NCBI GenBank assembly: GCA_000004695.1
Contig: CM000153.2
Span: 2,400,001-2,464,000, forward strand
Origin: Dictyostelium discoideum
Taxonomy: Eukaryota
Direction of reading: 5' to 3'
Length of the DNA stretch: 64,000 nucleotides
Below, one piece after another: positions 1 through 64,000 of the stretch. The translations under genes were made by a program, and so were the position numbers. The notes beneath the pieces were generated by a model, which ran no database searches, was not told the origin of the DNA, and saw nothing but the letters and a program-made list of their open reading frames with translations. Numbering within the stretch: position 1 is the stretch's first letter; the number at the start of each line of letters is the position of its first letter.

Positions 1-1422
<1,422 letters not shown>

Positions 1423-1504
1423 CTAAAATTTAAATAAAAATAAATTAGTTTTGTTTTTTTTGTTTTTTTTTTTTTTTTTTTGGAAAAAAGAAAAAAATAC
1501 ATAC

Positions 1505-1787
1505 AAAATAATGACCATTTTTTTCTTTGAGAATGACCCCTCCAAACTTTTTGAATTAAGATTGCAGATTTATGAGATTTTAATTTTCTTGATTCTTGTG
1601 CTGATAATTTAAATTTATTTTCTAATTCTTTAATACTTAAAAGATATTTCTTTCTTTCTTCCTCTTCTTCTTTAAATAGATCTGATGATAAATTAATTTT
1701 ACTTTTTACATTTACATTATTTTCATTACCTTCAACATTTTCAACATCATATTCACCATATGGTTCAAATGAAAATGAATTACCCAT
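1505..1787 (-). CDS. RhoGEF gene exon 1 (MGNSFSF N-myristoylation consensus; IQ motif ILIQKVWRGHSQRKKW)
   Basis: ATG at 1787-1785 (ORF track 1401..1787). GTATGT donor at 1504; 82-nt AT-rich intron 1423-1504. Gly2/Ser6 match the myristoylation consensus. Confidence 0.7.
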
Positions 1788-1842
1788 TATTTATATACTC
1801 TCTTTCTATATTCCAATTTTAGTTTATATCCTTATTATTACT

Positions 1843-1875
<33 letters not shown>

Positions 1876-2067
1876 AAAAAAATTATTGGTTCAATTATTA
1901 TTATATTACATACAAATAGGTGAAAAAAAAAAATAAAAAAAAAGTTTTAACTAATTTTGTATGAGGTTTGTGATAATTTTGATGGGGTTACTGCCAAAAA
2001 AAAAAAAAAAAAAAAAAGTTTTAACAAATTTTGTTTGGGGTCTGTGACAATTTTGATGGAGTTTTTC

Positions 2068-2108
<41 letters not shown>

Positions 2109-2278
2109 TTTAAATTAAAAAAAATTTCCAAAAAAAAAAATTAAAATTAAAAAAAATGGAAAATTAAAGTTTTGGTTTTTATTAATTAAAAAAAAAAAAA
2201 ATTAAAAAAAAAGTTTTATATCTATAAATAAATAATCTATTTTTGGTTTTTTTTTTTTACTTTTTTATTTTATTTTTA

Positions 2279-2313
<35 letters not shown>

Positions 2314-2369
2314 TTTTATTATTTACAAAAATGAATCACATAAAATGAATCTTAAATATTATTATTAGG

Positions 2370-2391
<22 letters not shown>

Positions 2392-2400
<9 letters not shown>

Positions 2401-5380
2401 TTGTTTTGCAACTTCAACATCACAAACCAAGAAATGACTACCAGCTGGTAAAAGTTGAGATGATTTTGAAGAAGTTGTTTTTAAAGCGAATAATACATTG
2501 GCAACTAAACAAGATGGTAAATTTTTATCATATAATTTTTTGAGGGCAGACATTGAATCATTTGAGACACAAACGATACCTTCTTCTAATTGATGACCAT
2601 AATATCTTTCACCTTTTAAGACGAATAAAGCTGTGCAACCTGCTTCAATCTTTGTAAATGTAATTGGAGAACCATTTATGAAATCCATTAATTTAATGTT
2701 CTCTCTTGAGCTGGTGGTTAAATCCTCTTCTAAAGCAGAAGCACGACGACCAGCTTCCAACAATTCCTCTTCGGTACCCATCCAACCAGATATTTTCTCT
2801 TGGAAACTTTCTTCCAAAAGGTGGATTAATTCTTTATTCTTTTCAGTTTGATTCTTACTATGATTTCTTTCAATTTGTTGAACTAATGCTTGGATTCTAT
2901 TTACAGAGATGTCACTTGGAGTTATACAAGTTAAATCTAAATCACCACTATTAAGGGTTTTAAGTGCTTTACCACCAGATCTATATTTTTCAAATCTATC
3001 CAAAATTAAAGCTGATGGTGTTTTCTTTTGACCAATACCTTTTTCAATTGATATGTTATCTGACGATGAAGTGGTAGTTGTAGTGGTTGTTGTAGTAGTG
3101 TCGTGAATATTAATCTTTGAGAAATCTTTAGTTGTTATTTCCATATTATTATTATTATTATTATTATTATTTGAGCCAGCAACACTTGCAATTGATTTTT
3201 CAATAGCCATATCAATTTCAAGATCGAAATCACTCTTAACTTTTGTAACAATGGCAGTGGTAGTATTGGTGGTTGAAGATGATACTAATGATTTCATTAA
3301 TTCTTCTTCTTCTTGTTTATTTAGCTCTACTTTGGTGGTTTCATCGGAATCTTCTAGATCAGATTCACTATCACTATCATCTAAATCTACTTTATTATAT
3401 TGAGCCAATAATTCAATATAAGTGAAACCATGATTATTTACAACACTAATGTCACAATTACTTTCGATTAAGTAGGTGACAATATCGGTATTATTGGTAA
3501 CGATTGCTTTGAAGATTGGTGTTTCACCATCACCATCGACGGCATTAATATTTGAACCAGCTTCAACCAATTTAACAAAGATATTGTAACGACCTAAAGC
3601 GGCAGCCCAATGTAATGGAGTCATACCAGTGTGATCCTTGATATCCAAAAGTCCATCACCCATGAATAAAAAGTGTTCAATGAAAATGGAAACGATACGA
3701 CAATTGTTATCTTGAACAGCATAATGGAAAGCGGTTAAACCACGGTTATCTTTACATTCAACCAATACGTCATATTGTTGACAAATGAATTTGACCAATC
3801 TATAATGACCACGTTCGGTGGCAATATGTAAACCGGTGGCACCAACATTATCGGCATTTAAAAGATCAAGATCACTACCGGATGCTTCGATCACTTGAGT
3901 GACCAATTCAATTGAACCTGAATAACAAGCCATATGGAAAACTGAGTGACTACTTCTATTCTTTATGGTTAAATCAGCACCCATTTCAATCAATTTCTCG
4001 ACCATATCAGTACGACCTTCCTTGGCAGCAATCATAATTAAAGTATTACCTTGTAAGTCTCTAATGGAATTGACGAAACCATCCTTTTCATCACCACTTA
4101 ATAAATCTTCTAATTCTTCAACTTCGCCATGGATTACACAATTCATATAGTTGAAATAACTTGGTGAAGAGTTCATATTGTTATTATTATTACCACTATT
4201 ACCACTGCTACCAGTGATGAAATAAGTTTGACTGTTACCACCAGCACCACCAACAGCACCATTAATGTACATACTATTTGAATAATCTTCACTTGATGGT
4301 GATGAAGGATTTCTATCGCCACCAAAATCAATTTGTTGACCACGTTGACGTTTTGGATTACCATCTTCTGGTAATTCATTATAGGTGAATGGATGTGGTT
4401 TACCGATTTTAGATTTATTTTTGACAGACTTTTCCTTATCTTTTTTGATGGTGTTTTTAGTGTAACGGGTGGTGACATTGTATGAACCAGGTGTTGAACG
4501 ATTTGGTGGAACAAAAGCAAAAGAGAAAGAGGTTTGATTTGGCATACGAAGTTGTTCTTGCTTTACAGAGTATGGTTGATGATCGGGAGATGGTTCCAAT
4601 GGATCGAGATCTACATAGAGAATTTCAGTACGACCTTTCTTAAAGTAGTAACCATAACAAGTTACCTCTGGCTCTTGACCACAATAACAAGAGTTTGGAA
4701 CTAAACGAGCTATATCTGGTGCTGGTAAGAGATCGGTATGGTAAAAGAGATTGATTGGTTGCGAAACAACTTCATTGAAACGTTCAAAAGTTCTCTTGTT
4801 GATTAAAGAGAATTTCAAACGGAATGAACTACATGGGTCATGTTTCTTACGATCGACGTGCATATCGGTGAATTTAAATTCAAATGTACCATCGATACAA
4901 GTAACGGCTGGTTGTGAAATAATGATTGAATCATCTGGCTCTGGATTTGCAACTACCATTAAATCATTGGCATCCCCTTTATAGTTGGCAACTTTGACAA
5001 CTGGTGCTGGAACGAGTACATGAGTTTTGACAGTATAAATTGGGAATGGTTGATTGTAACTATCTACAATTTCAACTTTTGGTCCATAGCTATTAATATT
5101 TACAGGTATATTATTAAAAATTTGTGGATTATTATTAATATTATTATTATTATTATTATTATTATTTCTTTGATTATTAGTTTGAATTTGTTGATTATTA
5201 TTTTGTTGTGGTCTTTGTGGTGATTGAATTAAACCATTATTAAATTGCATTGGTGATGATGCATAATCATTATTTGGTGTTGATGGTTCTGAATATTGGT
5301 TTTGAATTGCTGGCAGTATTAAATTATTACCAGTACTATTCATATTTATATTATTACTATTATTCATATTTATATTGTTA

Positions 5381-5444
<64 letters not shown>

Positions 5445-5689
5445 TATTATTATTACTATTATTATTACTATTATTATTCATATTATTGTTGTTGTTATTA
5501 TTATTATTATTATTATTATTGTTGTTGTTGTTGTTCATATATTGTTGTGTCATTTGTTGCTGCATAAATTGATTTTGGTATACTGATTGAGACGAGTTTG
5601 ATAAATCATTGAAATTATTGTTGTTATTATTATTATTATTACTATTAGTGTTGTTGTTGTTGTTATTACTATTATTATTGTTGATGTTG

Positions 5690-5733
<44 letters not shown>

Positions 5734-6247
5734 GTGATTGTTATTGTTGTTATTGTTATTATTATTATTTCCAAATGATGGTGATCTTATTGGAATTGAG
5801 CCCATTGAATTTATATTGTTGTTGTTGTTGTTATTATTATTATTGTGGTGGTGGTTGTTGTTGTTGTTGTTGTTGTTGCTATTATTATTATTATTATTAT
5901 TATTACTATTGTGGTGATGATGATTATTGTTGTGATTGTGGTTGTTGTTGTTATTATTATTATTGTTGTTGTTGTTGTTGTTGTTATTATTGTTGTTATT
6001 ATTATTACCACCATTATTACCATTATCTTGTTGTGGTGAATGTGGAACTGGCGAATAAACAATAGTATTTGGTTGTGACAATGGTGAGTGTGGTACCATC
6101 GATGTATGTTCATTATTGTTGGAGGTTGGTGCATTTTTAAAGACCAAATTGCCCAAAGCTATTTGTTGGTGAATGTATGACAAAAAGAATGGATCATTTA
6201 AATCTACAGATTGAGGATTGGTATTATTGTTGTTATTATTATTATTG

Positions 6248-6279
<32 letters not shown>

Positions 6280-6515
6280 GTTATTATTATTATTATAGTA
6301 ACCCATATTATTGTTATTACTGTAACTATTGTTGTTGTTATTATTATTATTATTACTATTATTATTATTATTATAGCAATTATTAGTATTATTATTATTA
6401 TTATTATTACTGTTATTGTCAAAAAAGATCTCGTCTGATCCATTAGACACATAACCATTCACAGAATCCTTGGTCATCATATTTCCATCGTCATTATTAT
6501 TGTTGTTGTTATTAA

Positions 6516-6547
<32 letters not shown>

Positions 6548-6579
6548 GAATATTGGTTGTTATTGTATGATTGATCCAT
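2392..6579 (-). CDS. Ankyrin-repeat protein (1395 aa) with very long N/Q/H low-complexity tracts and a conserved globular domain upstream of the ANK repeats; possible transcription regulator
   Basis: Single continuous ORF from the track. At least six ANK repeats (GNTLIMIAAKEGRTDMVEKLIEMGADL..., GLHIATERGHYRLVKFI..., TPLHWAAALGRYNIFVKLVEAGSNINAVDGDGETPIF). (ATT/GTT)n coding microsatellites at 5150-6560. Confidence 0.8.
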
Positions 6580-6619
6580 TGTTTATTTTATGTGTGTGAA
6601 AAAAAAAAAAATCTTTTTT

Positions 6620-6650
<31 letters not shown>

Positions 6651-6664
6651 GGACAAGCGGAAAA

Positions 6665-6698
<34 letters not shown>

Positions 6699-6869
6699 TA
6701 TTATTGTTATTATTATTATTAATTTTTTAAATTTATAAAAATTATTAATTAATGCTGTTTTGAACAAAAAAAAACAATAATATATAAACGGTTAATCGAA
6801 TGGATAAAAAAAAAAAATTTATAAAAAAAAAAAGGAAGGAAAAAAAAAAATTATGAAAGTGAGTGAAAA

Positions 6870-6900
<31 letters not shown>

Positions 6901-7262
6901 AATTGAAAAAAATAAAATTTTTTTTCTGCGTTTTGCAAGACAAGGGGTGGTTGAAAGAAAAAAAATAAATAAAAATAATAAAATAAAAAAATTTATTATT
7001 TGTTTAATTATTAAAGTATTTATTTATAAAAAATGCTTTTTGAATTATTATATTATATTGTTATTATTATTTAAATAATTTTTTTTATTGTATGTGTATT
7101 TTTTAATAATATTGTATATTGATAATAAAAAAAAAAAAAAAAAATTGAAAAAAAAGTTGAAAAAAATAAAAAAAAATAAAAAAAAATTGGAAAATTTTGT
7201 CTTAAAGACTGAGGAAAACCTTTCTTCCTTGGGAGACTTCTTTGTACACACAATTTTTTTTA

Positions 7263-7360
7263 GTAAACAAAGTCAAAGGATATTATATGAATAATATTTT
7301 ATTACCTCAAGGAAATTTTTGATAAACAAAGTCAAATGATATTATGTGAATAATAATTTT
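7263..7360. repeat. ~60-bp direct duplication (taaacaaagtcaaaKgatattatRtgaataata...)
   Basis: Two near-identical copies, at 7263-7300 and 7322-7360. Confidence 0.6.
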
Positions 7361-7435
7361 TTATTATTATCTTCCATTGTTTTTTTTTTTTAAAAAAAAA
7401 AAAAAAAATAGTAATAAATTGAAATAAATTCAATT

Positions 7436-7478
<43 letters not shown>

Positions 7479-7617
7479 AACAAGTTAATTAATTTGTATG
7501 TTTTTATTATTAAATACACCATTAATTAATTTTATTACTATTATTATTTTTAATCTTTTTTTTTTTTAAAATAATATCTTTTTTTTTTTTCCTTTTTTTT
7601 TTATTTTTTTTTTAAAA

Positions 7618-7765
7618 TTTTTGGTATAAAAATGTGTGGTGTTGAGAAAAAATATCTCTCAAATGAAAGACAGTGCGATAGTCTAAAATTTTCAAAAAAG
7701 AGAATTCTTTGTGTTTGAGCCAGGGGCTTCATATTTATGTGAAAATTTTAATTGCTCAAAGTCTA
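7618..7765. repeat. Repeat R1: TATAAAAATGTGTGGTGTTGAG-headed element with conserved blocks
   Basis: Shares ordered blocks (gtgttgag, aatgaaag, aaaaaRagaaNttctttgtgt, agcca) with R2 at 8598-8745. Its 5' 35 bp recur at 11718-11760 and 15400-15440. Confidence 0.45.
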
Positions 7766-8032
7766 AAAAAAATAAAAAAAAATAAATAAAAATTTAAAAT
7801 AAATTGAAACAAATATAACCAATGATAACAAATAGAATTTTTTTTTTTTTTTTATTCCCCAACCAAACATTTTTATTGTTTTTTTTTTTTTTTTTTGTTT
7901 TTTTTATGTTTTTTGTTTTTTTTTGGTTAATCTTAAAGTTAAATAATAAAAGATTTTGTTTGGTTATATTTATCTTTTTTTTTTTTTATTTTTTTTCTCA
8001 AAAAACTTTTTCCTTTACAACTTTTATCTTTT

Positions 8033-8145
8033 GTCATTTAATTTTTTTTTTTTTTTTAAAATATCCGGCAACACCACCTGATGTTTTGTCATTTAATTTT
8101 TTTTTTTTTAAAATATCTTCGGCAACATCACCTGATGTTTTGAAA
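8033..8145. repeat. ~52-bp tandem duplication (tgtcatttaa-T(n)-aaaatatcYggcaacaYcacctgatgtttTG)
   Basis: Two adjacent copies. The unit is unusually GC-rich (ccggcaacaccacctg) for its surroundings. Confidence 0.6.
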
Positions 8146-8157
8146 AAAAAAAAATAA

Positions 8158-8232
8158 AAAAAAAAATTTAATAAAAAAATAAAATAAAAAAAAAATTTAA
8201 TAAAAAAATAAAATAAAAAAAAAATTTAAAAA
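8158..8232. repeat. 30-bp tandem repeat (aaaaaaaatttaataaaaaaataaaataaa) x ~2.4
   Basis: Direct reading of the sequence. Confidence 0.7.
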
Positions 8233-8462
8233 AAAAAATCTTGAAATAGTTTGGGTTATTTTCATTTTTTTTTCTTTTTTCTCTTTTCTTATTTTTTTTT
8301 GTTCACAAATCTTTTTTGTTTTTAGTAATAATTTGTCAGAGATCACATAAGTTTAGAACTTTATTATCAACCAACGAGTTAGTTTAAAATTATATTAAAA
8401 TAAAAATAAAAAATTCCAAAAAAAAAAAAAAAAAAAAAAAGGCCCAAAACCAGAATGTTTCA

Positions 8463-8463
<1 letters not shown>

Positions 8464-8532
<69 letters not shown>
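8464..8532. repeat. (A)69 homopolymer tract
   Basis: Uninterrupted A run. Similar shorter runs are throughout the intergenic DNA. Confidence 0.95.
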
Positions 8533-8534
<2 letters not shown>

Positions 8535-8565
8535 ATTATTTGATTATAATTTAATCAGTCTTTTC

Positions 8566-8597
<32 letters not shown>

Positions 8598-8601
<4 letters not shown>

Positions 8602-8745
8602 AACCTTATGAATAAATATAGTGTTGAGGTTTATAAAATGAAAGGCCCTTTAAGATTGTTAAAAAATTAGCAAAAATAGAAAGTTCTTTGTGTCAGCCAT
8701 ATAGGTCCAGGATTATGTTAATCTATTATTACCCATTCATTTTAT
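8598..8745. repeat. Repeat R2: diverged copy of R1
   Basis: Block-wise similarity to 7618-7765; see R1. Confidence 0.4.
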
Positions 8746-9122
8746 TTTTTATATTTTTTTATTTTTTTATTTTTTTTTTAAAAAACTTTTTCCTTTGCAA
8801 TCTAAGATTTTTTTTTTTTTAAAAAAGTATCTCAGTTCAATGTGATCTTAAAATAGAAAAATGTTTGTAAAATTTTTTTTTTTTTTCTATAATGTTATTC
8901 GTAATATTAACCTTTTATTTAGTTTTTTTTTTTTATATTTTTATATTTTTAAAAATATTTTCTAAAATAATATGTAAGAGTGTGGTTGAAAAAAAAAAAA
9001 AGGCTTTTTATTGAGATATTTTAATTTGGTGGTTTATTAAGTAATTAAAAATTATAAAATGATTTGGGATATTAATATTTTTAAATTTTAGAAATTTATT
9101 AAATGGCTTCTTTTAAATTCTG

Positions 9123-9165
<43 letters not shown>

Positions 9166-9368
9166 ATAAAAAGCAAAATTTAGGTGCCTTTTAAACTTTT
9201 AGTATTTATTAGATTATCTTTTTTGATAGTTACTCATATATTTTAAATTATTAAATACTCAAAGCCAATAAATAATTTAATCAAAAAGGGAAATAAATTT
9301 TATGGATTTTATCACATTCTTAAATGATTTTTTTTTTTAATTATTTGATTGAGAAATAATAAAAACAA

Positions 9369-9413
<45 letters not shown>

Positions 9414-9763
9414 TAAAAAAATATATTGTTATATTATATTTAAATGAAATTTCGTTTTTCTCAGTTTGATTTTTTAAACAGTTAAAATTTAAAAATGATC
9501 AATTGGAATGCAAAAATCCTTTTTTTTTTTTTTTTTTTTTTTAAAAAAAATAATATTTACTGTATAACATTATTATTATTTATAAAAACTGTTCTTTGAT
9601 ATATGTTGTTTCTAATAACATTTGATTTAAATTTGAATTTTTTTTTTTATGATATATCTTAAAATTTTATTTGTTGGCATTTTGGTTTCCTACATTATAT
9701 AAATAAATTAATTTGAAAAATCTTGTTGGTCAAAGTGGAAAATTAACACCTTTTTTTAAAATT

Positions 9764-11233
9764 TTATAATTTTAGATTATTAAAATCTTTAAGATTTTTA
9801 CGTAATAGTTTACCAGTTGCAGATTTAGGAATTGCAGGTATGAAAAAGATACCACCTCTGAAATGTTTATAATTTGCAATTTTTGGGTGAGCCCAATCCA
9901 AGAGTTCTTTTTCAGTAAGAGATTCATTTTGTTTAATAACAACGAAACCTCTTGGTACTTCACCCATATCACCTTTTGAAAGACCTACTACACAGGCATC
10001 TGCAACTTTTGGATGAGATAATAGTAATGCTTCTAATTCAGCAGGTGGTACTTGGAAACCTTTACATTTGATCAATTCCTTTGATCTATCGATGATAAAG
10101 AAATAACCATCTTCATCAACATAACCAATATCACCAGTTTTTAAGAATCCATCTTTATCTATGACTTCATTGGTTGCCTTTTCATTGTTATAATAACCCA
10201 ACATAACATTTGGACCTTTAATACAGATTTCACCCTTTTCACCCATACCTAAATTCTCACCAGTCTCTGAAGAGATGATTTTAGCTAATAGATTGGGTAA
10301 GAGGGTACCAGAGGAACCCGATTTAACTAATCCATTTGGGGTTACAAAACAACATGGACTAAGTTCGGTAGCACCATAACCTTGTTTAATTACAAGTCTG
10401 CCTTTGAATCTTTCTTTAATTAAATCTTCAATCTCTGAACCTAATGGAGCAGCACCACAAAATAGTGTACGTAAACTTGAGAGATCAAATTTATCGACGA
10501 TTGGTGATTTTGCAAACATGATAGCAATCGGTGGAACAATGAATGACATTGCAACCTTATACTTTTTAATTAATTCCAAGAATCTAACTGGTTCGAATTT
10601 TGGTAAGGTAACAATTCGATAACCTTGTTTCACCATCAACATTATGTGTAACATTAAACCAAAGGAATGAAAGAATGGTAAGACACCAATAACGCTATCA
10701 TTCTTTTTATAGGTTGATGTTTCAATGGTTTGAGTTTGATATGTATTTGAGACTAGATTATAGTGACTTAAACAAACACCTTTAAATAATCCAGTTGTGC
10801 CACTTGAAAATGGAATAATAGCTGTATCTTTCGTTAGATCAATTCTAACGATTGGGTAATCTTTACCATTATTATTAGTTAATTGATTAAACGACATTAC
10901 AATTCCATCACTAGATAAAGTTAATTGATCAATTTCTTTTAAAGTTTGACCTGCAATATCGACTAAAATCACTTTTTCAACACTTGGAAAAACTCTTTTT
11001 AAATCATTTTTAATCTTTTCATATACTGCTAATGTTACTGCTAAATATCTTGGTGAAACTGTTGCTAATGTATGTGATAACTCTTCAATTGTATAGTCTG
11101 GATTAACTAATGATGTAATGCCTCCCATCAATAATGTACCATGAAATATTGGTACATATTCTGGTAAATTTGGTAGAATTACTCCAAGTACATCACCTTT
11201 TTTAATATTTAATTTATTTAAACCACATGCAAC
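9764..11233 (-). CDS. 4cl: 4-coumarate-CoA ligase-like (AMP-dependent synthetase/ligase) copy A, exon 2 (incl. stop)
   Basis: ORF-track 455-aa ORF (first 'M' is TTG) extended upstream to the acceptor ag at 11235/11234. Contains the AMP-binding motif SSGTTGLFKGV and 4CL box II GEICIKGPNVMLGYYNN. Copy A ends NNLKL. The three 551-aa tandem genes match the known Dictyostelium 4cl1-3 family; which paralogue is which is not determinable here. Confidence 0.85.
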   Translation of the reverse strand, partial: VACGLNKLNIKKGDVLGVILPNLPEYVPIFHGTLLMGGITSLVNPDYTIEELSHTLATVSPRYLAVTLAVYEKIKNDLKRVFPSVEKVILVDIAGQTLKEIDQLTLSSDGIVMSFNQLTNNNGKDYPIVRIDLTKDTAIIPFSSGTTGLFKGVCLSHYNLVSNTYQTQTIETSTYKKNDSVIGVLPFFHSFGLMLHIMLMVKQGYRIVTLPKFEPVRFLELIKKYKVAMSFIVPPIAIMFAKSPIVDKFDLSSLRTLFCGAAPLGSEIEDLIKERFKGRLVIKQGYGATELSPCCFVTPNGLVKSGSSGTLLPNLLAKIISSETGENLGMGEKGEICIKGPNVMLGYYNNEKATNEVIDKDGFLKTGDIGYVDEDGYFFIIDRSKELIKCKGFQVPPAELEALLLSHPKVADACVVGLSKGDMGEVPRGFVVIKQNESLTEKELLDWAHPKIANYKHFRGGIFFIPAIPKSATGKLLRKNLKDFNNLKL

Positions 11234-11322
11234 CTAATTAAAAAATAATAAAAATAAAAATAAAAAAAAAAATTTTTAAAACTTGTTTGGAAATAGAAAA
11301 AAAAAAAAAAAAATTTATTTAC

Positions 11323-11508
11323 CTTTTCAATTGTATCAGCGACAAAATGTGAAGAATATTCTTTAAAAGTTAAACCATCAACTAATAAAACTTGATCAGG
11401 TTTATATCTTATATGTTTTAAAATTAAATGTGGTATTGGTTTCTCTGGTATTATAATATTTGGGTATTTTGATGTGAAATAAGTTTGTCCATTAATTATT
11501 CTAATCAT
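11323..11508 (-). CDS. 4cl: 4CL-like copy A, exon 1 (62 codons, MIRIINGQTYFTSKYPNIIIPEK...ADTIEK)
   Basis: ATG at 11508-11506. GTAAAT donor at 11322; 89-nt intron. Exon 1 + exon 2 = 1656 nt = 551 aa + stop. Confidence 0.8.
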
Positions 11509-11613
11509 CCTTAAATTTTTAATTTTTTTTTTTAAAATGGTATTGTGTTTATGCTATGGGTTATTATTTAAAAAATTTTCTGTTGGTATTAATATATTAC
11601 ATTTAAATAAAGG

Positions 11614-11652
<39 letters not shown>

Positions 11653-12111
11653 AACAGTTTTATTAATTGTTTGTTTTACTATTATTAATAGTAAATTTTT
11701 TTTTTTTTTTTTATATTTTTTATAGTATAAAAATGTGGTGTTTAGAAAAAATATCTCAAACTGGAGATTTTTCAAAAATAAAAATACTAACAAATATTTT
11801 TCTCTTGCCAAACATTTTTTATTTGTTTATTATTTTTTATTATTACTATAATTAATATTATGATTATTAAAAACTTATTAATATTAAACAATTTAATTCA
11901 TTACATATCAAAAATTAAAAAATTGCAATCGATAATAAAAAAAAAATCTTGGTCCATAATATTTTCTTTTTTTTTTTTGAAAATGTTTTTTTATTTTATT
12001 TTCTATTTTTTATTATATTTTTTTTTCCTCCCTACTGTTTTTTTATTTGTAATAAGTAAAAAAAAAAAAACACGGTAAAACCGAATCTCGAGAATATCTT
12101 TTAAAATTTTC

Positions 12112-12378
12112 TTAATGACAAGACCTAATTTTTTTTTTTTTATTTTTAAAACTTGTTTGGAAATAGAAAAAAAAAAAAAAAAATTTATTTACCTTTTCAA
12201 TTGTATCAGCGACAAAATGAGAAGAATATTCTTTAAAAGTTAAACCATCAACTAATAAAACTTGATCAGGTTTAGATCTAATATGTTTTAAAATTAATTG
12301 AGGTATTAGTTTCTCTGGTATTATAATATTTGGGTATTTTGATGCGAAATAAGTTTGTCCATTAATTATTCTAATCAT
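12112..12378 (-). pseudogene. Orphan duplicated 4CL first exon + intron remnant (no exon 2): truncated paralogue relic
   Basis: The exon 1 homologue is intact, with ATG at 12378 (MIRIINGQTYFASKYPNIIIPEKLIPQ...) and donor at 12192, and the intron copy is conserved. Similarity ends exactly at the acceptor (gacctaatt at 12124-12132). No downstream AMP-ligase exon exists before 4CL-A exon 1. Confidence 0.7.
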
Positions 12379-12836
12379 CCTAGAAATTTTTTTTTTTTTT
12401 TTTTAATAAACAATGGCGAAACTTAAATTAGGAGAATTTTGGAAAACAAAGAAATAATAAAAAAAAAGTTAAAAATAATAATTATTTATTTTTTAAAAAA
12501 TGGTATGGTGTTTAAAAAAAAAAGTTAAAAATAATAATTATTTATTTTTTGCCTCGTAAAAAAAAAAAATAATAAAGTATATTAATTTGTTTGTTTTAAT
12601 TAATTTTATGTTACGCCACATTAATTAATTTTATTTAGTATTTGGCTTTTATCGATAAAAGGTGTTTTTTTTTGTATACCTTTCTTCATTTATCCTAATC
12701 TTTTTAAATAATAAATTGAAAAAAAATCAATAAAATGTGAATAATAAAAATTTAGGTGCCGAAAAAAAGGTGTTTTGGATTTGTATGGGGTGGAAGAAAA
12801 TAAAAAAATATAAGTAAAAAAAAAAAAAGAGGAGTC

Positions 12837-12861
12837 AAACCCCACAAACGCCCCATAAAAT
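12837..12861 (+). promoter_or_regulatory. Two tandem DUSE-like motifs (ACCCCACAA / CCCCATAAA), the Dictyostelium upstream sequence element of ncRNA genes
   Basis: caaaCCCCACAAacgCCCCATAAAa matches the published DUSE consensus [AT]CCCA[CT]AA. A T-run lies ~150 bp downstream, at 13011-13025. Confidence 0.3.
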
Positions 12862-13290
12862 TACTTTTCACAAATAAAAAATTAAAAAAAAATAAAAAAA
12901 TACAAAAAAAAAGTGGTGTTGTCATAAATAGTAAATCACGCAAGATATTTTAGACTAGTAAAAAACAGTGCTATTTGAATTCAAACCGACATTAAAAAAT
13001 AATTTTATCTTTTTTTTTTTTTTTTAATTTAAAAAAACAGATGGTCTGTTTTTTTTTTTTTTTTTTTTTTTTTCTCCCCATCTGTTTTTTTAAATTAAAA
13101 GACCAGGAGAAAAAAAAATAAAAAAACAAAAAATATCAAAGAATTTTATTCAGTATTATTTAGAAAAAAGAAAATATTAATAATTTATACTAATAAAATA
13201 TATTTTTTTATATAGAATCAATCCAAAACATTAGTTTAGCAACTTGTTGTAAATTTTAAATTTTTATTTTTTATTATAATTTTATTTATT

Positions 13291-14760
13291 TTATAATTTC
13301 GGAGGATTAATATCTTTAAGATTTTTACGTAATAGTTTACCAGTTGCAGATTTAGGAATTGCAGGTATGAAAAAGATACCACCTCTGAAATGTTTATAAT
13401 TTGCAATTTTTGGATGAGCCCAATCCAAGAGTTCTTTTTCGGTTAGAGATTCATTTTGTTTAATAACAACGAAACCTCTTGGTACTTCACCCATATCACC
13501 TTTTGAAAGACCTACTACACAGGCATCTGCAACTTTTGGATGAGATAATAGTAATGCTTCTAATTCAGCAGGTGGTACTTGGAAACCTTTACATTTGATC
13601 AATTCCTTTGATCTATCGACGATAAAGTAATAACCATCTTCATCAACATAACCAATATCACCAGTTTTAAAGAATCCATCTTTATCTATGACTTCATTGG
13701 TTGCCTTTTCATTGTTATAATAACCCAACATAACATTTGGACCTTTAATACAGATTTCACCCTTTTCACCCATACCTAAATTCTCACCAGTCTCTGGAGA
13801 GATGATTTTAACCAATTGATTGGGTAAGAGGATACCAGCGGAACCAGATTTAATTAGTCCACTTGGAATTACAAAACAGGCTGGACTAAGTTCGGTAGCA
13901 CCATAACCTTGTTTAATTATGAGTTTTCCTTTGAATCTTTCTTTAATTAAATCTTCAACCTCTCTGCTTAATGGAGCAGCGCCACTAAATAGTGTACGTA
14001 AACTTGAGAGATCAAATTTATCGACGATTGGTGATTTTGCAAACATGATAGCAATCGGTGGAACAATGAATGAAATTGCAACCTTGTACTTTTGAATTAA
14101 ATCCAAGAATCTAACGAATTCAAATTTTGGTAGGATAACAACACAATGACCTTGTTTTACCATCAAAATTAGGTATGTCATTAAGCCATAGATATGAAAA
14201 AATGGTAGTTGACCCATAACTGTATCATTCTTTTTATAGTTTGTCGTTTCAACGGTTTGAGTTTGATGTGTATTGGAAACGAGATTATGATGACTTAAAC
14301 AAACACCTTTAAATAATCCAGTTGTACCACTTGAAAATGGAATAATAGCTGTATCTTTCTTTAGGTCAATTCTAACGATTGGGTAATCTTTACCATTATT
14401 ATTAATTAGTTGATTGAATGACATTACAATTCCATCACTAGATAAAGTTAATTGACCAATTTCCTTTAAAGTTTGACCTGCAATATCTACTAAAATCACT
14501 TTTTCAACACTTGGAAAAACTCTTTTTAAATCATTTTTAATCTTTTCATAAACTGCTAATGTTACTGCTAAATATCTTGGTGAAACTGTTGCTAATGTAT
14601 GTGATAGCTCTTCAATTGTATAGTCTGGATTAACTAATGATGTAATGCCTCCCATCAATAATGTACCATGAAATATTGGTACATATTCTGGTAAATTTGG
14701 TAGAATTACTCCAAGTACATCACCTTTTTTAATATTTAATTTATTTAAACCACATGCAAC
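13291..14760 (-). CDS. 4cl: 4CL-like copy B, exon 2 (incl. stop)
   Basis: 455-aa ORF plus upstream extension to acceptor ag at 14762/14761. About 90% identical to copy C. Ends ...NPPKL. Confidence 0.85.
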   Translation of the reverse strand, partial: VACGLNKLNIKKGDVLGVILPNLPEYVPIFHGTLLMGGITSLVNPDYTIEELSHTLATVSPRYLAVTLAVYEKIKNDLKRVFPSVEKVILVDIAGQTLKEIGQLTLSSDGIVMSFNQLINNNGKDYPIVRIDLKKDTAIIPFSSGTTGLFKGVCLSHHNLVSNTHQTQTVETTNYKKNDTVMGQLPFFHIYGLMTYLILMVKQGHCVVILPKFEFVRFLDLIQKYKVAISFIVPPIAIMFAKSPIVDKFDLSSLRTLFSGAAPLSREVEDLIKERFKGKLIIKQGYGATELSPACFVIPSGLIKSGSAGILLPNQLVKIISPETGENLGMGEKGEICIKGPNVMLGYYNNEKATNEVIDKDGFFKTGDIGYVDEDGYYFIVDRSKELIKCKGFQVPPAELEALLLSHPKVADACVVGLSKGDMGEVPRGFVVIKQNESLTEKELLDWAHPKIANYKHFRGGIFFIPAIPKSATGKLLRKNLKDINPPKL

Positions 14761-14838
14761 CTAATTGAAAAATAATAAAAATAAAAATAAAAAATTGATA
14801 TTAGTTTTGGAAAAAAAAAAAAAAAGAAATTTATTTAC

Positions 14839-15024
14839 CTTTTCAATTGTATCAGCGACAAAATGTGAAGAATATTCTTTAAAAGTTAAACCATCAACTA
14901 ATAAAACTTGATCAGGTTTCGATCTAATATGTTTTAAAATTAAATGTGGTATTGGTTTCTCTGGTATTATAATATTTGGGTATTTTGATGTGAAATAAAT
15001 TTGTCCTTTAATCATTCTAATCAT
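14839..15024 (-). CDS. 4cl: 4CL-like copy B, exon 1
   Basis: ATG 15024-15022 (MIRMIKGQIYFTS...). GTAAAT donor at 14838; 78-nt intron. Total 551 aa. Confidence 0.8.
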
Positions 15025-15363
15025 CCTGAAATTGTTATTTTTTTTTTTAAAAATATCAAAAAAAAAAAAGAATAAAATAAAACTTAAACCAGGAGAATTT
15101 TGAAAAAAAAAAATATTTAAATTTAAAATGTTAAAAAATGGTATGGATGTGTTTAAGCTATGGGCTAATATTTAAATAATATACAATAGGTAATATTTTA
15201 CAAACAAATTAAAAAATTAAAAAAATATCAAAAAAAAAAAAAATTAAATAAAAAAAAAAAAAAAAAATCAAGTTTAAAAATTTGTGTGTTTTAATTATTA
15301 TTATATTAGACACATTAATTAGTTTTATTATTATTATTTTTTCTTTTTTTTCTACTTTAAAAA

Positions 15364-15399
<36 letters not shown>

Positions 15400-16041
15400 A
15401 TTTTTTAAAATGTGTGGTTTAGGAATAAGATCCCTCAAATAAGATTATGCCAATTGAAAATTATAAAAAATTAATTTTCCAATATAAAGAATAAACAAAG
15501 AAAAAATGTTTTGCACTGGGTTTATAAAATTAAACAAAAATTTAATATAAATTAAAACAATCTCTCATTTTTCAAAAATGATTCAATCAATTAAAAAAAT
15601 GAAAGATTGCAAAATTTTATTAATTTAAAATTAAGTTTATTAATATCTTCGGTGAAAAAAAGAAAATTCACAGAAGAAAAAAAAAAAAAAAATCATTTTC
15701 CACATAAAACTATTCAAATTAATTTATTTATTCAAACAAATAAAAATTTATGAAATATTTGAAATATCTAATAAAGAAAAAAAATCGAAATAATATACAT
15801 ATAGCATATTGAATAGTTTTAAAAAAAAAACAAAATTCAAACCAAATATTATTAAAAACTAAAGAATGTTTTTCAGTAAATATTATTTAGAAAAAAAGAA
15901 AAAAATTTAATAATCTATGCCAATATTATATATATTTTTTTTTATAGAATCACATTAGTTTAATAACTTGTTGTAAGTTGTGTTTAAATTTTTATTTTTC
16001 GACTTAAGTTTAATTTTTTATTTTTTATTTTTTATTTTATT

Positions 16042-17511
16042 TTATAATTTTGGAGGATTAAAATCTTTAAGATTTTTACGTAATAGTTTACCGGTTGCAG
16101 ATTTAGGAATTGCAGGTATGAAAAAGATACCACCTCTGAAATGTTTATAATTTGCAATTTTTGGATGGGCCCAATCTAAGAGTTCTTTTTCGGTTAGAGA
16201 TTCATTTTGTTTAATAACAACGAAACCTCTTGGTACTTCACCCATATCACCTTTTGAAAGACCTACTACACAGGCATCTGCAACTTTTGGATGAGATAAT
16301 AGTAATGCCTCCAATTCGGCAGGAGGTACTTGGAAACCTTTACATTTGATCAATTCCTTTGATCTATCGACGATAAAGTAATAACCATCTTCATCGACGT
16401 AACCAATATCACCAGTTTTTAAGAATCCATCTTTATCTATGACTTCATTGGTTGCCTTTTCATTGTTATAATAACCCAACATAACATTTGGACCTTTAAT
16501 ACAGATTTCACCCTTTTCACCCATACCTAAATTCTCACCAGTCTCTGGAGAGATGATTTTAGCCAATTGATTGGGTAAGAGGATACCAGCGGAACCAGAT
16601 TTAACTAATCCACTTGGAATTACAAAACAGGCTGGACTAAGTTCGGTAGCACCATAACCTTGTTTAATTACAAGTCTGCCTTTGAATCTTTCTTTAATTA
16701 AATCTTCAACCTCTGAACTCAATGGAGCAGCACCACTAAATAGTGTACGTAAACTTGAGAGATCAAATTTATCGACGATTGGTGATTTTGCAAACATGAT
16801 AGCAACTGGTGGAACAATGAATGAAATTGCAACCTTATACTTTTGAATTAACTCCAAGAATCTAACTGGTTCAAATTTTGGTAAGACAACAACACGATGA
16901 CCTTGTTTCACCATCAACATTAAGAATAACATTAAACCATAGATATGAAAGAAAGGTAATATACCCATAACTGTATCATTCTTTTTATAGGTTGATGTTT
17001 CAATGGTTTGAGTTTGATATGTATTGGAAACGATATTATGATGACTTAAACAAACACCTTTAAATAATCCAGTTGTACCACTTGAAAATGGAATAATAGC
17101 TGTATCTTTCTTTGGGTCAATTCTAACGATTGGGTAATCTTTACCATTATTATTAATTAGTTGATTGAATGACATTACAATTCCATCACTAGATAAAGTT
17201 AATTGATCAATTTCTTTTAAAGTTTGACCTGCAATATCGACTAAAATCACTTTTTCAACACTTGGAAAAACTCTTTTTAAATCATTTTTAATCTTTTCAT
17301 ATACTGCTAATGTTACTGCTAAATATCTTGGTGAAACTGTTGCTAATGTATGTGATAACTCTTCAATTGTATAGTCTGGATTAACTAATGATGTAATGCC
17401 TCCCATCAATAATGTACCATGAAATATTGGTACATATTCTGGTAAATTTGGTAGAATTACTCCAAGTACATCACCTTTTTTAATATTTAATTTATTTAAA
17501 CCACATGCGAC
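16042..17511 (-). CDS. 4cl: 4CL-like copy C, exon 2 (incl. stop)
   Basis: 455-aa ORF plus extension to acceptor ag at 17513/17512. Ends ...NPPKL. Confidence 0.85.
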   Translation of the reverse strand, partial: VACGLNKLNIKKGDVLGVILPNLPEYVPIFHGTLLMGGITSLVNPDYTIEELSHTLATVSPRYLAVTLAVYEKIKNDLKRVFPSVEKVILVDIAGQTLKEIDQLTLSSDGIVMSFNQLINNNGKDYPIVRIDPKKDTAIIPFSSGTTGLFKGVCLSHHNIVSNTYQTQTIETSTYKKNDTVMGILPFFHIYGLMLFLMLMVKQGHRVVVLPKFEPVRFLELIQKYKVAISFIVPPVAIMFAKSPIVDKFDLSSLRTLFSGAAPLSSEVEDLIKERFKGRLVIKQGYGATELSPACFVIPSGLVKSGSAGILLPNQLAKIISPETGENLGMGEKGEICIKGPNVMLGYYNNEKATNEVIDKDGFLKTGDIGYVDEDGYYFIVDRSKELIKCKGFQVPPAELEALLLSHPKVADACVVGLSKGDMGEVPRGFVVIKQNESLTEKELLDWAHPKIANYKHFRGGIFFIPAIPKSATGKLLRKNLKDFNPPKL

Positions 17512-17558
17512 CTAATTGAAAAATAAATAAAAATAAATAAAAAAACTATTAATATTTG

Positions 17559-17591
<33 letters not shown>

Positions 17592-17598
17592 TATTTAC

Positions 17599-17784
17599 CT
17601 TTTCAATTGTATCAGCGACAAAATGTGAAGAATATTCTTTAAAAGTTAAACCATCAACTAATAAAACTTGATCAGGTTTAGATCTAATATGTTTTAAAAT
17701 TAATTGTGGTACTGGTTTCTCTGGTATTATAATATTTGGGTATTTTGATGTGAAATAAGTTTGTCCTTTAACTTTTATAATCAT
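17599..17784 (-). CDS. 4cl: 4CL-like copy C, exon 1
   Basis: ATG 17784-17782 (MIIKVKGQTYFTS...). Donor at 17598; 87-nt intron. Confidence 0.8.
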
Positions 17785-18208
17785 CCTGAAATTATTATTT
17801 AAAGTTGAAAAAAAAAAAAAAAAAAAAAAAGAAAATATAATAAATTAAAACAAAAATGAAAAGAATATTGGGAGTAAAGAAAAAATAATAAAATTTAAAA
17901 AAAAAAGTTAAAAATAATTGGTTATTTTTTTTAAAAAATGGTGTGAATGTGTTTATGCTATGGATTAATATCTAATAATTTACAAAGGTATTTTACAAAT
18001 AAATATCTAAAAAAAAAAAAAACTAATTTTAAAAAAAAAAAAAAAAAAATTAATTTAAAAAAAAAAAAAAAAAATTAATTAAAAAAAAAAAAAAAAAAAA
18101 AAATCGAACGTTTGATTTTTTTAACTGAAATTTCCAATCGTCATAATATCCTAAATTAATTTAAATGATGGTTTTTTGAAATTACAAACATTGCGCAAAT
18201 ATTAAAAC

Positions 18209-18239
<31 letters not shown>

Positions 18240-18842
18240 CTTTTATTTTTTAATATTAAAATTTTTTTTTTTGTTTTGTGTTTTGTTTAATTTTGTTTTG
18301 TTTTTTTTTTTTTATTTTATTTTTATTTTTTATCTTTTTTATTTTTACCTGAAAACCTTATTTGATTTTGAAAATGTTAAAAAAACAAAACCTGACGACA
18401 TATGATGAATTTTTATTTTTATTTTTATACCACCATATTATTTTTTTTAATTTTTTTAATTTTTTTTATTTGACAATTCAAGTAATTTTTTATAAGCTTT
18501 CCCAAATAGGATGGAAATAATTTTTTTGTTTTAAGATTTTTTTTGTTTTATTAATTTAAAAAAAAAAATTATTAAAAAAAAAAAAGAATGAATATTTGTT
18601 AACTCAATCGAATAAATAAATATTTTAAACCATACAATCCAAATTAAAAAATATATATATATTTGGAAAATAACCTTAATATTTAATTTCTGGAAAATAC
18701 AAATGGAGAGGGAGATATGAATTTTTTTTTTTTTTATATCGATAAAGTACTTTATTTTATTATTTTTATTTTATTATTTTGTTATTTTATTATATTATTT
18801 TTAATTATTATTTATTTATTATTTTTTTATTTTTTTATTTTT

Positions 18843-21462
18843 TTACATATTTTTATATTTTGCTTCTAAAGTTAAAATTGCATTTGGAGAAATTCTTTTT
18901 GTTCTTTGTAAGAAATCAATAATGATTTTACCTTCTTCTAGAGAAAAGAAAGGTTGACTCATTTTCTCTAAAAGATAATTTAATAATTCATCCTCTGCGG
19001 AAAGGGCTTGATAAAATTGACGAATACGGTCAAAGAAAATCTCACGTTTTACAATGATATTTGAAAGATTCTGTTGAAGTGTGAACACATTTTTACAAAG
19101 TTTAGCAACACCATTATCATTGATTGAATTGACATGTACCAATTTCGAGATTAATAATTTACCAATTAATTTTGCAATACCACTAAATAAGAAATTACAT
19201 TTATCACTTGTTAAATAAATTGACATCATTTCTTCACTTGCTGATAAATCTTTATTCAATTCAACAATGAATGAATCAGGATCAGTTCTTTCCTCTTCAC
19301 ACATATATTGAGCTCTCTTAAATCCTTCTAAAAAGTAAAAACAATGAATACGATATTCAATACGTAATGCTAATAAACAACGTTTTGATAAATCTTTAAA
19401 TCTTTGTGCAATATCCTTAATTGGTTCTTCCATTGTTTTCAATGCTTCAATTGATTCTGCTGACATTTGATTAAATGTACCTATAAAATTATTACTACCA
19501 GTAGTTGTACTATTATTTTCTTTATTACTTGCTGTACTATTACCACCACTATTAATACCACTATTTAATTTCGATGGTGTTTTAATAGAATCAACTTGTT
19601 GTTGCTGTTGTTGTTGTTGCTGTTGTTGTTGTGTATATTTTTCTTTTTGATCTTCTTGAACAATTAATAATTGAACAATTTTATCAGCTAACCAATTTAA
19701 ACTATGACTCATATTGGCCAACATTGTTAATTTTTCAATATTTAAAATTAATTGATTCTTTAAAACTGGTTTTTCAGGATGATTGAATAAATCAGACTCT
19801 AATTTAAATTCATATTCTTCCTCTCTTGAATCTTGAAATTTAGCAACATCTTGTTTCTTTGAACTTACAGCTAATGATGCTAATAGATATTTATAGAGAT
19901 CTGTATTCAATAGTTGATTAGTTAATGTTGGATCTATTTCTTGACTGAATTTACTTAAACATTTTTCATAATATCTTAAGAGTGATACTTGAATGATTGC
20001 ACCAAACTCTACGACATAATGACTCATAGCCACAATATCAGAGAAAAGTTCAATAACAAATTGAAATATTTGTAAGGTACTATTTAAAATTGGTTTAGTT
20101 TCTTTTAATCTAAATACTAATTTATATCTTTCCAATGGTTTGAATGCTTCTGTACTTTCAATTGAATGAGCGAATCTATCCTTATAATCATTCTTTATAT
20201 GTTGTAAAAAGTTTCTATGAACAAAATCATCTATATATAATCTTAATAAACCTTTTTTACTATTTTGATTATGATAACTATTTGTAGTAGTAGTAGTAAT
20301 GGTGGTGGTGGTTTTAGTAGTTGTTGGTGTACCAGTTCTATCTCTAAGGGTTTTATCTAAATGGTCAGTAAACTTGACAATCATTGGATAAATTGGTGTA
20401 ACATTATATTGTGAAGCTTTAAATATACTAATTACAGCAGGACCACCACTATTTGAATCAATAGCATCAGCACCTGAAGTACCATTTGGTGAAGTTGGTG
20501 AAGTTGTTACCATTGGACTAATTGAACCATTCCAATTATCAGTAACAATTGAATTTGTAAAACTAAATAGTCTTTGAGACTTACCACTATTTGATTCAGT
20601 ACCATCTGGATTTAATCTACTCTTTGTACTTAATAATAAACTTGATGTATCTTGTAAATGAACTCTTAACATTTCTCTAATCTCTTTTTGAATGATTTCC
20701 CAAACTAATGATGCATCATAAACATCTGCAATTTCAACTTTTGATTTTTGAAGTTTAGTTGGTTTTGGTGTACCTTCGAAATCATTATCGGAATCACCAC
20801 CACCACCCTCAGTTTCTTCTTTAAAATCAAATTTATTTGCACGAATTTTTAATTCACTTTTTCTAATTGCATCATTAAAAATTTTACTTAATTGAAGATG
20901 ATTCTTGAAAACCATATTAACTTTATTGAATATCATTTTCAATAAATCTACCAATGGTATATTGTGAGTTTGATTAGCTAATAAATCATTTCTATTGAAA
21001 GTTTCAGTCAAGAAATTGAATGCTGCTGAATATTCATCGATATTACTAAATGTTGCACTACCAATATGTGAATTCTTACTTAATACACTTGGTGATAATC
21101 CATTAGCCCCAATATTTGATGATGTTGAGGATGTTGGTGATGATGACGATGCTGTAGAACCATTACCATTTATACCACCACTACCATTCATACTATTATT
21201 ACCACCACCATTGCTACCATTACTACCATTACTACTATTTGATGATTCGCCAGGCATCTTTGGTATAACTCTACCTTCACTATGATATACATTGGTAATA
21301 AGTGTTATACTATTTGTAATTGCAGTCTTTAATTCAATTGAAATTCTACCTAAAATTAAACCAACCGCTGGTGATAAATATTCTAAAACATTCAATGCTT
21401 CAACTAATAATGTCATAAATAATTTTCCATCTTGTTCTGGATCAATATTTAAATCTTCTTTA

Positions 21463-21464
<2 letters not shown>
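18843..21464 (-). CDS. exoc4: Exocyst complex component 4 (Sec8), exon 5 (last, incl. stop)
   Basis: C-terminal blocks SKRCLLALRIEYRIHCFYFL, LNKDLSASEEMMS and AKLCKNVFTLQQNLSNI match the conserved Sec8 C-terminus. The frame is open upstream of the track's M (SKEDLNIDPEQDGKLF-M) back to acceptor ag at 21466/21465. Confidence 0.8.
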
Positions 21465-21507
<43 letters not shown>

Positions 21508-21568
21508 ATTTAACATATTAGAATAATAAATAATAAATAATAACTAATAAAATTATATTTATACAAAC

Positions 21569-21791
21569 ATTTGAAGTTTTAGAAATTTCTTCAAGTTTTA
21601 AAACTTCTGGTTGATTAGATTGTGATAATCTTTCTTGATTATATAAATTTGCAGCTGCTTTTTCAGCTTTTTCTTGACTCGCTTTAGTTTGAAAAGCACC
21701 TGTAAATTGTGGTTTAAATGGTGATGTCGTAGTCGGTGGTAGTGGTGATTTAAAAGTATTATTACTATTATTACTATTACTATTCTTGTTA
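21569..21791 (-). CDS. exoc4: exoc4 exon 4
   Basis: Open frame (NKNSNSNNSNNTFKSPLPPTTTSPFKPQFTGAFQTKASQEKAEKAAANLYNQ...KTSN). Non-canonical GTTTGT donor at 21568; acceptor ag at 21793/21792. Phases consistent. Confidence 0.6.
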
Positions 21792-21881
21792 CTAATATTT
21801 GTATTGTTTTTTAATATTAATATATTATTATTATTATTAAATTATAATTTTGAAAAAAAAAAAAAAAAAAAAATACAATAC

Positions 21882-22178
21882 GATAATAAAATTTTCTTAA
21901 AATTTGATTGTAAATTATTTTCATCATCATATTCAAATGCTTTTAAAGATGATTTAGTTTTTAAATAAATATGGTCATTTAATTTCTCAACTAACATATC
22001 TTTGAATGATTCTTTCTTTTCAACTAACATTTGTCTAAGATCCATTAATGCATTAACATTAACAAGATCCCTTTCATTTAAAGTTGATATTGAATTTACT
22101 AATATATTTGCTGCATGTACAAAATGATTTCCTTTAATATATTTATTTAATAAATCTGGTACTTTTTTTAATTCTTCC
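21882..22178 (-). CDS. exoc4: exoc4 exon 3
   Basis: EELKKVPDLLNKYIKGNHFVHAANILVNSISTLNERDLVNVNALMDLRQM... GTATTG donor at 21881; acceptor ag at 22180/22179. Confidence 0.6.
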
Positions 22179-22274
22179 CTATAAAAATATATAAAAAATA
22201 AATAAAAAAAAATTATTATTTATTATTTATTATTTATTTTTTATTATTATTTTATTATTATTTATAATTATTAC

Positions 22275-22476
22275 ATTTTCTCTAAAATTTCAATCATATA
22301 ATAATATTCTAAATTTCTTTTCCATAATCTTTCTATACCTGTACCATTAAAATTGATAAGTTTATTAGTCTCTTCAACTTCTTTACTCATTAATAAAGCA
22401 TTACCATGTGATGTACCCATAAATTCTAAAATTCTAGAATAATTGTGAATGGATTTATTGAATCCTTGAAAGTAAA
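22275..22476 (-). CDS. exoc4: exoc4 exon 2
   Basis: YFQGFNKSIHNYSRILEFMGTSHGNALLMSKEVEETNKLINFNGTGIERLWKRNLEYYYMIEILEK. GTAATA donor at 22274; acceptor ag at 22478/22477. Confidence 0.6.
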
Positions 22477-22496
22477 CTGTATATATATATAGTATG

Positions 22497-22574
<78 letters not shown>
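22497..22574. repeat. (ATT)26 microsatellite inside exoc4 intron 1
   Basis: Perfect trinucleotide run. Confidence 0.9.
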
Positions 22575-22630
22575 TTATTACAAATATATTAGAAATTGTT
22601 TTAAAATTGTAAAGAAAAATCAAAAATTAC

Positions 22631-22835
22631 CATCAACAATATTATCAGTTTCAACATTAACTTCATCTAACCAATCACCAATTTGATTAAGTAATTCTTT
22701 TCTATTTGATGATCTCATATAATCTAATGCAGTTCTTCTTGCTTGAAATGAGGTTTTATGATATTGTTCGGGTATACTCGATAATACCTTTGATATCTTA
22801 TTTTCATCTAATTTCTTTTCTTCATTGTCATCCAT
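22631..22835 (-). CDS. exoc4: exoc4 exon 1
   Basis: ATG 22835-22833 (MDDNEEKKLDENKISKVLSSIPEQYHKTSFQARRTALDYMRSSNRKELLNQIGDWLDEVNVETDNIVD). GTAATT donor at 22630. The five exons sum to 3549 nt = 1182 aa + stop. Confidence 0.65.
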
Positions 22836-23375
22836 TTTTCTTTTTTTTTTTTTTTTTTCTATTTCTTTTATAAATACATAAATATTTGTACAATAAATTA
22901 TTGAAAAAAAAAAAAAAAAAAAAAATTTTGTTTCGACCCAGTGGATTTTTTTTTTTTAATTAATTTTTTTTAAGCATTTTCATATTTATTTTTTAATTTT
23001 TTTTATTTTTTTTAATTTTTTTATTTTCCAATTCGTTTTAAATTGCTTAATTGGACAAAATAAAAAATAATAATACATGTATTATTATTCGAATTTCTTA
23101 CTTTTTTTTCACATATAATCATTTTTCATATTATTTCCGCCTTTAAGTGGTAAATTCTCAAAAAAAAAAAAAAAGAAAAAAAAAAAAAAAAAACCCATTA
23201 AAAGATTTTTTAAAAGAAAGAAATAGTTTATCTTTTTTTTGGTATTATTGGAGATAATTTTGATGATTTAAAAAGATATAAAAAAATTGGATATAAAGAT
23301 AAATTACAAAATAAAATAAACAATTTTAATATTTAATTTCTTTTTATTTATTTTTTTTAATTTTATTTTAACAAT

Positions 23376-25035
23376 TTAATCATATTTATTTATAATACTA
23401 AATAAATTTTCAAATGAATCTTTATTTGGATCAAAATTTTCAAAATAATCCAAAAGCTCATTATATTTTTTAATTTTAGATTGATTTGGTGATATTGGTT
23501 CAAAATTTTGACAATTAATAGTTTTGTATTGTTTTTGATGATCCATAATTTCATAAGCTCTATTTACTACATTTTCATTTACACCAGCAATCTTTGCACA
23601 TAATATACCAAACGATGAACTTGAAATACCTTCTTTTAATTTATAAAATGGTATAAATTCATTTGGTTTATTATTTGTATTTGTTATTTTATTTGTAGTA
23701 TTGAAAATATTATTATTATTGGTTTTAGTATTGGTAGTTGTGTTGGTTGATTGTAAATCTAAAAATTTATTATTATTATTTTGATTATTATTAGTTTCAA
23801 TCACAAATTCCATTGTATTAAATAAAACTTTATTAAATATACTATCGGTTGAATTTGAAATTAGTTCAAAGAATTCATAAAAGTGAGTACAAATAAAAGT
23901 TTTTGGAGTTGATGGCGATTTAGTTAAAAGGAATACCAATAGACCATATAGTAGAGAGATACCATCCAATGGATTTGTACCTTTTCCATACTCGTCAATG
24001 ATTAAAAGTGAACGACTAGTTGCAAAACGAGTCATTTGAGCAATTTGTTTACAATCGATCATAAATGAGGATTCAGAGATGGCATTACTCTCTCTTGATG
24101 ATATTCTAGTATAGATATGATCAAATAATGATATAGTAGCACTTTTAGCAGGTACATAACTTCCAATTTGACCAAGGAAAACAATTAGAGCAACTTGTTT
24201 AATATAAATACTTTTACCAGATTGATTTGGACCAGAAACGATAACTACTGGCTTTGTTGGGTCGTTTTGAGTGTCATTTGGTATGAAATTGGTGACACAG
24301 TATTCTTGAATTAAATGACGACCACTTTGAATTTCAATTTCTTGTTGTTCCGTTGAAATGATTGGTTTAACAAGATCATATGCTTGAACACAACTTGCCA
24401 ATGATAATATACAATCCAATTGAGTACAATAATTACATAAATCAATGATTGAACCACTATTAGACATTATTTCGTCAACTACCTCTTTTTCAATCCTTGA
24501 TTGAATATCTAATATATCATTATGAATATCACCAAAGAAATCATCCAATTCTTTAGTTTTTTGATTTTGAAAATAAAGGTAACTACTTGTTTTAAATATA
24601 AAACTTAAAGATGGTATATTAATTTGATTACCAATTGCAATACTCTCTTCAATTGGTATACAAATTAAACAACCCAATTGTGGATAATAAACTAAATGAA
24701 ATGATGTAATCCAAGTTAGATTTGTAAATTTAACTCTTTCTAATTCACCATGTTCAGTTAGAATTTCATCCATTGATAAATAAACATTTCTCAATTGATC
24801 CAATTCTTCATCAACCCCTTCTCTAATTGATATTCTTTGGTCATCTTGATCTGCAAAAAAAAATATACTTTCAAATTTTTGATATATATTAACCAATGAC
24901 TGTGGATATAAATTATTTAATTTCTTTAAAAATGGTAGTTCAGAATTCTTTGGAACAATTAATAATTTAATCTTTAAAAAATAATGAAAAGTTTTATAGA
25001 TTGAAATGAAATCTTTAGATGGATTTTGTGATGAC
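23376..25035 (-). CDS. msh5: MutS homologue MSH5-like, exon 6 (last, incl. stop; ABC ATPase domain V)
   Basis: Walker A region VSGPNQSGKSIYIKQVALIVFLGQIGSYVPA and LLIIDEYGKGTNPLDGISLL match the MSH5 ATPase core closely. There is no N-terminal mismatch-binding domain. Acceptor ag at 25037/25036; the frame runs continuously through the track's TTG 'M' at 24896. Confidence 0.8.
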
Positions 25036-25120
25036 CTATATATATAAATAGTAAAAAAAAAAAAAAATTAATTAAAAAAAAAATAATAAACTTTATTTAA
25101 ATTTATTATATAATACATAC

Positions 25121-25279
25121 GAAATTCTACTTAAAATTATTTTTAAATCTTTAATATTTTTTAAATTATCTAATAATTCAAATTTTAATGATGAGTTTTC
25201 TTGTGAAGAAAAAAATTGAATTAAATTTTGTCTTTCTTCAATAACAAATCTATTTCTTGATGGTCTCATAAACCAAGTT
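25121..25279 (-). CDS. msh5: msh5 exon 5
   Basis: TWFMRPSRNRFVIEERQNLIQFF... GTATGT donor at 25120; acceptor ag at 25281/25280. Confidence 0.6.
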
Positions 25280-25387
25280 CTAAAATTAAAAAAAAAAAAA
25301 AAAAGTACTGTTTAATAGTTATATTATAATATAATATATCATTATATTCTTCAATATTGAAAATTATTGATTAAAAAAATATATTAC

Positions 25388-25486
25388 TTTAATAACTTTT
25401 TACCCATTGTTGTTTTTGTTTTATCGAACAAACCAAATAAAGATAATCCTTCTTTTGAATTACCGAATGAATAACAACTTGGATGG
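25388..25486 (-). CDS. msh5: msh5 exon 4
   Basis: HPSCYSFGNSKEGLSLFGLFDKTKTTMGKKLL (cf. MSH5 SHPSVYK..LKEGLSLFGIL). GTAATA donor; acceptor ag at 25488/25487. Confidence 0.6.
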
Positions 25487-25557
25487 CTTTTTTTAATAAA
25501 AATATTAGTGTTAAAATAAATTTTTTTTAAAAAAAAAAAAAAAAAAGAAATGATTAC

Positions 25558-25727
25558 TTTTGGTTTGAAAATATTTGTAATGAAAATAAAGTATTATTAT
25601 CTAATAATAAATATTGATTTAAAGTAATTGGACAAATTTCATTAATAATTAAATTATCCAAAGAATCGAAATCATCCAATAAAATATATTTTGATAAATA
25701 TGATAATAATCCACCAACTGCTCTTAT
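25558..25727 (-). CDS. msh5: msh5 exon 3
   Basis: IRAVGGLLSYLSKYILLDD...LQIFSNQ (cf. MSH5 TVRALGGLLKFL...LQIFKSE). GTAATC donor at 25557. Confidence 0.6.
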
Positions 25728-25823
25728 CTAATATTTTTTAATAAAAAAAAAAAGAAAAAAACGAAAAAAAAGGGTTAATATTGCTTTGTGTTTTTTTAAT
25801 TTTTTAGAATAAATTTTATTTAC

Positions 25824-26101
25824 CATTTCAATATTATCAAAATTGAAAACATTTTGTAAAAATGTATATTTAATTGTTGTATTGTTGGTATTGCACATTG
25901 ATAATTTAAGATTTAACAATCTATTCTTTGATGATTCAAATGTAAAATCACTAAATCTTGAATAATGGTATTGAGTATTTTTTGATGTTTGTTTTTCATT
26001 ATTTTCATTAGAGTCATCTAAATTTCTTAAAATATTATCAATAAATTTTTGTGGCATTCTTGAAGGTATTATTATTACTTTTGGATTTATTAGTTGTTTA
26101 A
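25824..26101 (-). CDS. msh5: msh5 exon 2
   Basis: KQLINPKVIIIPSRMPQKFIDNILRNL... GTAAAT donor at 25823; acceptor ag at 26103/26102. Confidence 0.55.
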
Positions 26102-26196
26102 CTTTTTTAAAAAATAAAAAATTATAGAGTTAATAAAATTTTTTTTTTTTTTTAATTTAATATTAGATTTAATTAAATAAATAACAATATACCTAC

Positions 26197-26473
26197 TTGA
26201 ATTTAAACAAGAAAAATTCTCATCTTCCCAGCATTGGCATAAATAGATATTAGATTCTAATCTATCATAATAAGCTACACCAATTTTTAAATCTTGATAA
26301 AAAACTGCTAAAATTGAATGTGATTGATTATCAATTTCTATATTATCATTACTAATTCCATTTGTATTTTCATTAATACTTTTGTTGGATCCAATAATAT
26401 GATGTGGTGGTATTTCATTATCAACCCAACCAATTGGACTTTGATTATTTATTAAAATATTATGTGTATTCAT
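26197..26473 (-). CDS. msh5: msh5 exon 1
   Basis: ATG 26473-26471. ILAVFYQDLKIGVAYYD resembles the MSH5 N-terminal LGIAYYD block. GTAGGT donor at 26196. The six exons sum to 2643 nt = 880 aa + stop. Confidence 0.55.
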
Positions 26474-26529
26474 TTTCTAATTAATTAAAATATTAAAAAA
26501 AAAAAAAAAAAAAATTAGTTATGTTTAAA

Positions 26530-26564
<35 letters not shown>

Positions 26565-26749
26565 ATAATTTAAGAAATTATTTTTATTATTTTAAAATCA
26601 AATAAATAAAAATTAATATAAATTTTTTTAAAATTATTAAAATTATGATTTTATTTATTTTTTAAGTATATATATTTTTTAATAAATAACCAAAAAAAGA
26701 TATTACCTTTTTTTTTTTTTTTTTTTTTTTTTTCCAAAACAATAATTAA

Positions 26750-27334
26750 TTAAAGTTGAGATGAATTTGTTTCAAGCATTTTTCTTAAAAAACATCTAAT
26801 TAAAGTTGCAATATTTCTATTAACTTGAGAAAGAGTATGTTGTTCTAAAGATAGTAAAGGAGAAGAAGATAATCTTAGATCAGTTGGAGGCCATCTTTTA
26901 ATTTGTAAACAAGTTGAAAATTGTTTAAATCTATCAATCATTTGTACCATTAATTCTAAACCACAAACCCATTCATCTTTTATTGTATCCCAAACGATTT
27001 GATAAGTTTCATTCATTGGATTAGGTGGAACTTGAACATCAATATAAAATTTAATACTTGAAATAAATAATTTATTCAATAACTCCTCGCCCTGTGGTAA
27101 TGCTAAAATATCCTTTTCATCTAAATTCTTTAAAATTCCAAATGATAATGTCATTAAAGTACCAATTAAAAATTGATATGTTATAATTTCATTATTTATA
27201 ACATTATTATTATTATTTTCATTATTATTGGTATTAATATTATTATTATTTTCATTTTCATTATTATTATTATTAATGTTTTGAATATTTTCAATATCAT
27301 TTTCATCAATATTTTGATTATTATTGTTATTTTG

Positions 27335-27400
<66 letters not shown>

Positions 27401-27540
27401 GTTGTTGTTATTATTATTATTATTATTATTTGGTAAACTATTACTTAATTGATTTATACATTCAATTGAAACAATTAATAATTGTAAGAAAGCTGTTCTT
27501 GTAGTAGTACCAGGGAACCCACCACCAATACTACCAACCA

Positions 27541-27628
<88 letters not shown>

Positions 27629-29954
27629 GTTTGAACAACCATTTTGAATTGATAAATCATTTAAATAAGAAGTAATAATTTCGCAAGCTCTTGGTATTAT
27701 AATATTAACTGTTATATCAGCAGATACACCATAATCCCTAAGATTATTAATGATAGGATCAGATTTCAATGATGGATCTTTGACGAAATCAATTAAAGAT
27801 GATAAATAGAATGACATATAATTTGCAATTCTTAAATGACAATGATTATTGAAAAATGATTCTCTGCACTCTTGATCATCAATATAGAATGCTATACCAG
27901 GCAAAAGGAAACAAAGATAATAACCAAATTCGTCACGGTATTGTAAAAGATATTGCAATATGAAATGAAGTGATAACTTTAAGTTTGAAGACATTGATTT
28001 AGTTTCCTCTGCAATCCATAACCCTAATAATTTGACACTACCAATCACCAATTGATTTGGTTTAACCTCTGGTGTTTCCTCTGCAACTTGTTTTAAATAA
28101 TTCAATATAATTGATATTGATTCAACTAAAATATCATTGATTTTACCAAATGTATCAATTGAAAATATTGCAATATTTGATTTCTTAATTTTATTATTAT
28201 TATTATTATTATTTGATGGCGATGTTGTTGGTGGTGTTGGTGTTAATGATGATGCTTCAATTGTCACATTTGAATTAAAAGTATTACTATCATCAAAATA
28301 AGTTGTTAAGAATAAAACTGTATTTTCAATAGAAAGATAACAAGAAGATAATAATGATTCATTTTGTTTACTAATTACTTCTTCAAGTAAAAGGATCATA
28401 TGAATTTCAGATCTAATCATTTGTAAAGATAATAATAAGAACTTCTCTGATGAAATCATTAATTGATTGAGTTGGTCTGATGATTTCATGAATAACCATT
28501 TACCACCTAAAACATCCAATAACATTGAATAGAAAATGATTGAATTATTTCTCCATTCCTGTTTTAATTTCTTACTTGAAAATATTGAATACAATCCAAT
28601 CATTAAATTATCCCTCCATGACATTATTCTATCATTTATTATCTTTTTATTAAAATCACTAAAATCTTCAAAATCTTCTTCAAAATTAATATCATTATTA
28701 TTATTATTATTTAAATCACTATGTTTTTGTTTTGAATTATTATTATTAATATTATTATTATTATTTTCATTATCATTATTAATTTCATTTGATTTGTTTT
28801 GAGTTGTTATTAAATTATTTACAGATGAAAATAGTGAAATAAAAGATTGAGTTGTAATATCTTGATGATGAGTAAAGATTGGTATGAGTATTGATAGAAT
28901 TGAAAATTTAAATTCATCGAATCTTTCCCTAAAAATAATTGATAATGGTTCAATTAGAATTAAATCATTGTTTCTGTTTGGCCGGCTACTATTATTCTTT
29001 TCATTACTACTACTATTTGATTTATTTTTCTTTTTTTTATTATTATTACTATTTTCATTTATAGATTCATTATTATTATTATCATTAGTTACTTCATCTG
29101 TTATAGTAGTAGTATTATTTGAAGTAGTAGTAGAAGTTGTTGTTGTAGTTGTTGTTGTGGTTGTTGTAGTTGTTGTTGAATTTGAATTTTTATTATTAAT
29201 ATTATTAATATTATTTGTATTAAGTAACGATGGTAATATTGTTGAAGATAATGGTAATGATTTTCTTTGAATATTGTAAACAACCAACAACACTAAGTTT
29301 ATAGTCAATTGAAATGTATTTGATAATACAATAATTGTTTGCTCTCTCTTTTTTTGTGCTATTCTTTCTTCTTCCTCTGAATCTAATTCTGATGAATCTG
29401 AATATTCTTCTTCACTATCATCTTCGTCCTCATAACTGCTATCATCTTCGTCATCATCATCTTCTTCTTCTTCTGTAATATCTTCATCATCACTATCTTT
29501 AACTACTAATTTCGCCTCTACTTCCTCGACGATATCATCGTCATCATCTTTTACTTGAACACTAGGATTACTTGTATTATTTGTGTTTATAGTTGTAAAC
29601 TTTTTAGAGATATTATGAATATATAAAATAAAGTCACACAATAATCTTAAATTCTCTACACTTGATAATGTATCTAAAACTGAATTATATTTATTTGTTT
29701 TCGAAGATATTGCCTCTGTTTTATCATTATCAGACTTATTTGATTTCTCTTTAATTATATTATTGTTATTACTACTACTACTATTACTATTATCACCATT
29801 ACAATTATTATTTAAATTTGAAGAAGAAACATTTGTTTTTGAAGAAGAGTTCTTTTTTAATACCTTTAGTTCCTCTCTAAGTGTATTTTCAAATAAACAT
29901 AATGAATATAAAGTTTGAACTGATTCATATAATAAATCTACATTTGATGACTCA
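26750..29954 (-). CDS. Neurochondrin-family protein, exon 3 (last; includes huge poly-N/poly-T/acidic inserts)
   Basis: SVKLLGLWIAEETKSMSSNLKLSLHFILQYL matches the neurochondrin core ([27 protein letters not shown]). The frame is open upstream of the track's TTG 'M' at 29641 to acceptor ag at 29956/29955. Confidence 0.75.
27337..27430. repeat. (ATT)n coding microsatellite (poly-Asn) in the neurochondrin-family gene
   Basis: Perfect repeat. A second run lies at 27539-27628. Confidence 0.9.
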
Positions 29955-30040
29955 CTATATAGATGATAAATGTAAAAATGTATTAAAATTTATATATGTA
30001 TATATAGGTTTGTGATGGCTTTTGATATTAAAAATCCTAC

Positions 30041-30422
30041 CTTTCAATTGAACGTTTTAAAATCATTGGAACTATTTGAACGGTTAACGGATGATAAAGG
30101 ATATTAAATAAAATTGAAGTTTTAGGTGTCGGTATTGGTTTTGAATTTTCTGTTGTTGCTGTTGTTGTTGTTGTTGTTGCTGATATTGTATCAGAAACTT
30201 TTACCTGTTGATCATTTGATGCTGTAATACCATCATCATCAAAATTTGCTCTTTTATTATTATTATTATTATTATTATTTTCATTGCTGTTATTACTATT
30301 ATCAGTTCGTTTTGTATCATTTTTATCATCCTCTTCTTCTTCCCCTTCTAATGGTTGTTGAACTGTACAAAATGTTGAAAGTATTGCAATTGATAAATTT
30401 ACATATGAAATAGACTCGACAC
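30041..30422 (-). CDS. Neurochondrin-family gene exon 2
   Basis: VESISYVNLSIAILSTFCTVQQPLEGEEEE...ILKRSIE. GTAGGA donor at 30040; acceptor ag at 30424/30423. Codon map verified end to end. Confidence 0.6.
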
Positions 30423-30536
30423 CTTTTTATTATTATTATTATTATTATTATTAAATTATTATTTGGTTAGAACATAATATTAGCTATCTTACTACTACTA
30501 CAACTAAGGTTAAATGTAGATTTATATAATACATAC

Positions 30537-30729
30537 CAGGTACTTTTGGAGTTTGTAATAATCTATAAAGGAAATCTAAACCTAATGAAGAATATACTTT
30601 ACTTAATGACTTATAGTCATTTGGTTTTATTAAATTCTTTACCAATATGATTCCAACAAATTTCTCTTCATCAACTTTACTTGATAACAAGTTTAAACAA
30701 GTTTGAAATGATGAATCTGTTGAATTCAT
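30537..30729 (-). CDS. Neurochondrin-family gene exon 1
   Basis: ATG 30729-30727. LLSSKVDEEKFVGIILVKNLIKPNDYKSLSKVYSSLGLDFLYRLLQT matches the neurochondrin N-terminus ([22 protein letters not shown]...FPNRLLTT). GTATGT donor at 30536. The three exons sum to 3780 nt = 1259 aa + stop. Confidence 0.65.
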
Positions 30730-31298
30730 ATCTACAATTATCTATAATATCGTTGTTTTTTTTTTTTTTTTTTAAAAAAAATTATTATTATTTATTTATT
30801 TATTTGTTTATTTATTTATTTATTTATTTATTTATTCTTTGTGTAGTGAGAGAAAAAAAAAAAATAAAAAATAAAAAATACAAAAAAATAAAAAAAAAAT
30901 AAAATAGATAAAAATTATAATAATTAATATTAAATAAATTCTATTTGCAGATTACGGAAATTTAAAAATAAAAAAAATGGGAATGGAAAAAAAAAAAAAA
31001 AAAATAAAAATAAAAATGAAAAATGAAAAAATAAAAATGGTATTATTTAAATTATGTATGTATATAATTTAAGTTAGATTATATTTATATAGTGTAGTTT
31101 ATAATGCGAATGATGAATGGATATATATTAATATATTTATACCTTCACTTGTGTGTGTTAAATTAAATTTAATTTTTTTTTAATGTTATTTTTGTTTTTA
31201 TTTTTTAATTTTTTTTTTTATTTTTATTTTTTATTTTTATTTTTATTTTTATTTTTTTTTTTTATTTTTTTTTCTTTTTTTTTTTCCAATTTTCACTT

Positions 31299-31330
<32 letters not shown>

Positions 31331-31734
31331 CTTTTTCGAAATTCATTTCCTTTTTTTATTTTTAACTCTAAACCTATCATAATATTATTATTATTATCAT
31401 ATAGAATATCATTGAATTTGATTTTTGATAATTTGCTTAAATTTACCATTGTAATTTGTAAAAAAAATGAGATTATTTAAAAAAAAAAAAAAAAATATAA
31501 TCCAATAAAATCAATTTTCTGGTTTTTTTTTTTTTATATAAAATAATATATTCCCTCTTGTTGTTCCTTAAAATAAAAAAACAATTACAAAAAAAATGAA
31601 TGATAAATAATCAAGTTCTAAAAATAAATTTATTTTTTGACAAAAAAAAAAAAAAAAAAAAAATGAAAATAATTTTTTTTTTTTTTTTTTTTTTTTTTTT
31701 GATTTAATATTTTTTAAAAAAAGGTTAAAATAAA

Positions 31735-31933
31735 ATGAAAGCAACAAATAGTAATATTAAAAAAGCCATCCAAACCATTTTGAAAAAACAAATACCTGGA
31801 AAATTATGGATTATTGATGAAATGGTTTCAAATTTGGAAAATCTTCAAATCAAGGATTGTTCAAAAGGTTGTGATAATTTGGTTTATTTAGTTTCATTGA
31901 AAAATGAAAATAATAATATTAAAAATGGTGATG

Positions 31934-31965
<32 letters not shown>

Positions 31966-32400
31966 GATGAGGAAAAAATTATTATAAGAATACCAAAACT
32001 TTTAGGAGATGAAGATTGTCCAATAATGCATACACCAAAAATGCAAGCTGAATTATTAAAAGTTTTAAATGAAATGAAATTTAATGAAATTGATATAATG
32101 GTACCAAATTTATTATCATATGATGATCAATTCGTTATAGAATCATATATACCCTCACAAGATTTGAGTGAAGTCTTTTCAAAACCATCACAAATGAATG
32201 ATACTCAAATCAAACAAGTATTTACAAAGATTGGCACAATTTTGAAAAGAATTCATTCAAAATCCACTCCATCTGCTTCATATGGTAGTTTAAAAAATGT
32301 ACAATTACAAGGTTCACTTTCAAATTGGAATGATTATTTTGAAATTGATTTCATTAAACAATTTGATACAATGGAAATTAATATAGAAATAATTAATAAT

Positions 32401-32434
<34 letters not shown>

Positions 32435-32895
32435 TTAAAGATAGAGAAGAAGTTATAAATCGTTTAAAAGGATTTTATTATGGTGATGTAAAAAAGTACC
32501 TTTTAGAATTCAATAAACCAACTTTAGTTCATGCTGATTTATGTAGTAATAATATTAGAATCAATAAATGTAAAAATAAAAATAATAATAATGATGATAT
32601 TAAAGTAACTGGTATTATTGATTTTGCAGATTCAATTAGTGGTGATGGGTTATATGATATTGGTAGAATTCTATCTCATGTTTATGGTGATTGGAGATTT
32701 ATTGATGCAATTGAAATTGGTTATTGTGAAAATTCATCACCATTCAATCAAACTCAATTAAAAATGATCATATTCTATGCATTGTCATTTTGTTGTTGGT
32801 TATTAGATATCTCTGACACTGAAGATGATATAATAAAATATAATCAAATTTTATCATCTTTATTAAACCATTATAAAAACAAAATAAATAAATAA
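31735..32895 (+). CDS. Aminoglycoside/choline-kinase-fold phosphotransferase (APH-like) domain protein, 386 aa, single exon
   Basis: Catalytic-loop-like LVHADLCSNNIRI (HxDLxxxN) and IIDFADSISGDGLYDIG (DFxxxxxGDxxxD). aaaATG start context. Confidence 0.8.
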
Positions 32896-32932
32896 AAAAA
32901 TAAATGATAATTTATTGAAACAATTATTATTT

Positions 32933-33565
32933 TTAATCTTCAATTAATGATAAATATCTTTTTTTATCAAGTTGAGTAAGTTTTGATTGTTCATCATAGT
33001 TTGTTGGAATGATTGATTGTGAGATTTTAAGGAATTCAGAGAGTGGACACATACCATCTACCTCTTTATCTTTACATGGTCCAATATGAATTGGTTTATG
33101 ATTATAGATAACTTTAACATATTGATGATTGATTAATTCCTTTTCGATTGATTTTGTGATTTTCACAACTTCTGGTTCTTTGTAATCTTTATCTTGCATT
33201 AAAAGGAATTCTAAAGTTGATGAAGTCACTGGATGAATTTTATCTTCATACATATCGTAACCCACTAATAATGCTGCCAATGTAGTATCGTGACCTGAAT
33301 ATAATGAAAGTTTTAAATCTTTTACTGATGGATCATTACGTGCTTTCAATTTTAATTCTTTATTTAAATCATCAACGAATCTACCAATACCCAATATCGA
33401 CATCTCTGGGAAATATCTTGCACTCTTAAATTCTTTTGCACTCTCTTCATACATTCTTTGAATAATATCTTTTGTTAATCCTTTTGGAATTGGTAAACCA
33501 TTATTTCTAAAACAATCAAATGAATTCACTAATCCTGCATATGATCTAAATCCTCTAGCTCTAAA
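32933..33565 (-). CDS. Histidine acid phosphatase paralogue A, exon 4 (last; contains the HD motif YSGHDTTLAALL)
   Basis: ORF-track 198-aa ORF extended upstream (FRARGFRSYAGLVNSFDCF...) to acceptor ag at 33567/33566. Confidence 0.75.
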   Translation of the reverse strand, partial: FRARGFRSYAGLVNSFDCFRNNGLPIPKGLTKDIIQRMYEESAKEFKSARYFPEMSILGIGRFVDDLNKELKLKARNDPSVKDLKLSLYSGHDTTLAALLVGYDMYEDKIHPVTSSTLEFLLMQDKDYKEPEVVKITKSIEKELINHQYVKVIYNHKPIHIGPCKDKEVDGMCPLSEFLKISQSIIPTNYDEQSKLTQLDKKRYLSLIED

Positions 33566-33644
33566 CTAAAATTATTTATTTATTTATTATTATTATTAAT
33601 CTATTATTTTTTTTATTTATTTTTTTTTTCCAACTTTTACATAC

Positions 33645-33770
33645 ACTTGATTCTTCTGGTTTACTATTTTCAAAAATTTTATTAATTTTTTCAGTAAATT
33701 TTTCTAATTCACTTAATTGATTCTCTTTAATAACTTTTGGATGTTGTTTAATTAAATTTTTTAAAAATAC
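33645..33770 (-). CDS. Histidine acid phosphatase A, exon 3
   Basis: VFLKNLIKQHPKVIKENQLSELEKFTEKINKIFENSKPEESS. GTATGT donor; acceptor ag at 33772/33771. 42 codons. Confidence 0.6.
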
Positions 33771-33847
33771 CTAATTAAAAAAAAAATAATTAATAAATAT
33801 TGAAAATGTTGTTTGGAGAAAACAAAAAAAAAAAAAAAAAACATTAC

Positions 33848-33973
33848 TAATTTTTTTGAATTTCTTGGATACATATTCTCTTCATTATCTGGTTTCACTA
33901 AAAATGAAGAATGATGTGGTGATTTCTCTTGTTCATCAGTAAATGAACCACCATAAAGACCATGCATTAAAGA
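33848..33973 (-). CDS. Histidine acid phosphatase A, exon 2
   Basis: SLMHGLYGGSFTDEQEKSPHHSSFLVKPDNEENMYPRNSKKL. GTAATG donor; acceptor ag at 33975/33974. Confidence 0.65.
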
Positions 33974-34081
33974 CTTTTTTTTTTTTTTTTTTCAAAAAAT
34001 TTAAAAATGTTAATAATAATAATAATAATAATTGTTAAAAAAAAGAATATAAATAATGTATATAATTTATATAAAAATTAC

Positions 34082-34591
34082 TCTGGCAGAAGAAATTGTT
34101 CTTGTTGTATTTGTGGATCTAATAAAGATTTGATCTTTGTTATATTGAGAATCAAGGAAACCAAGATGATCAATAAATAATTTTCTATAAATTTTACCAA
34201 CATTAATTTGATCAACTATACCAAGTACAGTTAATTGACCTGGATTACAATTTGGTCTTGGTGAATCTTTATTTGAGATTAAATGATCCATTGAATTACA
34301 CATCCACATTGTTAATGGTGTTCTATTTGATTCTGGTGTTCTTCTGCCATGTCTAGTTACGATTTGAATGAATTTCAATTTATATTTTTCATTATCATAA
34401 TCTTCAAGATGAACATCTGTTGATCTCAATGGAGAGAATTTAAATTTTGGATCAGAATGTTCATTCTTTAAATCTCTACTATTAATATTTGTTTGTAACT
34501 CAACTTTTATACCACTACCTCTACCATCACCACCACCACCATTTTGATTTTCTTCAACTTTTTGTTGACTTTTTCTAAAATAACTAAACAT
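34082..34591 (-). CDS. Histidine acid phosphatase A, exon 1 (RHGRRTP active-site motif)
   Basis: ATG 34591-34589. ...IVTRHGRRTPESNRTPLTMW... GTAATT donor at 34081. The four exons sum to 1395 nt = 464 aa + stop. Confidence 0.7.
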
Positions 34592-34638
34592 TATACCAAA
34601 ATTTTATTTCAAAATTATTTGCGTAAAAACGTTTTGAG

Positions 34639-34674
<36 letters not shown>

Positions 34675-35038
34675 AAAAAAAGCAAAAAATGATAATGATC
34701 AAAACGTTTTGTTTTTTTTTAATTTTTATTTTTAAATTTTTATTTTTTTTTAATTTTAAATCTTTAAAAATCTTCGGCACCAAAAATGAACTGTTTGACT
34801 TTCTTATTTTAAAAAATAAAAAAAAAAAAAAAAAAATTATTATTATTTCGAAAATAAACAGGGGTGTTAATTTTTTATTTATTTATATATTTATTTATTT
34901 ATTTTCCCCCATTCCAATAAATGTAACCAAGAAAAAAAAGAATAAAAAATTTCAAAATATATTTATTTATTTTTATTTTTATTTTTATTTTTATTTTAAT
35001 CTTTTATTTTCAATCAAACAAAAAAAAAATAATTATTT

Positions 35039-35662
35039 TTAGGTTGATTCTTGAATATATTTATTCTTTTCTTCATCAGTAATTTTTGATTGTTCATCAT
35101 AATTTGTTGGAATGATTGATTGTGAGATTTTAAGGAATTCAGAGAGTGGACACATACCGTCTACTTCTTTATCTTTACATGGTCCAATATGAATTGGTTT
35201 ATGATTAAAGATAACTTTAACATATTGATGATTGATTAATTCCTTTTCATTTGATTTTGTGACAACTTCTGGTTCTTTATAGTTTTTATCTTGGAATAAA
35301 AGATATTCCAAAGCTGATGAAGTCACTGGATGAACATTATCTTCATACATATCATAAGCCACCAATAATGCTGCCAATGTAGTATCGTGACCTGAATATA
35401 ATGAAAGTTTTAAATCTTTTACTGATGGATCATTAACAGACTTTAAATACATTTGTTTTGTTAAATCATTAACGAATCTACCAATACCCAATATTGACAT
35501 CTCTGGGAATAATCTTGCACTCTTAAATTCTTTTGCACTCTCTTCATACATTCTTTGAATAACATCATTTGTAAATCCTTTTGGTAATGGTAAACCATTA
35601 TTTCTAAAACAATCAAATGAATTCACTAATCCTGCATATGATCTCCAACTTGGTACATAAAA
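35039..35662 (-). CDS. Histidine acid phosphatase paralogue B, exon 3 (last; HD motif)
   Basis: 195-aa ORF extended upstream (FYVPSWRSYAGLVNSFDCF) to acceptor ag at 35664/35663. Confidence 0.75.
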   Translation of the reverse strand, partial: FYVPSWRSYAGLVNSFDCFRNNGLPLPKGFTNDVIQRMYEESAKEFKSARLFPEMSILGIGRFVNDLTKQMYLKSVNDPSVKDLKLSLYSGHDTTLAALLVAYDMYEDNVHPVTSSALEYLLFQDKNYKEPEVVTKSNEKELINHQYVKVIFNHKPIHIGPCKDKEVDGMCPLSEFLKISQSIIPTNYDEQSKITDEEKNKYIQEST

Positions 35663-35694
35663 CTAACAATTGTAATAAATATTAATATATAAAT

Positions 35695-35735
<41 letters not shown>

Positions 35736-35752
35736 AAATTTTATTTACTTAC

Positions 35753-35875
35753 AGCAGTATCAAATTTGCTATCTTCAAAAATATTTTTAATCTTTTCAGT
35801 AAATTCTTTTAAATTACTCTTTTCATTTTCTTCAATTACAGCTTTATGTTTTTTTAATAAACCTTTTAAAAAATT
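35753..35875 (-). CDS. Histidine acid phosphatase B, exon 2
   Basis: NFLKGLLKKHKAVIEENEKSNLKEFTEKIKNIFEDSKFDTA. GTAAGT donor at 35752; acceptor ag at 35877/35876. Confidence 0.6.
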
Positions 35876-35969
35876 CTTTTTTTTTTTTAAAATTATTATA
35901 TAAAAAAAAAAAAAAATTATTATTATTATAATTTTCTTTATATATTAAAATAAATAATAAAAAACATAC

Positions 35970-36644
35970 ATATTTTGGAGAAGATCTTGGATACATATTT
36001 TCATCTTTTTCATCTAAAATTAAGAAAGAAGAATGATTTGGTGATTTTTCTTGATCATCAGCAAAAGAACCACCATAAAGACCATGCATGAAAGATCTAG
36101 CACTTGAGATTGTTCTTTCACGATTTGAAGATCTAATAAAGATTTGATCTTTATTATATTTATTATCAAGGAAATGAAGATTATTAATGAATAGATTTCT
36201 ATAAGCTTTACCAACATTAATTTGATCTACAATACCGAGTACAGTTAATTGACCCATATTACAATCTGGTCTTGAAGTATCTTTATTTGTAATTAATTGA
36301 TCCAATGAATTACAAGTCCACATTGTTAATGGATATCTCTTTGATTCTGGTGTTCTTCTACCATGTCTTGTAATGATTTGAACAAATTTCAATTGGTAAT
36401 TCTCTGGATTATATTCATCTATTGGTACTTTAGTTGATCTTAATGCTAAAAATTTAAAATTTGGATCTGTATGTTGATTCTTAAAATCTTCTTCTTTTAC
36501 AAGTGTTTGAAGGTAATCATTAATTTCAATTGAATTCTCTTTATTATTATCATTATTGTTTATATTGTTTTTTAAATTAATATTTGGATTTTCATCTAAT
36601 TTAACAGTACCAACTATTGAATTTAATAAAAAATTAATTATCAT
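35970..36644 (-). CDS. Histidine acid phosphatase B, exon 1 (RHGRRTP)
   Basis: ATG 36644-36642. It is continuous through ...TISSARSFMHGLYGG...PKY, with no intron where paralogue A has one. GTATGT donor at 35969. Total 1422 nt = 473 aa + stop. Confidence 0.7.
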
Positions 36645-37112
36645 TTTCTTTTTTTTTTTTTTTTTCTCCTCTAAAAAAATTATTTATTTAGTGAAAAAAA
36701 TACTATTACACCTTTTTTTAAAAAAATAAAAACAATAAAAAAAAAAAAAAAAATAAAAAATAACAACTTCACAAAAAAAAAAAAATTTAAATTAAAAAAA
36801 AAATAAATAGAAAAATAAAAAAAAAAAAAAAAATGAAATTAATGTTCGGGAATGAAATAAATGTCCGAATTAAGATTTTTTTGAACAATAAAGGTCTGAA
36901 ACTGTTTATCGATGAACAGCACAAAAAACACCGACTTTTTTTTTTTTTTTAAATTAAATAATTTTTTATTTTTATTTTTATTTTTTTTAGAATGCAAGCC
37001 ATAAATAGTTTTTTTTTATTTTAGAATGCAAATTATATTAATAGTTTTTTTTTTTTTTTATTTTTAAAAAGGAGAAAAGATAGATGTTTATGAAAAAAAA
37101 ATATATTTCTAT

Positions 37113-37157
<45 letters not shown>

Positions 37158-37161
<4 letters not shown>

Positions 37162-39437
37162 CTTAATGGACATAAAGAACCATAATGAAATTCAGCATAA
37201 TGAGATAATAATAAAACTTTATCATTTAAAATTTTAGATGGAATGATTTCAATGAAAAAGTTACTTTGACTTTCAACAGAAGAGATGATTGAAATCTTTG
37301 AACCAAAATGTTCAGCAGCAGCCAAGAGAGTTAAATGATCACCCCAATTTCCATTCTTTGACATATCGTTACAATAGTCATCCCAATTATTAGTATTTAC
37401 AAATTGACAAATGGTAGCACCATTTGGAAGTTGAAAATCTTTATTCTTTCTTAACCAATCGACAATTGTTTTTCTAACTTCTTGAGAATGAGATAAATCA
37501 CCATACAACTGATCGGATAAAGCATGCATTTGACAATTGCCATCACCTGGTATCTCTTTACTATTCTTTAGCATATAAAGTTCCAAACGTTCATTCAAAC
37601 GTTGTTGAGCGATTTGCACCTCTTTTGATTGTGGTAATGGATGAAGATTCAATAAAACATTTGAACTAATCAATGAAGCATCATGATTCATATTCTTTAA
37701 TACTAAACCCTCCAATAATAAATTAGTTTTAATTTCACTATACTGATCTTGAACATGTCCTCCAACAATATGTGGTGATGATGAATTACTTTGTTGTTGC
37801 TGTTGTTGTTGCTTTCTTTGTTTATTTAAACGATCATCTTCTTCAATTCTTTTCTTTTTCTCTTCTTCAATTGATTTCATAATATCAACATACCAAGATT
37901 TTGAATGATAATGAGCAATATCTTCATCCAATTGAATCATTGCAGCAGCTGTTACCCTATCAGTAGCTTCATTAATGAAATATTGGATCCAAATTTGAGC
38001 CTTCTCTTCTTGATTCAATAGACAACATGTTTTTGCATAGATTAACCAAATTGTGGAATCGGAGATTGGGACATCCGATAAAGCTCTTGAAAGTTGATCA
38101 TTTGAAAGACTAAGATAATGTAAGAGATATTTGTAGAGATCATCTTTAATTTGTGGTTTCTGTGTGACGAATCTAGCAGAGGTCACTTGGTGATCGGATT
38201 GAATGATCTTAAAGTAAGAATAGCAGAAACAGCCTAAATTATACTTATACTTTGTCTCTGATGTGCATTTCATAACGGTTCGAAAGAGATTATCATAGAT
38301 AGTTTCAAATATTTTATATTTCAATTGTTTGGTTACCTCCTCCCCAATATACCAAAAGTAGCCTCTACCAGTTAACATTGAGAATAGAGTTTGAGTAAAG
38401 AATACCAAACCATTTGATGAAATATCACTAGTTTCAAAATAATCTTTCAATTGTTTAATATTTTCAAATTGTTGATTAAAATAAATAATTATTGGATTAT
38501 TATTTTTTTGTGATGATAAAACTGTTGAATTTGTAATTGACATTGACATAGTGTTGTTGTTGTTGTTGTTATTACGGTTATCTAGTTGTTGTTGAAATAT
38601 TTTTGCCAACATTTCAATCATAAATTTTGATTTTACAGTCATTAAATTGATTTGTTTAGCAAATGATGGATCGACTTGTGACAATTTCATCAATACTAAT
38701 ATTGAGGCTAAACCACTAAGATGATATTGAATAATATCAACCTTTGTAAAGAACTCTGGTGGTTTATAAACCTCTGGTGTTAATGTGAATGGTAATGATG
38801 ATGTATGAATATTTCTATTGTTTTGTAATTTCAATAAAATTGTATTACATTCTTTTGCTATTGGTAATTGAGCATTATTAAATGTAATATTATCTTGTCC
38901 AACATGATTCGTTGTAAATTTATCAAATTTATCTTTAATTTTATTTAAAATATTTTGAAAAGTTTGTTCCATTGTAAATTGTTGAGTTTGTTGTGGTTGT
39001 GGTTGTGCCATATTTGGTTGTTGCTGTATAGTTTGTGGTGGTTGTTGTTGCTGTTGTTGTACTGTATTTGGTTGTTGTTGTTGTTGTACTATAAGTGGCT
39101 GTTGCTGGTATATTACGTTTGGTGGTTGTTGTTGTAGTTGATTTTGTTGTAGTTGTTGTTGTTGTTGTGCTAATGGAAGTTGATTAACATATATGTATCG
39201 TATTGGGAGTGGTTGTAATATTGATGAAATATTTGGTTGGTATGGTTGTGGAATATGTTGGTATGGTTGTTGATTTGATGCTGTTGTTGGTATATTACCA
39301 CTATATTGCTGCTGAGCTAAAAAAGATGTTGGAGATGTTGGGTTTTGTGTTTGTTGTTGTTGTTGTAGTTGTTGTTGTTGTTGCTGTTGTTGTTGTTGTG
39401 CTAATTGAATATATGATGGTGGAGATTGTACATTTAC
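37158..39437 (-). CDS. OTU-domain protein (putative deubiquitinase), exon 2 (incl. stop; Q/P-rich N-terminal half)
   Basis: C-terminal OTU motifs [14 protein letters not shown] (catalytic Cys) and ...[10 protein letters not shown] (His). The frame is open for ~140 codons upstream of the track's ATG at 39011 ([16 protein letters not shown]...QPNMAQPQ) up to acceptor ag at 39439/39438. Confidence 0.7.
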
Positions 39438-39653
39438 CTTTATTTTTTTTATTTTTTTGTTTATTATTTGTTATTATTTTTATTATTTGTTATTTTTATT
39501 ATTATTTATTAGAATAGGGTATGGTTAATAAAAATAATAATAATAATAATAATAATGAAAGACTTTTAATTTTACAATAAAATAAAATTATGGTGAATTG
39601 CTAGCAATAGTTCACGCTACACACACACACATCTAGTTCTTTAAAATACTTAC

Positions 39654-39674
39654 AAAGTTTGCAGAGTGAGACAT
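39654..39674 (-). CDS. OTU gene exon 1: 7-codon micro-exon ATG TCT CAC TCT GCA AAC TTT (MSHSANF) followed by a GTAAGT donor
   Basis: ATG at 39674-39672 in an A-rich context. A perfect GTAAGT donor follows at 39653. The 216-nt AT-rich intron (with (AAT)n and a GT-dinucleotide run) ends at an acceptor that joins exon 2 in phase 0. Total 2301 nt = 766 aa + stop. Confidence 0.45.
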
Positions 39675-41715
39675 GGTGTGTTGTGAAAATAAATGAAAAA
39701 GATAATAATGAATGAAAAAAAAAATAAATAAATAAATAAATAAAAAATAAAATAAAAAAAAAAAAAAAAAACTGTGTGTGAAATTAATTAGATTATTTTT
39801 TTATTTTATTTTTATTATTTTTTTTTTTATAAATAAATTTTAATATAAAAAAAAAAAATAATAATAATAATATCTAAAAGAGTTTTTTTAATTTGATATT
39901 ATTTATTTATTATTTATTTATTTATAAAAAATAAATTATAGTGGAAAAAAAAAGGTCTGTTTTTTTTTTTTTTTTTTTTTTTTTTCTTACTATTTTTTTT
40001 TTAAATTTTTAGGGCAATTTAAATTTTAATTTATTTTTATTTTAATTTTTTTTTAAATTTTAATTTTTTTTTTTAATTTTTTTTTTTAATTTTTTTAAGT
40101 TTTTTTTCTCAAACAATGACAACCCAAGGATTTATTTTAATGTTAATCATGATGGAAGAATTAAATTAAACAAGAAATATTTCTTAGTAATGAATACACC
40201 AAACTTGGTAAGATGTTTGAAAATAAAACCTAAAAAAAAAAAAAAATCTAAAAAAAAAGATCTATTAATAAAAAATCTTAAAAAATAATCTTTTTACTCG
40301 AAAAAATAAAAATAATTTACATATTTCAATATTGGTTAACACAATGGTATATATATATCTAGAAATTAAATTGAATATATAATTAAAAAAAAAAAAATAA
40401 AAAAAAAAAAAAATAAAATAAAATAAAATAAAAAAATAAATAAATAATAAAATAAAATTAATTAAGTATTTTTTTAAAACTTCAATTATTTTAATTTTTA
40501 AAATGTCTTTTTTTCATGGCCAATTTTGTTTAATAATTTTTAATATTAAATTGTAGTTTTAAGTAATTAAACAATAATTTTTTTTTTTGTTTTTTTTTTT
40601 TCCCTTAAATTCCAATGATACCATTTTTAAAATTAAAATTGGTGGTTGTGGTTATTGGGGGGAGAATTAAGAAATTAGCAATAAACAAGATTACTTGTTT
40701 ATTATTAAATCGCAATCAATTAATAATAACTTGCCTTTTCTTATTAGATACGATTATAATATGTTTAAAAATTCAAAACTTTTTAATTTTAAATTTAATT
40801 TTTTTTGACTAGAGATTTCTTGTAAAAGATAAATTCTTATTATGAAAATCTCTATTAATGTACTCAATATTATGAAATTTAATTTAACATTACAATTTAT
40901 TATTAAAAAAAAATAAAAAAATAAAAATAAAATAATTTTAAAAAATAAAAATAATTTAAAAGATTATAGTAATTTTTATTTTTTTAAATTTAATATGAAG
41001 TTCGATTTGATTTGATTTGGTTTTTTTATTTTAATATATTATTTTTATTATTTTTATTATTTTTTTATTATTTTTTTTTTATTTATTTTTTTTTTTTCAA
41101 TGAAATGAATCTTAAAATATTAATTTTAAAAATAATTATTATTGTTATTGATAATATTATATATAATTATATAAATATATATATATTTTAACCTTCATCA
41201 ATATCCAACCATTAACGGAAAGACACAGACCTTTCTTAAAATTTTATAACTTTCCTTCTTCGTTAAAGGAAAAAAAAAAATTTAATTTTTTTGTTTTTTT
41301 TTAATTTTTTTTTTTTTTTTTTTATTCCAATTTTGATATTCTATTTTTAATTTTATCAAAAAATAAAATTATATTAGCAAATAATAAAAATAATAATAAA
41401 AAAAAAAAAAAAAAAAAAAAAAGATAAAATTTAAAAAAAATGGGGGTTGGAAAAAATTAGGAAAAAAACCAATTGGGATGTTTTTGAGATAGAAATTTTT
41501 GTAAATCTAGTTTTGATTCTTTTATCTCGATAATATGAGATTATCATCATTGAAAAATATTTTATTGGAATATTAAAAACATAGAGTAACACAAACGGAA
41601 TCATGTATATTTTTCTTTTTTTGTTTTATTTGTGTATATTTATATAATTTTTTTAATTTTTTTAATTTTTTTTTATTTTTTTTTATTTTTTATTTTTGAC
41701 AAAATTGGTTGATAC

Positions 41716-41775
41716 TCTCACACACACAATAATTAACCACACTCCCATCCCACACACCCCACTCCCCCGCTCACC
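41716..41775. promoter_or_regulatory. C/CA-rich element (ctcacacacacaa...cactcccatcccacacaccccactcccccgctcacc), candidate G-box/GBF-type site ~430-490 bp upstream of the psi-type gene ATG
   Basis: Its composition differs sharply from the AT-rich surroundings. The minus strand reads GGGGTGTGTGGGATGGGAGTGTGG, resembling the GTGTGGG half-sites of Dictyostelium post-aggregative gene promoters. Confidence 0.3.
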
Positions 41776-41865
41776 AAAATTACCAAACATCAACATATAA
41801 AACATGTGTGAGTTAGTTGGATGTGTTTATTTTTATTTCAAAAAAAAAAAAAAACAAAATTAAAA

Positions 41866-41896
<31 letters not shown>

Positions 41897-42204
41897 AAAA
41901 CAAAAAAAAAAAAAAAAAAAAAAAAGAAAAGAAAGGAAAAAACAACCATTTATTAATTTTTGTATGATTATTATAATTCAAATTAAAAATATATTATATA
42001 AATATATATAAATATATATTAAATAAAAATAATAATAAAATAAATTTAATATAATAAAAAATTTTTTTGAGAAAAAAAAAAAATAAAAAAAAAAAAAAAA
42101 AAAAAAAAACCAAAAAAAAACAAAAAAAAAAAACCAATAAAAAAAAAATAAAAAACAATAAACAAAATTATATTTATTAAATAATTATAATCAATACAAA
42201 TAAA

Positions 42205-42292
42205 ATGAAAAAAATAAACAATAATAAAATTTTTGTTTTATTTTTGACAATATTATTATATTTATTAAATATTACAACTGCGCAAAAGCCAG
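42205..42292 (+). CDS. psi-type (PA14 + Cys-rich repeats + TM) secreted/membrane protein, exon 1 (signal peptide)
   Basis: ATG 42205. MKKINNNKIFVLFLTILLYLLNITTAQKP is a typical signal peptide. GTAAAT donor at 42293. Confidence 0.65.
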
Positions 42293-42445
42293 GTAAATAT
42301 AAATAAATAAAAAAAAAATAAAATATTTTTATAATAATAAATATTTTAATTAATTTATTAAATTTTACTAATTAAATTTTTTTTTAAAAAATCATAATAA
42401 ATAAATAAATAAATAAAAAAAATACATTTTTTTTTTTTTTTTTAG

Positions 42446-42751
42446 TGTCAATAAATATAAAGATATTTGATCAATTACCTTTATATAATGATAATTTTGG
42501 TTCACAATCAAGAGCAGCAACCATTAAGAGTATGGTTGCAACATCATTAAATACAACATTTAAAACTCCAAGTTTAGGATCAGCCACCTCAAGCTTACCA
42601 TCACCACAATTATTCCAATATTGGTTTCAATCAAATTTTGCCAATGAAACAAAAAACTCTGGTTTAAATGCCCCATTAACAAGAACAATTACCTTAAACT
42701 ATGATTCTGACAGTGGTAATTATATTTTCAACAATCCAAATTTCTTTTTAA
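42446..42751 (+). CDS. psi-type gene exon 2
   Basis: Acceptor ag at 42444-45 (the track's GTG 'M' ORF 42445..42801). GTAGGT donor at 42752 was chosen because it gives the phase needed by exon 3. Confidence 0.55.
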
Positions 42752-42758
42752 GTAGGTA

Positions 42759-42802
<44 letters not shown>

Positions 42803-42878
42803 TTTCTAAACTAATTTTCTTTTTTTTTTTTTTTTTAATTTTTTCTTTTTTTTTTTTTATATTTATTAAATTAAATAG

Positions 42879-43249
42879 TTGATACAGATGGATTCGATAA
42901 AACAGCATCAAATCGTATTTATAAAGATTCAACTGGTACATATCATAATTACCATTATTGTGTTGCCTTTAATTATGTTTTTAAACCAGACGGCCAAGGA
43001 AAAGAAATGTTTAAATTCACTGGTAATGATGATGTTTGGGTATTTGTAAACAATAAATTATTATTAGATGGCGGTGGTGTTCGTTCACCAGAGGCAACAA
43101 CAGTTGATTTCACAAAAGCTGGACTTGTTAAAAGTCAAGAAACTCCATTAGATTTCTTTTATTGCGAACGTAGTACAAACTCTCCTCCATCATTTAAAAT
43201 TGAAACTAATCTTGGCGGATTATATTGTAAAGCTTATGATTATTGCGGT
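42879..43249 (+). CDS. psi-type gene exon 3 (PA14 domain core)
   Basis: FKFTGNDDVWVFVNNKLLLDGGG...DFFYCERSTNSPPSFKIETNLGGLYCKAYDYCG is a PA14 signature. GTAAGT donor at 43250. Confidence 0.65.
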
Positions 43250-43299
43250 GTAAGTATTATTTATTTTTTAAATTAATATTAATTAAAATTTAATTATAA

Positions 43300-43358
<59 letters not shown>

Positions 43359-43378
43359 ATATTTAAAATTAATTTTAG

Positions 43379-44683
43379 GTTTGTAATGGTGATGGTGGTA
43401 CATGTTGTAATCCACAAACAGATTGTTTAACTCAATTAGAAAATGGTACATTAATTAATGATAAATGTACAATACCAATTTGCCCACCTTTAGATACACA
43501 AATTGATAAAAATCTTGGTATTGGTTTCTTCTGTCAACATTCTCAAATTCCAGATCCATATGCTGGAAGTTTATGTGAAAAGGGAGAATGTGATTCATTA
43601 ACTGGTATTTGGACTAGAAATACAAGTATTTGTCCAACTGATAAGGATCTTGCACCACAATGTAGAAAACAAGCTACATGTGATCCAAAATTAGGTTGTC
43701 AATCAACTTACTTATGTAACAATGTTTGTGATATTGGTACATGTAACAATGGAACTTGTACCCAAAAGACATCGAATGATTGTGTCCAAGAGTTGGATCG
43801 TGGTGTTGAAGATAAATGTTTCACTTATAAATGTGTTCCAAATGTTGGTTGTTCCAAAACTCCAATTTGTCCAAGAGGTACTGATCCATGTAAAAACTAT
43901 ACCTGTTCTGGAGGTATTTGTGGAACTGTTGATATTCCTCAAAGTGAATGCAGTTGTCCTTGCCCAGGTTTAAACAAATGTAATACCAGAATTTGTAATC
44001 CAGATAATACTTGCACTCTTTTCAATCTCACTGAGATTAACGATGGTAACCCATGTACTGATGATTTATGTGACCCAGTCACCGGTGACATCACTCATGT
44101 TATGACCACTAGATGTTCAGGTTGTAACACTTGTGATGTTAAGACTGGTAAATGTGTAGCTCAAGATTCTCATTGTGATGATGGTAATCCATGTACTGAT
44201 AATGCTTGTGTCGCTTCAGCTAATAGTACCGCCAATAGCCAAGTTGGTCAATGCACTCAAACTCCAACTGCTAAATGTGATTTGGGTGATAAATGTATGG
44301 TTTACAGTTGTACCTTGGAAGGTGGTTGTAATGCAACTCAACGTGTTTGTCCAAACTCTGGTGCTTGTAAAATTGGTTATTGTGAACCTGGTTTCGGTTG
44401 TAAATTAAAGGATAGAGTTTGTTCTTCCGATTGGTATTGTATTGAAGCTCAATGTGATGCAAAATATGGTTGCATTCAATTCGATAGAAGATGTGCTCCT
44501 GATAATAGTAAATGTCAAGAAGGTGTCTGTGTAAACAATACTGCTATCGGTAAAAATGATGGAAAATGTATTTCTGAAGATTATGATCCAAAACCATTTG
44601 TTTGTCAAAAAGCTGCTTTAGTTTCAACTGCTGTTATTGCAAGTGTTGTTGTAGTTGGTGCTGTTGTTTTAGGTGCTGCTATA
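43379..44683 (+). CDS. psi-type gene exon 4 (about 20 Dictyostelium-type Cys-rich repeats and the TM helix)
   Basis: Acceptor ag at 43377-78. CxxxxC-rich repeats (CTDDLCDPVTG, CDDGNPCTDNAC...). TM segment ALVSTAVIASVVVVGAVVLGAAI. GTAAGT donor at 44684. Confidence 0.7.
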
Positions 44684-44694
44684 GTAAGTAATCT

Positions 44695-44738
<44 letters not shown>

Positions 44739-44790
44739 AAATTCTAATACCTTATTTTCTTTTCTTTTTTTTTTTTTTAATTTAATAAAG

Positions 44791-44922
44791 TTTGCGGGTA
44801 AGAAAGGTTATGATGCTTGGAAAACAAGTCAAGGAAATGTTATGGCAGCTTCACAAGCTAATCCATTATATACTCAATCAAGTAATGGAGGTGAAAATCC
44901 ACTCTATAACTCACCAACATAA
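44791..44922 (+). CDS. psi-type gene exon 5 (cytoplasmic tail with two NPxY motifs; stop TAA 44920-22)
   Basis: FAGKKGYDAWKTSQGNVMAASQANPLYTQSSNGGENPLYNSPT*. The five exons sum to 2202 nt = 733 aa + stop. The ORF-track ORF 44792..44992 is the wrong frame. Confidence 0.6.
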   Translation, partial: FAGKKGYDAWKTSQGNVMAASQANPLYTQSSNGGENPLYNSPT

Positions 44923-45041
44923 ATCCAAAAACCTAATTTATAAAATCATGTATTGTTTTAATTTTAATTTTTTTCCAGTCTTATTTTCATAAAAATGCGC
45001 CTCAAATATATAATGTACAAAAAAAAAAAAAAAAAAAAAAA

Positions 45042-45072
<31 letters not shown>

Positions 45073-45241
45073 ATTAAAATAACCAAAAAAAATAAACCTT
45101 TTTAATAAACATAAAATATAATTTTTTAAAAAAAAAAAAAAAAAAATTGTTTTTATTATTTTATTATTATTTTCTATAAATCATTGGAATAATATTATTG
45201 TTAGAAATAAAAATATTAAATGTACAATAGAATATCCTTAA

Positions 45242-45279
<38 letters not shown>

Positions 45280-45393
45280 TTAATAATAATTTTATATTAC
45301 AGTGCTTAATTATACAAAATTTTAAAATAAATAATAATAATAATAAAAATAATAAAGCCAATTTCTTGTTATAAGTTATTTTTGTTGAAAATT

Positions 45394-46003
45394 TTATAAA
45401 TCATCATCATCACCACCATTTTTTGAAACTTCAACACTAAACATTGAAGTATTGAATTGATCAGAAGTATTATTTGTTGAAGTATTATTCTTTGTAGTTG
45501 AAGTTGCACCAACACTTGAAATTTTAGAACGAATTGCTTTAAAGTATTTATTATTCACAAGATCAGATTCTAAAATTATATTTTTTGAACGAGAATTAAT
45601 ACCATAGAAAATGCAAACTTCAATACCTAACAAACGTAAGAAAAATAAAAATATAAATTGAGTTGCATAAGGTACGGCTTTTGGTAATGGACAACCATCT
45701 GATGAACCTGTTGTTTGAACACAAATTACCCAATCTGTAATATTTTGTGTGAATTTCTCTGTATTTTCTTGAACCCAAAAATGATATACAAATAAATAAA
45801 TATATTCTATAAAAATAAATGAAACTATACCAAATAATCTTGCATTTGCTAATATAATTGAAATTCCTGATCTACCAACATTTTTAAAAACTTTAACAAT
45901 TTCATAAATAATTAAACAAATTGAAACTGCTCCAATTAATAAACATATTAACATTGGTATCCAAAAACAACCATTTTGAACTGAATTACTCATAATCCAA
46001 CAA
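45394..46003 (-). CDS. Frizzled/smoothened-like 7TM receptor, exon 5 (last; TM5-7 + S/T/N-rich tail)
   Basis: 199-aa ORF (...CWIPMLICLLIGAVSICLIIYEIV...) extended to acceptor ag at 46005/46004. Confidence 0.7.
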
Positions 46004-46106
46004 CTGTTTTTTTTTTTTCAAAAAAAAAAAAAAACAAAACATCTTAATTAATATTAATTAAAAAATTAAAAATTAATTTTTTTAAGAAAAAAAAAAAAAT
46101 ACAAAC

Positions 46107-46255
46107 CCAACACCTCCAAAACCATATCCATAATCATCCCAAGCTAATGGTACAGTTGTAAATAATAAAGCTAAAGTAAAAATTGCAGCAACAAAATATT
46201 TAACAGTAAATGCTGGTAATGATAATTTTTTAATAACTAAATATAAATCAATTGC
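46107..46255 (-). CDS. fsl-like gene exon 4 (TM helix AIDLYLVIKKLSLPAFTVKYFVAAIFTLALLF)
   Basis: Acceptor ag at 46257/46256. GTTTGT donor at 46106. Phase 2 joins exon 5. Confidence 0.55.
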
Positions 46256-46345
46256 CTAAAAATTAAAATAATTAAAAATAAAAAATTAATTTTTGATTAT
46301 AAAAAAAAAATAAAAAAAAATAATAATAATTAAATAAATAAATAC

Positions 46346-46381
46346 CATTGCTGACCAAAACATTGTTGTACAAACTGCACC
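46346..46381 (-). CDS. fsl-like gene exon 3: 36-nt micro-exon (GAVCTTMFWSAM)
   Basis: Flanked by acceptor ag at 46383/46382 and a GTATTT donor at 46345. Phase 0 on both sides. Confidence 0.5.
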
Positions 46382-46427
46382 CTATAATAATTTTAAATAA
46401 ATATAGTGTTAATAATATTAATTTTAC

Positions 46428-46471
<44 letters not shown>

Positions 46472-46475
46472 ATAC

Positions 46476-47320
46476 CCATTGAAAAATTATACCATTTGCA
46501 ACACATCTTGAATCATGAATTCTTGCAAATCTACCAGGTTCAGGACAAACTAAAGAATAATCTGGACTTGAAGCGACAATTAAATCTGATAACATACAAC
46601 ACCATAAAGAAAATGATAAACATAAAATACCAATTGTATGTCTATCATGTTTTTTATTTAAAAAACCATATATGAAAATATTGAAAAATATACAAACAAA
46701 TGAAATTACACCAGTAACTGTTGTTAAATCTTTAAATTGGTACCATTCATTCTCTGTAAAGAATGGTACTGGACAGGGTAATAAACAATCGGAGGTTTCG
46801 GTAAGATATTGGTAACCTTTTTTAATATCATCTTCTCTATTGGTTGAATTTCTATAAACTAAAGGATAAACACATGTTTGATTAACAATTACAGTTTCAT
46901 TATTTGAAATATAGGTACCATTTAAATTACCTGCTTTCATCGTATCAATATTTAAACATTGTAAATCATAATTACTTGGTCCACCCAATGATGAAAGATC
47001 AAATACATTTGATGTAACTGGAAATTTATAAATTGTTGGTTCTGTGAATGTACCTGTGCATGGGGTAATTGATTGAGTTCCACAAATACCATTACCATAA
47101 TCACATGATTCTCTACATGGTCTTAAAGGAATTGCTATAGTTGATGAATTATCTGTTTTTGAAATTGGAACACAAGTTTGGAAATATTGATTACATATTA
47201 ATCTATAAGTTGATGGAACTTGGCATGTTGATGGGAGCATTGAAAAAAATCCCAACAAACGTTTTATTTCTAATTCTATACTTTCTTGTGTTGTTGTTGA
47301 ATTAAAAATATAAATTGAAT
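46476..47320 (-). CDS. fsl-like gene exon 2 (Frizzled-type Cys-rich domain + TM1-3)
   Basis: CRD pattern ...LLGFFSMLPSTCQVPSTYRLICNQYFQTC (C..LC..Y.P.C), then FVCIFFNIFIYGFLNKKHDRHTIGILCLSFSLWCCML. GTATGT donor at 46475; acceptor ag at 47322/47321. Confidence 0.65.
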
Positions 47321-47694
47321 CTGGATTTGAGAAAAAAAAAAAAAAAAGATTTTTTTTAAATTAGATTTTTTAATTTTGGGCAAAAGTGTTTAAAAAAAAA
47401 AAAAATTTTATTCATTTTTTTAAATGGGGGAAATTTCAAAAATAACCACAATTATATAATAATCAAAATAAAGGATTAGATATTTAAGTAGATTTTTATT
47501 TTGATTATTTTTTTATGATTTTTTTTTTTTTTGGTAAAGGTAAATTTTGTGTATTATCATATAAAATTAAATTAATTGAATTTAATTTAATTTAATAATA
47601 AATTTCATTTTTTTTTTTAATAAGATAAAGAGTTTTGGTTATATATAAAAATAAAAAATAAAAAATAAAGTATTAAAAAAATAATAATATTCAC

Positions 47695-47839
47695 CTGTAT
47701 TAAATAAATATGGGTCACATATGGATGTTATAGTTTTCTTTTGGCAAAATGCATCCGAATTTATTGCTTTTTGTGAATTTACATAATTATAAAAAATAAA
47801 AAATATTATAAAAAAAAGTGATTTTCTAATATCCACCAT
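47695..47839 (-). CDS. fsl-like gene exon 1 (signal peptide + start of CRD)
   Basis: ATG 47839-37. MVDIRKSLFFIIFFIFYNYVNSQKA...CQKKTITSICDPYLFNT. GTGAAT donor at 47694. The five exons sum to 1785 nt = 594 aa + stop. Confidence 0.55.
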
Positions 47840-48743
47840 TTTATGTTTATTATATTTTTTTAATTTTAAATTGAATTAAAAAAAAAAAAAAAAAAAAAAA
47901 AAAGATTTGGTTTGATTTTTATTTTTATTTTTTTTTTTTTTTTAAAGGAAAATCAGTAAAAAAATAAAAAAAATAAATGTAAATATATTTATAATAAAAA
48001 AATATAAAAAAAAAAAAAGGTGGGAAAAGGATTACGGGGTGGGAAAAAAAAAATGATTTGCCTATAAAAAAATAAAAAAAAATTTAAAAAGAGTAAAATT
48101 AAAATAAAAAAAAAAAAAAAATAAAAAAAAAAAAAAAATAATATTTGAATAACTATAGGGTTCAGTTTTTACTTTTTTGAAAGATTTTTACCTCGACCGT
48201 TGATATTTTTGGTGCTATAATAAAAAATATCTAAAAAACAAAAAAAAAATAAAAATAAAAATAAAAATAAAAAAAAAAAAACAAACAAAACGGTTTTGTT
48301 GCACGAAATTGAAAAAAAAAAAAAATGCGTACAACCATATCATCAGTAAACTTCTGGAATAATAAAATATAATGTTTGGTTTATTATTTAAACTCTTTTT
48401 TTTTTTTTTGTAATTGTTGTCCTTTATTTTTTTAATGATTTTACCTTTCACTCTTTGTAAAAAATATCTACAAGAAATTATAAATTTAATATCTCATTTA
48501 AGAAACATATTTATTGAAAATTAATAATAAAAAAAATAAAAATAAAATGATAATAAAAAAAAATGAAACAATTAATATAAAAATGAAATAATAAAAAATT
48601 AATGATAAAATTGTAAAGAAAAAAAAAAAAATAATAAAAATGAAATAATAAAAAATTAATGATAATTTGAAGTGAAGCAAAAGCTTTTTTTTAAAAAACA
48701 AACAATAGAAAAACTATTTTGTTTTATTATTATTTTTTTATTA

Positions 48744-49685
48744 TTATAATAATAATGATAAAATAATAAATATAGCAGAGAAACATAATGAAACTTTAAT
48801 GGTGTTACCAAAAGATGAATCTTTTTCTTTTGGGATTGTTTGATGTAATGATGAATCATAGATATCAGAACCAAGAACAAGATTATTAACTTTTAAACCT
48901 GAATGAGTGTTAACATTGATTGAACATTCAACATCAGAGGTTTCACATACAACATTATCTCCAACACAATGAATTGATGGACTTGGAGAAGAACAATTAA
49001 TGGTACCATTAATATTATCAGTTGAACAAGTTGACCCACCACTTGATGTACACATTATTGGACCATTACCTTTACAATAAATTGGTTGAGGACTATTAAC
49101 AGTAATACCATTATTTGTTACACTGCATAAAATTTTTGAAGGCTTTGGTGTTTGGGTTGGTGTATGAGATGGTGTTTGGGTTGGTGTATGAGATGGTGTT
49201 TGGGTTGGTGTTTGAGATGGTGTTTGGGTTGGTGTATGAGATGGTGTTTGGGTTGGTGTATGAGATGGTGTTTGAGTTGGTGTTTGAGATGGTGTTTGAG
49301 TTGGTGTTTGAGATGGTGTTTGAGTTGGTACTTGAGTTGGTGTTTGAGTTGGTGTATGAGATGGTGTTTGAGATGGTGTTTGAGATGGTTGTTGAGTTGG
49401 GTTTGGAATTGGACAAGCATATTGACTTTCAATAAAAAAGTTGTAGATACATTTAGGACTTTCACTTAATTCTTTGATTAAGAATCTAACATTTGGGTTA
49501 CATTTAAATGAATATGTTGAATTTCTATGTCCTGCATTGCCACAACCGGTAGTAGGTTGTTGTTGGGAATTATAGTAGGTAATTTGAATTGTATTATTTG
49601 GACTTGGATTAAATAGATAGACTACATTATTAACATTACCAATTTCAAAATTAGACACTCCCTCTGTTTGACATGATTGTGTACC
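48744..49685 (-). CDS. Secreted MRH-domain (mannose-6-phosphate-receptor-homology-like) protein with a T/P-rich mucin-like repeat and a C-terminal GPI-anchor-like signal, exon 2
   Basis: [45 protein letters not shown] fits the MRH pattern (CGN..R.T..F.C....E...C.Y.F....AC). ([12 protein letters not shown])n linker, Cys-rich module, then a hydrophobic C-terminus [15 protein letters not shown]. Acceptor ag at 49687/49686. Confidence 0.65.
49146..49400. repeat. 24-bp tandem repeat x ~10 encoding (PTQTPSQT / PSHT)n
   Basis: ggtgtttgRgttggtgtatgagat units. It produces artefactual ORFs in four frames (track 49111-49469). Confidence 0.9.
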
Positions 49686-49827
49686 CTCTAAAAGTGTAAC
49701 ATTATTTTCACAAAAAATATTTTTTGAGCATAAATTGAAATTATACTAGTAAAATAGTATGGGTTAATTTTTATTAATTTTAATTAAAAAGAAAAAAAAT
49801 AAAATAAAATAAAATAAAAAAATTTAC

Positions 49828-50010
49828 AGAATAAATTCCACCAGATACTTGATTATATGGTGCTCTGAAAAAAAATGATTGGTTTTTTAATGGAGATAAA
49901 TCAATTGTATAATCAGAGTTATTAAAAATACATGAATCTGAAGTTGGACTAGATTTCACACTTCCAACAATAGCAATCAATGAAATAATTAAAATAAAAT
50001 AATTTTTCAT
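49828..50010 (-). CDS. MRH-domain mucin-like gene exon 1 (signal peptide)
   Basis: ATG 50010-08. MKNYFILIISLIAIVGSVKS... GTAAAT donor at 49827. Total 1125 nt = 374 aa + stop. Confidence 0.55.
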
Positions 50011-50677
50011 TTTTTATTTTATATTTTTTATTTTTATTTTATATTATTATTATTTTTTTTTTCAATGTTGAAAAAAACAAGAAAAATATTTAATATTAAA
50101 AAAAAAAAAAAAAATAAGAAAAAAAAAAAAAGAGTTGTTGTACTGATTAAAATTTTTTTTTTTTTAAAAGTTTTTTATTTCCTCCAATTTTCTTTATTTT
50201 TTTTTTTTTTCATAAAACCAAAAATAAAATTAAAAAAAAAAATTCCTAGCTTTCCAAAAAAGCCGTGTTTTAAGAAAATAAAAAAATTAAAGTAAAAAAA
50301 AAAAAAGGCCACAAACACCCACCAGCGCCGCACAAAATCACTTTTCACCAAGAAATTTTTACACCCAACCGCTTTTTTTTTTTTTTTTTTTTATTTGCCA
50401 AGAATTTTTTACAAAAATTACAATAATTTAAAACCTTTTTTTTTTGTTTTTTCATTTTTCAATTGGCTTTTTTTTTTTAATTCTAGTTCTTAAAATTGAA
50501 AGTAATATTTTTTTTTATTATCACAATCTCAATTTAAACTTTGAATAATAATAATTATAATAATAATAATAATAAAAATGAAATAATTGTTGTAAAAAAA
50601 AAAAAAAGACTATTTTTATTTTTTTTTTTTTTTGCTTCTATTTTTTTATTTTATTTTTTTTTTTATTTTTTTTTTTT

Positions 50678-51292
50678 TTAATTAATGCAAGTTGCTTTAT
50701 ATTGAGCATCAAAACATGTAGTTAAATGGTTTGTATTACAGGAATTAGAATTATCACCACAAATTGTGATGTATGGAATTCCTTCTACACAAGTAAATTC
50801 TTGAGTTGAACTTTGATTATCATAATCAACTGTTGTACCATTTGTTACAAAAGTAAAGTTTTGATAATTATCAATACTACATGGGTCACCAAAACTACCA
50901 GATTTACTCCATACATTAAATTGTAATGAATTTTTTGGTAAATCAGCATTCAATTCAACTAAATAATAACCTTTAAAATAGGTTGAATATTGGCATGTAT
51001 TAAAATTGAATATCTCTGTAACATAAGGTTTTCCATTTGAACCAAGTACGCTCATCTTGAGTTGATCACTTTTTGTTGATTCAGAGAAATCTAAAAGGTC
51101 ATAAAAATTTCCAAAAACTTGAATTAAATTTGAATTCATAGATGTCAATTCTGGCATATAACCATAACCAATACCACCACCAACTTGAGTGCATTTTGAA
51201 TCTCTGAATGGAGTTAATACAATTGTTTCATTTTTTGAAAAAACTGAGTTAATTGAAAAGATTAAAAATATAATTGAAAATAAGAGTTTCAT
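50678..51292 (-). CDS. Small secreted Cys-containing protein (204 aa), function unknown
   Basis: ATG 51292-90. Signal peptide MKLLFSIIFLIFSINSVFS. 10 Cys; N-glycosylation sequons. Single exon. Confidence 0.75.
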   Translation of the reverse strand: MKLLFSIIFLIFSINSVFSKNETIVLTPFRDSKCTQVGGGIGYGYMPELTSMNSNLIQVFGNFYDLLDFSESTKSDQLKMSVLGSNGKPYVTEIFNFNTCQYSTYFKGYYLVELNADLPKNSLQFNVWSKSGSFGDPCSIDNYQNFTFVTNGTTVDYDNQSSTQEFTCVEGIPYITICGDNSNSCNTNHLTTCFDAQYKATCIN

Positions 51293-53009
51293 TATTTTTT
51301 TTATTTTTTTTTTATTTACTACTTCAAAATGAGCAAGATTTTGAAAGATGGTGGTAAAAAAAAAAAAAAAAAAATTTAATTTATACTAATAAAAAAAAAA
51401 AATAAAATAAAATAATAAGGGATGGTTTTCAAAATTGATTGATATTTTTTTTTTTTCTTCACACTATTTTTTTTTCAAAAAAAAAATCTTTAGAACGTTT
51501 TTGTACAATGGAACAAAATTTTAATTTATTTTTTTTTTTTTTTTTTTTTGGTTTTGAATTAATATCTTTTTTTTTTAATTTTTTTTTCCACAAAAAATCT
51601 TATTTTCAAAGAAAAAATGACCAAGTGTTTTATTTTATTTTTATTTTTTTAGAATCTGGATTAATTCCAAAATAATAACAGTTTGGAATCCACCCAGATG
51701 ACATGGAATGAAGATATTTATAATAATTGGTTCAAAAATATTTTCGTTTGACTTTTTTTATAACTTTTTTTTTTTATTTTTTTATTTGTAGTATTTAAAA
51801 AATAAACAACTTATAATAATAAAATTTTTTTTTTTAAATAATCTAAATGAAAAAATTGTTAGAAAAAAAAAAAAAAAAAAAAAAAAATAAAGAATATTAT
51901 AAATTAACAAAAACAATTATATTTTTATTTTTGTTTTTATTTTTTGTTATGTTTTTTGACAAACCAATTATGGTTTTTATTTTTGTTTTTATTTTTGTTA
52001 TGTTTTTTATTTTAGTAATACCTTTATTTTATTTGTTTTTTTTTTATTTTTTTTTTTTATTTAATATTTTTTTATTTTGTCCTTTTTGATACCAGGAAAT
52101 TAAGATTAATTGTCAATAGATCTTGAATATTTTATATTCAAAAAATTAATCTTCGAAGGTGCCTTATATTTTCAGAAAATTTAAAAGTTGGATAGGCTCC
52201 GTCTTTTTAAGGTTTTAATGAGGAATAAAGCATTTCTGTACTTTTGTATTTTTCATATTCAGCCGTGCTATCATAAAGTCCTTCATATGAGGCACAATAA
52301 TTAAAATCATACTGGAAATTCATATTTTTTTTGCTTTTCCCCAAGGTGTAATTTTTTTTATTTTTATTTTCACTTTTGCCGCGCTGTTTTTTTTTTTTTT
52401 TTTTATTTCAGATATTTTTATTTTCAATTGTTTTATTTTTATTTTAACTTTTAACGCACTGTTTTTTTTTTTATTTTTTTTTTTTATAAATAAAAAGATG
52501 AAATATGGGGTTAAATATGAAATTGATCAATCTATTCCAAACGATTTGCCTGATTTTCCATTTATAGATGAAAAAGATTATCCATCTGAACGATGGGAAA
52601 TTACACTAAAAGATCAAGACACAATAATATTTTCTTTTAATTTTCTTTATGTTTGTATTTTATATTGAAAACAAAAAATATATCAATTAAAAATAAAATG
52701 TCAAAATTATTAATAATAATAATAATACCATTTGAAACAATAATTAGATTGGGAAATTTTTAAATGAAATTAAGAGATATTGTAAAAACAGAATAATTAC
52801 TTTTGAAACAAACATTCCAAAAGAAAATAATTTTTATTTATTATATCATTTTATTATTTGGAAAAATAAAAATAATTGGTGTGAAGATTCCAAGGTTTTA
52901 ATCTTTAAAAACTCAATGATATTTATTTTTTGTGAAACTCGAATTAAAATTGATATTGATAATAATGAAATTATAATTGTAAGTTATTAATAACAAAAAA
53001 AAAAAAAAA

Positions 53010-53046
<37 letters not shown>

Positions 53047-53104
53047 AACTTTTTTAGTATTAAAGAAAAGTAATCCAAAAACAGATACAACTTTAGAATT
53101 AAAA

Positions 53105-54910
53105 ATGAGTAAATTTTTAGAAAATTTAAAAGAAAAACCATTGCAAGTAAAAAATTATTATTATTTTTTCACAATACTTTCTAAAGTTTCAAACTCTGTA
53201 CTTATTAATGATGATGGTTTCGATATTTGGATTTATTCATTAGAGTATCCATTATTTATAATTGCAAAGAATGGTACAGGTAAAACTAGATTTTTAAAAA
53301 AGGTTTTCACAAACTCTGGGATTCTTAAATGTAAACAATCAATTTATTTGAATGAATTTATGGTTTTATCATTTAGTAATGGCGTAAATAATGAAGAGGT
53401 TAAATTCTTTGAAGAGTTTTTAAATGTTTATAAAGCACATTCGATGTTATCAACTCTAAATAATAAAGGATTCTTAACGAAATATATATGGAATTCAATT
53501 AATGAGGTATTAAAATCGAATAATTTACCTTTCTCATTATTACCATCGGATTTAAAGAGTGATAGATTATTATTTAAAATGGATGATGTAACACTTTATT
53601 ACCATGATTTATCATCCGGTGAAAAAACATTATTTATAGTGTTTGCTTTAATTGTATTCTATCAAGATAATTATTCAGGTATTGCTGATGAAGAAGTTTT
53701 GTTATTATTAGATGAAATTGAAACAACATTGCATGCTCAATCATTAAGAGTTTTATTTAATGCAATTCATAAACAAAGAAATAATTTGAAAATTATAATG
53801 TCAACTCATAATTCAACATCATTAAGAATTGCATCAGAGTATGGTTTTCATTATTATTTATTAGAGAAATCTTTAACCATATCGGATGGAAATTCTGTAA
53901 AAATTAAAGAATTAAAATCACATGAAAATGCAATTAGCTATGTTAGTGATGGAATGTTATCAGTTGTAGATAGTTCAAAACTTGTATTTGTTGAAGACGA
54001 CGATGATAGTAAATTCTATGAAATTGCATATAAAAAACTATTTAATTATCCACACACAACTAGATTAGTATTTTGTAATGCTGGTATAAAAAATAATAGT
54101 CAACATGATCTTAATCAAGTATCATTAATATTAAAGAAAATGGATGGAAATGATGAAAATGTCAAATCCATTCAAAAATTAATTAATACCCTAAAAGAAA
54201 CAAATACAATCGGTGGTAAAACATCAGTTAAAGAAAAGGTTAAATTACTATCTGAAAAATCAGTTACTGAAGAATCATTCAGATTAGGTAATTCTCAAAT
54301 CATTGGTTTATTAGATAAAGATGATGGTAAAAATGAAGGTGAATTTTTAATAACAATTGATTACTATAGTTATGAGATGTTTTTATGTTCTCCTTTAGTA
54401 TTATTTTATATGATAAAAAATGAATTTTTAAAAACATCTCCAGATTCACATTTATCAACAATAACAACAACAACACCATCATCACAAGAAATAAATACAA
54501 ATTTATCACAACAAGATATGGTTTGTTTTGTTATTGAAAAGTTAATTGAAAAAGAAGTTGAAACTAAAAATAGAGAAACAAATAAAACTTGGAAAGAATA
54601 TTTGGATATTTTTTATGAAGGTATACGTTCAACAACATTGTTTGATGTAAAATTAGAAAACCAAGCAATAATCAAAGTACCTGAAATTTTTATAAATGGA
54701 TTTGGTAAAAAAGGAAAAGGTCATAATCTCTTTGATACTTTGGTTAGAATATTTGCATTTGGATTAAATATGCAAGAATCCACTGAAAAATTAAAAATAA
54801 AAACACTTGAAGCTTTTGAAAAAATGTCAACTGATAATATTCCATCATGTTTAAGAGATACATTTTTAAAAGTAATGAATTACTCTTTAAAAAAAATTAC
54901 AAATAATAAC

Positions 54911-54944
<34 letters not shown>

Positions 54945-54955
54945 TAAAAAATTAA
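53105..54955 (+). CDS. ABC-type ATPase (AAA_15/AAA_21-like) fused to a Toprim-like domain: OLD / Gabija GajA / PARIS-type architecture; 616 aa, single exon
   Basis: Walker A IIAKNGTGKTRFL (aa 53-65). ABC signature LSSGEK (169-174). Walker B LLLLDEIETTL (199-209). H-loop IIMSTHN (230-236). C-terminal Toprim-like motifs LVFVEDDDDSKFYEI (Glu 297; cf. OLD-family VEGxxD) and GLLDKDDGKNEG (DxD, ~105 aa later). AT-rich Dictyostelium codon usage and a poly-Asn tail. Confidence 0.8.
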
Positions 54956-55883
54956 AATTATTGATTACATTATTATTATTATTATTTTTTTTTTTTTTTT
55001 TTCTTTTTTTTTTTTTTTTTCTTTTCAAAAAAAACATAATTAATTATTATTGATCAATAAAATATTCTAATTTAATTAAGAATTTTTAAAAAAAATCTTT
55101 TGTTTCTGGAAAGTATATTTTGGTAGAGAATCTTTAGAAGATAAAAAGAAAAAAAAAATTCAAAATAAAATTCCAATTTGGTTTTATTTCAATAATTTAT
55201 TTATTTTTATTTATTTTTTTTTTTTAAAAATAGTAATAATAAAAAAGAAAAAAATAAAGTATGGGTGCTTTTAGAAAAAAAATAAGAAATAATTAAAAAA
55301 AATTAAAAAAAAATAAAAATAAAAATAAGAAAAAAATGGTTTTAAGATTATTATAATAATCTTTTTAAAGATGATGACGCCCCTGTGGGCTGGTCGGTCG
55401 GTGGGAAATTATAATATTTTTTATTTTTTTTAATTTTTTTTTTTTTTTTGAAATTTCAATTTAAACATCATCAAAATACCTTTTTTTTTATTAATTTTTT
55501 ATTTTTTTTTAATTTTTTTATCTTTTTTTTATTTTTTTTTAATTTTTTTTTTTATTTTATTTTGTTTTTTTTTTTTTTTTTTTTAATTTTTTCCTTTGTT
55601 CTTCATACACAAAAAAGAATTTAAAATAATCTTTAAACAGAAAAAAAAAAAAAAAAAAAATAAAATTAATATAAAAAGGTATTTTAATTTCTCAATTCTT
55701 TTTTTTTTTATATTACATTTTATAATAACTAAAAATATCAAATTATAAGATATTATTATAAATGAAATAGATTTAAAATAAAATTTTATTTTACAATAAA
55801 AAATAATAAAATTAAAAATAAAAATAAAATAAATAATAATAATAATAAAAAAAAAAAAAAAAAAATAAAATAAAATAAAATAA

Positions 55884-55926
<43 letters not shown>

Positions 55927-56086
55927 AACACACTGACATACCACATTCCCACAGACGATAAAATTATATATATATAAAAAAATAATAATAATAATAAAAA
56001 AAGAGAAATAAGAAATAAAAAAATAAAAAAACAATCTTTTTTTAAAAATAACAGTTAATAAAAATAATAATAATAATAATAATAAA

Positions 56087-56569
56087 ATGACAAAAGTTTA
56101 TTCATTAGGTATTAGAAGAGAAGATAAGAATCGTTGGGAAAGAAGAGCACCATTAGCGCCATCCCATGTTGAAGAATTAGTTAAAAAAGGTATTAAAGTT
56201 ATTGTTCAACCATCAACTCTTAGAAATTATCCAAATGTTTTATATGAGAAAGCAGGAGCAATCATTCAAGAGGATTTAAAAGAGTGTGATGTAATTGTAG
56301 CAGTAAAAGAAGTACCAAGTGAATATTTATACAATGATAAAACCTACATTTTCTTCTCACACACCATCAAAGCTCAACCATACAATATGGCAATGTTGGA
56401 TGAAATTAACAAAAAACGTATTCGTTTAATCGATTATGAACGTATCACTGATGATCAAAATAGAAGATTAGTTCGTTTCGGTTCTTTTGCTGGTTATGCT
56501 GGTATGATTGATATGCTTCATGCATTAGGTGATCGTTTATTAGCAAAAGGTTTTTCAACACCATTCTTG
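56087..56569 (+). CDS. Bifunctional lysine-ketoglutarate reductase / saccharopine dehydrogenase (alpha-aminoadipic semialdehyde synthase), exon 1
   Basis: ATG 56087. The LKR (AlaDH/PNT-like) N-domain MTKVYSLGIRREDKNRWERRAPLAP... GTAAGT donor at 56570. Confidence 0.8.
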
Positions 56570-56651
56570 GTAAGTTATTGTTATTAAATTTATAAAAAAA
56601 AAAAAAAAAAAAAAAATCATATTTACTAATAATTAAAATTTTAAATTATAG

Positions 56652-56877
56652 CATGTTGGTTATTCATATGTATATTCAAAACTTGAAAGTGCAATGGAAG
56701 CAGTTAAAGCAATTGGTGAAGAGATTTCACAAGTTGGTTTACCAGATGACCTTTTACCATTTACTTTTGCTTTTACTTCAGATGGTGCTGTATCACAAGG
56801 TGCACTTAAAATCTTTAAATTATTACCACATAAAATGGTTACACCAGATGAAATGGTTGAATTAGTTAAAAATAAGA
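56652..56877 (+). CDS. LKR/SDH exon 2
   Basis: Acceptor ag at 56650-51. HVGYSYVYSKLESAMEAVKAIGEEISQ... GTAAGT donor at 56878 (phase 1). Confidence 0.7.
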
Positions 56878-56942
56878 GTAAGTTTTAATAATAATAATAA
56901 TTATTGATTTATTTATTAATTTATTAATTTATTTTTTATTAG

Positions 56943-57442
56943 AGGGAGAAAGAGGTATTTTATATGGTACAATTATTACATCAGAACACATGGCAGCACC
57001 AATTGATCCAGAAAAGAAATTTAATAAAGCTGAATATTATGCAGATCCAAGTAAATATAAACCAATCTTTTGTGAGAAATATGCACCATACATATCATGT
57101 ATTATCAATTGTATGTATTGGGATGCCAAATATCCACGTTTAATCACAATTAGACAAATGGAAGAATTGGTTGAAACTAACAATAGTAGATTGATTGGTG
57201 TTGCTGATATCTCTGCCGATGTAAATGGTTCATTGGAATTCTTAATGACAACCACTTCAATCGATTCACCACTTTATATCTATGATCCAAGAACTCAAGA
57301 AGTTCATGATCCAACCACTGATCAACAATATATGTATCGTGATGGTATCTTATTTTTAGCAGTTGATAATTTACCAACTGAATTCCCAAAAGAAGCAACT
57401 CAATGGTTTGGTGATCATCTTTTAAAATTTATGGAACAAGTT
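56943..57442 (+). CDS. LKR/SDH exon 3
   Basis: Acceptor ag at 56941-42. GERGILYGTIITSEHMAAPIDPEKK... GTATGT donor at 57443. Confidence 0.7.
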
Positions 57443-57563
57443 GTATGTATTAATATTTAAAACAAAAAATAATAATAATAATAATAATTTATTATTTAAT
57501 AATAATAATAATAATTAAATTAACTTTAAATTTTTATTTTATTTTTTTATTATCATATGATAG

Positions 57564-59084
57564 GTTAAATCAGATCCAAAATTACCATATGAAAAAATGA
57601 CAGATATTGCACCAGAAATGAAAAGAGCAATTATTACATGTCATGGTTCATTAACACCACCATTTGAATATATTACTGAACTTAGAAAGAAGAGAGAAGA
57701 ATTAACAACTAGAATTTTAATTTTAGGAGCAGGTTCAGTATCATATCCAACCATTTCTTATTTAGCAAGAAATCCAAGTCATAAATTGACAGTTGGTGAT
57801 GTTTCAATTGAACAATCAAAGAAGGCAGCATCCTATGATCCAGAATGTCAAACTGTAGTTATCGATGTTAATGATCAAGAGAAATTGGATGAAATTGTAA
57901 AGAGACATAGAGTTGTTGTGAGTTTACTTCCAGATGAACTCACAATATTGGTAGCCAAATCATGTATTCGTCAAAAGAAACATATGGTTTCACCAGGTTA
58001 TATGAGTAGCGAGATGGAAGCACTCGATAAGGATGCCAAAGAAGCTGGTATCACTCTCTTGAATGAAATGGGTTTGGATCCAGGTATCGATCATTTGGAA
58101 GCTTGCAGAGTCATTAACGATGCCACAAACAAGGGTGGTAAAGTCAGAACTTTTGTCTCTTGGTGTGGTGGCTTACCTGCACCAGAATCATCCGATAATC
58201 CATTGGGCTATAAATTCACTTGGTCACCAAAAGAGATTATCTCTGGTGTTACCAATGATAGTAAATTCCGTCGTGATGGTCAAGATATCTACATTCCAGG
58301 TAGTGAGGTCTATAAAAGAGTTCAACCAGTCGATATCTTCCCAGCATTGTCATTAGAAGGTGTACCAAATAGAGATTGTCTTCATCTTACCAAGACCTAT
58401 GGTATTGAGAGTGTAAATACTCTTTTCCGTGGTACCATCCGTTATAAAGGTTTCTGTCAAGTCATGGAAGCTGCCGTCGAAATTGGTCTATTGGATACCA
58501 CTAGCAAATCACATCTCGCCCCATCCGCCCCACCAATGTCATGGAATCTCGCAATGCGTCATATCTTACCAATTCCTCAAAGTGAAGGTATTCCAACTCA
58601 AGAACTTTTAAGAAGAAAACTTAGAACTAGAAGAGGTTATCCTTCAAAAGGCTATGACGATGATAAGATTACCTATATCCTTTACGTCTTTGAGTGGTTA
58701 GATATCTTTAGTGAAAAGAATAATGTCGCTCAATGTGGTAACTATTTCGAAGCTTTCACAGAGTTATTGAAAACTAAACTCAATCTCTTACCATCAGAAA
58801 GAGATTTAATCATTTTACATAATGTCGTTGGTATCGAATGGGATGGTGGTAAACATGAAACTAAAACTTCAACACTCGTTTACTATGGTTCAAAAGATCA
58901 ATCTGCTGTTAGCACTGTAGTTGGTTTACCAGTTGCTATCGCAGCTGAATTATTGGTTGAAAATCAAATTAAAGAAGTTGGTGCAATTAGACCAATCACT
59001 AAAGAATTTTATAAACCAATGTTAAAATCACTTCATAATGAAGGTATTTCTTTTATTCATAGAAGTGAATTTGATAAAATTTAA
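57564..59084 (+). CDS. LKR/SDH exon 4 (saccharopine dehydrogenase domain; incl. stop)
   Basis: Acceptor ag at 57562-63. Rossmann motif ILILGAGSVSYPTISYL. The four exons sum to 2730 nt = 909 aa + stop; human AASS is 926 aa. Confidence 0.8.
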   Translation, partial: VKSDPKLPYEKMTDIAPEMKRAIITCHGSLTPPFEYITELRKKREELTTRILILGAGSVSYPTISYLARNPSHKLTVGDVSIEQSKKAASYDPECQTVVIDVNDQEKLDEIVKRHRVVVSLLPDELTILVAKSCIRQKKHMVSPGYMSSEMEALDKDAKEAGITLLNEMGLDPGIDHLEACRVINDATNKGGKVRTFVSWCGGLPAPESSDNPLGYKFTWSPKEIISGVTNDSKFRRDGQDIYIPGSEVYKRVQPVDIFPALSLEGVPNRDCLHLTKTYGIESVNTLFRGTIRYKGFCQVMEAAVEIGLLDTTSKSHLAPSAPPMSWNLAMRHILPIPQSEGIPTQELLRRKLRTRRGYPSKGYDDDKITYILYVFEWLDIFSEKNNVAQCGNYFEAFTELLKTKLNLLPSERDLIILHNVVGIEWDGGKHETKTSTLVYYGSKDQSAVSTVVGLPVAIAAELLVENQIKEVGAIRPITKEFYKPMLKSLHNEGISFIHRSEFDKI

Positions 59085-59438
59085 ATTAAAATTTTAATTT
59101 AAAAAAAAAAAAAAAAAATGTATCCTAAAAAAATAAAAAAAAAAAAAAGTAATAATAATTTTATATTAATATTACTGTTTCAAAAAAAAAAAAATAAAAA
59201 AATAAAAAAATCTATTTCTGTTTATTTTTTTTTATTTATTACCAAAAAAAAAAAAAATTTATTTCTGTTTTTTTTTTTTTTTTTTTTTTTTTTTTGATTA
59301 TTAAAAAATTTATTTTTAGTTTTTTTTTTTTATTTTTATTTGATTGGGGTATTTATACAAAAGGTGTGTTATTTTGGAATTAAGAATAAAAAATAAATAG
59401 CAAAGTTTTTGTTTTTTTTTTCTTGATTTTAGGGGTTT

Positions 59439-59470
<32 letters not shown>

Positions 59471-59477
59471 CAAAATT

Positions 59478-60001
59478 TTAAGATTTTAAAGCTTTCAAAC
59501 GATCAAGTAATTCACTATCTTCTTGTTTTTCTTGAACAACTTCTTCTTGTTGATGAGTTTCTAATGGTGCTGAACTAACTTGTGGACCAGATACTAAAAT
59601 CTCATCCATAATTTTATTAACTTCCATTTCTGCTTCCTCTTCAAGATCTTCACCTTGCATATCGAATACATCAGAAATCATCTCTTCCATTATACCTGCT
59701 TTTGTCATCTCTGAACCCATTGCCATCATAACTTTATTTAGTTCGGGTAATTTAATGAGATCATTCATCATTTTCATAATCTCTGTTGATTTTGCTAAAT
59801 TTCCTTGAACTTTTGTCATTGCTAAATTACTTTGTAATTGCATTGATACTGAATTCATTTGTGCTTTTGCTGTATATATTCTTTCTTTTGCTTTTCTACT
59901 ATTTACAATCTCTTTTGCTAATGTTTTTGCACTCTTTTGATCTCCTGCTTTAACTCTTTCTTTAATCATTCTAACTGTTTTCTTTTCTTGCATATCAATT
60001 G
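59478..60001 (-). CDS. ESCRT-III subunit CHMP2/Vps2 (Snf7 family), exon 2 (incl. stop)
   Basis: AIDMQEKKTVRMIKERVKAGDQKSAKTLAKEIVNSRKAKERIY...LKLPELNKVMMAMGSEMTKAGIMEEM...LLDRLKALKS aligns with CHMP2A/B. Acceptor ag at 60003/60002. Confidence 0.75.
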
Positions 60002-60002
60002 C

Positions 60003-60003
<1 letters not shown>

Positions 60004-60088
<85 letters not shown>
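60004..60088. repeat. (TTA)28 microsatellite in the CHMP2 intron
   Basis: Perfect run. Confidence 0.9.
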
Positions 60089-60093
<5 letters not shown>

Positions 60094-60214
60094 AAAAAAA
60101 AATAAAAAACAACAATTGGTTAAAATTATTATATTTTTAACATATTATAATATGTAATAATTTTTATATTATTTTTTTTTTTATTTTTGAAGTTTTAAAA
60201 AAAAAAAAAAATAC

Positions 60215-60314
60215 CTCTTAATTGAGTATCTAAACCTCTATCTTCTCTTCTTAATTCTCTTTTCCATTTCTTTACTAACTCCTCTGGAGTAGGTTTCTTT
60301 AAAAAACTAAACAT
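60215..60314 (-). CDS. CHMP2/Vps2 exon 1
   Basis: ATG 60314-12. MFSFLKKPTPEELVKKWKRELRREDRGLDTQLR (cf. CHMP2 MDLLFGRRKTPEELLRQNQRALNRAMRELDRER). GTATTT donor at 60214. Total 624 nt = 207 aa + stop. Confidence 0.65.
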
Positions 60315-60550
60315 TTTATTATTAGTTTATTCTTAATCGTTTATATATGTGAGAAAAATTAAAAAATAAAAAAAAAAAAAAAAAAAAAAAAGAAAAAAAA
60401 AATTAATTAAAAATTTGAGATACATTTTTTCCTCATAAAAAATTTTATTTTTTTTTATTTTTATTTTATTTTTTTTTTTTTTTAAATTTTCAAAACATAA
60501 AACCCTTGTTGGTTTGTTTTTTAAAAAAAAATAAAATAAAAAGTGATAAT

Positions 60551-60581
<31 letters not shown>

Positions 60582-60921
60582 AAAAACAAATCAAAATTAA
60601 ATAAAAAAAAATTGGAAGATTAAATAAAAAAAAATAATTTGTTTTTTTTTTTATTATTTTTTTTTTTTTTTACTAAAAAAAAGTTATAAAACACATTTTG
60701 GAAATAATTTTTTGATGGGAGCTTCCACTTCGACTCTTTTTTTTATTTTTTAATTTTTTTTATTTTTTGAATTTTCTAGTGCGGATGAACAAAATGAGAA
60801 GCTTCTCAGTTTTTATATGAAAAATATAATCCAATAACACAGCGGTGTGCGCGCTTTTGTGAAAAAAAAAAAATAAAAAAATTCTCTTCACTTTTTTTTA
60901 AACCCAAACACCAATTTTTTG

Positions 60922-60953
<32 letters not shown>

Positions 60954-60989
60954 ATAATAGTAATAATAAAAACTATATAATATTATATA

Positions 60990-61150
60990 ATGGATATTGA
61001 AGATGTAATGAATAAATTATCATTAAAAAATAAAAAAGTTTTAAATAGATCATCAGAATATTCAAGACTAATTAAAGTTAAAAGACCGATGGGCTTGGGT
61101 CCTCTTGAAATGTGTAAACCTGGCGCTTGTATTTTTGTTGCCTGTAAAGA
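60990..61150 (+). CDS. Origin recognition complex subunit 6 (ORC6), exon 1
   Basis: ATG 60990. RSSEYSRLIKVKRPMGL...CIFVACKE resembles the ORC6 N-terminal TFIIB-like domain (KAEEYLRLSRVKCVGL...). Non-canonical GTTTGT donor at 61151 (phase 2). Confidence 0.55.
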
Positions 61151-61252
61151 GTTTGTATACAATTTAAAACCTTTTTCTATTTTTATTTTTATTTTCATAT
61201 TAAAAAAAAAAATAATAATTAAAATAAAAATAATTATAATAATTATAATAAT

Positions 61253-61306
<54 letters not shown>

Positions 61307-61370
61307 TTACAAATATTTTAATAAATAATAAATATTAAAATTTTTTTTTATTTTTTTATTTTTTTTTTAG

Positions 61371-61475
61371 ACTATCAATAGAATTAAATAAAAGCCAATT
61401 AGTAAGAGTTCTTGGAACAAATGATAAATTATTTGAACAATCAATTCTTGCTTTGTATACAATTTTAGGTAAAAA
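61371..61475 (+). CDS. ORC6 exon 2
   Basis: Acceptor ag at 61369-70. LSIELNKSQLVRVLGTNDKLFEQSILALYTILGKK (cf. ORC6 LIKLSGLNKETYQSCLKSFECLLG). GTAAGT donor at 61476. Confidence 0.55.
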
Positions 61476-61608
61476 GTAAGTTTAATAATAAAAAAAAAAC
61501 AAAATAAATATATTTTTTTTTTTTTGGAAAATAAAAATAAAAAATAAAAAAATAAAAAATAAAAAAAACTTGGAAATTAATAAAATTTTATAATTATAAA
61601 ATAAAACA

Positions 61609-61777
<169 letters not shown>

Positions 61778-61780
61778 TAG

Positions 61781-62350
61781 AAGACCACCTTATTCAATAG
61801 TAGAAATTTCAAATACATTTAAATTAAATTCAACAATTTGTGAATCAAGTGAAAATTTATTAAAACTATATAGAACTAAAATATTAGGTGGTATTGAAGA
61901 AGTTCAAAGTCAATTTACCAATATTGATGATGGTATATTTTCAGCGGCATCAGTTTATATTATGACACAACAACATTCAATAAATATTGATCATACTCTA
62001 TTACTTAGTTTGGTTGATTGTTCACAAGAAACATTTCAAAGGGCAATGAATGCAATTACCCAATGTTGTTATCAAGGTGAAAGTATTGTTAAACTAAAGA
62101 AAACTCCACCTAAAAATAAACAAAATACAATTTTAAGATCACCAACTTCAATTCTTATATCATCATCATCAACTTTAAATAATACAACAACAAGTACAAC
62201 TACAACAGCACCAAAATCACCAATACCAATTCCATCATTAACTCCAATATCACAAATTAAGAATTTAACTACCAAACCTATAGTTTCACCATCATCCTCA
62301 CCATTATTATCATCTATTTCCCCACCTAAAGTTTTGGCTACACCAACATT

Positions 62351-62391
<41 letters not shown>

Positions 62392-62924
62392 TATCGCCAC
62401 CATTATCATCAAATCCAACTACTGATTTGTCATCCACTAATGAACCAATTGTCTTTAATATTTCATCTGAATTATTACCTATACCACCCACTACCACTTT
62501 TAAAAATGATGGAAATGAAAATAAAAATAATACTAAAAATTGTAATATTGAAATAATTGAAGAGATATCGAATGTTGATGAATCACCATTTAATGATAAT
62601 AGTGTAAAGAAAATTGAACAATCCAATCCAAATATTAGTAATAAAAAGAGATCTAGAGACGAACTTGAAAAAGAATCTGAACTTGGGAAAAGCCAACCAC
62701 CACAACCACAACAACAACCACAACAACAACAACAACAACAAAAAGAAAAGAGTGTAAAAAATAAAATAAATGAGGGTGATCTAACGTTAGAACAAGAACG
62801 TCTACTAATTAAAAAGAAAAAAGAACAACAATTTAATGATTGGAAAAATTCTGATTTTGCCAAATCAAAACCTACTCCAGTCAATGCTACAAAACAATTA
62901 ACTTTGGATTCTTTTTTTAAATAG
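61781..62924 (+). CDS. ORC6 exon 3 (incl. stop; S/T/P-rich low-complexity middle and conserved C-terminus)
   Basis: Acceptor ag at 61779-80. Contains the track ORF 61962..62924. The three exons sum to 1410 nt = 469 aa + stop. Confidence 0.65.
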
Positions 62925-63264
62925 GAAAAAAAAATAAAAATAAAAAAAAAAAAAAAAAAAGAATTACAGTGAAATATTAATTTATTTCGCTTGGAAAATT
63001 CAATTTTAATAATATATAATAATAACAAGTACAATAATAAAAAATAAATAATAATAATAATAACAATAACATATTATTAATTATAAGGTTGCACATAGGT
63101 TTATGGATGTTGTTGTCAACATAAAATAAAAAAAATAGAAAAATAAAAAACACAACATTGCATATGCAAATATTGTTTTTTTTTGGAAGAATTAAACCGA
63201 ATTGATGGAAAATTTGTTTCTAAAAAAAGATCACGAAAAAGTTTTATTCTTTTTTTTTTTTTTT

Positions 63265-63303
<39 letters not shown>

Positions 63304-63895
63304 CAAAACCAGTAAGTAGCCTTGTCATAGGGTTTTTTACTTAATTATTTTAAGTTTTTTATTTTTTTTTTTTTTTTATTTTTTTTAAATGTCAAAATAA
63401 AACCAGTTATCATATCATATGGTTTTTTAATTAATTTAGTTTTTATTTTCCTTTTCTTTTTTTTTAATTTTTTGAAATGGTTTTGATCACGAAATGGTGT
63501 GGGTGTGTTTTTTGTTGAATTTTTTTTAATTTTAATTTTTTTTTTTTTTTCTTTTAATTTTTTTTTTTCCCTGAGTCGTTGAGATGACCGACCAACGAGG
63601 AGGAGTTATTTTTTTTTTTTTTACAATTATTTTAAAATAAAATAAAATAAAACAAAACAAAAAAGTTTGACACTCAAAGGGTAAAATTTAAACAAATAAT
63701 GATTTAATATTATTATTATTATTATCTTTTTTTTTTTTTTTTTTTGTTTAATGTTTTGTTTAATTAATTAAATTTGTTTTTTTCTTTTTTTTTTATGTTT
63801 TTTTGATTTTTTTTTTTTTTTTTTTCATTTGCAACGACTTTTTTTTTTTTTTTATTTTTCAAAACAAATCACCAAAATTTGTGTAACTCCCATTT

Positions 63896-63932
<37 letters not shown>

Positions 63933-64000
63933 ACTTTTTTTTTTTTTTTTTTTTTTTTTGTTTTTTTTTTGCGGGTATCTGTTTGTGTATATATTTTTAG

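Follow-up and report, generated by a model that had tools for sequence, protein, structure and literature searches.

The three tandem genes of Dictyostelium discoideum AX4 annotated as "4-coumarate-CoA ligase" genes (4cl1, 4cl2, and 4cl3) likely form an array of probably peroxisomal acyl-CoA ligases that has been homogenized by gene conversion, in which old paralog types differ at the substrate pocket and the LKL terminus of one copy is of recent origin. All coordinates refer to the window, the 64,000-nucleotide stretch of contig CM000153.2 that was analyzed.

Organization of the array

The locus consists of three minus-strand genes built on the same plan (a 62-codon exon 1, one intron, and a 489-codon exon 2), each encoding a protein of 551 aa. 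4cl1 (copy C; 16042..17784, with exon 1 at 17599..17784, an 87-nt intron at 17512..17598, and exon 2 at 16042..17511) opens the array and adjoins the Sec8 gene. 4cl2 (copy B; 13291..15024, with exon 1 at 14839..15024, a 78-nt intron at 14761..14838, and exon 2 at 13291..14760) follows, and 4cl3 (copy A; 9764..11508, with exon 1 at 11323..11508, an 89-nt intron at 11234..11322, and exon 2 at 9764..11233) closes it. The exon plan, the intron lengths, and the distances between gene starts (3527 and 2751 bp) all agree with a preliminary description of this DNA. The translations match AX4 proteins Q54P77 (XP_638381.1; C), Q54P78 (XP_638380.1; B), and Q54P79 (XP_638379.2; A) exactly, and the genes are therefore already known and annotated.

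The larger spacing, 776 bp longer than the other, is explained by an orphan unit on the minus strand (12142..12643), which comprises an upstream region, exon 1, and some 50 nt of intron start, without exon 2. Its exon 1 (12193..12378) is intact, with an ATG and a GT donor, and the stretch that covers promoter, exon 1, and intron start (12142..12406) is 95.8% identical to the 4cl3 equivalent. In self-BLAST, the orphan upstream region is 76% identical to that of 4cl2 over 543 nt. By position, the orphan is the ortholog of gene three in the related lineages FIW and FIR (88% over about 390 nt), and it is the remnant of a deleted fourth, A-type gene. An obsolete 663-aa gene model had joined the orphan exon to 4cl3. 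The preliminary description overlooked this exon 1 copy, which lies inside the interval that it covered.

The syntenic locus holds a single gene in four species (D. purpureum, D. firmibasis, D. citrinum, and D. dimigraforme). Among lineages of the D. discoideum complex, FIZ has two genes, FIR has three, FIY has three (one truncated) plus one extra fragment, and FIW has five plus a fragment; several of the comparison assemblies may carry homopolymer errors. The array is thus variable in copy number across lineages, and AX4 itself keeps the relic of a fourth unit. The term "triplication" used earlier holds for the three full genes but understates this history, with one to five copies in relatives. 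An independent chromosome-level assembly (GCA_054883475.1) is colinear with window positions 25037..8462 at 99.56% identity and includes the three genes as well as the orphan exon, so the copies are not assembly duplicates. Duplication of one gene by assembly, which has only the high similarity of the copies in its favor, is refuted by this reproduction, by 67 to 97 differences between the AX4 coding sequences, by the different intron lengths and flanks, and by the multicopy state of five other lineages.

Self-BLAST aligns positions 13138 to 15280 with 15861 to 18085 at 89% identity over 2240 nt, so that the B and C units have in common, on the minus strand, their 3' spacers (13138..13290 and 15861..16041) and 5' flanks (15025..15280 and 17785..18085). 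Homology with copy A ends at 9761, 3 nt beyond its stop codon. The 3' flank of 4cl2 matches FIW_2 and FIR_2, and that of 4cl3 scores best against the flanks of the final FIW copy and of the lone D. firmibasis gene, although these summed bit scores are noisy. A G/C-containing box, CCATAGCATAAACACAATACCATTTT, lies upstream of 4cl3 on the minus strand (11534..11559) at position -51, as it does in the orthologous FIW_4. A promoter motif had been described upstream of each copy. As typed, it matches only copy A (no mismatches at 11534..11560, and no other match with up to three mismatches), but 4cl2 (15135..15163) and 4cl1 (17935..17963) carry a form with 3 additional nt, CCATAGCWTAAACACATYCAYACCATTTT, and the orphan has a half box (12497..12513). 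The box is confined to copies from the D. discoideum complex, and its conservation may reflect nothing more than membership of the duplicated unit.

Enzyme class

The products belong to the two-domain adenylate-forming enzymes, with hits to PF00501 (AMP-binding; 252.5 bits, cutoff 29.9) and PF13193 (AMP-binding_C; 65.6 bits, cutoff 24.5), and these domains, together with matches across the ANL superfamily, bear out the earlier view of a genuine tandem array of 4CL-like paralogs. Box I, sought as SSGTTGxPKG, reads SSGTTGLFKG at residues 205 to 214 in all three copies; box II reads GEICIKG at residues 396 to 402, a conservative R-to-K change from GEICIRG. The catalytic residues Lys-451, Gln-456, and Lys-537 are all present, Lys-537 aligning with Lys-523 of Populus tomentosa 4CL1 (Pt4CL1). 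The top solved relatives are Pt4CL1 (PDB 3A9U/3NI2; 3e-113) and Nicotiana tabacum 4CL2 (PDB 5BSM), followed by the Drosophila fatty-acyl-CoA synthetase CG6178 (PDB 7KYD; 6e-105 to 1e-104) and luciferases (~1e-94); CG6178 and an ancestral luciferase (7e-103) both align over their full length.

Compared with the plant 4CLs, to which they align over their full length (E ~1e-113), 4cl1-3 have the two-domain ANL fold, boxes I and II, the catalytic Lys and Gln, Gly-331, and Pro-337 in common. However, the plant hydroxycinnamate pocket (Tyr-236, Ser-240, Lys-303, Gly-306, Gly-331, Pro-337, and Val-338) is not conserved: Gly-331 and Pro-337 are kept, Tyr-236 is kept in 4cl1 and 4cl2 only and is F in the 4cl3 type, Ser-240 is replaced by L or T, Lys-303 by F, and Gly-306 by A. 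The loop after Pro-337 is shorter by five residues, and Val-338 and its neighbors fall in that deletion. Ser-240, Lys-303, and Gly-306 are important in Pt4CL1, and 4CL-like genes with nonhydroxycinnamate substrates are a recognized class (PMC5239791, citing Koo 2006 and Kienow 2008). Because the plant pocket code is not conserved, a genuine 4-coumarate ligase function is doubtful, and the name derives from homology only; a literature search found no experiments on these proteins concerning localization, substrate, or expression, and no assays on 4-coumarate.

Predicted peroxisomal targeting

4cl1 and 4cl2 end in -NPPKL and 4cl3 ends in -NNLKL, as the preliminary description had noted for the PTS1-like tripeptides (minus-strand codons for PKL at 16045..16053 in 4cl1 and 13294..13302 in 4cl2; CTA AAA TTA, LKL, at 9767..9775 in 4cl3). 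In plants, PKL and LKL have both been validated as PTS1 tripeptides, although they fall outside the canonical [SAC][KRH][LM] and the plant validation may not carry over to Dictyostelium. Dictyostelid orthologs end in PKL, SKL, AKL, SHL, SNL, SAL, or PSL, and the nearest nondictyostelid eukaryotic homologs end in AKL, SKL, SKM, or HKL. The range of orthologous ends supports peroxisomal targeting, and 4cl1-3 are probably peroxisomal. The Arabidopsis peroxisomal 4CL-like synthetases (e.g., OPCL1), CG6178, and firefly luciferase belong to the same clade at near-equal similarity, and 4cl1-3 resemble them in a putative PTS1-type tripeptide, but with PKL or LKL instead of SKL; the comparison is one of clade membership, not of orthology to a characterized member. 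A PTS1-like end is typical of peroxisomal 4CL-like and luciferase-like enzymes, and less so of the plant 4CLs, which are cytosolic.

In a 3'-end alignment of 13 copies, CCTCCA is changed to AATCTA in AX4 4cl3 alone. The remaining full-length copies examined, A-type orthologs included, end in NPPKL, the one exception being FIR_10663 (NPSKL). The -LKL end is thus a recent change specific to the AX4 lineage, not an old difference in localization or a feature of a paralog type, which leaves the earlier suggestion of subfunctionalization in localization weak.

Divergence among copies and type-specific residues

Protein identity is 94.7% between B and C (96.0% for DNA, above the ~90% first estimated), 92.9% between A and C, and 90.9% between A and B. 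Nucleotide differences unique to one copy number 53 in A, 41 in B, and 23 in C; copy A, described as the more diverged, is thus only slightly ahead of B overall, but its divergence is indeed concentrated after box I. The dN/dS ratios between AX4 copies (0.27 to 0.42) indicate that purifying selection persists. In Tajima relative-rate comparisons with 4cl1, 4cl3 has 32 unique residue changes versus 2 (P = 3e-7) and 4cl2 has 23 versus 2 (P = 3e-5). Measured against D. citrinum, dN is 0.030 (C), 0.054 (B), and 0.061 (A), with equal dS, and of the three copies 4cl1 is closest to the lone gene present in D. citrinum, D. dimigraforme, and D. firmibasis. 4cl1 is the conserved ancestral-type copy, and 4cl2 and 4cl3 change much faster.

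The substrate-binding region (codons 216 to 395, between boxes I and II) spans 10235..10774 in 4cl3, 13762..14301 in 4cl2, and 16513..17052 in 4cl1, all on the minus strand. It holds 20 of the 25 derived residues shared by A-type copies (33% expected; binomial P = 1.6e-6), among them Y253F, V298I, S321C, S327G, A356S/C, I360T, S362N, A370S, and Q377L. The B type shares T236N, I246Q, L257T, F258Y, and P277F, which are also found in FIW_2 and FIR_10663; AX4 4cl3 carries many singleton substitutions besides. Pocket positions were assigned by aligning the sequences pairwise with Pt4CL1 and not from a structure. Residue 253 is the counterpart of Tyr-236 (F in all A-type copies; B and C have Y), residue 257 that of Ser-240 (T in the B type and otherwise L), and residues 320/321 those of Lys-303/Ser-304, where S321C occurs in all A-type copies and F320S in the four non-AX4 A-type copies, AX4 4cl3 retaining F. 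Residue 356, directly after the Pro-337 equivalent, is also altered in the A type.

At residues 252 and 253, the 4cl3 type has SF or IF, and 4cl1 and 4cl2 have IY. Pine Ps4CL3 and the cinnamate-preferring Ps4CL2, recent paralogs that are about 90% similar, differ at this same IY/VF pocket position, although swapping both residues alone did not move substrate preference (PMC12917453); unlike the probably peroxisomal 4cl1-3, the pine pair are genuine 4CLs of the cytosol. From the pocket substitutions, 4cl2 and 4cl3 most likely take different carboxylic-acid substrates.

Probable gene conversion and the age of the paralog types

Informative sites were split into synonymous and nonsynonymous in five quartets, each of two types by two lineages. 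Per quartet, 14 to 23 synonymous sites group the copies by genome and 3 to 5 by type, whereas 13 to 22 nonsynonymous sites group them by type and 3 to 6 by genome (Fisher P, 1e-6 to 4e-4). Flank dS is 0.06 to 0.13 within one genome versus 0.12 to 0.23 between lineages within one type. Silent sites are therefore more alike within a genome than among same-type copies across lineages, while the flanks are positionally orthologous. This grouping of silent sites by genome and amino acid sites by type indicates that gene conversion homogenizes the copies and that type-specific residues are kept between boxes I and II. A run-length test for conversion tracts gave no significant result when restricted to the three AX4 copies, so the case for conversion comes from the cross-lineage comparison. 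Low apparent divergence does not imply a young array, because silent sites are homogenized in each genome and type residues are common to lineages ~7% apart; the central region has too few synonymous sites for dating the types.

Alternative explanations

The array might instead consist of bona fide 4-coumarate:CoA ligases feeding a phenylpropanoid- or polyketide-type pathway, which we consider clearly unlikely. Plant 4CLs are the top solved relatives, boxes I and II are conserved, and the 4cl1 and 4cl2 types retain the Ile-Tyr pair of the pocket, but the plant scores (382 to 392 bits) exceed that of CG6178 (354 bits) by only a small margin, luciferases likewise, and the top NCBIfam models, all below cutoff, are long-chain-fatty-acid-CoA ligases. 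The PTS1-like end, moreover, is more typical of peroxisomal 4CL-like and luciferase-like enzymes than of cytosolic plant counterparts. Three residues key to Pt4CL1 (PMC5239791) are replaced, and the loop is five residues shorter.

As to origin, young independent duplications in each lineage, with convergent A- and B-type residues and no conversion, would account for the clustering of copies by genome in synonymous trees and for the varying copy number. This reading is already disfavored, and we give it very little weight: A-type copies from three lineages have at least 10 identical derived residues in common and B-type copies have five, convergence at so many sites would be extraordinary, and noncoding flanks are positionally orthologous across lineages (AX4 4cl3 has the -51 box in common with FIW_4, the orphan corresponds to FIW_3 and FIR_3, and the 3' flank of B corresponds to FIW_2 and FIR_2). 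A lesser but still appreciable chance than for the favored reading attaches to 4cl3, and perhaps 4cl2, being redundant and decaying, with the pocket and PKL-to-LKL changes as neutral erosion. Nonsynonymous change is 2-fold faster (~16-fold in unique residues), singletons are numerous in AX4 4cl3, fragments and truncated copies are frequent in these arrays, and three substitutions within 5 nt alter an otherwise invariant C terminus. Erosion nevertheless seems unlikely for a gene that retains its open reading frame, its splice sites, and every catalytic motif; A-type copies have a dN/dS of about 0.2 to 0.3 between lineages, and type-specific residues are fixed across lineages, resisting the conversion that homogenized the flanks.

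Proposed history and function

Under the favored reading of a conversion-homogenized array with old types, the ancestral locus would have held one gene, with Sec8 on one side and a large downstream gene on the other. Tandem duplication within the D. discoideum species complex would have produced the types C, B, and A, and unequal exchange and deletion would later have shifted copy number. Gene conversion would keep same-genome copies near-identical at silent sites, mainly in codons ~30 to 205 and ~380 to 551, while type-specific amino acids persist in the substrate-binding region; 4cl1 would keep the ancestral sequence as pocket substitutions build up in 4cl2 and 4cl3.

The general pattern of concerted evolution with selection on paralog differences is alike in silent homogenization, retained diagnostic residues, varying copy number, and relics; we detected nothing unusual in the 4cl array, and it represents ordinary, if tidy, gene family evolution. 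The products would be acyl/aryl-CoA ligases of the 4CL/luciferase/fatty-acyl-CoA synthetase clade, using ATP to form an acyl-AMP intermediate and then transferring the acyl group to CoA. Their conserved PTS1-like C terminus suggests peroxisomal import by Pex5, which the -LKL end of 4cl3 would at most weaken.

Gene structures and identity of the copies

The three predicted proteins are exact matches to the AX4 "probable 4-coumarate--CoA ligase" proteins 3, 2, and 1, and the genes are therefore already known and present in GenBank, UniProt, and dictyBase. Copy A is 4cl3 (Q54P79; exon 1, 11323..11508; 89-nt intron; exon 2, 9764..11233), copy B is 4cl2 (Q54P78; exon 1, 14839..15024; 78-nt intron; exon 2, 13291..14760), and copy C is 4cl1 (Q54P77; exon 1, 17599..17784; 87-nt intron; exon 2, 16042..17511). 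All lie on the minus strand and encode 551 aa. The gene models thus bear out the three minus-strand genes of one architecture that the preliminary description placed at 9764-17784, and the 3' ends of the copies reproduce its repeat periods of 3527 and 2751 bp. Its estimate of ~90% identity between B and C was too low, since pairwise identity is 94.7% for protein and 96.0% for DNA (A-C, 92.9% and 95.2%; A-B, 90.9% and 94.1%). Copy A, which had been called more diverged, does have the most unique nucleotide differences among the AX4 copies (53, versus 23 for C), but B is nearly as derived (41). Overall, the earlier observation stands after small corrections, although it left out something important, an orphan fourth unit, and its interpretation of the tandem array is partly supported.

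Duplication during assembly is excluded, because an independent chromosome-level AX4-like assembly, reached through a 4cl2-like protein model (P0122), is colinear with the window at 25037..8462 with 99.56% identity. The G+C content of the window is ~22%, and a tRNA scan of the window for a tRNA-associated retroelement context found none.

An orphan first exon between 4cl3 and 4cl2

The repeat period from A to B exceeds that from B to C by 776 bp because an additional unit (12142..12643, minus strand) lies between A and B. This unit comprises exon 1 in intact form (12193..12378), preceded by ~270 nt of upstream DNA and followed by the initial ~50 nt of the intron; it is 95.8% identical to the corresponding part of A and still has an ATG, a GT donor, and an upstream region. 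In an obsolete protein model of 663 aa (P0123), this exon had been joined to 4cl3. If the orphan donor were spliced to the acceptor of 4cl3 (11233/11234), the reading frame would be kept, with a predicted product of 551 aa that differs at 4 residues. On the composite reading given little credence below, the orphan could thereby act, under a promoter of its own, as an alternative 4cl3 first exon. A local splice at its retained TTAG is predicted to give a 69-aa dead-end peptide.

The orphan and its upstream region match the third gene of two other lineages of the D. discoideum complex, FIW and FIR, at 88%. In addition, the 3' flank of B matches those of the second copies in FIW and FIR, and the 4cl3 upstream region, with a CA/GT-rich box at -51, matches the fourth FIW copy. 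The 3' flank of 4cl3 gave its best summed-bit scores against the final copy in FIW and the single-copy gene of D. firmibasis, a comparison that is noisy in such AT-rich flanks and in place of which explicit coordinates were used. This positional orthology of the noncoding flanks indicates that the AX4 ancestor had at least the arrangement C-B-A1-A2, from which a deletion of ~2.7 kb took exon 2 of A1, leaving the orphan.

Copy number across lineages

The syntenic locus (a MutS-like gene, Sec8, 4cl, and then a gene of ~1400 aa) was taken from nine other assemblies. D. purpureum, D. firmibasis, D. citrinum, and D. dimigraforme each have one 4cl copy at this locus. Within the complex, there are two copies in "D. 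cf. discoideum" FIZ, three (one truncated) plus a 3' fragment in "D. cf. discoideum" FIY, three in D. discoideum FIR, five plus an inverted exon-2 fragment in D. discoideum FIW, and three plus the orphan exon in AX4 and the AX4-like assembly. The triplication of the preliminary description holds for AX4 but captures a single state of an array that is dynamic, with 1 to 5 copies in different lineages.

The inverted FIW fragment (12649..12866 of that locus) lies between copies 3 and 4, and the FIY relics are a copy truncated at its 5' end and, separately, a 3' fragment (10001..11270 and 14016..14710 of that locus). FIR copies 2 and 3 (10001..11724 and 12766..14509 of that locus) are frameshifted under the two-exon model, with stops after 75 and 103 codons; they are either pseudogenes or products of homopolymer errors in the assembly, and the deposited models of 543 and 538 aa bypass the lesions.

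Unusual polymorphism of the array within D. discoideum was considered and rejected, as the flanking Sec8 is equally diverged. FIW and FIR differ from AX4 by ~7% across Sec8 too and are distinct lineages rather than near-identical strains. The two "Dictyostelium discoideum" assemblies concerned (GCA_054859355.1 and GCA_054859385.1) have ~92.5% identity to AX4 over Sec8 and the MutS-like gene (window 15685..25325) and look like cryptic species rather than strains. The upstream neighbor (18843..~22320) is the exocyst gene Sec8, rich in poly-Q and poly-N, with an 857-aa open reading frame at 18843..21416 and further exons; the downstream neighbor (2392..6579) encodes ~1395 aa with no Pfam match. 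Both are syntenic in all dictyostelid loci fetched.

Paralogue types and concerted evolution

Protein and dN trees define three types across lineages. The C type (4cl1) is always the first gene after Sec8, is nearly invariant, and is nearest to the single-copy genes. The B type (4cl2) has T236N, I246Q, L257T, F258Y, and P277F as shared derived residues in AX4, FIW, and FIR, and the A type (4cl3), taken over AX4, FIW (three copies), and FIY, has Y253F, V298I, S321C, S327G, A356S/C, I360T, S362N, A370S, and Q377L.

Synonymous-distance trees group the copies by genome, whereas nonsynonymous-distance trees group them by type. We counted parsimony-informative sites in five quartets, each of two types in two lineages. 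Synonymous sites favored grouping by genome (14-23 versus 3-5 by type), and nonsynonymous sites favored grouping by type (13-22 versus 3-6 by genome), with Fisher p values of 1e-6 to 4e-4 for the contrast. The silent sites grouping by genome lie mainly in codons 10-205, 303-347, and 381-534, and those grouping by type lie in codons 3-25 and 218-377. Within genomes, flank dS was 0.06-0.13, compared with 0.12-0.23 for copies of one type in different lineages. When the three AX4 copies alone were examined for conversion tracts by run-length permutation, the test lacked power and was not significant (p = 0.11-0.37); the decisive signal comes only from the cross-lineage quartets. The simplest reading is that the types are older than the lineage splits, that gene conversion homogenizes the outer parts of the genes, and that residues specific to each type are retained in the central block. 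In its evolutionary behavior, the array follows a textbook pattern.

Asymmetric divergence in the substrate pocket

In comparison with outgroups, 32 residue changes are unique to 4cl3 versus 2 to 4cl1 (Tajima test, p = 3e-7), and 4cl2 has 23 versus 2 (p = 3e-5); this asymmetry recurs in every other lineage. Measured against D. citrinum at equal dS (~0.31-0.35), C has a dN of 0.030, B of 0.054, and A of 0.061. Pairwise dN/dS among the AX4 copies is 0.27-0.42 (0.39-0.51 in codons 181-385) and is about 0.2-0.3 for A-type copies across lineages; the copies are therefore still under constraint, though a relaxed one, and pairwise dN/dS gave no region-wide signal of positive selection.

The substrate-pocket region after box I had been singled out as especially divergent in A, and 20 of the 25 A-type shared derived residues indeed lie between box I and box II, the motifs bracketing the substrate-binding region, in a stretch that makes up 33% of the protein (p = 1.6e-6). 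The pocket tyrosine of plant 4CLs stacks on the aromatic ring. In Populus tomentosa 4CL1 (Pt4CL1) this tyrosine is Tyr-236, and every A-type copy has F at the matching residue, 253. The A type is also changed at 252, at 320/321 (equivalents of Lys-303/Ser-304), and at 356 (after Pro-337), and in the B type the equivalent of Ser-240 is altered (L257T). The same position as residues 252-253 carries the IY versus VF dipeptide by which pine Ps4CL3 differs from the cinnamate-preferring Ps4CL2, a dipeptide that does not by itself set specificity in pine (PMC12917453). Of the subfunctionalization proposed earlier for substrate or localization, substrate-related divergence is thus well supported by these sequence comparisons, but a localization difference is at best recent and lineage specific.

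Enzyme class

The proteins contain the Pfam domains AMP-binding and AMP-binding_C, and the box I (SSGTTGLFKG) and box II (GEICIKG) motifs occur in all of 4cl1-3, as do the catalytic Lys and Gln. Among solved structures, poplar and tobacco 4CLs come nearest (E = 3e-113 to 3e-116), and only a small margin separates them from the Drosophila long-chain fatty-acyl-CoA synthetase CG6178 (about 1e-104) and luciferases (about 1e-94). Residues were mapped onto Pt4CL1 by sequence alignment, using the hydroxycinnamate-binding residues highlighted in PMC5239791. Most of these are not conserved: Ser-240 is L or T, Lys-303 is F, Gly-306 is A, and the loop following Pro-337 is five residues shorter. Hu et al. 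2010 is reportedly also a source of the pocket residue list. The best NCBIfam matches, all subthreshold, are long-chain-fatty-acid-CoA ligase models. Together with the unconserved pocket, these matches lead us to regard "4-coumarate-CoA ligase" as a homology-based name, and we classify 4cl1-3, on sequence grounds, as putative 4CL-like/luciferase-like acyl-CoA ligases. Literature searches for Dictyostelium 4-coumarate ligase and the DDB_G gene identifiers found nothing on 4cl function, and those for 4cl2 and for Dictyostelium resveratrol or olivetolic acid found nothing relevant.

C termini and localization

All full-length copies of the D. discoideum complex end in -PKL except AX4 4cl3 and one FIR copy (FIR_10663), as do those of D. 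citrinum, D. dimigraforme, D. firmibasis, and D. purpureum. Cavenderia fasciculata and this FIR copy have -SKL, Polysphondylium violaceum has -AKL, and other dictyostelid orthologues end in -SHL, -SNL, -SAL, or -PSL. The nearest nondictyostelid eukaryotic homologues end in -AKL, -SKL, -SKM, or -HKL, and the bacterial homologues have no PTS1-like end. This pattern supports a peroxisomal location that is probably ancestral and maintained. SKL-type signals are the sole kind mentioned in the Dictyostelium peroxisome papers found, and LKL> has been verified as a PTS1 for Arabidopsis CPK1 (PMC8886021).

The 3' end reads AAT CCT CC(A/G) AAA TTA TAA in all aligned copies (13 ends) but AX4 4cl3, where AAT AAT CTA AAA TTA TAA has three changes within five nucleotides of an otherwise invariant stretch. 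Since A-type orthologues elsewhere retain PKL, the -LKL end, which is unique to 4cl3 of the AX4 lineage, is a recent event in that lineage and not a property of the paralogue type, as would be any localization difference of the kind suggested earlier. On the composite reading given little credence below, 4cl3 of the laboratory lineage may also be moving toward the cytosol through the change from PKL to LKL.

Noncoding elements

The promoter sequence described as conserved upstream of each copy matches, as typed, A only (≤3 mismatches allowed), but B and C carry a variant 3 nt longer that is seen only with indel-tolerant alignment. A CA/GT-rich box, CCATAGCWTAAACAC(ATYC)AYACCATTTT, is found at 11534..11559, 15135..15163, and 17935..17963, that is, at -51, -139, and -179 from the ATGs of 4cl3, 4cl2, and 4cl1, in upstream DNA that is otherwise A/T only, with a half copy at 12497..12513. 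It occurs only in copies of the D. discoideum complex and is absent upstream of the single-copy genes of four related species; it could be a regulatory element or merely part of the duplicated unit. A perfect 22-nt palindrome (arms, TTTAATTTAAAAAAACAGATGG and CCATCTGTTTTTTTAAATTAAA) surrounds a 33-nt T-run at 13023..13099, ~200 nt past the stop codon of 4cl2.

Implications

A composite reading, to which we give little credence, is that 4cl2 and 4cl3 are neofunctionalized peroxisomal aryl/acyl-CoA ligases whose pocket changes (in the 4cl2 type, L257T; in the 4cl3 type, Y253F, S321C, A356S/C, and I360T) are kept by selection against ongoing conversion. If so, the D. discoideum complex would gain new substrate range from them, for instance by activating prey- or soil-derived aromatic acids or by providing starter units for its large polyketide machinery, and the variation from 1 to 5 copies would be adaptive.

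The name "4-coumarate-CoA ligase" is probably misleading, as the pocket code is not conserved and the C terminus points to peroxisomes. Furthermore, the -LKL end is peculiar to the laboratory lineage, and localization results from AX strains may not generalize. The low divergence masks an older, conversion-homogenized family of variable copy number, a hidden history with consequences for Dictyostelium comparative genomics, where it affects the mapping of reads, knockouts, and the calling of orthologues. For ancestral function, 4cl1 would be the copy to study, and 4cl2 and 4cl3 would be those to study for new specificities.

Follow-up and report, generated by a model that had tools for sequence, protein, structure and literature searches.

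The psiM gene and its exons

The window, that is, the whole 64 kb stretch of Dictyostelium discoideum DNA analyzed here, harbors the gene psiM on its forward strand (Table 1). Only a single combination of GT/AG sites gave an open frame, and the resulting five exons encode a protein of 733 aa that is identical letter for letter to PsiM of D. discoideum AX4 (Q54P69, XP_638389.1). This exact match establishes that the acceptor and the frame of exon 5 are correct, which was the point at which the first-pass annotation had considered its gene model vulnerable. That annotation had described a psi-type PA14/Cys-repeat protein with one transmembrane (TM) helix and two NPLY motifs in a short tail encoded by its own last exon, and every part of the description holds: the protein is PsiM with its Pfam PA14 domain, AF2 models one TM helix, and exon 5 (44791-44922), which follows a phase-0 intron, translates to FAGKKGYDAWKTSQGNVMAASQANPLYTQSSNGGENPLYNSPT and a stop codon. 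It thus comprises the last three TM residues (FAG) and the entire 40-residue cytoplasmic tail (residues 694-733), KKGYDAWKTSQGNVMAASQANPLYTQSSNGGENPLYNSPT, with both motifs.

Table 1. Features of psiM in the window, with positions counted from the first letter of the window.
Feature	Position	Strand	Evidence or remark
Exon 1: start codon and signal peptide (MKKINNNKIFVLFLTILLYLLNITTAQKP)	42205..42292	+	gene model, Q54P69 identity, AF2 N-terminal helix 3-22
Exon 2: N-terminal ectodomain and PA14 start	42446..42751	+	gene model, Pfam
Exon 3: PA14 / fibro-slime lectin-like head	42879..43249	+	Pfam PA14, TIGR02148, Foldseek
Exon 4, main part: CGVCNGDGGTCC motif, Cys-rich Dicty_CTDC-type stalk, juxtamembrane DYDPKPFVC	43379..44611	+	
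Exon 4, end: bulk of TM segment (AALVSTAVIASVVVVGAVVLGAAI)	44612..44683	+	translation, AF2 helix 679-704
Intron 4, phase 0, GTAAGT...AAAG	44684..44790	+	three residues ahead of KK anchor
Exon 5, start: FAG, final TM residues	44791..44799	+	translation
Juxtamembrane anchor KKGYDAW	44800..44820	+	best-conserved cassette stretch apart from NPxY motifs
Variable linker KTSQGNVMAASQA	44821..44859	+	conserved hydrophobic (Met) at -6 from NPxY-1
Membrane-proximal NPLY (NPxY-1), residues 714-717	44860..44871	+	
Spacer TQSSNGGE, 8 residues	44872..44895	+	
Membrane-distal NPLY (NPxY-2), residues 726-729	44896..44907	+	
C-terminal NSPT and stop codon (44920-44922)	44908..44922	+	

Intron 4 has the same position in three paralogues that lie in tandem in D. 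cf. discoideum. An exon restricted to the tail is a peculiarity of the genus Dictyostelium and not ancestral, and the idea that it represents an ancient shuffling unit was ruled out, as the intron is missing in the homologues from Heterostelium and Cavenderia. Modularity resides in the head of these proteins and not in the tail.

A tblastn search revealed no further psi paralogues in the window. The neighboring genes code for an ankyrin protein, three 4CL-like proteins, Sec8, MutS, neurochondrin, two acid phosphatases, an OTU protein, a member of the CfaA/B/C family, saccharopine dehydrogenase, and Snf7, and none of these neighbors shows a functional link to adhesion.

The ectodomain identifies PsiM as a member of the psi family

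PsiM is a member of the psi family (prespore-cell-inducing factor; PA14-CTDC, Dictyostelia). Its PA14 domain comprises residues 121-240, with residue 121 at position 42718, and was recognized by Pfam with 43.1 bits (4.7e-11) at a cut-off of 24, while the NCBIfam model Fibro_Slime (TIGR02148) matched residues 153-243 with 85.6 bits (2.3e-24) at a cut-off of 45. In Foldseek searches, the head matched the sugar-binding PA14 domains of MpIBP, Flo1, Flo5, and Epa1. For the stalk, the Pfam family Dicty_CTDC scored 26.3 bits, slightly under its cut-off of 27, which homologues pass. The stalk cysteines are invariant in alignment A5, and the AF2 model, which is confident for the ectodomain, folds the stalk into beta-hairpins (pLDDT 75-90). 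Directly ahead of the membrane, the residues Y, P, P, F, and C of the motif [DE]Y[DS]P[KL]PF[GV]C are invariant in alignment A1.

PsiA, the founding member of the family, has been described as a secreted signal. It has the PA14 head and the CGVCNGDGSTCC motif in common with PsiM, to which its N-terminal half is 42% identical, but unlike PsiM, it has a Pro/Thr-rich region and neither a TM segment nor an NPxY tail in its sequence. The PsiM protein reaches its maximum in culmination and in the fruiting body, in a proteome cluster shared with the adhesion proteins TgrC1 and csA, and the same proteome paper groups PsiM with exported, matrix-type proteins of late development. We found no publication that links psi proteins to NPxY, with name searches being confounded by hits to psi as a Greek letter.

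The two NPLY motifs are the best-conserved part of the protein family

The tail is disordered in the AF2 model (pLDDT below 50), which fits the presence of short linear motifs. The first-pass annotation had made its reading of the tail depend on the conservation of the NPxY pair, and both NPLY motifs are indeed present in all close orthologues and in the majority of paralogues. The tail was found in Dictyostelium species, Heterostelium, Cavenderia, Tieghemostelium, Acytostelium, and Synstelium. Identity to PsiM in 36 homologues amounted to 0.96 for NPxY-1 and 0.90 for NPxY-2, whereas it was 0.35 in the PA14 head and 0.36 in the stalk; the PsiM tail is thus better conserved than the ectodomain. 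The KKGYDAW anchor reached 0.83 across the psi homologues, and the linker reached 0.32.

As the motif is short and Dictyostelium proteins are Asn-rich, the NPLY pair could in principle have been a compositional accident of an Asn-rich proteome. However, a six-frame translation of the whole window contains only 11 NPxY motifs, two of which are those in the PsiM tail, 8 residues apart. Moreover, the high identity of both motifs stands against values of 0.32-0.36 for their flanks, linker and spacer, and the spacing is constant across hundreds of clusters. The conservation of the motifs thus refutes a chance origin, to which we assign practically no probability.

In 134 distinct tails, which were chosen by a pattern demanding NPx[YF] so that N and P are fixed by selection, the first motif has L in 78% and M in 20% of cases as its third residue, and Y in 95% and F in 5% as its fourth. 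The last residue of the second motif is Y in 69%, F in 20%, and H in 10% of the family. A hydrophobic residue prevails at position -6 from NPxY-1 (M 55%, I 13%, L 8%, F 6%, and V 4% in the family position table), and Gly is present at +10 in 72% of the family tails. The residues K, K, Y, and D of the anchor are at least 90% conserved in the cassette-family alignments A4 and A6.

With the tyrosines of GYDAW and of the two NPLY motifs, the tail has three well-conserved Tyr positions, and these could be phosphosites that recruit SH2 proteins, such as STATs, Shk kinases, or CblA. Dictyostelium does phosphorylate tyrosines via tyrosine-kinase-like kinases, as has been reviewed, and phosphorylation of integrin NPxY motifs switches their partners. 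However, 30% of the second motifs have Phe or His in place of Tyr, and 5% of the first have Phe, which disfavors an obligatory phosphate at these positions, and we regard such a phosphotyrosine code as quite improbable.

A C-terminal cassette of TM segment and tail

The tail of PsiM is one copy of a widespread amoebal cassette, TM plus KKGYD plus two NPxY motifs, that is defined here. It consists of a Gly/Ala-rich TM segment, the anchor G-K-K-G-Y-D-[YW]-[WY], NP[LM]Y, an 8-residue spacer, and NP[LFM][YFH], followed by 1-8 residues to the C-terminus. A search with the cassette profile yielded 657 cluster representatives at E<=1e-3, 252 of them at E<=1e-10, and the matches were almost always located at the extreme C-terminus. 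The representative of the PsiM cluster matched with 100.7 bits (E 3e-24) over profile positions 1-66 with its residues 666-731 of 732, the TM segment from the end of exon 4 being aligned to positions 1-26. Counted from the beginning of the G-G-K-K anchor, NPxY-1 follows at a distance of 21-22 residues, 87 of the 100 two-motif tails have the 8-residue spacer, and the chain ends mostly 1-8 residues beyond the second motif.

Some matches were discarded. The long, high-ranking P0043 and P0050 turned out to be spurious repeat matches without NPxY, and in P0114, the cassette is cut short by a read-through gene model.

The cassette resembles integrin beta tails

When a profile of TM and tail was compared to 177,635 PDB sequences, the top match was integrin beta-1 (E 0.0037), which aligned from the TM segment to the C-terminus. 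Integrin beta accounted for 15 of the 22 matches of this profile and for 12 of the 13 matches of a tail-only profile, although the integrin paralogues among these matches are not independent of one another. The tails recovered by the cassette profiles were those of integrin beta-1, -1D, -2, -3, and -7, and the tail-only matches include chains that had been crystallized with talin-2 (3g9w) and filamin (2jf1, 2brq). In Pfam, Integrin_b_cyt (PF08725) was the top family for the TM and tail of PsiM, with 14.1 bits (E 0.039), which is below the gathering threshold of 23.4 bits. This family matched 26 of 39 cassette members below threshold (best E 5.8e-4), and the runner-up family matched 6. The resemblance is visible to family profiles only. 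A single-sequence phmmer search of the PDB with the 43-residue PsiM tail retrieved no integrin, the sole match being a putative blue fluorescent protein (E 0.97), and no PDB chain matched the sequence of PsiM at E<=0.1. Overall, the likeness of the cassette to integrin beta tails is specific but weak (E 0.004-0.04).

The alignments show what this likeness consists of. The 8-residue spacer is shared by PsiM and integrin beta-1, -1D, -2, and -3, as can be seen when NPLY-TQSSNGGE-NPLY-NSPT of PsiM is set beside NPIY-KSAVTTVV-NPKY-EGK of beta-1 and NPLY-KEATSTFT-NITY of beta-3. In both groups, the motif pair lies within a few residues of the C-terminus, the TM segment is rich in small residues, and there is no aromatic residue at -2 from NPxY-1; the Y/F variation of the second motif in the cassette is also known from integrin beta-2. 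Upstream of the motifs, the two groups differ. The HDR[RK]E (LLxxxHDRKE) segment, which pairs with the alpha subunit in integrins, is missing in PsiM, whose tail begins with KKGYDAWK where the aligned integrin segment reads IIHDRREFAKFEKE, and the invariant KKGYD[YW][WY] of the cassette has no integrin counterpart. PsiM has a Met at -6 from NPxY-1, whereas integrin beta has a Trp at -5, and the distance from the TM segment to NPxY-1 is about 20 residues in PsiM versus about 28 in beta-1. The ectodomains also differ, as PsiM has a PA14 head and integrin beta has a beta-I head in a hybrid domain with a PSI and I-EGF stalk, and unlike integrin beta, PsiM implies no alpha-subunit partner. The analogy to integrin beta tails that the first-pass annotation had drawn is stronger than the sequence alone could reveal, as the cassette profiles recover almost exclusively integrin beta tails from the PDB.

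NPxY is also the classic endocytic signal of the LDLR family, and the distal NxxY of integrins serves additionally as a SNX17 recycling signal. The pair could thus be mainly a trafficking code, read by PTB/FERM-like adaptors that drive internalization or endosome-to-surface recycling without any force-bearing link to actin, in the roles of animal Dab2, ARH, Numb, and SNX17. The tolerance of the second motif for Y, F, or H would suit a looser sorting signal, and a sugar-binding PA14 head would be apt for an uptake receptor in a phagotroph. However, the LDLR-type signal [FY]xNPxY needs an aromatic residue at -2, and at this position PsiM has Q and the 134 tails have mostly Q (32%), N (26%), or S (13%), aromatic residues being absent from the five most frequent ones. 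Furthermore, the rigid 8-residue spacing and the terminal position fit integrin beta and not the LDLR/LRP tails, chains of the LDLR family are missing from the PDB matches of the cassette profiles, and PsiM is a late developmental protein and not one of the vegetative feeding stage. We therefore consider a predominantly trafficking role to be fairly unlikely, though still a serious alternative.

Relatives with other heads

To our knowledge, the Sib proteins (SibA-E, "similar to integrin beta") have so far been treated as the only integrin-beta-like receptors of Dictyostelium. They are type I adhesion receptors of about 1,900 aa with a short conserved tail that contains two NPxY motifs. The proximal motif of SibA is required for the binding of talin A, and the force on talin A depends on SibA. 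A short conserved tail with two NPxY motifs is a feature that PsiM shares with the Sib proteins, whose tails were compared here by their published description. No protein of Sib length was found among the 150 best of the 657 cassette matches. Sib proteins possess a VWA domain and, reportedly, no Cys-rich stalk (Kang et al., bioRxiv 10.1101/2020.04.29.069435), whereas PsiM has the PA14 head and the CTDC stalk; a VWA domain was not found in PsiM, for which Pfam gives PA14 and CTDC alone.

In sister proteins, a MIDAS-bearing VWA head is placed on the same Cys-rich stalk, TM segment, and tail, and the CGxCxGxG motif is present in PsiM and in these VWA-headed relatives. Their VWA heads are nearer to collagen VI, ANTXR2, and integrin alpha-I domains than to beta-I domains. 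We rejected the view that these relatives are integrin-beta-like in the head, as their VWA domain follows in series after an N-terminal beta domain, as in the Entamoeba histolytica Gal/GalNAc lectin heavy chain (HgL), and the order of secondary structure elements did not indicate that it is inserted in a hybrid domain as in integrin beta. The VWA-headed, HgL-like transcripts include P0058, P0075, P0095, P0119, P0138, P0158, and P0226. Amoebozoan integrin-beta homologues have been described as type I proteins with a VWA-type head, a DxCGxCGG Cys-rich stalk, a TM segment, and an NPx[YF] tail, and Dictyostelium was found to have no canonical integrin beta; PA14-headed carriers of the tail are not described in that study (Kang et al., bioRxiv 10.1101/2020.04.29.069435).

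Among PDB structures, HgL gave the best Foldseek hit to the model of PsiM (E 4e-6), with TM-scores that are low (0.1-0.25) because both molecules are elongated, and the model of the VWA-headed cassette protein P0058 aligned to HgL over about 750 columns (E 2e-25). As a type I amoebozoan protein with a Cys-rich extracellular part, PsiM is comparable to the adhesin HgL, whose architecture combines a beta domain, a VW-like domain, and a Cys-rich arm, and whose tail reportedly resembles that of beta-2 integrin. Unlike the cassette proteins with their PA14 or MIDAS-bearing VWA heads, HgL lacks PA14 altogether and carries a VW-like domain without a MIDAS. In the PDB sequences, the TM and tail profile did not match the HgL chains, whose deposited sequence may or may not include the tail.

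These likenesses raise the question of common descent. It is possible, if rather doubtful, that the cassette and the TM segment and tail of integrin beta are truly homologous, the cassette being an ancient amoebozoan, possibly Amorphean, module on interchangeable heads, and that the Psi membrane proteins are the missing talin-coupled receptors of the multicellular stages. The heads exchanged on a common Cys-rich stalk would be a PA14 lectin, a MIDAS-bearing VWA domain, and a disintegrin/EGF head. If this were true, the dozen or so membrane-anchored Psi proteins, including PsiM, would be matrix receptors, and the need for talin B in morphogenetic force transmission without a canonical integrin would be accounted for.

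PsiM as a putative adhesion receptor

Based on the sequence features described above, we cautiously favor the view that PsiM is a type I, lectin-headed adhesion receptor with an integrin-beta-type tail that docks a protein of the FERM-F3/PTB fold and is thereby linked to cortical actin. PsiM probably acts as an adhesion receptor for sugars rather than as a secreted factor alone. The gene model, the topology, the conserved motif pair, the breadth of the cassette, its likeness to integrin beta tails, and its occurrence on VWA-headed relatives come directly from the analysis, and the binding partner, the linkage to actin, and the ligand are inferred. The protein is built of a PA14/fibro-slime lectin-like head, a disulfide-rich CTDC stalk, a single TM helix, and a disordered tail of 40 residues. 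The proximal NPLY may form a reverse turn that docks in the PTB-like F3 lobe of a FERM protein, and the distal NPLY may be a second site for another partner of the F3/PTB fold or for sorting. Of the seven FERM proteins of Dictyostelium, talin A or B would be the first candidate partner, with myosin VII and FrmA-C as alternatives. Talin B is essential in multicellular morphogenesis, with talin B nulls being arrested at the mound stage, and the literature consulted here names no transmembrane partner of talin B, the listed interactor being RapA. The outcome of such an arrangement would be that carbohydrate or matrix binding on the outside is coupled to cortical actin during culmination and fruiting-body formation.

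Alternatively, the main role of PsiM could be that of a membrane-bound precursor from which a soluble psi-like signal is shed, with a tail that only delivers or retains the precursor until it is released by proteolysis and then persists as a remnant without a receptor role. PsiA, which is listed as a secreted signal and has no TM segment or tail, would be in line with this, as would the grouping of PsiM with exported matrix proteins, and processing might take place at the conserved juxtamembrane motif. There is also a precedent, DPF (DDB_G0289949), which spans the membrane once and has a tail of roughly 30 residues and a large glycosylated ectodomain that is shed as a density factor and signal. 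However, a mere delivery tag would not be expected to keep the arrangement of its motifs constant in 657 clusters with several types of head, and even the TM and cytoplasmic part of DPF has cell-autonomous roles in substrate adhesion and growth. DPF acts early in development, whereas PsiM peaks late. We thus judge it unlikely that PsiM serves chiefly as a precursor, although shedding as such is compatible with an adhesion receptor.

If the Psi tails do work in an integrin-like manner, the family of "prespore-inducing factor-like" proteins would become one of lectin-type adhesion receptors or mechanoreceptors and would offer concrete candidates for talin partners at culmination. The tail module of integrins would then predate the integrin ectodomain and be more portable than it, and a connection would be drawn from free-living amoebae to the Gal/GalNAc lectin of Entamoeba, a virulence factor and vaccine candidate.

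A side aspect concerns the TM segment, which is glycine-rich in SibA, with five Gly compared to three in PsiM, and a glycine-rich TM segment of this kind makes a protein dependent on Phg1A. Reporters with three or four TM Gly depend partially on Phg1A (TM9). In the 27 residues before the KK anchor, PsiM has 3 Gly, compared with a median of 6 in the cassette.

Gene model and domain structure of psiM

Among the candidate splice sites of psiM, a single GT/AG combination retained an open frame, resulting in five exons and a product of 733 aa that is identical over its full length to PsiM of D. discoideum AX4 (Q54P69 / XP_638389.1). As the product agrees with PsiM end to end, the splice acceptor and the reading frame chosen for exon 5, which the first-pass annotation had named as possible errors, are not in doubt. 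This exon translates as FAGKKGYDAWKTSQGNVMAASQANPLYTQSSNGGENPLYNSPT* and indeed contains the two NPxY motifs that had been assigned to a short cytoplasmic tail. The view that the protein is of the psi-type PA14/Cys-repeat kind agrees with its identity as PsiM and with Pfam, which detected PA14, the lectin-like head, at residues 121-240 (4.7e-11) and a borderline match to the Cys-rich stalk repeat Dicty_CTDC (CTDC). NCBIfam assigned the PA14 domain to the fibro-slime subtype (2.3e-24).

Features of the AT-rich, eukaryotic window (GC about 0.22), with positions and strands
Feature	Position	Strand	Remarks
psiM exon 1	42205-42292	+	open-frame splice model
psiM exon 2	42446-42751	+	open-frame splice model
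psiM exon 3	42879-43249	+	open-frame splice model
psiM exon 4	43379-44683	+	open-frame splice model
psiM exon 5	44791-44922	+	open-frame splice model; last three TM residues and whole tail
Juxtamembrane motif	44579-44605		extracellular, just before TM; DYDPKPFVC
NPLY, first	44860-44871	+	translation
NPLY, second	44896-44907	+	translation; TQSSNGGE between the two motifs
AMP-binding (4-coumarate-CoA-ligase-like) genes	9764-17409	-	three in tandem, near-identical; period about 3.3 kb
Histidine acid phosphatase (His_Phos_2) genes	32933-36644	-	two in tandem; each over at least two ORFs
Counting factor-associated protein A/B/C family ORF	50678-51292	-	PF11912, 8e-33, full-length
Very long poly(A)/poly(T) tracts	41840-42130, 44700-44735, 45020-45070		flank psiM, fill introns

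The tail was also said to be encoded by its own last exon. This holds for psiM, where a phase-0 intron directly precedes [FY][AG]GKKGYD, as it does in three tandem D. cf. discoideum paralogues. As a general trait it does not hold, being confined to the genus Dictyostelium: in Heterostelium and Cavenderia, the homologues carry stalk, TM and tail on a single exon. The tandem paralogues (PA14-CTDC proteins of 750, 745 and 756 aa; contig JBTAPI010000065.1, 2685-12506) each carry the TM and tail at the C-terminus on a separate last exon. No psi neighbor of psiM was found within the 64-kb window.

The AF2 model of PsiM, built on a 37-sequence alignment, had a mean pLDDT of 76.6, with a confident ectodomain and a helix at residues 679-704. 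The tail (704-733) is predicted to be disordered and accessible, as its pLDDT was below 50.

Conservation of the tail motifs

Six-frame translation of the 64 kb yielded 11 NPxY motifs, two of which are those of the PsiM tail. The tail is almost unchanged in the orthologues of D. cf. discoideum, D. citrinum, D. dimigraforme and D. firmibasis, the last showing 93% identity in the tail versus 77-83% in the ectodomain, and it is also retained in paralogues and in homologues of Heterostelium, Cavenderia, Tieghemostelium, Acytostelium, D. purpureum and Synstelium. The NPxY pair is thus kept in orthologues and paralogues, with one motif degenerate in a few of the latter. Across 36 full-length homologues, mean identity to PsiM was 0.35 in the PA14 head, 0.36 in the Cys-rich stalk, 0.54 in the TM and 0.53 in the whole tail, within which KKGYDxW (0.83), NPxY-1 (0.96) and NPxY-2 (0.90) stand against linker and spacer (0.32 and 0.36). 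Because of this difference between motifs and linker or spacer, the pattern is the signature of selected short linear motifs, and a chance occurrence of the two NPLY is hardly credible. The tail is missing from some psi family members: in PsiA the TM is absent as well, and a homologue from Acytostelium has a Ser/Thr-rich stretch and a hydrophobic end in its place.

Just before the TM, psi proteins carry the extracellular motif [DE]Y[DS]P[KL]PF[GV]C, in which Y, P, P, F and C do not vary within the subfamily and which may serve for shedding or as a structural cap.

A widespread TM-tail cassette resembling integrin beta tails

The first matches of a five-sequence TM+tail profile were short fragments, of metagenomic or EukProt origin, that share this ending. 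A 12-sequence profile, searched against 1.84 billion cluster representatives, matched 657 proteins (cluster representatives) at E<=1e-3, of which 252 reached E<=1e-10; the matching segment nearly always lay at the very C-terminal end. Two long matches were rejected as spurious, and a further one was a read-through gene model.

In the best 150 of the 657 matches, this cassette consists of a Gly/Ala-rich TM (median 6 Gly), the anchor G-G-K-K-G-Y-D-[YW]-[WY] and, 21-22 residues from the anchor-pattern start, the start of NPxY-1 (NPLY in 73, NPMY in 20), with a hydrophobic residue at -6 and Gly at +10. Of 100 two-motif tails, 87 had an NPxY spacer of exactly 8 residues, as in integrin beta tails in the PDB alignments. 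NPxY-2 ended in Y (69%), F (20%) or H (10%) and mostly lay 1-8 residues from the C-terminus. These F and H substitutions argue against phosphotyrosine/SH2 signaling by the tail tyrosines, which we regard as very improbable. A purely endocytic or recycling code is rather unlikely as well, as no aromatic was among the five commonest residues at -2 and the tail geometry is of the integrin type.

The PsiM tail alone retrieved no integrin from the PDB. With a 39-sequence TM+tail profile, integrin beta-1 was the best of 177,635 PDB sequences (E 0.0037), with an alignment that starts in the TM, spans both NPxY motifs and reaches the C-terminus, and integrin beta-1, -1D, -2, -3 or -7 made up 15 of the 22 matches at E<10, these being paralogues and hence not independent. 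After removal of the TM, 12 of 13 PDB matches were integrin beta tails, including chains solved with talin-2 (3g9w) and filamin (2jf1, 2brq), as well as a further beta-3 tail peptide (2l1c). In the reverse direction, Integrin_b_cyt (PF08725) was the top Pfam family for the PsiM TM+tail (E 0.039, below the Pfam threshold); among the 39 cassette members it matched 26 (best 5.8e-4, all scores under threshold), the second-ranked family six. As judged by both search directions, the resemblance is specific but weak, with marginal E-values. The tandem NPxY as an integrin beta signature therefore stands as a specific match, its strength remaining below the Pfam threshold. The resemblance supports the reading that the tail would work like an integrin beta tail, by common descent or convergence.

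Possible function of PsiM

The 'similar to integrin beta' receptor SibA has two NPxY motifs, of which the proximal one is needed for talin A binding, and force on talin A is abolished without SibA. Dictyostelium has seven FERM proteins, and cells lacking talin B do not develop beyond the mound. PsiM protein has been detected with a peak at culmination and in the fruiting body, in the same protein cluster as TgrC1, TgrB1 and csA. Phg1A/TM9 is needed for surface delivery of proteins with glycine-rich TM domains. The adhesion reviews consulted and the amoebozoan integrin survey contain no link between psi/PA14 proteins and NPxY tails.

In the best-supported reading, PsiM is reasonably likely to be a lectin-type surface receptor whose proximal NPLY would dock a FERM protein, with talin the most probable one, at its PTB-like F3 lobe, and with the distal NPLY as a predicted second docking or sorting site, so that matrix or glycan binding would be coupled to cortical actin in late development. 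That PsiM is a shed-factor precursor has a low probability and is compatible with the receptor reading; the single-pass Dictyostelium protein DPF is both a shed signal and, via its TM and tail, a cell-autonomous adhesion factor.

Other heads on the same stalk and tail

Among 53 longer cassette proteins, 40 had CTDC, 22 PA14, 6 VWA and 1 disintegrin/EGF domains. The last, P0153 (431 aa, ENA metagenome), has disintegrin-like and EGF-like domains with the cassette at its end (NPLYEEAPENGVNPLY) and adds a third kind of head to those seen with this TM and tail.

The VWA-headed proteins (about 740 aa) comprise a VWA with a DxSxS MIDAS, similar to collagen VI, ANTXR2 and integrin alpha-I domains, 4-8 CTDC repeats, TM and tail. 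The contigs of P0058 and P0075 are 2.3 kb long, intronless and transcript-like, and more examples came from an MMETSP transcriptome and Logan assemblies. Foldseek aligned the P0058 model (AF2, mean pLDDT 69.8) with the heavy chain of the Entamoeba Gal/GalNAc lectin along about 750 columns (E 2e-25). The published architecture of this lectin comprises a beta domain, followed in the description by a VW-like domain and a Cys-rich arm. The modeled PsiM stalk matched the same heavy chains (E 4e-6) and its head sugar-binding PA14 adhesin domains, so that PsiM represents the PA14-headed form of a modular adhesin design of amoebozoans.

P0058, P0075, P0095, P0119, P0138, P0158, P0226 and P0233 (loci L004, L005) are of metagenomic or metatranscriptomic origin. 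With an N-terminal beta domain, MIDAS-bearing VWA, CTDC repeats, TM and 2xNPxY tail, this group looks like free-living-amoeba homologues of the E. histolytica Gal/GalNAc virulence adhesin that have an intact MIDAS and an integrin-beta-like tail.

The CTDC stalk profile also scored highly in many long bacterial proteins (e.g., P0227, P0230, P0281, P0300 and P0301), several of them named Myxococcota, Polyangiaceae or Deltaproteobacteria, and the TM/NPxY cassette was absent from these; the Cys-rich 'Dictyostelium repeat' is therefore common to Dictyostelium and social bacteria. In Mastigamoeba balamuthi, a PA14 ORF is reported to share a genomic scaffold with an integrin-beta gene (Kang et al., preprint 10.1101/2020.04.29.069435), which may hint that the two head types are linked.

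Further observations in the window

The poly(A)/poly(T) tracts around psiM are typical Dictyostelium intergenic and intronic sequence. The counting factor-associated ORF, a few kb from psiM, represents another secreted developmental-signaling family, and the AMP-binding genes contain three copies of the peptide ILPNLPEYVPIFHGTLLMGGITSLVNPDYTIEELSHTLATVSPR.

Follow-up and report, generated by a model that had tools for sequence, protein, structure and literature searches.

ATPase-Toprim systems such as OLD, Gabija, PARIS and retron I-B are among the commonest anti-phage weapons of bacteria. The class 1 OLD nucleases include P2 Old and the OLD protein of Thermus scotoductus (PDB 6P74). We know of no biochemical characterisation of fused PARIS (AriAB; PADLOC PDLC02981), a fusion of AAA_21 or AAA_15 with DUF4435; PARIS was defined by Rousset et al. 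(2022). In the literature and databases searched, ATPase-Toprim systems were described from bacteria, archaea and their viruses only. AriB and P2 OLD are tRNases gated by their own ATPase (PMC11464382; PMC12409363; bioRxiv 10.64898/2026.07.10.737580). A precedent for a bacterial immune effector domesticated in Dictyostelium is given by TirBCD, whose TIR domains stem from bacterial TIR-STING and were domesticated without the operon (PMC13142454). TirBCD belongs to an unrelated family (TIR NADase), and the corresponding paper makes no mention of the gene described below (PMC13142454).

Here, we compared these systems with a locus of Dictyostelium discoideum, located in a stretch of 64,000 nucleotides (the window). 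Its features are as follows.

53105..54955, + strand, main open reading frame of 616 amino acids plus stop, ABC-type ATPase fused to a predicted AriB-like Toprim domain, with intact orthologues
53105..53884, + strand, ABC ATPase domain of the AAA_21/AAA_15 type, residues ~1-260
53264..53287, + strand, Walker A motif AKNGTGKT, residues 54-61, with N56, G57, G59 and K60 family-invariant
53609..53626, + strand, ABC signature motif LSSGEK, residues 169-174
53699..53716, + strand, Walker B motif LLLLDE, residues 199-204
53801..53809, + strand, H-loop STH, residues 233-235, with H235 invariant
53957..54424, + strand, predicted AriB/DUF4435-like Toprim core, residues ~285-440, under the strongest constraint within the gene (omega 0.05-0.12)
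53987..54007, + strand, Toprim motif 1 FVEDDDD, residues 295-301, with E297 and D301 as putative counterparts of AriB E26 and D30
54080..54214, + strand, helical insertion specific to the amoeba proteins, ~39-45 residues long (~326-370), lying between Toprim Glu and DxD
54311..54328, + strand, Toprim motif 2 LDKDDG, residues 403-408, with D404 and D406 as putative counterparts of AriB D88 and E90
54362..54394, + strand, Toprim motif 3 YYSYEMFLCSP, residues 420-430, with E424 as putative counterpart of AriB E122
54425..54895, + strand, helical C-terminal region of residues 441-597, aligning up to the end of the bacterial proteins (P526, P580)
54902..54940, + strand, poly-Asn tract at residues 600-612, with far longer counterparts in D. 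cf. discoideum and D. citrinum

The open reading frame, which had been proposed by a sequence-only reading of the window, was found exactly as described (616 amino acids, 53105..54955, + strand). With a GC content of 23% and a GC3 of 12%, a run of 616 codons without a stop would arise with a probability of ~1e-28, and therefore it is not a chance open reading frame. Its neighbours, DDB_G0284765, fslA and the multi-exon saccharopine dehydrogenase (SDH) gene of D. discoideum, show the locus to be genuinely eukaryotic; the gene itself is placed between SDH and a CfaA-like gene. Several claims of the sequence-only reading held at this level: the codon usage is native to D. discoideum, an Asn run is found at residues 600-612, and a GajB/UvrD-like helicase gene is not found among the surrounding genes. 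A literature search revealed no publication on the gene, and the guessed identifier DDB_G0284767 led to no paper. A match of 23 nucleotides between 52165-52187 and the start of the open reading frame was judged to be chance in AT-rich DNA.

Analyzing the N-terminal half, all ABC ATPase motifs claimed before were found in the translation and in canonical order, and the columns of Walker A, signature, Walker B and H-loop are invariant or at least 90% conserved in 100 relatives. The D-loop following Walker B is changed (DEIETTLH versus DEPDxHLH in the family). Pfam AAA_21 matched with an E-value of 3.6e-9 and 37.6 bits (curated cutoff 27), AAA_15 with 32.7 bits (curated cutoff 32.1), and AriA models were the best matches in the PADLOC search. 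By these profiles, the domain is not a generic SMC/RecF head, the assignment which the sequence-only reading had named as evidence against itself. The Pfam match is limited to model positions 162-300 of 304, and the ATPase core between Walker A and signature is incomplete in the amoeba protein. Its spacing of 110 residues compares to a family range of 188-252, making this part of the ATPase ~96 residues shorter than in any bacterial relative. We infer that the missing segment corresponds to the helical insertions by which AriA builds its hexamer, and the deletion could disable oligomerisation or sensing.

For the C-terminal half, Pfam, NCBIfam and PADLOC searches with the amoeba protein yielded nothing. 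Among the profiles proposed for the search, AAA_15 and AAA_21 passed their cutoffs, while DUF4435 (PF14491; threshold of at least 27 bits), Toprim_OLD and DUF2813, as well as AriAB, did not match the protein even at E≤10. A phmmer search of the protein against PDB sequences returned noise only, and a family profile of the C-domain found none among them. In a fold search with the full-length protein, SMC and PtuA heads made up most of the matches and little was learned about the C-domain, which was therefore modelled separately. Using Foldseek against the PDB, the predicted model (pLDDT 76.7, pTM 0.77) gave AriB (8ux9_A) as sole good match with a probability of 0.99, the next one being found at 0.12; the TM-scores to AriB were low (0.32-0.35). 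Solved structures ranked in the order AriB, class 1 OLD and class 2 OLD Toprim. The model supports an AriB-like Toprim fold for residues ~285-440, thus a fold of the kind whose absence at ~290-430 had been named as a possible refutation. The Toprim assignment of the amoeba protein rests on transitive homology and on the predicted fold.

Further evidence came from the active site. The metal ligands of AriB are E26, D30, D88, E90 and E122 (PMC11464382). Their putative counterparts, deduced from the order of the motifs and the relationship of the family to DUF4435 rather than by residue-level superposition, are E297, D301, D404, D406 and E424. These residues show 99-100% conservation among 100 relatives, and the three amoeba orthologues do not differ in them. 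On this correspondence, all five acidic residues equivalent to the two-metal site of AriB are retained. The spacing of ~105 residues claimed for the two Toprim hallmarks was confirmed with 107 residues between E297 and D404, and the acidic motifs, a lack of conservation of which would have argued against the claim, recur unchanged in D. cf. discoideum and D. citrinum. In motif 3 (family consensus RYSIENYLxDP) R420, N425 and D429 are replaced in the amoeba protein; all three are close to the catalytic E424 and nearly invariant in the family, the arginine at position 420 being present in 100 of 100 relatives. Overall, the amoeba protein keeps 33 of the 47 positions conserved to at least 90% in the family, compared to 40-47 in bacterial members. 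The helical insertion was observed in none of 100 bacterial relatives and is conserved in the amoeba orthologues.

Single-gene fusions of ~590 residues make up a large family in bacteria and phage, to which the amoeba protein belongs as a highly divergent member with 20-29% identity. At E≤1e-30, an exhaustive profile search identified 1,359 cluster representatives, most of them ~580-600 amino acids long and matched from end to end, and identity to any of 1.8 billion representatives was at most 29%. BLASTP alignments to the relatives P0001 and P0003 span both domains and all three Toprim motifs, and the alignment to bacterial relatives extends to the C-terminus. The fused-PARIS AriAB model of PADLOC was matched by all 79 bacterial members tested (best 7e-37) and was the top model for 4 of 5 individually examined members, with the match reaching into the Toprim region. 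Pfam DUF4435 was matched at E<0.01 by 41 of 80 scanned sequences (best 3.1e-9). As the bacterial relatives score only 56-109 bits on AriAB, they form a related clade and are not core members. The family is distributed over many bacterial phyla and phage contigs, with relatives in prophages and defence-like neighbourhoods. A conserved partner gene was not found in 60 prokaryotic or viral loci; the commonest flanking cluster, present at 6 of the 60, was a phage DNA methylase, and the idea of a partner was rejected. The family is single-gene in nature. Subclades P0004-P0015, which are longer or borne by prophages, were also discarded as closer kin, with no phmmer match at E≤1e-3; the nearest relatives of the amoeba protein lie in the main ~590-residue clade. 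These nearest relatives represent PARIS, the anti-phage system of bacteria, in single-protein form, with an ATP-driven sensor fused to a Toprim nuclease.

Comparing the amoeba protein with the known systems, the general architecture attributed to it (OLD, Gabija-GajA or PARIS) was right as far as the combination of ATPase and Toprim is concerned; however, the nearest group is fused PARIS and not Gabija. With fused PARIS it shares the domain order, the ABC ATPase preceding the DUF4435-type Toprim domain in one chain of ~600 residues, and the single-gene format, and its bacterial relatives match the AriAB model first. It differs in that the amoeba protein itself reaches neither the AriAB nor the DUF4435 model, carries the ATPase deletion and the Toprim insertion, has lost R420, N425 and D429, and is hosted by a eukaryote. 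In two-gene PARIS of E. coli B185 (AriA and AriB; PDB 8UX9, 8V46) two polypeptides are found instead of one, and a fusion cannot release the Toprim part as a separate protein; the segment from Walker A to the signature is largely missing in the amoeba protein, and a profile search of PDB sequences detected no sequence-level match to AriB. The retron type I-B effectors (class 3 OLD, e.g., Retron-Eco8) provided the second-best family model (PADLOC ATPase-Toprim_I-B, 79 of 80 sequences), and Eco8 structures were among the full-length fold matches of the amoeba protein, but neither the amoeba gene nor its bacterial relatives have an adjacent reverse transcriptase or ncRNA. With Gabija GajA (class 2 OLD) only the general architecture is shared: a UvrD-like GajB is missing from the surroundings, and significant full-length matches to GajA profiles were not obtained, the best model scoring 18.2 bits (E 1.7e-4) over residues 193-335 only.

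D. cf. discoideum and D. citrinum each carry an intact orthologue at this position, while the syntenic site is empty in D. firmibasis and D. dimigraforme. The position between SDH and the CfaA-like gene is constant in four assemblies of three taxa, and this synteny across several Dictyostelium genomes excludes contamination, as had been claimed. The gene lies on a ~3.5 kb segment missing in relatives as a clean indel between conserved flanks. A search for mobile-element signatures around this segment yielded only A/T low-complexity repeats, with no terminal repeats, tRNA or Rfam matches. For the whole gene a dN/dS of 0.28 was determined for D. discoideum versus D. citrinum (dS 0.35) and of 0.34 versus D. 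cf. discoideum, for the Toprim core 0.12 and 0.047, respectively, and for a neighbouring control gene 0.17. The C-terminal helical region evolves faster (omega 0.44-0.67). The gene is under purifying selection in three amoeba genomes, most strongly on the Toprim core. Among amoebae it was seen only in the D. discoideum/citrinum group, so that of the two origins offered by the sequence-only reading a horizontal acquisition is the more probable, and the gene is not a broadly conserved amoebozoan module. A word-indexed protein collection yielded few relatives; it contains products of the neighbouring genes but not the ATPase-Toprim products of D. discoideum and D. citrinum, and its searches were therefore not counted as absence in other eukaryotes. 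Dating is subject to a certain tension. The absence from close species suggests a recent gain, while an identity of at most 29% and the full adaptation to amoeba codons suggest a long residence, an unsampled donor or repeated loss. To weigh gain against loss a single marker was used (fslA), which did not suffice to order the splits among D. discoideum, D. citrinum and D. dimigraforme.

Upstream of the main open reading frame the following possible coding segments were observed.

52498..52650, + strand, possible exon 1 of 51 codons within the 57-codon small open reading frame, with a splice donor next to it
52748..52978, + strand, possible exon 2 of 77 codons, opened by a conserved acceptor and ended by a conserved GTAAGT donor
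53066..53104, + strand, 13 in-frame codons 5' of the main ATG, coding if exon 2 is spliced on, otherwise 5' UTR

The 57-codon frame reported before is real (52498-52668) and conserved in D. citrinum and D. cf. discoideum. The block at 52100-52670, which had been called GC-rich, peaks at only ~21% GC, compared to 14-15% in nearby DNA. Possible exon 1 has equal length without indels in D. citrinum and is weakly constrained (omega 0.74). Possible exon 2 is 81% identical to D. citrinum with an omega of 0.30, and a Pfam search with it gave no match; the candidate intron joining it to the main frame is 52979-53065. As these two conserved upstream exons may belong to the ATPase-Toprim gene, its description as a single-exon gene is uncertain. 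The amoeba protein may accordingly carry a eukaryote-specific N-terminal extension of ~130-140 amino acids.

Taken together, we favor with a probability of roughly 0.6 that a bacterial or phage single-gene PARIS-type protein was horizontally transferred to the D. discoideum lineage and retained as a working amoeba gene. The transfer would have run from bacteria or phage to the amoeba, since the family is widespread in bacteria and phage, whereas amoeba copies were seen only in the D. discoideum/citrinum group, as a clean indel. A weapon of abortive infection seems to have passed from bacteria to a eukaryote amenable to laboratory work. By analogy to PARIS and P2 OLD, two ATPase heads would close around ATP and hold the Toprim domains inactive. 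Once a trigger is bound, be it a foreign protein or an aberrant nucleic acid, and ATP is bound or hydrolysed, the Toprim domains would be freed or re-paired and could cut nucleic acid by two-metal catalysis. The likeliest target would be the tRNA anticodon stem-loop, and translation would stop. Nuclease activity and immune role are thus assigned to the amoeba protein by analogy. Due to the ATPase deletion, the Toprim insertion, the loss of R420, N425 and D429 and the possible N-terminal extension, the amoeba protein probably deviates from bacterial PARIS in its trigger, its oligomeric state and its substrate specificity.

In a more far-reaching version, which we put forward tentatively, a PARIS/OLD-type tRNase was turned into a eukaryotic innate-immune or cell-death effector with new N-terminal exons and a remodelled ATPase. 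The N-terminal exons would then represent a eukaryote-specific sensor or regulatory module, and the effector would cut host tRNA in response to infection by intracellular bacteria, viruses or transposons, or during kin conflict. Among eukaryotes, this would be the first known immune nuclease of the OLD family.

Rather unlikely is a stand-alone class 1 OLD/GajA-like DNA nuclease which nicks or degrades foreign, damaged or replicating DNA instead of tRNA. With class 1 OLD the amoeba protein shares the N-terminal ABC ATPase and C-terminal Toprim domain in one polypeptide encoded by a lone gene. This part of the earlier assignment to a stand-alone class 1 OLD-like enzyme stands; however, the DUF2813 and Toprim_OLD profiles are unmatched, and the closest fold of the amoeba Toprim domain is not OLD.

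That the domesticated gene lost the bacterial sensing logic and took over a non-immune job, for example in RNA/DNA processing, cell cycle or development, we regard as unlikely. The archaeal OLD-family ATPase Cran1 acts in cell-cycle progression and not in defence (PMC12796447). Such a job would agree with the loss of part of the ATPase region and of several family-invariant residues, with the possible gain of eukaryote-specific exons and with steady purifying selection in place of the diversifying pattern typical of arms-race genes. However, the empty sites in D. firmibasis and D. dimigraforme show that the gene is evolutionarily dispensable, which is more in keeping with an accessory or conflict gene than with a core function, and the C-terminal part evolves fast (0.44-0.67).

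A catalytically dead or decaying relic, kept as a scaffold for binding only or left over as a non-functional open reading frame, is highly improbable. The residues lost beside the catalytic Glu, the altered D-loop, the large ATPase deletion and a C-domain recognised by no sequence profile would be in line with decay, but the five metal-ligand positions, Walker A and B, signature and H-loop are intact in three species, the Toprim core shows the lowest dN/dS of the gene (0.05-0.12), and the frame is open in three genomes against a chance of ~1e-28. An artefact by bacterial contamination, misassembly or as cargo of a currently active mobile element, for which the lineage-restricted ~3.5 kb segment might speak, is effectively refuted by the constant syntenic site in four assemblies, with a GC3 of 12%, poly-Asn tracts in the protein and surroundings free of terminal repeats, tRNA genes and Rfam elements likewise standing against it.

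Returning to the transferred PARIS-type protein, the D. discoideum gene resides on a eukaryotic chromosome, has intact catalytic residues, is under purifying selection and belongs to the best-developed amoeba model. It makes testable whether single-chain PARIS/OLD proteins function outside bacterial cells, what is sensed when phage proteins are not the enemy, and how a potentially lethal tRNase is tamed after horizontal transfer. For the family, setting the three remodelled copies of the amoebae against the roughly 1,400 relatives from bacteria indicates that the ATPase insertion and R420, N425 and D429 are dispensable, whereas the acidic pentad is not.

An uninterrupted open reading frame of 616 codons was found at window positions 53105-54955 on the plus strand. 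The sequence-only reading had described it as an ABC ATPase fused to a Toprim module, and all motifs named were recovered from the translation:

Residues 54-61, Walker A, AKNGTGKT
Residues 169-174, ABC signature, LSSGEK
Residues 199-204, Walker B, LLLLDE
Residues 233-235, H-loop, STH
Residues 295-301, Toprim, FVEDDDD
Residues 403-408, Toprim, LDKDDG
Close to the C-terminal end, Asn run of 13 residues

At the composition of this frame (GC 23%, GC3 12%) 616 stop-free codons have a chance probability of ~1e-28. The surrounding genes are eukaryotic (multi-exon saccharopine dehydrogenase (SDH), Snf7 protein, CfaA_B_C-family protein, Frizzled-like fslA), and two neighbours were matched to D. discoideum proteins by exact look-up (DDB_G0284765, fslA cluster). 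The initial observation therefore stands. No further copy was found within the 64-kb window. The gene at this position has no recorded domain in recent assemblies and is labelled only "hypothetical protein" there.

The ABC ATPase domain was confirmed by Pfam, as AAA_21 (37.6 bits, cutoff 27) and AAA_15 (32.7 bits, cutoff 32.1) both matched residues ~101-237. Using a defence-system library, three AriA models ranked first (E 3.5e-10 to 6.5e-8), followed by mad3 and PtuA. The GajA model matched weakly, with 18 bits. The full-length AlphaFold model (pLDDT 75.9) showed structural matches to SMC heads, retron and Septu PtuA, TsOLD and retron Eco8. The C-terminal half was matched by none of the sequence profiles searched. 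Residues 262-600 were modelled separately from a 32-sequence alignment (pLDDT 76.7, pTM 0.77), and Foldseek against the PDB returned a single good match, 8ux9_A (probability 0.99, whole chain aligned; runner-up 0.12), which is AriB from the PARIS complex. The postulated Toprim/DUF4435-like module was in this way recovered as a fold but not as a profile match, and we are aware of the fact that the structural evidence consists of predicted models of moderate confidence. AriB binds metal through E26, D30, D88, E90 and E122 (PMC11464382), and its active site is formed by residues 19-43, 80-87 and 109-115 (PMC12409363). A matching acidic pattern is present in the amoeba protein (E297, D301, D404, D406, E424), with all five columns 99-100% conserved in 100 bacterial relatives.

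Searching with the amoeba protein as single sequence, only three relatives of ~590 aa and ~25% identity were obtained. Their alignments span residues ~129 to ~434 and cover VEDDDD, DxD and a third Toprim motif (YSYEMFL in the amoeba protein versus HEHENYL or YSIENFL); the 4-sequence alignment reaches the C-terminus. When 1.84 billion representatives were searched exhaustively with a profile, 1,359 proteins passed E<=1e-30; most were 570-610 aa long and aligned end to end, and all shared only 20-29% identity with the amoeba protein. Members were found in Bacteroidota, Alpha- and Gammaproteobacteria, Planctomycetota, Acidobacteriota and Myxococcota, and on viral contigs of phage size. A closer kinship to longer or prophage-borne subclades was rejected, as phmmer places the amoeba protein nearest the main ~590-aa clade. 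When 79 bacterial members and the window protein were scanned, AAA_21 and AAA_15 matched 80 of 80 sequences and Pfam DUF4435 41 of 80 (best 3.1e-9). The PADLOC model AriAB (fused PARIS) matched 79 of 80, that is every bacterial member (best 7e-37), as did the PADLOC retron model "ATPase-Toprim_I-B". AriAB was the top model in 4 of 5 individually examined members (56-109 bits), the match running from the ATPase C-lobe to deep inside the Toprim region. PARIS is defined by AAA_15 or AAA_21 plus DUF4435, in two genes or one fusion (PMC9122126; PMC11464382). Because the AriAB and DUF4435 matches agree with this definition, the bacterial family is, judged by these profiles, a PARIS-type fusion clade, somewhat distant from the AriAB model seeds.

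The genomic context was inspected for three relatives. P0007 (776 aa; locus L003, 10001-14655) lies on a Bacteroidota chromosome with an Mrr_cat restriction-type nuclease two genes downstream, in what looks like a defence island; the genes surrounding it are without Pfam match. P0012 (locus L005, 7556-11968) is found at a prophage edge, just beyond holin/lysis genes. A gene of an anti-defence family, with an Acb2/Tad1 hairpin domain, is located ~2 kb away, hence one prophage arm carries both a defence and an anti-defence gene. The third relative adjoins ParB/NUMOD4 genes. Clustering of all ORFs within 2.5 kb at 60 loci revealed no conserved partner gene; the family behaves as a single-gene system.

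Of the 47 columns with >=90% conservation in bacterial members, the amoeba protein retains 33 and each bacterial member 40-47. Among those lost are R420 (R in 100 of 100), N425 and D429, flanking the catalytic E424, and the D-loop changed from DEPDxHLH to DEIETTLH. Walker A and signature are 110 residues apart versus 188-252 in 100 relatives, Toprim Glu and DxD 107 versus 58-78, and the C-terminal tail is longer than in all 100. Judged from position and without superposition, the deleted ATPase segment would be the site of helical/insertion domains in ABC ATPases of the AAA_21/AAA_15 group. AriA of PARIS uses insertions of this kind to build its hexamer.

The syntenic locus was taken from five assemblies, anchored on neighbouring genes, with the common order Snf7 - SDH - gene - CfaA-like - fslA. 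At the position of the main ORF a gene was called in D. discoideum GCA_054883475.1 (650 aa), D. cf. discoideum (774 aa) and D. citrinum (736 aa), and none in D. firmibasis or D. dimigraforme. By tblastn the D. citrinum locus holds a full-length orthologue, while the ~22 kb loci of D. firmibasis and D. dimigraforme gave poly-Asn noise only. In nucleotide alignments of the latter two the flanks are conserved and window ~51,640-55,190 is missing. The same gene order in Dictyostelium assemblies, the eukaryotic neighbours and the GC3 of 12% bear out that the gene is not contamination. The three orthologues have intact ORFs with the same ATG start and are identical in all motifs, including the acidic Toprim residues whose conservation had been in question, in the amoeba-specific Toprim insertion and in the fixed substitutions Y420, M425 and F426; poly-Asn expansions account for most of the difference. 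In D. citrinum (L070 2360-4570) ~40 poly-Asn residues are inserted exactly in the ATPase-Toprim linker and the C-terminal poly-Asn tail comprises ~90 residues. Evidently there is room for large insertions at the domain boundary.

Simple pairwise Nei-Gojobori estimates of dN/dS were as follows, with 0.17 for a control neighbour gene:

Whole gene: 0.28 versus D. citrinum (dS 0.35), 0.34 versus D. cf. discoideum
ATPase: 0.31 versus D. citrinum, 0.40 versus D. cf. discoideum
Toprim core: 0.12 versus D. citrinum, 0.047 versus D. cf. discoideum
C-terminal region: 0.44 versus D. citrinum, 0.67 versus D. cf. discoideum

As dN/dS is low, and lowest in the Toprim core, these estimates indicate that the gene is functional in amoebae, with its nuclease core protected most. 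In fslA identity to D. citrinum, D. dimigraforme and D. discoideum are roughly equal, and D. firmibasis lies farthest away; the presence/absence pattern therefore calls for at least one loss, unless the gain was very recent. There is a tension in that the gene occurs in few close species, yet no prokaryotic protein sampled exceeds 29% identity to it and its codons are fully amoeba-adapted. Of the CfaA_B_C-family neighbour (window 50678-51292) there is one copy each in D. discoideum, D. citrinum and D. firmibasis, but three in tandem in D. dimigraforme (L071 5657-9155).

Upstream of the main ORF two further blocks were recognized:

52498-52650, plus strand, block 1: coding-like, conserved; followed by a GTAAGT donor in D. 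citrinum
52748-52978, plus strand, block 2: 81% protein identity to D. citrinum, ω 0.30

The small upstream ORF noticed before (52498-52668) proved conserved, with the same 51 codons and no indels in D. citrinum. The frame of block 2 opens at a conserved acceptor and closes at a conserved GTAAGT donor. In three species, D. discoideum included, an in-frame junction of both blocks with the ATPase-Toprim ORF is possible, and this three-exon model is the only two-intron solution giving the annotated 774-aa D. cf. discoideum product. No Pfam match was obtained for the peptide encoded by the upstream blocks. The D. discoideum annotation (650 aa) takes in only part of exon 2, and in D. citrinum the region is divided into two genes (211 and 736 aa). 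Since the frame stays open for only three codons past the second donor, the blocks may also form a separate small gene. In the putative intron 52979-53065 a poly-A run has 16 nt in the window versus 15 nt in GCA_054883475.1 (L068), so that the window must stem from another D. discoideum assembly, presumably AX4; the coding sequence is identical. The reported GC-rich block shrank to a patch at 52100-52345 that is only slightly richer (~21% versus 14-15% GC) and did not align, at E<=1e-5, to the locus of D. citrinum; its sole ORF, of 38 codons (MNFQYDFNYCASYEGLYD...), lies on the minus strand. At 55372-55406 a short island of strikingly high GC (gatgatgacgcccctgtgggctggtcggtcggtggg) is found upstream of the saccharopine dehydrogenase gene, in intergenic DNA of otherwise ~10% GC. 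Both its flanks align to D. firmibasis and D. citrinum, and it may be a regulatory element. At 48.7-49.7 kb both GC and GC skew show a strong local peak, which is due to the long near-perfect (S/T)-Q/H-T-P repeat of a secreted-looking protein (48744-49658, minus strand).

Searches of the literature on PARIS, AriA/AriB, DUF4435, OLD and Toprim turned up no eukaryotic member. The term "eukaryot" was not found in the searched text of an OLD review (PMC10568477), and the survey of Rousset et al. covered bacterial and archaeal genomes only (PMC9122126). No Dictyostelium protein was among the homology-search matches, the protein collections lacking the main ORF products. By exact look-up the reconstructed products of D. 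discoideum (616 and 650 aa) and D. citrinum (736 aa) are absent from a 15-billion-protein collection, which contains products of neighbouring genes from the same assemblies. As even the amoeba proteins are missing from these collections, eukaryotic negatives for the family are not to be trusted. A 2026 preprint shows that TIR domains were transferred into Dictyostelium in an analogous way, and does not mention the present gene (PMC13142454).

In PARIS, AriB is released, forms a dimer and cleaves tRNA-Lys by two-metal catalysis (PMC11464382; PMC12409363). P2 OLD, in which ATPase and Toprim share one chain, is reported as an inactive tetramer whose Toprim site opens on destabilisation, with cleavage of tRNA. 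The analysis shows architecture, fold, catalytic residues and selection only; we infer activity, substrate, trigger and biological role. By analogy, the amoeba protein would be a Toprim nuclease gated by ATP, with RNA as its most likely substrate and with altered sensing and assembly.
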